Virus record (IMG/VR): IMGVR_UViG_3300047160_003987 | Source: an uncultured virus (IMG/VR IMGVR_UViG_3300047160_003987) | Taxonomy: Duplodnaviria > Heunggongvirae > Uroviricota > Caudoviricetes | Reading direction: 5' to 3' (one strand) | Length of the DNA: 20,000 nucleotides | In this document: piece by piece, positions 1 to 20,000 of the stretch | Numbering within the stretch: the stretch's first letter is position 1 | How the letters are laid out: each line of letters opens with the position of its first letter | Program-made: the position numbers and the translations under genes | The notes under the pieces: generated by a model | The model's database searches: none | What the model saw: only the letters and a program-made list of their open reading frames with translations | What the model was told of the DNA's origin: nothing

Positions 1-43
1 TCATCCATATCCCATTCGCGTTTCCATTTATCAAACCATCGTC

Positions 44-1606
44 TTATAACGCCCATTGCGAGCCTTTCATTTTCTTTTTCTCCTTGCTGCGGCTGCCATC
101 CGCCAGCCAGATGCCGTCAGGCTTCAGTCCGACCGCCCCCGTCATCCCGGCGTCAGCCGCATTGCTCGCCCAATTGTGCAACGGGACCGACGTCCACTGT
201 GCCAGCTGTTTGCTCCACGTCTTGCGGTAATTATCGAGGCATTCCACCAGCCTCGTACAATGCTCGCTATCGATCCACGTCAATGACAGCATCTTGCGCA
301 ACGCCTCGATCGCATCCTCCTTGTCAAGTACCCGAGGCACGATCTCGAAGTCGATCCCAAGGTCTGACGCTATCTCCTTCCGCGTCTTCGCATCATTCGC
401 CCAACTGCGATGGCCAATATCATGCGGGCCATAATGTTTGCCAAGCGTAAAGCCACGCTTTGCAGCGATCTCATGCACCTTGCTGGCATAATGCTGCACG
501 CCCTCGCCAACGTTCTCGTAATAGTCGATAATGCGATGCCGCGTTCCGTCCGTCTGATGAAACCAAATAGCGTTCTGGTTATTCTTGGTTTCCAACCCGA
601 TATCCCAGAACGTATTGACCAAATAGTTGGGATCATGCGGGATCGGATAGCCTATCCTGCGCTCTTCTCTAGCCTTCTGCATCTCCTTCTTAAACCACGT
701 GCCCTCCATCGAATTGTAGAAGGTCTCTTCCATCATGCTCGGAAATTCCGAGTGCATGTCGTCGCGCCCGAGCGTCTGATGCTTCAGCACATACCAAGCT
801 TTCTGCTCCGGCGTCAGACTGATGGCGTGCTTGTGGAACAGAATATCAAAATAGTCGCGCATCTCGCTGCTGATGATCGCAAGGTTGGTCTGCACCGCAT
901 ATTTCGGGTCCATCCACCATGCGAAAAAATGTAACCTGAAGTCTAGCTGTGACAGCGACTGCCCTGAGCGCATCTTGGCCTCGGCGGTCTGCACCATGTC
1001 ATAGAATTGACCGCTTGTGCCGTGCGCGGTGCTTTCGATCTTTACCTTTTGACCGGGGGCGATGGTATTTAAGGCGCCCGTTTTTATCTCGCGTGCAATA
1101 TCCGGTTTGTCCGTCGCTATCTTCCCATACTCCGATATATGCAAATACTGCAGCGTCCCACCGCGGTGGCTGGTCCCCACATAACACGTAGATCCGTTTG
1201 ACCATTTAAGCTCCTCTTCGTTGTCCTTGATCAACCGGATCGTTTCGCGCACCGAAGACGGCGTCCCTATATAGGCGGTCCTAACCTTCTGCAGCTTCAG
1301 CTTGGCATCATCCAGCGTATAGTCGATGATGCCTGCCGTGAAGTTCTTGCGCCAAATACAATGATCGGCAATGTCTATGGCTATCTCAGAAGACATGCCA
1401 AGCTGCCGGGCCTTGACCACGATATCAAGCAGCCATTGCTCTCGTGCATACTTCTGTTGAGCTACCCGCCGCCGATAGGGCACCAATTGCCCCTGTTCAT
1501 TAAGGATCGAATACAGAGAATTCATCCGCCTATCACGATCGGAAAACCGATAGCGCAAGTCTTTATAAATGTCTGACCCCTTGAGAATAGAAACTGGTTC
1601 GGTCAT
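44..1606 (-). CDS. terL: Phage terminase large subunit (520 aa)
   Basis: N-terminal ATPase: Walker A-like VVKARQLGMS, Walker B YLHISE, coupling motif KIESTA. C-terminal RNase H-like nuclease: FWDIG, IIDYYEN, GPHD, HNWASNAADA. Length is typical of TerL. Confidence 0.96.
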   Translation of the reverse strand: MTEPVSILKGSDIYKDLRYRFSDRDRRMNSLYSILNEQGQLVPYRRRVAQQKYAREQWLLDIVVKARQLGMSSEIAIDIADHCIWRKNFTAGIIDYTLDDAKLKLQKVRTAYIGTPSSVRETIRLIKDNEEELKWSNGSTCYVGTSHRGGTLQYLHISEYGKIATDKPDIAREIKTGALNTIAPGQKVKIESTAHGTSGQFYDMVQTAEAKMRSGQSLSQLDFRLHFFAWWMDPKYAVQTNLAIISSEMRDYFDILFHKHAISLTPEQKAWYVLKHQTLGRDDMHSEFPSMMEETFYNSMEGTWFKKEMQKAREERRIGYPIPHDPNYLVNTFWDIGLETKNNQNAIWFHQTDGTRHRIIDYYENVGEGVQHYASKVHEIAAKRGFTLGKHYGPHDIGHRSWANDAKTRKEIASDLGIDFEIVPRVLDKEDAIEALRKMLSLTWIDSEHCTRLVECLDNYRKTWSKQLAQWTSVPLHNWASNAADAGMTGAVGLKPDGIWLADGSRSKEKKKMKGSQWAL

Positions 1607-1612
1607 CGCGCA

Positions 1613-1981
1613 TCACAAGAATGAAGCCGCGTCGCAGAACGAAAAGGTCGCTCCCGCGTTCCAGTTGATATAATTAAAACCCGATAGCCGTCGCGACAAA
1701 TTCCCGGCTGTGCGCGCATTGCTGGCAAGTGGCCCAAGTAACTGCAACTCATATCTAATTTGCTGGTTATCCGGAACCTCAATCCCAAGCACCCTTGCCG
1801 TGTCAATACCCGGGCCAGGGAAGATGATCGACACCGGCGTCGCACCATTGGAAACCCCCAGCGCGCTCCATACGGGGGGTTCTTCAGCAAGCCACACCGT
1901 ATCCACCGCCATGCGCCGCTGATGCGAGACAAACATTTGCGCAAGGCCGTTGTACCCGAAGATGCGGACCGTGAAAGCCAT
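1613..1981 (-). CDS. Hypothetical beta-rich phage protein, possibly virion-associated (122 aa)
   Basis: Start overlaps the upstream stop (TGATG) and the stop lies 6 nt before terL. Weak similarity by eye to the 14927-15244 product. Confidence 0.75.
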   Translation of the reverse strand: MAFTVRIFGYNGLAQMFVSHQRRMAVDTVWLAEEPPVWSALGVSNGATPVSIIFPGPGIDTARVLGIEVPDNQQIRYELQLLGPLASNARTAGNLSRRLSGFNYINWNAGATFSFCDAASFL

Positions 1982-2181
1982 CAGTGTCTTATCCCTATCG
2001 AACCAAACCGGCGCTTGCCGACCGGCTTACCTTTGTGCACCCGCGCCGGAAGGTGCTTATAGGCTCCCGGCCCATGTGGTGATGCCGCTATGAACTCCCG
2101 CGCCACCTTTGCGGTCTTCTCTGGGGCATTTTCTGCTGCCCAGCGAGCCCACCGGTTTTGTGCCAAAGACACGAGCGGCAT
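1981..2181 (-). CDS. Small basic phage protein (66 aa, MPxxSxAQxRW... type)
   Basis: Strong SD GAGGAG upstream of ATG at 2181. The N-terminus MPLVSLAQNRW and the later HLPARV resemble small basic proteins often encoded near phage terminase genes (recalled, not searched). Confidence 0.75.
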   Translation of the reverse strand: MPLVSLAQNRWARWAAENAPEKTAKVAREFIAASPHGPGAYKHLPARVHKGKPVGKRRFGSIGIRH

Positions 2182-2199
2182 TTCACCCTCCTCATCTAT

Positions 2200-2286
2200 T
2201 TACCAACCGGACTTTGGCTTCGGCCTGCGCCAGCTAGGCTTTGGCTTCGGTCTGCGAGGCGGCTTGGGTTTTGGTTTCCTTGCCAT
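2200..2286 (-). CDS. 28-aa Lys/Arg/Pro-rich peptide MARKPKPKPPRRPKPKPSWRRPKPKSGW (not in ORF track)
   Basis: Hand-translated. GAGGAG SD lies 6 nt before ATG (2286), TAA is at 2200-2202, and the ORF fills the gap between two genes. An in-frame upstream ATG at 2367 would give 55 aa. Confidence 0.65.
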   Translation of the reverse strand: MARKPKPKPPRRPKPKPSWRRPKPKSGW

Positions 2287-2389
2287 TTCGTTCTCCTCAT
2301 TTTCACCTACGGGCTTGGCTTTACTGGCGATGCCCTGCTGGAACCGCCAGTAAACATCTTTGATCATCTACGAACCTGGCCACCCCCTG

Positions 2390-2968
2390 TTACCTACGGG
2401 GTTGGCCACCGCTGTAGGCGACTGAACCACTCGCGGAAGCTGAACCGCTTGCGCTCCCGCTGCCGCCGTCCGGGGGGACCGGTTGCGGCTTGCCACCTCC
2501 GCCCGGTGGGTACCAGATCAGAACAAAACCCCACCTGTTCGTCCAGTACCATTGCCAGCCCTCGCTAAGCCCACCATCGGGCGGACATATCGGCGGCTTT
2601 TCCGGTGGGGTTGGCGGTTCTGGCAGCACGATCGGATGCGCCGGATGGGGCGGCATCGGCCGCGCCCACGGCGGCGAATAACCCGGATCAACCGGAGGCT
2701 CGGGATAGTGGATCGGCGGTGTCGCCACTGGAGGATAATAGATCGGCGGCGTCGCTATGCCAGCAGGAGGATAGTGGATCGGTGGCGTGACCACAGCATC
2801 TGGAGGCCATACCCCAGGCGGTTGGTAGATCGGATGCGCCGGATAGACCGGGGGTGTCGCGATCGGATGCGCAGGAACAGGCGGCGGTCCAGGGATGCCA
2901 TAGCCTGGATCGACCGGACGCTGCTGATCATCAAGCAGAATGATGTACGCAAGAGAACTCCTCGCCAT
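2390..2968 (-). CDS. Proline-rich repeat protein (192 aa; PVDPGY, PAHPI, TPPIxYPP repeats)
   Basis: AGGAGG SD upstream. Clear internal peptide repeats and a Trp-rich segment WQWYWTNRWGFVLIWYP. Confidence 0.85.
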   Translation of the reverse strand: MARSSLAYIILLDDQQRPVDPGYGIPGPPPVPAHPIATPPVYPAHPIYQPPGVWPPDAVVTPPIHYPPAGIATPPIYYPPVATPPIHYPEPPVDPGYSPPWARPMPPHPAHPIVLPEPPTPPEKPPICPPDGGLSEGWQWYWTNRWGFVLIWYPPGGGGKPQPVPPDGGSGSASGSASASGSVAYSGGQPRR

Positions 2969-2982
2969 TGTGACCTCCTAGC

Positions 2983-3351
2983 CTATTGGTTATCCGCCAT
3001 GAACCCGGGGGGAAGCACATTCCCCATCCCACCGGTAACACCGGGGACCGCTGTCGGTGCGCCCATGTCCGGTAACGAGGCCGCAGCGCCCGGAACGGGT
3101 AAAGGCGCAGCAACGGGCCGTTTCTTTCCGATCGCCCCAAAGGGCGCTTTCGGCAATGCTGGCATTTTGGGGATACCAGGCGGGGCCGCGATCGAAGCGG
3201 CGATCCTGTCATGATGGGCTTGCGTGATGTGCCCCTGCTGCAGCAGATGTTTTGCACTGGCACGGGTCAGGTTGCGCATATGAGACGGCGTCTGTGCCAT
3301 CATCTGAGCCGGTGTCTTTGTCATCATCATATGAGCTGATATCTTTGCCAT
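2983..3351 (-). CDS. Hypothetical protein with His-rich helix and Pro/Ala/Gly-rich tail (122 aa)
   Basis: GAAAGGG SD-like sequence upstream; co-oriented; fills the gap. Confidence 0.75.
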   Translation of the reverse strand: MAKISAHMMMTKTPAQMMAQTPSHMRNLTRASAKHLLQQGHITQAHHDRIAASIAAPPGIPKMPALPKAPFGAIGKKRPVAAPLPVPGAAASLPDMGAPTAVPGVTGGMGNVLPPGFMADNQ

Positions 3352-3393
3352 GATAGCGACCCTTTCTCAAAACGCCGGCACCGTATCAGACCA

Positions 3394-3633
3394 TCATGAC
3401 AGATGCCATATTCTCACGAGTTTGAGCCCCTTTTCGGTGCGCTGCATCTTCCACAGATGGCCCTTCTGATCGGCGAATACCTGCATGAGACCGGCTTGCT
3501 CTGGCAGCATGGCCGCCTGCCACGGTATCTCATCGATACCGCCGTTCAAGATCATATACCGGATGGTATTATGGTTGGCCTTGATCTGTTCGATCGGCGT
3601 CAGTCGGCCGCCATCATCCGCGCGCTTATCCAT
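3394..3633 (-). CDS. Hypothetical protein (79 aa)
   Basis: GAGGAGG SD upstream of ATG at 3633; co-oriented. Confidence 0.75.
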   Translation of the reverse strand: MDKRADDGGRLTPIEQIKANHNTIRYMILNGGIDEIPWQAAMLPEQAGLMQVFADQKGHLWKMQRTEKGLKLVRIWHLS

Positions 3634-3650
3634 TATGACCCCTCCTCGAG

Positions 3651-3691
3651 AAAAAGGGCGGCGGAAGGAGCATCACCACCTCCCGCCGCCC
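3651..3691 (-). terminator. Probable intrinsic terminator
   Basis: Minus strand GGGCGGCGGGAGG-UGGUGAUGCU-CCUUCCGCCGCCC-UUUUU: 13-bp GC-rich stem with one G-U, 10-nt loop, U5 tail. Confidence 0.7.
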
Positions 3692-3731
3692 CGGCGTCGC
3701 ACGCTTGCTGCTGCTGCAAGGACCATACGCC
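3651..3731 (-). ncRNA. Candidate small RNA with two stem-loops and an anti-RBS loop
   Basis: Upstream interrupted hairpin GGCGU..CUUGC-loop-GCAAG..ACGCC (3693-3731) followed by the terminator hairpin. Positions 3665-3676 are complementary to the early-gene RBS leader. Function is inferred. Confidence 0.35.
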
Positions 3732-3741
3732 AAGCCACATT

Positions 3742-4044
3742 CTATCTCTGAGGTTCCACATGGTCAACTGGGGGCTTACTCTCGACTGGAAGCTTATTCC
3801 CTTCGGTCTCGACTCGGGGCTTATTACCTTCGATCATCTGCTGCACGACCTCGCAAGTCTCAATGACCGCCACCGCCTTGCCATCAGCCAAATTGATCAG
3901 GCAATTGGTGGCCTTGTGATACATCCGATCATGCTCGGTCACACCTTCCCGCGGCCCACGCAGACTCGTTATCTGATCCGGGTTGACCTCAATGGCCGCG
4001 CCATCAGCACCATGCAATAGAATAAGAACGAACAGGAAGAGCAT
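3742..4044 (-). CDS. Small protein with FlbD-like pattern (about 100 aa)
   Basis: Pattern LILLHGADG..IEVNPDQITSL...CLINLADGKAVAVIETCEVVQQMI recalls FlbD-family (NPDxI..I.L.xGK..xV.E..xEV). Start placed at ATG 4044 after GGGGAAG; the ORF track starts at TTG/GTG 4065. Confidence 0.7.
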   Translation of the reverse strand: MLFLFVLILLHGADGAAIEVNPDQITSLRGPREGVTEHDRMYHKATNCLINLADGKAVAVIETCEVVQQMIEGNKPRVETEGNKLPVESKPPVDHVEPQR

Positions 4045-4064
4045 ATCTTCCCCCATCTGTTGCA

Positions 4065-5861
4065 CTACGCAAGGACAACCCCCTTCCAGGCGCCGTCATA
4101 TATCCAGAACTTGTGGTTGGTCGTGTCATAGATCATAGGCACAAGACCGGTATATGTCGCCGCGGGAACACCAGTCGGTGCACCGGCGCACGTGGGAATG
4201 TAAAAGAAGCCGGTTGTGGCAGTCGTAGCAAGCGCGCCACCGACAGCGGCCCCGACAGCAACATTGCGCTTGCTGTCGATACGAAGCGCCTCAATAGGGG
4301 AAACAGAGCCACTGGCGGCAACATCGAAATACAAAGCCCCCGGCATCCCGCCAACAGCTGGAACATTATCAACCAGCGCACGGATCTGAGACGATCTGCC
4401 AAACTGCGTGCTGTCATCCCCGGCAAACACAAGCCGGCCAATTTCATCCGCATTCTGAACCGTGGTGAATGTACCGGGACTGGTAGACCGGGACTTGAGC
4501 ATCTGCAGAGAAACGCCTCGGTTATCCGCTATCCAGGCCTGATAACCCGCCCCACCGGTAAAGTCAGCATAACCGGCAATATTCAACCTCGGTACGGATA
4601 ACCCGGATGCCGCATAACGCTGGCCCGTGGTCAGGCCCAGGAATGTCTCCCCACTCGGTCCGGTAAATATGCCAGCCAGCGCAGGCGAGCTGACGTTGCC
4701 GCCCCCGTTGCCAACGTACCACGTGTTTCGAACCATGATGGTCGTGTTGGCAACGGCATTGTTGATACCATAGCCAGCATTGTTGCGGATCGTTGTGCCA
4801 TCAACAAGGATGATAACCGTCGTACTGTTGTTCCGAATGCCATCCCGACCCGAATTGTAAATTGTCCCGCCGATAAACTGCACAATGCCGTTATGGCCGC
4901 TGACAATACTTACATCGTCCTGGCCGGACGAACTCGATGCGATCCAGGTGCCATCAAATGAAAACCAAGCACTGGCATTGGTCAACGTGTCGGCAAGCTG
5001 AACACATGGCCCGCTTGACGGACTATCAAGCGCCAAAGCCGGACCGAAGAAAACCTCACGGTTGCCCTCGGCGGCATAGTCATTTGAAATACGTAAATTT
5101 ATGCCGTTGCCAATAACGTTGCCCGAATTGAAATACAGTCCGCCAAACCCGCCAGCGACATGAACGCCGATAGCGCATAATGAAACCTTCAGGCCTTCGC
5201 GAATGGTTAGATCAGCCTTTGCACCTGTACCCACTGTGCCGTTAATGCGCAGTCCATCCTGTTGGGCAACTATCTCACGCCCACCATAGACGCAATTATC
5301 CAAAGCATCCCACCAAACGCCATTGAAAAGCTTGTTGCCGGCCGCGCCGTAGCGGGACTGCCCGGCTACGCTGAAATTAATTTCGGACTGGATGACGTTC
5401 TTGATATGAACGGCAGCGCCTGCCGTCATGGTCGTATTGCTATCGATATAAATAGAACCAATTCTTATCCGGGCCTGCTGCACAGCGCCAGTAATGTCAC
5501 CCACAGTAATGATGTCTGATGTGGTTCCCGCACCTGTATATCTAATTACGACCTCTGTAGCGGCACTCTGGGTTTCTAACGCAAAATAACTGCCATTCAA
5601 CGTCAACGGCTGCGATGTCATGTAAATGCCGGAAGATAAAACACCGGCTCGAGGAGCAGATAAAGAAGCGCCTGCCAGCCATGTAAAAAACGCCTGCAAA
5701 GCAATACTGTCATCCGTCGCACCATTCCCAACAGCGCCAAAGTCTTTTGCATTCGCAACCATTGCAAACCGGTCCGCAAGGTCCTGCGATGTCGTTCCCA
5801 CACTCGCCAAAAACGGCAAGCTATTTATGTCGGTCCCCACAATTTGGCGAGAAAAGACCAT
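4065..5861 (-). CDS. Tailspike / receptor-binding protein with pectin-lyase-like parallel beta-helix (about 598 aa)
   Basis: N-terminal VANAKDFGAVGNGATDDSIALQA (Pectate_lyase_3-type start motif), Asn/Gly-rich beta-helix-like core, C-terminal GFFYIPTCAGAPTGVP...YDTTNHKFWIYDGAWK typical of phage fibres. Start placed at ATG 5861 after GGAGG; the ORF track starts at 5873. Confidence 0.85.
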   Translation of the reverse strand: MVFSRQIVGTDINSLPFLASVGTTSQDLADRFAMVANAKDFGAVGNGATDDSIALQAFFTWLAGASLSAPRAGVLSSGIYMTSQPLTLNGSYFALETQSAATEVVIRYTGAGTTSDIITVGDITGAVQQARIRIGSIYIDSNTTMTAGAAVHIKNVIQSEINFSVAGQSRYGAAGNKLFNGVWWDALDNCVYGGREIVAQQDGLRINGTVGTGAKADLTIREGLKVSLCAIGVHVAGGFGGLYFNSGNVIGNGINLRISNDYAAEGNREVFFGPALALDSPSSGPCVQLADTLTNASAWFSFDGTWIASSSSGQDDVSIVSGHNGIVQFIGGTIYNSGRDGIRNNSTTVIILVDGTTIRNNAGYGINNAVANTTIMVRNTWYVGNGGGNVSSPALAGIFTGPSGETFLGLTTGQRYAASGLSVPRLNIAGYADFTGGAGYQAWIADNRGVSLQMLKSRSTSPGTFTTVQNADEIGRLVFAGDDSTQFGRSSQIRALVDNVPAVGGMPGALYFDVAASGSVSPIEALRIDSKRNVAVGAAVGGALATTATTGFFYIPTCAGAPTGVPAATYTGLVPMIYDTTNHKFWIYDGAWKGVVLA

Positions 5862-5872
5862 TGTTGCCTCCA

Positions 5873-5922
5873 TTCATCTCATGTAGGTCCCAACAAGTTC
5901 ATCTCATGTAGGTCCCAGCAAG
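5873..5922. repeat. Tandem 25-bp direct repeat (24/25 identical)
   Basis: ttcatctcatgtaggtcccaacaag (5873-5897) and ttcatctcatgtaggtcccagcaag (5898-5922). Confidence 0.95.
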
Positions 5923-6146
5923 TAAAAACCATCCGCACCCAAAAGAAGCTCACCGTCAGCCCCCACCAAATAAACCAACCCAGACCCCAATAAATAAGCA
6001 CCATCTCCACCCTGAAGGAACGCGCCATCAGCCCCCTGCAAATAAACTAACCCATCCGGTGGAACAGGAAGCTGAGGCTCAAACACAATGCGCCGCGCGC
6101 TCTCGATCGTGTAGCGAAGCTGCGCCTTCGTGGTGAGAATTTTCAT
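5904..6146 (-). CDS. Small protein with LxG(A/G)DGxxL repeats, possible fibre/spike adaptor (80 aa)
   Basis: ATGA overlap with the upstream gene; four LxGxDGxxL units in the C-terminal half. Confidence 0.75.
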   Translation of the reverse strand: MKILTTKAQLRYTIESARRIVFEPQLPVPPDGLVYLQGADGAFLQGGDGAYLLGSGLVYLVGADGELLLGADGFYLLGPT

Positions 6147-6634
6147 TTCTTCTTCTTAACGTCTGCAGCAGGTGATCTCGATGACGGAGATACATCCTCG
6201 ACCGGCGAAACCTCTTCCCATGGCGGCATAGATGATCTCTTGGCTACATCCGGTTGTGCGTTCTTGACCATATCGGGTCCCTCGATCTCCCCTGACTGCC
6301 CTGTGCTAGGTGGCGGCATGTAACCCGGGGGCCACGGCACCGGGTTGTTAGGGTTGAGCGGCATATTGACCGGATATTGCCCATAATGGGGCGGAATAGC
6401 TGGATCATCGCCATCCTTCACCCATTTCGGGATCTTTTGACTAGTGATCGAAAGATCAGTCAGCGCATCCTCGACTTTGTAGATGATCGCCTGCACACGT
6501 TCCTGGCTGTTGCATTGGCCAAGATCACCTCTGATCTCTTTGAAGGCCGCCGTGTTCGCCTTGATGACATCGACAAGACCGTCATGCGAGGTCTTGGCAT
6601 TCAACACCGGCAACAACATTGCGTTGGTATCCAT
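6143..6634 (-). CDS. Hypothetical protein: helical N-terminus, Pro-rich disordered C-terminus (163 aa)
   Basis: GGAGG/GAGG upstream; co-oriented; ATGA coupling downstream. Confidence 0.8.
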   Translation of the reverse strand: MDTNAMLLPVLNAKTSHDGLVDVIKANTAAFKEIRGDLGQCNSQERVQAIIYKVEDALTDLSITSQKIPKWVKDGDDPAIPPHYGQYPVNMPLNPNNPVPWPPGYMPPPSTGQSGEIEGPDMVKNAQPDVAKRSSMPPWEEVSPVEDVSPSSRSPAADVKKKK

Positions 6635-6646
6635 CCTCTATCCTCC

Positions 6647-6910
6647 CTACGGAAGCATTTTGAATAAATGTGACTTCTGCGTCGGCGATCCGCTGTCATA
6701 GGCAAATATCACCTGCACCAACGCATCATGCGCCCCCGTGACATCAGCCGCAACAATATCGGTGCGCGCATCTTGCGATGCGAAATACCTCGTAATGAGC
6801 GTGCTATCCGCATCTATGATCGAATTGGTCGTGCGCAGGTCTTCGATCATCGCAATGAGGCTCTGGATCTTCGAGACATACAAGTTCATGAAACTGATAG
6901 GGTTCGACAT
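6647..6910 (-). CDS. Hypothetical helical protein (87 aa)
   Basis: GGGAG SD upstream; co-oriented; fills the gap. Confidence 0.8.
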   Translation of the reverse strand: MSNPISFMNLYVSKIQSLIAMIEDLRTTNSIIDADSTLITRYFASQDARTDIVAADVTGAHDALVQVIFAYDSGSPTQKSHLFKMLP

Positions 6911-6935
6911 TTACCCAACTCCCATTCTGAACATC

Positions 6936-7607
6936 TTATCCGACTCCCATAAGAGACATTGTTCCGCCCTTCGCCGCCGCCGCACCAGTCGCAGTGTAGT
7001 ATGTTGACGCAACGACCGCCCAACTGCCAGACCCCGATGTGAATGCACAAACTTGCGTCCCCGTCGCCGAAACTGACTTCCATTCCTCGCCGCGGCCCGA
7101 CACCGTACCCTGGTTCATCAGCGTAAAACCCGAGCCCGCCGTCGGGGTCGGACCCGTCGTCACCATTCCAACATGAACAACCTCAGTCGCAACCGTCGTC
7201 GCCCCCGTCGTCACCGTCCCGTTAGCCGATGCACCGGAATTCGTCGCCGACTGATCCAGCACAAACCCATTCGCATTGCCACCACTGTCCGTGATCTCGC
7301 AAATGCCGACCGAAAAGAACGTCGCCGTGCCCGTATAAGCCACCGACACCGTATCAGTCCCACCAATGCCCTGCTTCACATAGTAGGTCTTGCACTGACA
7401 CGTATTGTCGCTGGTGGTCCGTGAACCAACCAGTATGAAGGTATTGCCCACCGTATCGGTCGGCGTGCTGATGGTGAGCGAATTGTCGCCTGTCACATGG
7501 ACGATAATGCCGCGGTTGGCCGTCGTCGCCGACGTGAACGCCGCAGTCATGGGACTCGACGGCGTCAGCGTATCAGTCAGTTTAGAGTTGGTAAGTGTAA
7601 TAGCCAT
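6936..7607 (-). CDS. Thr/Ser/Gly-rich all-beta protein, probable virion appendage component (223 aa)
   Basis: Starts 3 nt after the giant fibre gene. Composition and the TDTVGNTF motif suggest a beta-sandwich structural protein. Confidence 0.8.
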   Translation of the reverse strand: MAITLTNSKLTDTLTPSSPMTAAFTSATTANRGIIVHVTGDNSLTISTPTDTVGNTFILVGSRTTSDNTCQCKTYYVKQGIGGTDTVSVAYTGTATFFSVGICEITDSGGNANGFVLDQSATNSGASANGTVTTGATTVATEVVHVGMVTTGPTPTAGSGFTLMNQGTVSGRGEEWKSVSATGTQVCAFTSGSGSWAVVASTYYTATGAAAAKGGTMSLMGVG

Positions 7608-7610
7608 TGT

Positions 7611-10600
7611 TTATGTACACTGCACATAAAGCGCGGTAATAAAGATCGATGATGCCGCCGCCGACACCGTCGCCGTCCAATTGTTCGCCGCCGTCGCCTG
7701 CACCATCGCACTGTCAACCGGCACCGTAAAACCTCGCATGTCGCCCGCAGGAACCATCACCGTCATGCGCGTTGTTCCCGCCGTCGAATCCTTGATCGCA
7801 ACGTTGACCGCCGTGCCGCTCGTGTTCGAGATCGTCAGGCCATAAATATCGTTGAATACACCCGATGAGCCCGCCGTCACGATCGTGGTTTCCGTCGTCG
7901 TTGTGATCGTCGTGGTCTGAAGCTTCTTGAGATCGCGCAGCGCCCCCACCACCACCTGCTTGCCAAGCTTGTCAAATATTGCAGTGACACGCTGGCCATC
8001 ACTGACCGCGGTCGGGTTTGCCGTCTTGGCAAGGCCGCCAATTTTCTGTGGGTTGCCGCTGTCCGTCGTGCCGGACGCTATTTCGCCGACACACTGCTGG
8101 TTCACAGTCGACTTGATATTCACCAGCACGTTGCCGGCGCTGTCCAACTGCAACGGCGAGGAATTGCCGCTGGTGATCGTCGTCGGCGTGGTGTTGAACT
8201 CACCCCCGATCAAAATAGCCTGCCCAGGCGTCGCAATGTTCTGCGTCGAGGCAAAGTCAAAGACACCGCCGCCATTGCCGACACAGCGCGAGGTCCATGT
8301 GCCACCTTGCGAGGCCGTGCACAGGAAATTCGCAGCATTGTTCTGAAATGCCAGCGTCTCATGCGCCGCCGTCGTCAGATCCGACTGCACCGCCACCGTG
8401 CCCGTGCCGGCAATGACCGTCGACAACCTGGCGCGGACGTTGGTCGCCCCCGTCGCAATGATCTGGAAGGCCTGGTTCGTGCTGGCCACAAACGTATAGG
8501 GGTTGGTCAGCTGCGATCCCGTTACCGGGTCGATCAGCCGGCTGACCGGAATGGTCTTGTAATTCGTGCCGCCATCATACGACTCTTCGAACGTCACTGC
8601 GCCACCCGTCAGCGTCGTACCCTGTGTCAGCTGGCCTACAATGGTGTTGTAGGTGACAAATGTTGTCGCCAGCATGCTGATGACGGAATTCAGCGTCGTC
8701 ACCGACGTCCATGATCCAGTGCCTTGCGTCGGACTCGGCGTATAAACCCACAATGGTGACGCATTGCTGCCAAGCTCGATCCCCGTCGCCGTCCGCAAAT
8801 TGACAAAACCGGCGCGGTTGGCCGTCATCTGCCACGCACCGCCCTGCCCATTGGTCAAGGCATTGTTCGTGGCCGTGGTCTGGAAAAAACCGCCCGCAGG
8901 CGTGTAATTGGTCGTGCCCGCGGTAAATGCCGCCGCGTCCTGCGCCGCCGTGCCGCCACTGCCGGCCCCCGCCTTGATGTTGACCAGCAAATTGCCGGAC
9001 CCATCCATCTGCAGCGGGCTCATGTTGCCGCTGGTGATGGCCGTCGGCGACGTGTTGAACTGCGCCAGCGCCATTACGCCATTGGCCACACTCGCGCTGT
9101 TCTGCGTGCTCGACCCAATGCCCCAGTTCGCCGCCGTCAGCGGATCAACCTGCCCCTTTAAATTTGCCGCCGTGGCCTGTTGCACCGTCACCGCGGCCGC
9201 AACGCTCACCGGCTGTGTCACTGCGCTGCCATCGACCTTCAGCGCCGTCGTATTCGCCCCCGTGCCGGTCAGATCAACCCGCAGCCCGCCCGTCGTGGTC
9301 AGGCTCAATGGGCTGGTCTGGGCCGTCGTATAAGATGGCGCAGACGTCGTGACTGCCCCCATGCCCAAATTGCCCGTCTGTCCCGATGTCGTCGACCCCT
9401 GGGTGGCATTGCTCGGTTGGTTGGCGCTGGTTGAAGCGCCGGTCGGCAGCGATACCGTGCCGCTGACATTGGTGATGTTCCAGGTCCCGCTCTGGCTGGC
9501 CGGAAACACCCCGCCCGTGCCCGTCACCAGCCACGCCGTGGTATTCGCCGTGTTGCCCGGTTGAACCGTCCAGGTCCCACTCTGCGTCACCGCCACAGTG
9601 CCGCTGACAGGCTGAGTGACCGCCGAGCCGTCAACGCGAAGCGCACCGGCCGTGGTCAGCGAAAAAGGACTAGTCTGCGCGGTCGTATAGCTTGGCGAAC
9701 CGGTAGTGACGGCGCCCATGCCCAACGTACCAGTTTGGCCCGACGTCGTTGATCCCTGCCCCGCATTGCTCGGTTGGTTTGCGCTGGTCGACGCCCCGGT
9801 TGGCAGACTGATCGTTCCAGAGATATTCGTGACGTTCCAGGTGCCGCCTTGGTTCGCCGTCACGGTCCCGCTGACCGGCTGCGTGGCTTGCCAGAACGTT
9901 CCGCTCACCGGCTGGGTGACAGCTGAACCATCGACGCGTAGGGCCCCGGCAGTCGTGAGCGATAGATAATTGCTGGTCGCCGTCGTGTACGAGGGCGCCG
10001 CAGTAGTCACAGCACCCAAAGCTAAACCGCCCGTTTGACCGGACGTGGTGCTCGCTGCAGCAGCGTTCGTAGGCTGGTTCGCTGAAGTAGCCGCTCCCGT
10101 AGGCAGGGGCAGGCTGGCAGCACTCACAGGCTGGGTCGCCTGCCAAAACGTTCCCGTGACCGCCACAGAGGCGTTCGTCAAATTGACGTTCGCGCTCGTC
10201 GACGTCATCGCCCACGTCGTTCCGTCCGGCTTCATACTCCATGGGGCACCCCCTTGGTTCGCCGTAACCGTGCCAGTCACCGTCGCCGTGCCAGTAATGC
10301 TGACCGAACCCGATACCGGCTGTGTCGTCGCACTGCCATCAACGCGTAAACCACCCGCGGTCGTCAGGCTTAACGGGTTGGTCTGCGCCGTCGTGTAGGT
10401 CGGCGCACCCGTCGTGGTAAACCCCATAGCCACGTTGCCAATTTGGCCCGAGCTGGTCGAGCCAACTGCCGCCGCCGTGGGTTGGTTCGCCGATGTAGCC
10501 GCGCCAGTAGGCAGTGGCAGGGAGGCCGCCGACACCGGTTGCGTCGTCTGCCAGAACGTCCCCGTCACCGCGACAGACGCATTCGTCAGGTTGACATTGG

Positions 10601-13600
10601 CAGACGTCCCAGTCAGCGCCCAGGCCGTCCCGTCCGGCTTCATCGTCCATGGCGCACCTCCTTGGTTCGCAGTGATGGTCCCAGATACCGGCTGCGTCAC
10701 CCCCGAGCCGTCAACCACAAGCCGGCCAACCGAACTCAACAGCAAGCCGTTCATTTGCCCCGTGGTCAGCGTCGGCGGGCTGGTCAAATATTGCCCGCCT
10801 ATCGCCGTGCCCGTCGCTGGAAAGCTCGATCCGAACGAACTCGATGTCCCGCCGCCACCCGAGCCCGCGATCACATTGACCCGAACCGCACCACTGGTAT
10901 CCAGGCTGATCGGACTGGTCTGGCCCGTCGTATAGCTCGGGTTGCTGGTCGTCACCGCACCCATCGACAGCGCGCCAGTCTGGCCACTCGTTGTCGACCC
11001 CTGCGCCGCATTGCTGGGTTGGTTGGCCGATGTCGCGGCGCCGGTCGGAAGGCTGATGGTGCCTGAGATATTATTGATATTCCAAGTGCCGCCCTGCGAG
11101 GCCGTGCACAGCAGGTTGGCAGCATTGTTCTGGTAAGCTACCAACTCATTTAAATTCGGCGTCGATAAATAATAGATCGTGACCGTGCCAGTCCCAGCGA
11201 TCACAGTCGACAACCGAACACGAACCTGGGCGCTGCCCGTACTAACGATCTGCCAGGCCAAATTGGTGTTCGCTACCAGCGTATACGGGTTGGCAATTTG
11301 CGCCCCCGTCGACGGATCGATCAGCCGCCCAGCCGGCACCGCCTTCCATACCGTGCCATTGTCAAACGTCTCTTCAAACGTCACCGCGCCGCCAGTGATC
11401 GTGGTCCCTTGCGTCAGTTGCCCCTGCAGCGTGTTATATGCAGCACTGCTGCTGGGAATAACTGCGACCGTCGTGTTCAGCGCCGTCGCCGAGGTCCATG
11501 CCACCGAACTCTGCGTCGACGGCAAACTCGGAATGACAAAAAGCGGTGAGCCGCTAACACCCAATTGGTTGCTGTTGGCATCCCGCAAATTCACCTGCAA
11601 AGCCCGATAGGCCGTCAGCTGCATCGTGCCCTGCTGGCCAGCTGTCAGCGGGTTGCTGTTCGCGCTCGCCTGATAAAAACCGCCAGACGGTGTAAAATTG
11701 CTGCTGCCCGCCGTGAACGTGCTTTCATCCGCCGCCGCCGTCCCACCACTGCCCGCACCAGCCTTGATATTCACCAACAAATTGCCAGCACTATCCAGCT
11801 GCAGCGGGCTGGCATTCCCCGACGTGATGGTCGTTGGCGTCGTATTAAACTCGCCACCCACCAGGAACGCATTGGCCGGCGCCGACACATTCTGCCCGGC
11901 AAAGTCCAGGATCGCACCCGCATTGCCAACCGTGCGACTGGTCCAGTTGCCACCCTGGTTCGCCGTGATGGTGCCGCTGATCGGTTGCGTCACCGCCGAG
12001 CCATCCACCTTCAACGCACTCGAGGCCGTGACCGCCGCCGTGTTGCCGCCCTGGCTGATCGAGGTCAACCATGGCGTGCTGTTGGCGGTATTGCCGGGCT
12101 GAACCGTCCACGTGCCGCCCTGCGAGGCTGTGACCGTGCCGCTGACAGGCTGGATCGTGGCCGAGGCATCCGTGCGTAACGCACCCGCCGTGGTGAGCGA
12201 GAACGCATTGCTCGTCGCTGTCGTATAGGACGGCGCCGCAGTCGTTACAGCACCAAGAGCCAGATGTCCGGTCTGCCCCGTCGTCGTACTGCCCAATGTC
12301 GCATTGCTGGGCTGGTTCGCTGATGTTGCAGCCCCAGTCGGTAACGAAACGGTCCCCGAGATATTCGTAATGTTCCAGGTGCCCGACTGCGTCGCCGCCA
12401 CTGTACCCGAGATCGAGACCGAGCCCGAAATAGGCTGCGTCACCCCGCTGCCATCCACACGCAGCGCCCCCGCCGTCGTCAGCGATAACGCATTCGACGT
12501 CGCCGTGGTGTAGCTCGGCGCACCCGTCGTGACCGCCCCCAGCGATACCGTCCCAGTCTGCCCCGATGTCGTCGACCCCAGGCTCGCATTCGATGGCTGG
12601 TTCGCACTGGTCGACGCCCCCGTCGGCAGCGAGATCGTGCCCGTCACATTGGTGATGTTCCAAGCCCCGCTCTGCGTCGCCGCAATGGTCCCGCTCACAG
12701 GCTGCGTCGCCTGCCAGAAGGTCCCGCTCACGGGTTGCGTCACAGCGCTGCCATCGACTTTAAGCGACCCGGACACATTGGTCTGCAGCGCCACCATCTG
12801 GCCATTGGTCAGCGACGGCGGTGTCGAAAGGTATTCAGCGCCCGCCGCGGTGCCCGTCGTCGGAAACGTCGCGCTGAAGTTGGAACTTGTCCCGCCGCTG
12901 CCCGCCCCACCCGTAATATTCACGTTCAGCGAACCCGACGTGCTCGAGATCGCATTCCCCGACCCATCCTGCGTCCGCGTCAACCATGTCCCGCCCTGGT
13001 TCGCAGTCACAGTTCCGGATACGGGCTGCGTTACACCGGACCCATCCACCCGGATCGCACCCGCCGTTGTCAATGAGATCGGGTTGGTGTTCCCATTCGT
13101 ATACGTCGGCGCCGAAGTCCCCACAGCGCCCTGCACCAACGTTCCCGTCTGCCCGGCTGTGGCCGAACCCTGCGCCGCCGCCGTCGCCTGGTTCGCGCTC
13201 GTGGCCGCCCCAGATGGCAACGGAAGGGCACCAGCAGAGATCGGCTGTGTCACTGCCGACCCATCCACCTTCAGCGCGCCCGCCGCGCTCACGGTGGCGC
13301 TGTTGCCCCCCGCATTGACCGTCATCAGCCATGGCGTCGTGTTCGCCGTGTTCCCAGGCTGCACCGTCCAGGTTCCCGACTGGCTCACAGGAACCGTGCC
13401 CGTGATCCCGATCGAACCCCCCGAGATGGCGACCGTCCCGGATACAGTCTGCGTCACCCCGGACCCATCAACCCGCAATGCACCCGCCGGCGTGAGACTC
13501 AGCGGGTTGGTCTGGCTGGTCGTGTAACTCGGCGCCGCCGTCGACGTCGCCCCCATCGCCAGATGCCCGGTCTGACCGGATGTCGTCGACGCAATAGCCG

Positions 13601-13970
13601 CATTCGTCGGCTGGTTCGCCGCCGTCGCCGCACCCGTCGGAAGGCTGATGGTCCCCGTGATGTTGGTGATGTTCCACGTGCCGCTCTGCGTGGCCGCCAG
13701 CGTCCCCGATACCGACCACGGCCCGCCGCTCTGCGTCACGGCGCCAATAACGTTCGCCCCCGCCTGCAGCACAATGCCGCCAACAATGTCCCGCGAAATC
13801 GAACGCAACTTGGCAGAGACCGACCCCGCAGCGCCAGCTGTCACCGCGAGGTCCGTTGACGCGCCATAGGTGATATTCGCACCGTCAAGCAGCGTCTGCC
13901 CCAACGTCGTGATGGTGCCGGTCCCCGAGGTGGGAACGCCGTTGACGATGCCTACAATGGGATCGGCCAT
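7611..13970 (-). CDS. Giant repetitive fibre/adhesin-like virion protein (2119 aa)
   Basis: Uninterrupted 6.36-kb ORF dominated by T/G/A/S/N/Q/V with few charged residues. Nine copies of an approximately 68-aa LP(T/S)GA(A/S)T(S/A)ANQ...SLTTAGALRVDGSxVTQPVS module plus other repeated modules. Confidence 0.9.
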   Translation of the reverse strand: MADPIVGIVNGVPTSGTGTITTLGQTLLDGANITYGASTDLAVTAGAAGSVSAKLRSISRDIVGGIVLQAGANVIGAVTQSGGPWSVSGTLAATQSGTWNITNITGTISLPTGAATAANQPTNAAIASTTSGQTGHLAMGATSTAAPSYTTSQTNPLSLTPAGALRVDGSGVTQTVSGTVAISGGSIGITGTVPVSQSGTWTVQPGNTANTTPWLMTVNAGGNSATVSAAGALKVDGSAVTQPISAGALPLPSGAATSANQATAAAQGSATAGQTGTLVQGAVGTSAPTYTNGNTNPISLTTAGAIRVDGSGVTQPVSGTVTANQGGTWLTRTQDGSGNAISSTSGSLNVNITGGAGSGGTSSNFSATFPTTGTAAGAEYLSTPPSLTNGQMVALQTNVSGSLKVDGSAVTQPVSGTFWQATQPVSGTIAATQSGAWNITNVTGTISLPTGASTSANQPSNASLGSTTSGQTGTVSLGAVTTGAPSYTTATSNALSLTTAGALRVDGSGVTQPISGSVSISGTVAATQSGTWNITNISGTVSLPTGAATSANQPSNATLGSTTTGQTGHLALGAVTTAAPSYTTATSNAFSLTTAGALRTDASATIQPVSGTVTASQGGTWTVQPGNTANSTPWLTSISQGGNTAAVTASSALKVDGSAVTQPISGTITANQGGNWTSRTVGNAGAILDFAGQNVSAPANAFLVGGEFNTTPTTITSGNASPLQLDSAGNLLVNIKAGAGSGGTAAADESTFTAGSSNFTPSGGFYQASANSNPLTAGQQGTMQLTAYRALQVNLRDANSNQLGVSGSPLFVIPSLPSTQSSVAWTSATALNTTVAVIPSSSAAYNTLQGQLTQGTTITGGAVTFEETFDNGTVWKAVPAGRLIDPSTGAQIANPYTLVANTNLAWQIVSTGSAQVRVRLSTVIAGTGTVTIYYLSTPNLNELVAYQNNAANLLCTASQGGTWNINNISGTISLPTGAATSANQPSNAAQGSTTSGQTGALSMGAVTTSNPSYTTGQTSPISLDTSGAVRVNVIAGSGGGGTSSSFGSSFPATGTAIGGQYLTSPPTLTTGQMNGLLLSSVGRLVVDGSGVTQPVSGTITANQGGAPWTMKPDGTAWALTGTSANVNLTNASVAVTGTFWQTTQPVSAASLPLPTGAATSANQPTAAAVGSTSSGQIGNVAMGFTTTGAPTYTTAQTNPLSLTTAGGLRVDGSATTQPVSGSVSITGTATVTGTVTANQGGAPWSMKPDGTTWAMTSTSANVNLTNASVAVTGTFWQATQPVSAASLPLPTGAATSANQPTNAAAASTTSGQTGGLALGAVTTAAPSYTTATSNYLSLTTAGALRVDGSAVTQPVSGTFWQATQPVSGTVTANQGGTWNVTNISGTISLPTGASTSANQPSNAGQGSTTSGQTGTLGMGAVTTGSPSYTTAQTSPFSLTTAGALRVDGSAVTQPVSGTVAVTQSGTWTVQPGNTANTTAWLVTGTGGVFPASQSGTWNITNVSGTVSLPTGASTSANQPSNATQGSTTSGQTGNLGMGAVTTSAPSYTTAQTSPLSLTTTGGLRVDLTGTGANTTALKVDGSAVTQPVSVAAAVTVQQATAANLKGQVDPLTAANWGIGSSTQNSASVANGVMALAQFNTSPTAITSGNMSPLQMDGSGNLLVNIKAGAGSGGTAAQDAAAFTAGTTNYTPAGGFFQTTATNNALTNGQGGAWQMTANRAGFVNLRTATGIELGSNASPLWVYTPSPTQGTGSWTSVTTLNSVISMLATTFVTYNTIVGQLTQGTTLTGGAVTFEESYDGGTNYKTIPVSRLIDPVTGSQLTNPYTFVASTNQAFQIIATGATNVRARLSTVIAGTGTVAVQSDLTTAAHETLAFQNNAANFLCTASQGGTWTSRCVGNGGGVFDFASTQNIATPGQAILIGGEFNTTPTTITSGNSSPLQLDSAGNVLVNIKSTVNQQCVGEIASGTTDSGNPQKIGGLAKTANPTAVSDGQRVTAIFDKLGKQVVVGALRDLKKLQTTTITTTTETTIVTAGSSGVFNDIYGLTISNTSGTAVNVAIKDSTAGTTRMTVMVPAGDMRGFTVPVDSAMVQATAANNWTATVSAAASSIFITALYVQCT

Positions 13971-13972
13971 GC

Positions 13973-14386
13973 TCAGAACCCGCAGAGATAGTAGGTTGGC
14001 ACATACGACGCCGGCGTAATAAACACCTGCGTTGGTAGCTGCAACGTATCTCCCAGCGAGCCCGTGGCGGTGATCGTGATGTTGTCGGTTCCTACCGCCA
14101 TGCTGCTAGAGTTGACCTGCAGCTGGTTCCCGACAATGGTAAAATACCCCAATTGATCGTACGTCAACGAATAGGTGTAACTCGGCGATCCTCCCGTAAC
14201 CGAGATCGTGGCCACCACAGTCCCAATTGGCGAACCGGCCGGAACCATCAGCGGCGAGGGCGTCAGGACTATGGTCCCGCTCGGAACGTCCTCAATGATC
14301 CCCAGATCAGCAAACCTCGGGAATGCCCCGAGAAACGCAAGATAGACTGTTAACGCACCCGAGGCGGCTTCAAACCATCCAACCAT
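13973..14386 (-). CDS. Cadherin/Ig-like domain protein (up to 137 aa; start uncertain)
   Basis: SPIGTVVATISVTGGSPSYTYSL...FTIVGNQLQV...ITITAT resembles a cadherin-like repeat. Stop lies 2 nt before the fibre start; overlaps the upstream gene by 37 nt. Confidence 0.75.
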   Translation of the reverse strand: MVGWFEAASGALTVYLAFLGAFPRFADLGIIEDVPSGTIVLTPSPLMVPAGSPIGTVVATISVTGGSPSYTYSLTYDQLGYFTIVGNQLQVNSSSMAVGTDNITITATGSLGDTLQLPTQVFITPASYVPTYYLCGF

Positions 14387-14916
14387 TTGCGGTGCTCCGC
14401 AATGTCCTCAGCCAATTGCGTCTCGCGAAGCTCAAGATCGTGTTCAACCCGCATGTTCTTCTCGATCACCTTCTTAAGCGCATCCTCCCGCTGGCCTATA
14501 TCCTTGGCTTTGCGATCTAGCTCGCGCTCACGGCCTTCCAACATGACCTCGCGTTCCTCTACCTTCGCCATCATCTCAGCCGCCTTCCGCTCAGCATGCT
14601 CAGACTGCTGCTTGGCTCGCTCGGCTGCCTCCCGGGCCGCCTTCGCATATCCAAACTCGCTGGTCGCCTGCGAGGCCAGCTTGTCCGTCTCATGCCGGAT
14701 CTTCTCAGCTTCAGCATGGGCATGCTTGGCAGCCGCCTTGTCATCCTCTGTTGCCTTGCGCTGTTTCTCGTACGCCTCCTCGATCTTCTTGCGCTCCTCT
14801 ACCATCAGCTTCAACGCCGCCCGCGCCTTCTCAGGGTCCGCCAATACCTGAAGCAAAGCAAAAACAGAACCAGCATCACCTGAGACCGGCGGCAGATAGG
14901 GTTGCAGACTCATCAT
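14350..14916 (-). CDS. Coiled-coil protein (188 aa)
   Basis: Continuous E/K/R/A-rich heptad-like sequence; GAGGG SD. Confidence 0.85.
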   Translation of the reverse strand: MMSLQPYLPPVSGDAGSVFALLQVLADPEKARAALKLMVEERKKIEEAYEKQRKATEDDKAAAKHAHAEAEKIRHETDKLASQATSEFGYAKAAREAAERAKQQSEHAERKAAEMMAKVEEREVMLEGRERELDRKAKDIGQREDALKKVIEKNMRVEHDLELRETQLAEDIAEHRKWLDGLKPPRVR

Positions 14917-14926
14917 CGCTTTGCCC

Positions 14927-15244
14927 TCATGAATTGGTGATCACGCTCACAACATGGCCGGCGCCATCCTGCACCATCTTGTATTCAGTCTGGTTCGCCG
15001 CAAGCCTTTGGTTGTTCGCCGTCGCAGTCGTCGTCGCCGGCGGGCCTATCGCGATCGAACAGACCACATCCGTATGCAGCCGGACCAGACGCGTGTTCGC
15101 ATTGAAGGGCGATGACTGCGCCGCCGAGGCGCCTATCGTTATCGGCGCCTGATCCACGATCCCGGGCTCACGCACCAGCTGCGGCGCAGAGTTGGAAAAG
15201 GCCTGCGGAAGGTCATGATATTCAGTGACATATAGTTTCGCCAT
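14927..15244 (-). CDS. Small beta-rich phage protein, probably virion-associated (105 aa)
   Basis: AGGGGA SD. MAKLYVTEY...TRLVRLHTD...RLAANQTEY resembles small phage structural proteins (recalled, not searched). Confidence 0.8.
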   Translation of the reverse strand: MAKLYVTEYHDLPQAFSNSAPQLVREPGIVDQAPITIGASAAQSSPFNANTRLVRLHTDVVCSIAIGPPATTTATANNQRLAANQTEYKMVQDGAGHVVSVITNS

Positions 15245-15428
15245 GCTTATCCCCTTCTTCGGCGATCAATTGCTTGATGCGATCATGATCAGCATGAGCT
15301 ATCAATTTCTCAAAAACCCTGTCGCTCATCGCAAGCAACATCTCGATTTCCAGCTTAAGCTTCTTGATCTTGCGCTTTCGCCTGCGCTGCTTCCTGCCCA
15401 TATCCTGCCTCAGCTGCTTCCTGCCCAT
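15222..15428 (-). CDS. Small basic hypothetical protein (68 aa, or 59 aa from the second start)
   Basis: GAGG SD before both MGRKQ starts; co-oriented. Confidence 0.6.
   Translation of the reverse strand: MGRKQLRQDMGRKQRRRKRKIKKLKLEIEMLLAMSDRVFEKLIAHADHDRIKQLIAEEGDKHGETICH
15386..15428. repeat. 16-bp direct repeat with 27-bp period, duplicating the start MGRKQ
   Basis: gctgcttcctgcccat at 15386-15401 and 15413-15428. Confidence 0.9.
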
Positions 15429-15496
15429 GCCATCGCCTCAGTTCTCTACCCACTGCCTTCATAGCAGGTTTCGCCCGAACTGGAAATGCCGCGGTA

Positions 15497-15709
15497 TCAT
15501 TCCGTCTCCAACATCATAGCCTCGATCTCGCCGAGGCCCTGCAGATACTTCATCCCAATAAGCGGCCCCATATGGTCCCGCATCCGCACGTCAGTCAGGC
15601 ACATCCGCAGCGTCATGCAGGCTGCCTCGAAGGTATCGACTTGGTGCGGCGTTAACAGATGGCCGTTAACAACGATCTCAGGCATGACTTCCTCAGCGAC
15701 AGGCATCAA
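15497..15709 (-). CDS. Hypothetical protein (70 aa)
   Basis: Overlaps the stop of the upstream gene; co-oriented. Confidence 0.7.
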   Translation of the reverse strand: MMPVAEEVMPEIVVNGHLLTPHQVDTFEAACMTLRMCLTDVRMRDHMGPLIGMKYLQGLGEIEAMMLETE

Positions 15710-16089
15710 TGCACCTGCACCGCAACTAACCCAAGCTGCCTTTCCATCAGCCGGCTAAACTGCTTGGAAAGTCTCTGCGCTCCCTTGCGCGTGCAGTCGA
15801 GACAGAACGGGCAACCAAACCCCTCGATCTCCTTCGCCCCATCCTCACTGAGTTTAGCAAACCCGAAACCGCCCAAATTCCCAGGATCATCATCATCGAG
15901 ATCCTCGAGGCGGTGAATAACCTTGGTGCAGGAAAAGCAGCGCGGCCTCTCATCGGTATACTGAAAATGTTTGTCCCAATGTAAGAACGCTTGAAGGAAC
16001 TCGCGTGCTTGCTCAGTACCCGCATCCGCGGCCCGCGCTGTTTCCTCAAAGTCCTGTATACGGATCATCTGAATGCCAACGACCGTCAT
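15706..16089 (-). CDS. Hypothetical protein with CxxC...CxxCxxC, putative Zn-binding (127 aa)
   Basis: CFSC and CPFCLDC motifs; GGAGG SD; ATGA overlap. Confidence 0.75.
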   Translation of the reverse strand: MTVVGIQMIRIQDFEETARAADAGTEQAREFLQAFLHWDKHFQYTDERPRCFSCTKVIHRLEDLDDDDPGNLGGFGFAKLSEDGAKEIEGFGCPFCLDCTRKGAQRLSKQFSRLMERQLGLVAVQVH

Positions 16090-16667
16090 TCTCTGCCTCC
16101 CAGCTTTTGCGGCTTGTACTCAATAGGTATCGAACGTGAGCGCTCGATCTCATCGATCTCGTCAATAAGCGTCTGCAGAATATTGGCCTGGTTTTGACCA
16201 CTCAGCTCTGTCGTCGCAATAGCCGTCAGCTTCGCATGAACATAGCCAGCAACATCGCGAGCATAGTCGCGAGACTTATCGTATAATCTCTCGATCTCTG
16301 CCTCTAACGCGTTGGTCTTGGCTATCGTTAGTGGTGTCACCGGCTGATGCGATATCTCATCAAGCATAGCCATTATGTCGCGGATCGCGGCCGCATGGTA
16401 ATGCATCCCCATCAAAAGCATCTGCTTAGGCGTAATATCGTGGACGTCCCCAGATGGCCCATTGATGATACGGGCGACCGTAATGCGCCGATCGATCACT
16501 ACCGGATCGCGCATGGCTTGGCCTCTACGCCCCAGCGCCTCATACATGATCTCACCCGGGCTTTCGTGGGTGCGGCGCAGTCGGCGGACACGCTCGCCCT
16601 CATACCCTTTGGGCTTAGGCCGCTTGCGAGCATTGCCCCGATGCTCACCTTTCTTGCTTCCGGCCAT
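16086..16667 (-). CDS. terS: Probable terminase small subunit (193 aa)
   Basis: Basic N-terminus MAGSKKGEHRG..., TPKQMLLMGM helix and the ARDVAGYVHAKLTAI segment (cf. the A-A-P-Y-x-H-x-K-L motif of TerS-like phage proteins). Size is typical, and there is no better TerS candidate next to terL. Confidence 0.55.
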   Translation of the reverse strand: MAGSKKGEHRGNARKRPKPKGYEGERVRRLRRTHESPGEIMYEALGRRGQAMRDPVVIDRRITVARIINGPSGDVHDITPKQMLLMGMHYHAAAIRDIMAMLDEISHQPVTPLTIAKTNALEAEIERLYDKSRDYARDVAGYVHAKLTAIATTELSGQNQANILQTLIDEIDEIERSRSIPIEYKPQKLGGRE

Positions 16668-16869
16668 CTCGCCTCAACTCCCTGACGCCACGTTTCCTGT
16701 GCTGCATATCTTCCAGCACAGCAAGCGCACCCTGGCAAAGAGCGGCCGCAGCACGAAGCCATTCAATGACATCAAGCTCCAGCCTGGCACGCCGTCGCCT
16801 GTCAAACCGTGGCCTGCGCTTCTTGGCTACCAGGCGTCGACCGCCAGTACGCTTTTTACTTTCGGCCAT
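16645..16869 (-). CDS. Arg-rich hypothetical protein (74 aa)
   Basis: Co-oriented, with short overlaps at both ends. Confidence 0.6.
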   Translation of the reverse strand: MAESKKRTGGRRLVAKKRRPRFDRRRRARLELDVIEWLRAAAALCQGALAVLEDMQHRKRGVRELRRDGRKQER

Positions 16870-17230
16870 CTCGCTTCAGTTCCATGTTGCGCTGCTTCTG
16901 CTTGAACCGCGCCTTGCGCTCTTTAGCCGTCATTGCCTTGAGGCCGATCGGCGGCCGACCACCAGAACGTTTTGGCTTCATCTGGAACGATTCCTGCGAT
17001 GCTTTCGTTCCAGCAGGCGCTTCCATTCCAACAGACCGTTCCGTTCCAGGCTTTTCCATTCCAGGCTTCTTGCCTGGCTTATCAGGCGCCATCCTCTGCT
17101 TCACCTGCGCTATGATCTCGCGTAACGTAGCCGAGGACTGCGGTATGGGGGCTTTAGCATTAGCCTTCCAGCGAGCCTCTCTGGCCAGCCTGAGCGCCTT
17201 GATCTGCCGTTCTTTTTCGCCTATTTCCAT
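16856..17230 (-). CDS. Basic, possibly DNA-binding protein (124 aa)
   Basis: C-terminal GGRPPIGLKAMTAKERKARFK motif (GRP plus 'MTxxERxxRxR' basic helix) and short KPG repeats. Confidence 0.75.
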   Translation of the reverse strand: MEIGEKERQIKALRLAREARWKANAKAPIPQSSATLREIIAQVKQRMAPDKPGKKPGMEKPGTERSVGMEAPAGTKASQESFQMKPKRSGGRPPIGLKAMTAKERKARFKQKQRNMELKRDGRK

Positions 17231-17239
17231 TGGTTTATC

Positions 17240-17452
17240 TCACTGTGCTGCCTCTGCTACAGGATCCATTGACTCTGATTCCTCGTAGTCAAATAGCCCG
17301 CACCTCATCAACATAATGGCCTCTGCATTGAAGGATACGCCTCGCCTCTCTGCCCGCATATTTATGCTGGCGAATAACTCAGGTGACATGGTGACAGCTA
17401 TCCTGATACGATCGCCTCGCAAATTTCCCTTAACGCCTTTAGCCATCATCAA
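17240..17452 (-). CDS. Arc/ribbon-helix-helix family DNA-binding protein (70 aa)
   Basis: Beta-strand IRIAVTM, helix SPELFASINMRAERRG, then VSFNAEAIMLM, matching the Arc pattern (A..xGRSxNxEI). Confidence 0.75.
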   Translation of the reverse strand: MMMAKGVKGNLRGDRIRIAVTMSPELFASINMRAERRGVSFNAEAIMLMRCGLFDYEESESMDPVAEAAQ

Positions 17453-17709
17453 GCGGTGCCCCCGCGGTTGGTAGGTTTCTCGACGAACATCCTTTCAGCC
17501 TGCTGGGCTGCGGCGATCGAGAGCAATTTATTGCCGAATTCAGTCAGGACGTTCCCCATGATGACCATGGTGGCGAACACGGTTCCCTCATCATCAAACA
17601 GGTCGATATGATAATGGTCGCAGTTTCCGCACATATAGCCGTGCCAGCCGGCGGCCAGCATACGGCCATCCTCAGCGAGCCGCGGTTCAGCCTGGGTTTT
17701 TAACACCAT
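17449..17709 (-). CDS. Hypothetical protein with CxxCxHxH motif (86 aa)
   Basis: YMCGNCDHYHIDLFD; GAGGGA SD. Confidence 0.75.
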   Translation of the reverse strand: MVLKTQAEPRLAEDGRMLAAGWHGYMCGNCDHYHIDLFDDEGTVFATMVIMGNVLTEFGNKLLSIAAAQQAERMFVEKPTNRGGTA

Positions 17710-17986
17710 TGATATGATCCCTCACCATGTCCTGCAGCGTCTGGTTCTTACTGATGCGGCGCATCATCTGGTCAACGTCTTTGTGGACGTTGTCGAATAT
17801 CCGATCGAGCGGCGCATCGGCCGGCAGCCCGATCTCGACGCGATGCGTGAGAATACCGAAACAACAGACAAAGCCCATCACATAGCTGACTTCATCGAGA
17901 GGGGGTTGGCCCATCATCGCCTGAACCCGGTTCGCCACATCGAACCCCTTCTCGATCGTGTTCCCCATGTCGTGCAGATCCGGCAT
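17687..17986 (-). CDS. Hypothetical helical protein (about 99 aa)
   Basis: Start placed at ATG 17986 (MPDLH) after GAGG; the ORF track extends to 18070. Confidence 0.7.
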   Translation of the reverse strand: MPDLHDMGNTIEKGFDVANRVQAMMGQPPLDEVSYVMGFVCCFGILTHRVEIGLPADAPLDRIFDNVHKDVDQMMRRISKNQTLQDMVRDHINGVKNPG

Positions 17987-18629
17987 TATCGTCATCCTCT
18001 TTTGGTACCCAATGCAAAGCGGCTGCGACTGACTTCGTGAGGGCCTCCTTCTCTGCTGGGACGTAAACAAGCTGCTCTAAGTCAGGCAGTCCCCTGTATA
18101 TCGCCTCTAGCACTTCACCACGGCTCGCGAGCCGACCCTCGGTGTACCATATCACATTGGTAGGCTCTTTCAGAGAAAACAGCACACCGCCATCCACCTT
18201 CTTGAGACGATAGCCCTTGGTGATCCAGATAGCCGTCACGCCGGGGTTATGCAGCAGCGGCTCACCGGCCATTGTGCCATCAGGCACATCGATCTCATTG
18301 CGGCGCATGCGGGGGTTGGACAGGAAAGGACAGGCTTGCACCGCATAGACGGCGCATTCGAGATGACATGGCGGTTCGCTCGTCACCCGGTTGACGGTGC
18401 ACATGGGACCGAGCACGAAGCAGAGATATTGCCCCAACTTGGTGCCGCACAGCCAGCACAGCTTGTTCTTGATGCAGCCTTCGAACTTATCCGGATCCGC
18501 GGCACGGAAGTCGCCGCTTTCCGGAACGAAATATGGCACCGGATAGCCACGGGCATTGATCGGCAGCCGGGACATGCGCATTGGCATGCGGATAGACCGG
18601 ATCGAGGCGTTGAGCTTATTTACATCCAT
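17892..18629 (-). CDS. Cys/His-rich conserved-looking hypothetical protein (about 245 aa)
   Basis: Motifs RGYPVPYFV, CWLCG, FVLGPMC, EPPCHLECAVYAVQACPFL. Start placed at ATG 18629 after GGGAG. Confidence 0.8.
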   Translation of the reverse strand: MDVNKLNASIRSIRMPMRMSRLPINARGYPVPYFVPESGDFRAADPDKFEGCIKNKLCWLCGTKLGQYLCFVLGPMCTVNRVTSEPPCHLECAVYAVQACPFLSNPRMRRNEIDVPDGTMAGEPLLHNPGVTAIWITKGYRLKKVDGGVLFSLKEPTNVIWYTEGRLASRGEVLEAIYRGLPDLEQLVYVPAEKEALTKSVAAALHWVPKEDDDNAGSARHGEHDREGVRCGEPGSGDDGPTPSR

Positions 18630-18877
18630 GGTGGCGTCTCCCCTTCGATCAGAAGGTTCGCCGGCCAATGCGGCAATTTTCCGGTCCTGTTGTAGGCCTC
18701 CCAGATCAGATGCACAAACCGACCCAGATGCAAGGGTATCTGCTGATCACCTTCCAGCCTATGGATGCGGTTCTCGACGTTCTGATCCGATCCGGTATAG
18801 CCGATGATGTGGATGGCAAAGTCGAGCTTGTTGAGCCCCATTGCACGACGGATCATCCTTAACTGAGTTCCGGTCAT
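18620..18877 (-). CDS. XRE/Cro-like helix-turn-helix protein (85 aa)
   Basis: MTGTQLRMIRRAMGLNKLDFA..IG...IHRLEG...IP matches the XRE-HTH pattern, with a short insertion. Confidence 0.75.
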   Translation of the reverse strand: MTGTQLRMIRRAMGLNKLDFAIHIIGYTGSDQNVENRIHRLEGDQQIPLHLGRFVHLIWEAYNRTGKLPHWPANLLIEGETPPWM

Positions 18878-19089
18878 CCTGTGAGCCTCCGATGATGTCG
18901 GACGGTGTTGCCAAACAGAGATAGAGCATCTTCGAGGTCCTGTCCAAGATGGCTGATGGTCATATGCTTAGGCTCGTTCACAAGCCAGAACGCCGCTGTG
19001 TAATTGGGAAGATGGGAATGGACGCTGCGGCTTTGCCACAGCTCCATTCTGATCCCGTCGATGGTAACCCTCCAGAGCACTGCACTCAT
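18874..19089 (-). CDS. Hypothetical protein (71 aa)
   Basis: GGAGGTG SD; ATGA overlaps at both ends. Confidence 0.8.
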   Translation of the reverse strand: MSAVLWRVTIDGIRMELWQSRSVHSHLPNYTAAFWLVNEPKHMTISHLGQDLEDALSLFGNTVRHHRRLTG

Positions 19090-19244
19090 CGGAACACCTC
19101 CCTCAATTCACGGATCGCATATTCCCGCTTGGGGTATTCCCTGCGGGCCACCCGCCATGCGTCACGCTCGTCTTTGGCCTCCACCGTTGCGTCAAAATAC
19201 CAGTGTTCGGCGCGCTCCCACACTCTAACATCGAAATATTTCAT
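19086..19244 (-). CDS. Hypothetical protein MKYFDVRVWERAEHWYFDATVEAKDERDAWRVARREYPKREYAIRELREVFR (52 aa; not in ORF track)
   Basis: Hand-translated. GGGAGCATCACA leader before ATG; the stop overlaps the next start (ATGA). Confidence 0.8.
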   Translation of the reverse strand: MKYFDVRVWERAEHWYFDATVEAKDERDAWRVARREYPKREYAIRELREVFR

Positions 19245-19255
19245 TGTGATGCTCC

Positions 19256-19444
19256 CTATTCGTCCTGCAGACCGAGATAGTGTTCAACCATGTCGGCGAT
19301 GGCGCCGAACCGGGTTGCCCCATAGCCGCGGATGCGACCTTCGTCCGCGCTCTCGCGATAGGCCCCATACTCGCCATTGGGCAAAAGACCGGTAATAACG
19401 ACGTCCTCGATGTCGTCAAAGTAGTGCTGGCGGATATTGATCAT
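19256..19444 (-). CDS. Hypothetical protein (62 aa)
   Basis: AGGAGCATCAC leader directly before ATG. Confidence 0.8.
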   Translation of the reverse strand: MINIRQHYFDDIEDVVITGLLPNGEYGAYRESADEGRIRGYGATRFGAIADMVEHYLGLQDE

Positions 19445-19754
19445 GTGATGCTCCTAAAAGGCCCCAATGGCCCTTTCTACTGCCTCAAGCCCGGAAGCCG
19501 AAGCGCCGGGCGTGAGAGCGATGCAGGGGACGCTTATTTCGCCTCCTCCGCGATGTTGAGAAACTTGGCGAGAAGGGTCGCATTCTCGTAAGCAAGCTCT
19601 ACGGCATTCGGTTCAGTACCAAGCGTAAATTCATGAGCTACCGTGCGAGCCTTGCCAACACCAGTAACCACCAAATAACCGAGGATCGTATTGTATTTAC
19701 CTTTGATAGGAGAAACCGACCAGAGAGAGGGAGAGTTGATCATGTGATGCTCCT
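19437..19754. repeat. Dispersed 19-bp exact repeat covering RBS and start codon
   Basis: ttgatcatgtgatgctcct at 19437-19455 and 19736-19754; the core gtgatgctcc also occurs at 19246-19255. Confidence 0.95.
19534..19743 (-). CDS. Hypothetical protein (69 aa from MINSPS)
   Basis: AAGGAGCATCAC leader before ATG 19743; the ORF track starts further upstream at 19776. Confidence 0.8.
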   Translation of the reverse strand: MINSPSLWSVSPIKGKYNTILGYLVVTGVGKARTVAHEFTLGTEPNAVELAYENATLLAKFLNIAEEAK

Positions 19755-19782
19755 TTGGCGAGCCCCAGTGGCTCAATAATTA

Positions 19783-19811
19783 TTTGTACCCTGCGAAGGG
19801 CGATGGTTCAA
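19783..19811 (-). promoter_or_regulatory. Candidate sigma70-type promoter
   Basis: Minus strand TTGAAC (19811-19806), 17-nt spacer, TACAAA (19788-19783), followed by AT-rich TAATTATT in an intergenic region. Confidence 0.55.
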
Positions 19812-19820
19812 CCATCGCCC
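19798..19820. promoter_or_regulatory. Perfect 11-1-11 inverted repeat overlapping the -35 element, candidate operator
   Basis: gggcgatggtt-c-aaccatcgccc. Confidence 0.55.
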
Positions 19821-19824
19821 CAAG

Positions 19825-19833
19825 TTATCCACA
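19825..19833 (+). promoter_or_regulatory. Perfect DnaA-box consensus
   Basis: TTATCCACA in intergenic DNA; single copy, so function is uncertain. Confidence 0.4.
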
Positions 19834-19884
19834 GAAGCTATATGAGCATCGTTGTGCGCTCAGTGAAGAGCGCACCGGCGATGA

Positions 19885-20000
19885 TCACTTGCCGATCTCA
19901 CCAGCAACCCGCCGCAGCTCTTTGACCAAAGCCTTCAGCTCCAGTTTGTCTTTCAGCGAAAGCCCACTTTTGCGGCCTGCGCCTTCAAGCGCTGTCGCAT
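19885..20000 (-). CDS. C-terminal fragment of a gene entering from beyond the window (...ATALEGAGRKSGLSLKDKLELKALVKELRRVAGEIGK*)
   Basis: Open frame from the window edge to TGA at 19885-19887; helical-looking sequence. Confidence 0.6.
   Translation of the reverse strand, partial: ATALEGAGRKSGLSLKDKLELKALVKELRRVAGEIGK

What the first reader, a model, noticed from the sequence alone, without database searches (positions are those of the whole stretch)
3651..3731. Candidate late antisense RNA targeting a shared RBS leader of three early genes
Seen: on the minus-strand transcript the terminator hairpin loop and adjacent stem read GUGAUGCUCCUU (3676-3665). This is the exact complement of AAGGAGCAUCAC in front of the gene starting at 19743 (12/12). 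It also matches 11/11 in front of the gene at 19444, and 10 exact plus G-U and A-U pairs in front of the gene at 19244. The match covers the SD and also the non-SD spacer CAUCAC up to the start codon. A second hairpin (3693-3731) precedes it, giving a roughly 80-nt two-stem-loop unit. Known: loop-exposed anti-SD seeds are how many trans-acting bacterial sRNAs block translation. Inference: a 3'-end-derived RNA from the late cassette could co-ordinately shut off a set of early genes tagged with one leader, forming a phage-encoded early-to-late RNA switch.
Basis: partly seen in the sequence, partly recalled or inferred. Interest (0 to 1): 0.82.

Follow-up and report, generated by a model that had tools for sequence, protein, structure and literature searches.

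The report
Conserved phage RNA loop matching early-gene leaders
A soil phage carries a short promoter-driven RNA whose hairpin loop is unchanged across distant relatives and is the exact complement of a ribosome-binding leader shared by many of its early genes, so it may be an RNA that shuts those genes off together.

Summary
On the minus strand, 3692..3655 folds into a 14-bp G+C hairpin with a U-run. Its 10-nt loop (3678..3669) plus 3' arm complement the leaders at 19755..19744, 19456..19445 and 19257..19246.

New evidence:
- The unit has its own sigma-70-like promoter (3767..3739). It is a roughly 82-nt promoter-to-terminator unit ahead of the packaging genes, not just an operon 3' end.
- Nine distinct versions in related soil phages keep a 12-nt loop core unchanged. 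Six of 12 stem pairs show compensatory changes. All nine keep the promoter.
- The 9-mer GAGCATCAC sits 0-3 nt before a start codon in 19 of 24 non-loop copies, always in sense. Relatives lacking the hairpin lack the leader.

Best reading (about 0.45): an anti-leader RNA that blocks translation of a leader-tagged early gene set, like P1 c4 RNA.

Cautions:
- Loop and leader are both invariant, so there is no compensatory evidence for pairing.
- The invariant UUGG does not pair with the leader.
- The U-tract is good only in the window.
- One provirus (G012) has the hairpin but no leader.
- No RNA data exist.

Main rival: a cis-acting, factor-bound (nut/put-like) hairpin.

The parts
3762..3767 (-). 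-35 hexamer TTGACC of a sigma-70-like promoter
   Evidence: Best promoter-like site of the window, 10 of 12 matches. TTGNNN-N17/18-TANNNT is present once in the 260 nt upstream of the loop in 9 of 9 class L versions.
3739..3744 (-). -10 hexamer TAGAAT. It overlaps the stop codon of the 107-aa gene 3742..4065. The predicted transcript start is near 3732.
   Evidence: The start site is inferred from the usual spacing, not measured.
3693..3731 (-). Hairpin 1 of the short RNA. Its sequence is not conserved.
   Evidence: Present in the MFE and centroid folds. RNAalifold on 6 versions did not recover a consensus for it.
3655..3692 (-). Hairpin 2: a 14-bp G+C-rich stem carrying the conserved loop
   Evidence: Covariation on 8 versions: 12 pairs, 6 with changes on both sides, 94.8% of cells paired, 0 of 500 shuffles reach the score.
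3669..3678 (-). Loop UGGUGAUGCU. The core UGGUGAUGC is invariant in all 13 aligned hairpins. It is the complement of the leader GAGCAUCAC.
3651..3655 (-). U-run after hairpin 2, the intrinsic-terminator tail
   Evidence: In the other 8 class L versions the 9-nt tails shown after the stem are U-poor by my reading.
3394..3648 (-). SD (3648..3640) and 79-aa first gene of the downstream operon, which leads to the large terminase at 1606..44
   Evidence: TerL: phrog_2472 at 4e-62, phrog_2 at 2e-13. The 79-aa protein is conserved in G003, G004 and G005.
19744..19755 (-). Leader AAGGAGCAUCAC directly before the ATG at 19743 (69-aa gene 19743..19534)
   Evidence: Predicted net pairing energy with the loop is -5.9 kcal/mol.
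19445..19456 (-). Leader UAGGAGCAUCAC before the ATG at 19444 (62-aa gene 19444..19256)
   Evidence: Net energy is -7.3 kcal/mol, rank 1 of 30 TIRs. The alignment to the near-identical record G001 breaks inside this motif.
19246..19257 (-). Leader AGGGAGCAUCAC, 1 nt before the ATG at 19244 (52-aa gene 19244..19086)
   Evidence: Its ortholog in G004 (39% aa identity) keeps the 9-mer while the flanks differ.
19760..19774 (-). Small 5'-UTR hairpin GAGCC-ACUGG-GGCUC upstream of the 19743 leader. It is part of a repeated hairpin-plus-leader cassette.
   Evidence: A scan for the cassette found it in 24 stretches of IMG/VR contigs.
19460..19473 (-). Equivalent small hairpin upstream of the 19444 leader
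   Evidence: Read from the sequence.

Best explanation
The unit at 3767..3651 (minus strand) is a small RNA gene or leader. A host-type promoter drives an RNA of about 82 nt with two hairpins. In this phage the RNA ends at an intrinsic terminator just ahead of the packaging operon. The loop of hairpin 2 is held constant by selection because it base-pairs in trans with the sequence (G)GAGCAUCAC. That sequence forms the Shine-Dalgarno element and spacer directly before the start codon of a set of small early-region genes: at least 9 in this phage and 2-4 in each relative. Pairing would cover the ribosome-binding site and block initiation, so the tagged genes would be turned down together as the RNA accumulates.

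Shown: the structure, the covariation of the stem, the invariance of loop and leader, the conserved promoter, the position of leaders at gene starts, and the co-occurrence of hairpin and leader.

Inferred: that the RNA is made, that the two elements pair, the direction of the effect (repression), and its timing.
For: 1. The complementarity is exact and rarer than chance (6 matches against 1.45 expected, 0 of 200 shuffles).

2. Nine distinct class L hairpins all carry (U/G)UGGUGAUGCUC in the loop: the window, L011, L013, L014, L052, L066, L206, L212 and L234. Four class E hairpins after a cro-like gene carry UUGGUGAUGCG. Stems differ by compensatory changes. On 8 versions, 12 pairs were scored, 6 changed on both sides, and 0 of 500 shuffles reached the score.

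3. Exact GAGCATCAC copies outside loops lie 0-3 nt before a start codon of an ORF of at least 30 aa in 19 of 24 cases, all in sense: window 3/3, G002 6/6, G004 2/4, G005 3/5, G007 3/4, G008 2/2. The reversed-pattern control gives 0-1 per record against 3-7 observed.

4. Orthologous leader genes at 39-60% aa identity keep the 9-mer while the flanking bases and the spacing to ATG differ. The tagged proteins are otherwise unrelated.

5. Co-occurrence: every hairpin-bearing record of the window and G007 lineages long enough to judge has leaders (window phage, G004, G005, G007, G008, L206, L212, L234). TerL relatives without the hairpin (G006, G009, G010) have 0 exact copies.

6. In the window, the three leader TIRs rank 1-3 of 30 TIRs for loop pairing after opening costs: -7.3, -5.9 and -5.2 kcal/mol, with the next at -3.8.

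7. There are 17 G-U pairs in the stems on the UUGG strand and no A-C. This fits folding of that strand.

8. No phage protein is shared (E<=1e-5) between either phage compared (G004 or G007) and G012 or G013, which argues against a phage-encoded protein partner.
Against: - No compensatory change links loop and leader, because both are invariant. Pairing itself is therefore untested.
- The invariant UUGG at the 5' side of the loop is not complementary to the leaders, so something else also constrains the loop.
- Class E loops match only 7 contiguous nt of the leader.
- In the window the CUCCUU part is buried in a 14-bp stem, and net predicted energies are modest.
- Part of the match (GGAG with CUCC) is the generic SD/anti-SD type. 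The loop's GGUGAU also resembles an extended SD, from my recall of the 16S 3' tail.
- The U-tract is canonical only in the window. In relatives the element is probably a 5' UTR rather than a free small RNA.
- In the G007 lineage a leader gene lies 0.9-1.5 kb downstream of the hairpin on the same strand in 4 of 5 contigs. There is thus no clean early/late split there.
- G012 (a provirus, rated 100% complete) has the hairpin antisense to its flanking genes and no other copy of the 9-mer.
Confidence: 0.45

Rival explanations
1. A cis-acting regulatory hairpin in the 5' part of operons, working like lambda nut boxB, HK022 put or a PR'-tR' late leader. The conserved loop would be the docking site for a host or phage factor that controls termination, read-through, stability or translation of the downstream operon. 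Its complementarity to the leaders would be secondary.
For: - A promoter is followed within about 80 nt by a strong terminator directly ahead of the packaging genes, in the window.
- The same loop core occurs at a second operon-proximal place, right after a cro-like HTH gene, in the G007 lineage. This recalls nutR/tR1 after cro (recalled).
- The invariant UUGG is not explained by leader pairing.
- G012 keeps the hairpin without leaders.
Against: - It does not explain a 9-10 nt exact complement to an independently conserved TIR motif in the same genomes.
- No protein is shared (E<=1e-5) between either phage compared (G004 or G007) and G012 or G013, so any factor would have to be host-encoded.
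- The U-tract is poor in 8 of 9 class L versions, so termination control is not the conserved feature.
- No boxA-like element or N- or Q-like protein was identified, though none was specifically searched for.
Confidence: 0.25
2. A DNA-level element. The 10-14 bp motif would be a site for a DNA-binding protein, or for packaging or replication machinery, used in either orientation. The flanking inverted repeat would form a DNA hairpin or cruciform.
For: - The motif occurs in both orientations relative to genes: antisense in classes L and E, sense in G012 and G013.
- The class L site lies just upstream of the packaging module.
- An XRE-type HTH protein (w18620, 85 aa) is shared by the window, G005, G007 and G008.
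Against: - The leaders sit at a fixed 0-3 nt from start codons and always in sense. That is a translation-level signature.
- The arms covary rather than being conserved or drifting, and they use G-U but never A-C pairs. This indicates folding of one strand.
- The HTH protein is not found in G012 or G013.
Confidence: 0.08
3. A ribosome-binding loop. GGUGAU in the loop would pair with the AUCACC part of the 16S rRNA 3' tail and act as a standby or loading site, or as a decoy, for 30S subunits. The leader would resemble the 16S tail, so the complementarity would be indirect.
For: From the sequence, the loop reads GGUGAU + G + CUCC and the leader reads GGAG + C + AUCAC. Each is built from SD-like and 16S-tail-like halves. 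The 16S tail sequence is recalled, not taken from any call.
Against: - Only 6 bp would pair with 16S, against 9-10 with the leader.
- The downstream genes have their own SD 12-25 nt after the hairpin.
- No known role exists for a 16S-tail copy in an mRNA spacer.
- The host and its 16S sequence are unknown.
Confidence: 0.07
4. An ordinary terminator or stabilising hairpin whose loop matches the leaders by chance or by descent from an inverted copy of a leader, with no interaction.
For: The hairpin is a good intrinsic terminator in the window. Leaders are recombination-prone repeats.
Against: A neutral loop would not stay identical over 12 nt in 9 versions whose stems changed at 6 of 12 pairs and whose shared proteins are 35-83% identical.
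Confidence: 0.05

Closest known systems
c4 antisense RNA of phages P1 and P7
   Same: A small phage RNA whose loop-exposed sequences pair with complementary sites around a ribosome-binding site elsewhere on the phage genome and block translation (review PMC12197685, passages read).
   Different: c4 controls one operon (icd/ant) as an immunity function and is cut from the same transcript (recalled). Here a single loop would address a shared leader on many unrelated genes spread over two divergent early regions. The RNA has its own promoter at the head of the packaging operon. There is no sequence relationship and no Rfam match.
Lambda 6S RNA (the short PR'-tR' transcript ahead of the late genes)
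   Same: The architecture in the window is the same: a host-type promoter followed at once by a strong terminator, directly upstream of the packaging and late genes. The review lists lambda 6S as an Hfq-bound phage sRNA of unexplored function (PMC12197685, passage).
   Different: No Q-like antiterminator or Q-binding element was identified. The terminator tail is not conserved in relatives. The conserved feature here is a loop sequence with a matching target, which is not described for 6S.
Lambda nut boxB / HK022 put RNA (cis-acting antitermination hairpins; recalled)
   Same: Promoter-proximal hairpins with a specific loop. In the G007 lineage a copy sits after the cro-like gene and another further downstream.
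   Different: No boxA, N-like or Nun-like partner was found. Those elements are not complementary to the TIRs of other phage genes.
T4 RegA translational repressor and RegB endoribonuclease (review PMC3014915 seen only in a search listing; otherwise recalled)
   Same: The outcome is the same: co-ordinate post-transcriptional shut-off of many early genes through a signal in their translation initiation regions.
   Different: Those are proteins recognising loosely defined sites (RegB: GGAG). Here the proposed effector is an RNA and the tag is an exact 9-mer.
Loop-exposed anti-SD seeds of bacterial sRNAs (for example C-rich loops of staphylococcal RNAIII or RsaE; recalled)
   Same: A hairpin loop pairs with SD regions of several mRNAs.
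   Different: Those seeds target the generic SD. Here two thirds of the match is the non-SD spacer CAUCAC, which makes the regulon private to the phage.

Membership tests
Trans-acting base-pairing phage RNA (c4-like) | A discrete small transcript with its own promoter or processing and a defined 3' end | tested here: inconclusive
   A promoter-like site is found in 9 of 9 versions. A canonical terminator tail is present only in the window. No RNA data exist: one search listed no RNA holder.
Trans-acting base-pairing phage RNA (c4-like) | Structurally exposed sequence complementary to the target's ribosome-binding region | tested here: met
   The loop is 10-12 nt. An 8-9 nt exposed complement covers the SD and the spacer up to the start codon.
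Trans-acting base-pairing phage RNA (c4-like) | Regulator and target co-evolve (compensatory change) or at least co-occur | tested here: inconclusive
   Co-occurrence and joint invariance are seen. No variant loop was found, so no compensatory test is possible. G012 has the hairpin without a target.
Trans-acting base-pairing phage RNA (c4-like) | Repression of the target that depends on pairing | not testable with these tools
   This needs reporter assays with compensatory mutations.
Intrinsic (Rho-independent) terminator | G+C-rich stem-loop followed directly by a U-tract | tested here: met
   Met in the window: a 14-bp stem followed by UUUUU. The consensus scan missed it because its loop limit is 8 nt. 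It is not met in the 8 other class L versions, whose 9-nt tails are U-poor by my reading.
Lambda-type late leader (PR'-tR'/6S with Q antitermination) | A constitutive promoter, then a terminator, directly upstream of the late genes | tested here: met
   Architecture only, and only in the window.
Lambda-type late leader (PR'-tR'/6S with Q antitermination) | A Q-family antiterminator gene and a Q-binding element in the promoter | not tested
   No Pfam or PHROG hit of that kind appeared among the 30 window ORFs. The rest of the genome was not annotated.
N/nut (boxA-boxB) antitermination | A boxB hairpin with a cognate arginine-rich N protein and a boxA element | not tested
   A hairpin with a specific loop is present after a cro-like gene in the G007 lineage. 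No boxA or N-like protein was searched for systematically.
Any Rfam family | Score at or above the family's gathering threshold | tested here: not met
   There were 0 matches at gathering over the whole window. The best sub-threshold match on 3600-3800 scored 25 bits against a threshold of 79 and was a generic hairpin.

The most novel reading that the evidence does not exclude
A self-contained, RNA-only gene-class switch. The short leader RNA of the packaging operon, a lambda-6S-like product, would be the effector that silences a whole private regulon of early genes through one shared translation-initiation tag. The pair (loop plus tag) would be portable between distantly related phages. This would give a function to late-leader transcripts and would be an RNA counterpart of T4 RegA/RegB. 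The G012 lineage, where the hairpin lies antisense to a 5' UTR, would be the cis-antisense form of the same kissing loop.
Probability: 0.3. Interest if true: 0.85.

Novelty: new variant of a known kind. Interest (0 to 1): 0.72.

Why it matters
Phage temporal programmes are usually explained by proteins such as repressors, antiterminators, sigma factors and RegA/RegB. The known phage antisense RNAs each control one gene or operon.

A single conserved loop that addresses an exact tag on many unrelated early genes would be a regulon-scale, phage-private RNA switch. It would have been found in uncultivated soil phages purely from sequence.

It is directly testable with a leader-reporter fusion and compensatory loop and leader mutations.

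Even if the pairing model fails, the element is a new, strongly constrained structured RNA motif with no Rfam family. It has a covarying stem and a 12-nt invariant loop.

Tried and rejected
- Whole-RNA duplexfold against TIRs opened the entire small RNA and was uninformative. I replaced it with a loop-restricted calculation that includes opening energies.
- k-mer over-representation and a GC3-filtered TIR census were dominated by coding repeats and dropped the early genes. They were not used.
- Looked for a homologous unit with a different loop in more distant TerL relatives (G006, G009, G010), by eye, by a hairpin scan and with covariance model R1 over 798,234 bases in 56 sources. None was convincing. 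The L166 hit lies in coding-like sequence.
- Public sequencing runs: no RNA holder was listed.
- GenBank phages: no nucleotide match. The best TerL identity was 41%.
- The genome-contig scan with a 23-base stem-plus-loop pattern gave 1 hit, in a Chloroflexia MAG. It lies in a non-hairpin, apparently coding stretch and I take it as chance. No host or prophage copy was found.
- tRNA idea (the loop pairing with a ...CACCA 3' end): aragorn found no tRNA in six records. No tRNA T-arm context lies next to the motif. I rejected this as unlikely.
- 2119-aa protein as a virion RNA polymerase (which would make the small hairpins N4-type promoters): no support from PDB sequences or Pfam.
- A 16-base pattern scan of IMG/VR gave 46 stretches. 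Thirty-one had at most 4 flanking pairs and I set them aside as chance. L219 and L225 are among these, but I count them with L227 as a possible third lineage.
- Earlier findings of this scan: nothing on record.

Full report
**Setting**

The window is part of an uncultivated soil phage (one search lists only soil metagenome DNA runs).
- All sizeable ORFs are on the minus strand.
- Recognisable genes are a large terminase at 1606..44 and a tail-fibre-like protein at 5873..4065. The rest have no family.
- Window 1..19451 is 100% identical to record G001, a 39.2-kb IMG/VR record.
- G001 and G002 overlap in a way that implies a circle of about 63.85 kb.
- No GenBank phage matches at the DNA level. 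The best TerL identity to a cultured phage is 41%.

**The observation**

- The minus strand of 3745..3640 folds into two hairpins.
- Hairpin 2 (3692..3655) has 14 pairs, a 10-nt loop UGGUGAUGCU (3678..3669) and a U-run.
- The 12-mer AAGGAGCATCAC is on the + strand at 3665-3676, so the minus-strand RNA carries its complement.
- The same 12-mer is on the minus strand at 19744-19755, abutting the ATG at 19743.
- One-mismatch copies abut the ATGs at 19444 and 19244.
- Six matches with up to 2 mismatches compare with 1.45 expected, and 0 of 200 shuffles reach 6.
However, the CUCCUU part is in the stem, not the loop.

**The unit has its own promoter**

- The best sigma-70-like site of the window (TTGACC-17-TAGAAT, 3767..3739, minus strand) ends about 7 nt before hairpin 1.
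- The unit is therefore a promoter-to-terminator unit of about 82 nt, sitting 18 nt upstream of the 79-aa first gene of the operon that leads to the terminase.

**Relatives**

- A TerL-guided search found 17 IMG/VR loci.
- The flanking genes have diverged: the 79-aa protein is 47-61% identical and the 107-aa protein 36-41%.
- Even so, the intergenic unit is recognisable in L011/L012, L013 (G004, 70 kb) and L014 (G005, 65 kb).
- Loop-pattern scans added L052 (G007, 70 kb), L066 (G008), L206, L212 and L234.
- All nine distinct versions have the loop (U/G)UGGUGAUGCUC.
- On eight of them (L206 was left out because its stem is two pairs longer), I scored 12 pairs. Six have changes on both sides and 94.8% of cells are paired. 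The covariation score is 0.515 against a shuffled mean of 0.154 (0 of 500 shuffles), and slid controls give 0.03-0.24.
- All nine have exactly one TTGNNN-N17/18-TANNNT match in the 260 nt upstream of the loop, 88-155 nt from it. My estimate of the chance rate is about 0.14 per sequence.
- Only the window has a canonical U-tract.
- RNAalifold did not recover a consensus for hairpin 1.

**A second class of hairpin**

- Class E hairpins have the loop UUGGUGAUGCG, covarying stems and U-rich tails.
- They lie right after a cro-like HTH gene in G007, L170, L189 and L191.
- The core UGGUGAUGC is invariant in all 13 aligned hairpins.

**The leader**

- GAGCATCAC occurs 7 times in G001. Six copies lie just before an ATG, on both strands and in sense to the local genes. 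The seventh is the loop.
- Over the window, G002, G004, G005, G007 and G008, 19 of 24 non-loop exact copies lie 0-3 nt before a start codon of an ORF of at least 30 aa.
- The 5 misses are 2 in coding sequence, 2 in untranslated sequence and 1 before a short ORF.
- The reversed-pattern control gives 0-1 per record.
- Many leaders are preceded by a small hairpin of the form GAGCC-ANNGG-GGCUC. Read from the sequence, they are also preceded by a promoter-like site, so they look like the 5' UTRs of primary early transcripts.
- The hairpin-plus-leader cassette is found in 24 stretches of IMG/VR contigs.
- The tagged proteins are small and mostly unrelated.
- Where they are orthologous, the 9-mer is kept while its flanks and its spacing to ATG differ.
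- In G004 the tagged genes lie in a lambda-like divergent early region: cro-like HTH, RecE- and NinB-like genes leftward, primase and helicase rightward.
- TerL relatives without the hairpin (G006, G009, G010) have no exact copy.

**Energetics**

- With the interaction limited to the loop plus 1-2 flanking nt, and with opening energies for both partners, the three leader TIRs rank 1-3 of the 30 window TIRs.
- Their net energies are -7.3, -5.9 and -5.2 kcal/mol, and the next best is -3.8.
- This is feasible but modest.

**Interpretation**

Two independently conserved elements in the same genomes are exact complements over 9-10 nt. One is held in a loop by a covarying stem. The other is fixed next to start codons and is strand-specific. 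RNA-RNA pairing that masks the ribosome-binding site explains all three features, so I rank it first (0.45). It works like P1/P7 c4 RNA (review PMC12197685, passages read), but it is aimed at a shared tag on many genes.

The architecture in the window also resembles the lambda PR'-tR' 6S leader. The same review lists 6S as an sRNA of unexplored function.

**What speaks against this reading**

- Loop and leader never vary, so there is no compensatory evidence.
- The invariant UUGG does not pair with the leaders. It fits a YUNR U-turn as seen in antisense RNA loops (recalled), but it could equally mark a protein or other partner.
- Class E loops match only 7 nt.
- The terminator tail is not conserved.
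- In the G007 lineage a tagged gene lies 0.9-1.5 kb downstream of the hairpin in 4 of 5 contigs.
- Part of the match is generic SD/anti-SD.
- Model R1 and the pattern scan exposed a third lineage: the G012 provirus and G013 with terminal repeats. There the hairpin lies between two genes of the opposite strand. G012 has no other copy of the 9-mer.
- An internal U-G pair suggests the UUGG strand folds there too. That would make it a cis-antisense RNA, but this is unproven.
- G004 and G007 share about a dozen proteins at 30-67% identity, so the window and G007 lineages are distant relatives, not independent origins. Neither shares any protein with G012 or G013.

**Rivals**

- A cis-acting factor-bound hairpin, nut/put/late-leader-like (0.25).
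- A DNA-level site (0.08).
- A ribosome-binding loop (0.07).
- A plain terminator with an inherited or chance match (0.05).

**Verdict**

No Rfam family covers the element. My literature check was one full-text search and passages of one review. Neither showed a phage RNA aimed at a shared early-gene leader, though this was not a thorough search.

Noticed in passing
window 19445-19451 and 19656-20000; G001 16942-17362: The 100% alignment between the window and G001 breaks exactly inside the leader of the 19444 gene. G001 carries about 200 bp more there: a small oppositely oriented gene that splits GGA|GCATCAC. The same segment appears inverted at window 19882-20000. The repeated leader and hairpin cassettes seem to be junctions of indels and inversions between near-identical genomes.
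   Followed up: partly
window 19825-19833; G002 (5 copies): A perfect DnaA-box-like 9-mer, TTATCCACA, lies just upstream of the promoter-like site of the 19743 gene. The overlapping 10-mers occur 5 times in G002. In the window alone this is not above chance. It may mark an origin or a DnaA-dependent early promoter region.
   Followed up: partly
G001 6612-6650 (+); G004 22671-22705 (+): In the window's lineage, the position after the cro-like gene, where the G007 lineage has the class E hairpin, holds a strong hairpin with a C-rich loop (GUGUCCCCCCAGG or UUGAACCCCCU). Five to six nt of these loops are complementary to the G-rich part of the small 5'-UTR hairpins. That is too short to judge.
   Followed up: no
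window 18620-18877 (-): This 85-aa XRE-type HTH-like protein is the only window protein with a tblastn match in G007 and G008 (43% and 38% identity). In G007 the ORF containing its homolog matches phrog_14076, a transcriptional regulator, at E 2e-5. Pfam finds nothing.
   Followed up: partly
window 7611-13970 (-): A 2119-aa ORF with no family or PDB sequence match. About 740 residues are 69-70% identical in G004 and G005. It contains three near-copies of GGAACATCACCAA, which are internal coding repeats unrelated to the leader.
   Followed up: partly
L227 5154-5198 (G012 provirus); L219 about 9990-10030 (G013): A third lineage carries the same loop in a hairpin antisense to its flanking genes. 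The hairpin is about 30 nt upstream of an acidic protein gene. That intergenic region and gene form one of only four short segments shared by the two otherwise unrelated phages, at about 70% DNA identity.
   Followed up: partly
G004 29316 (+): Here the leader 9-mer follows a promoter-like and hairpin-like stretch but no start codon follows it. It may be a decayed cassette or the 5' end of a non-coding transcript.
   Followed up: no
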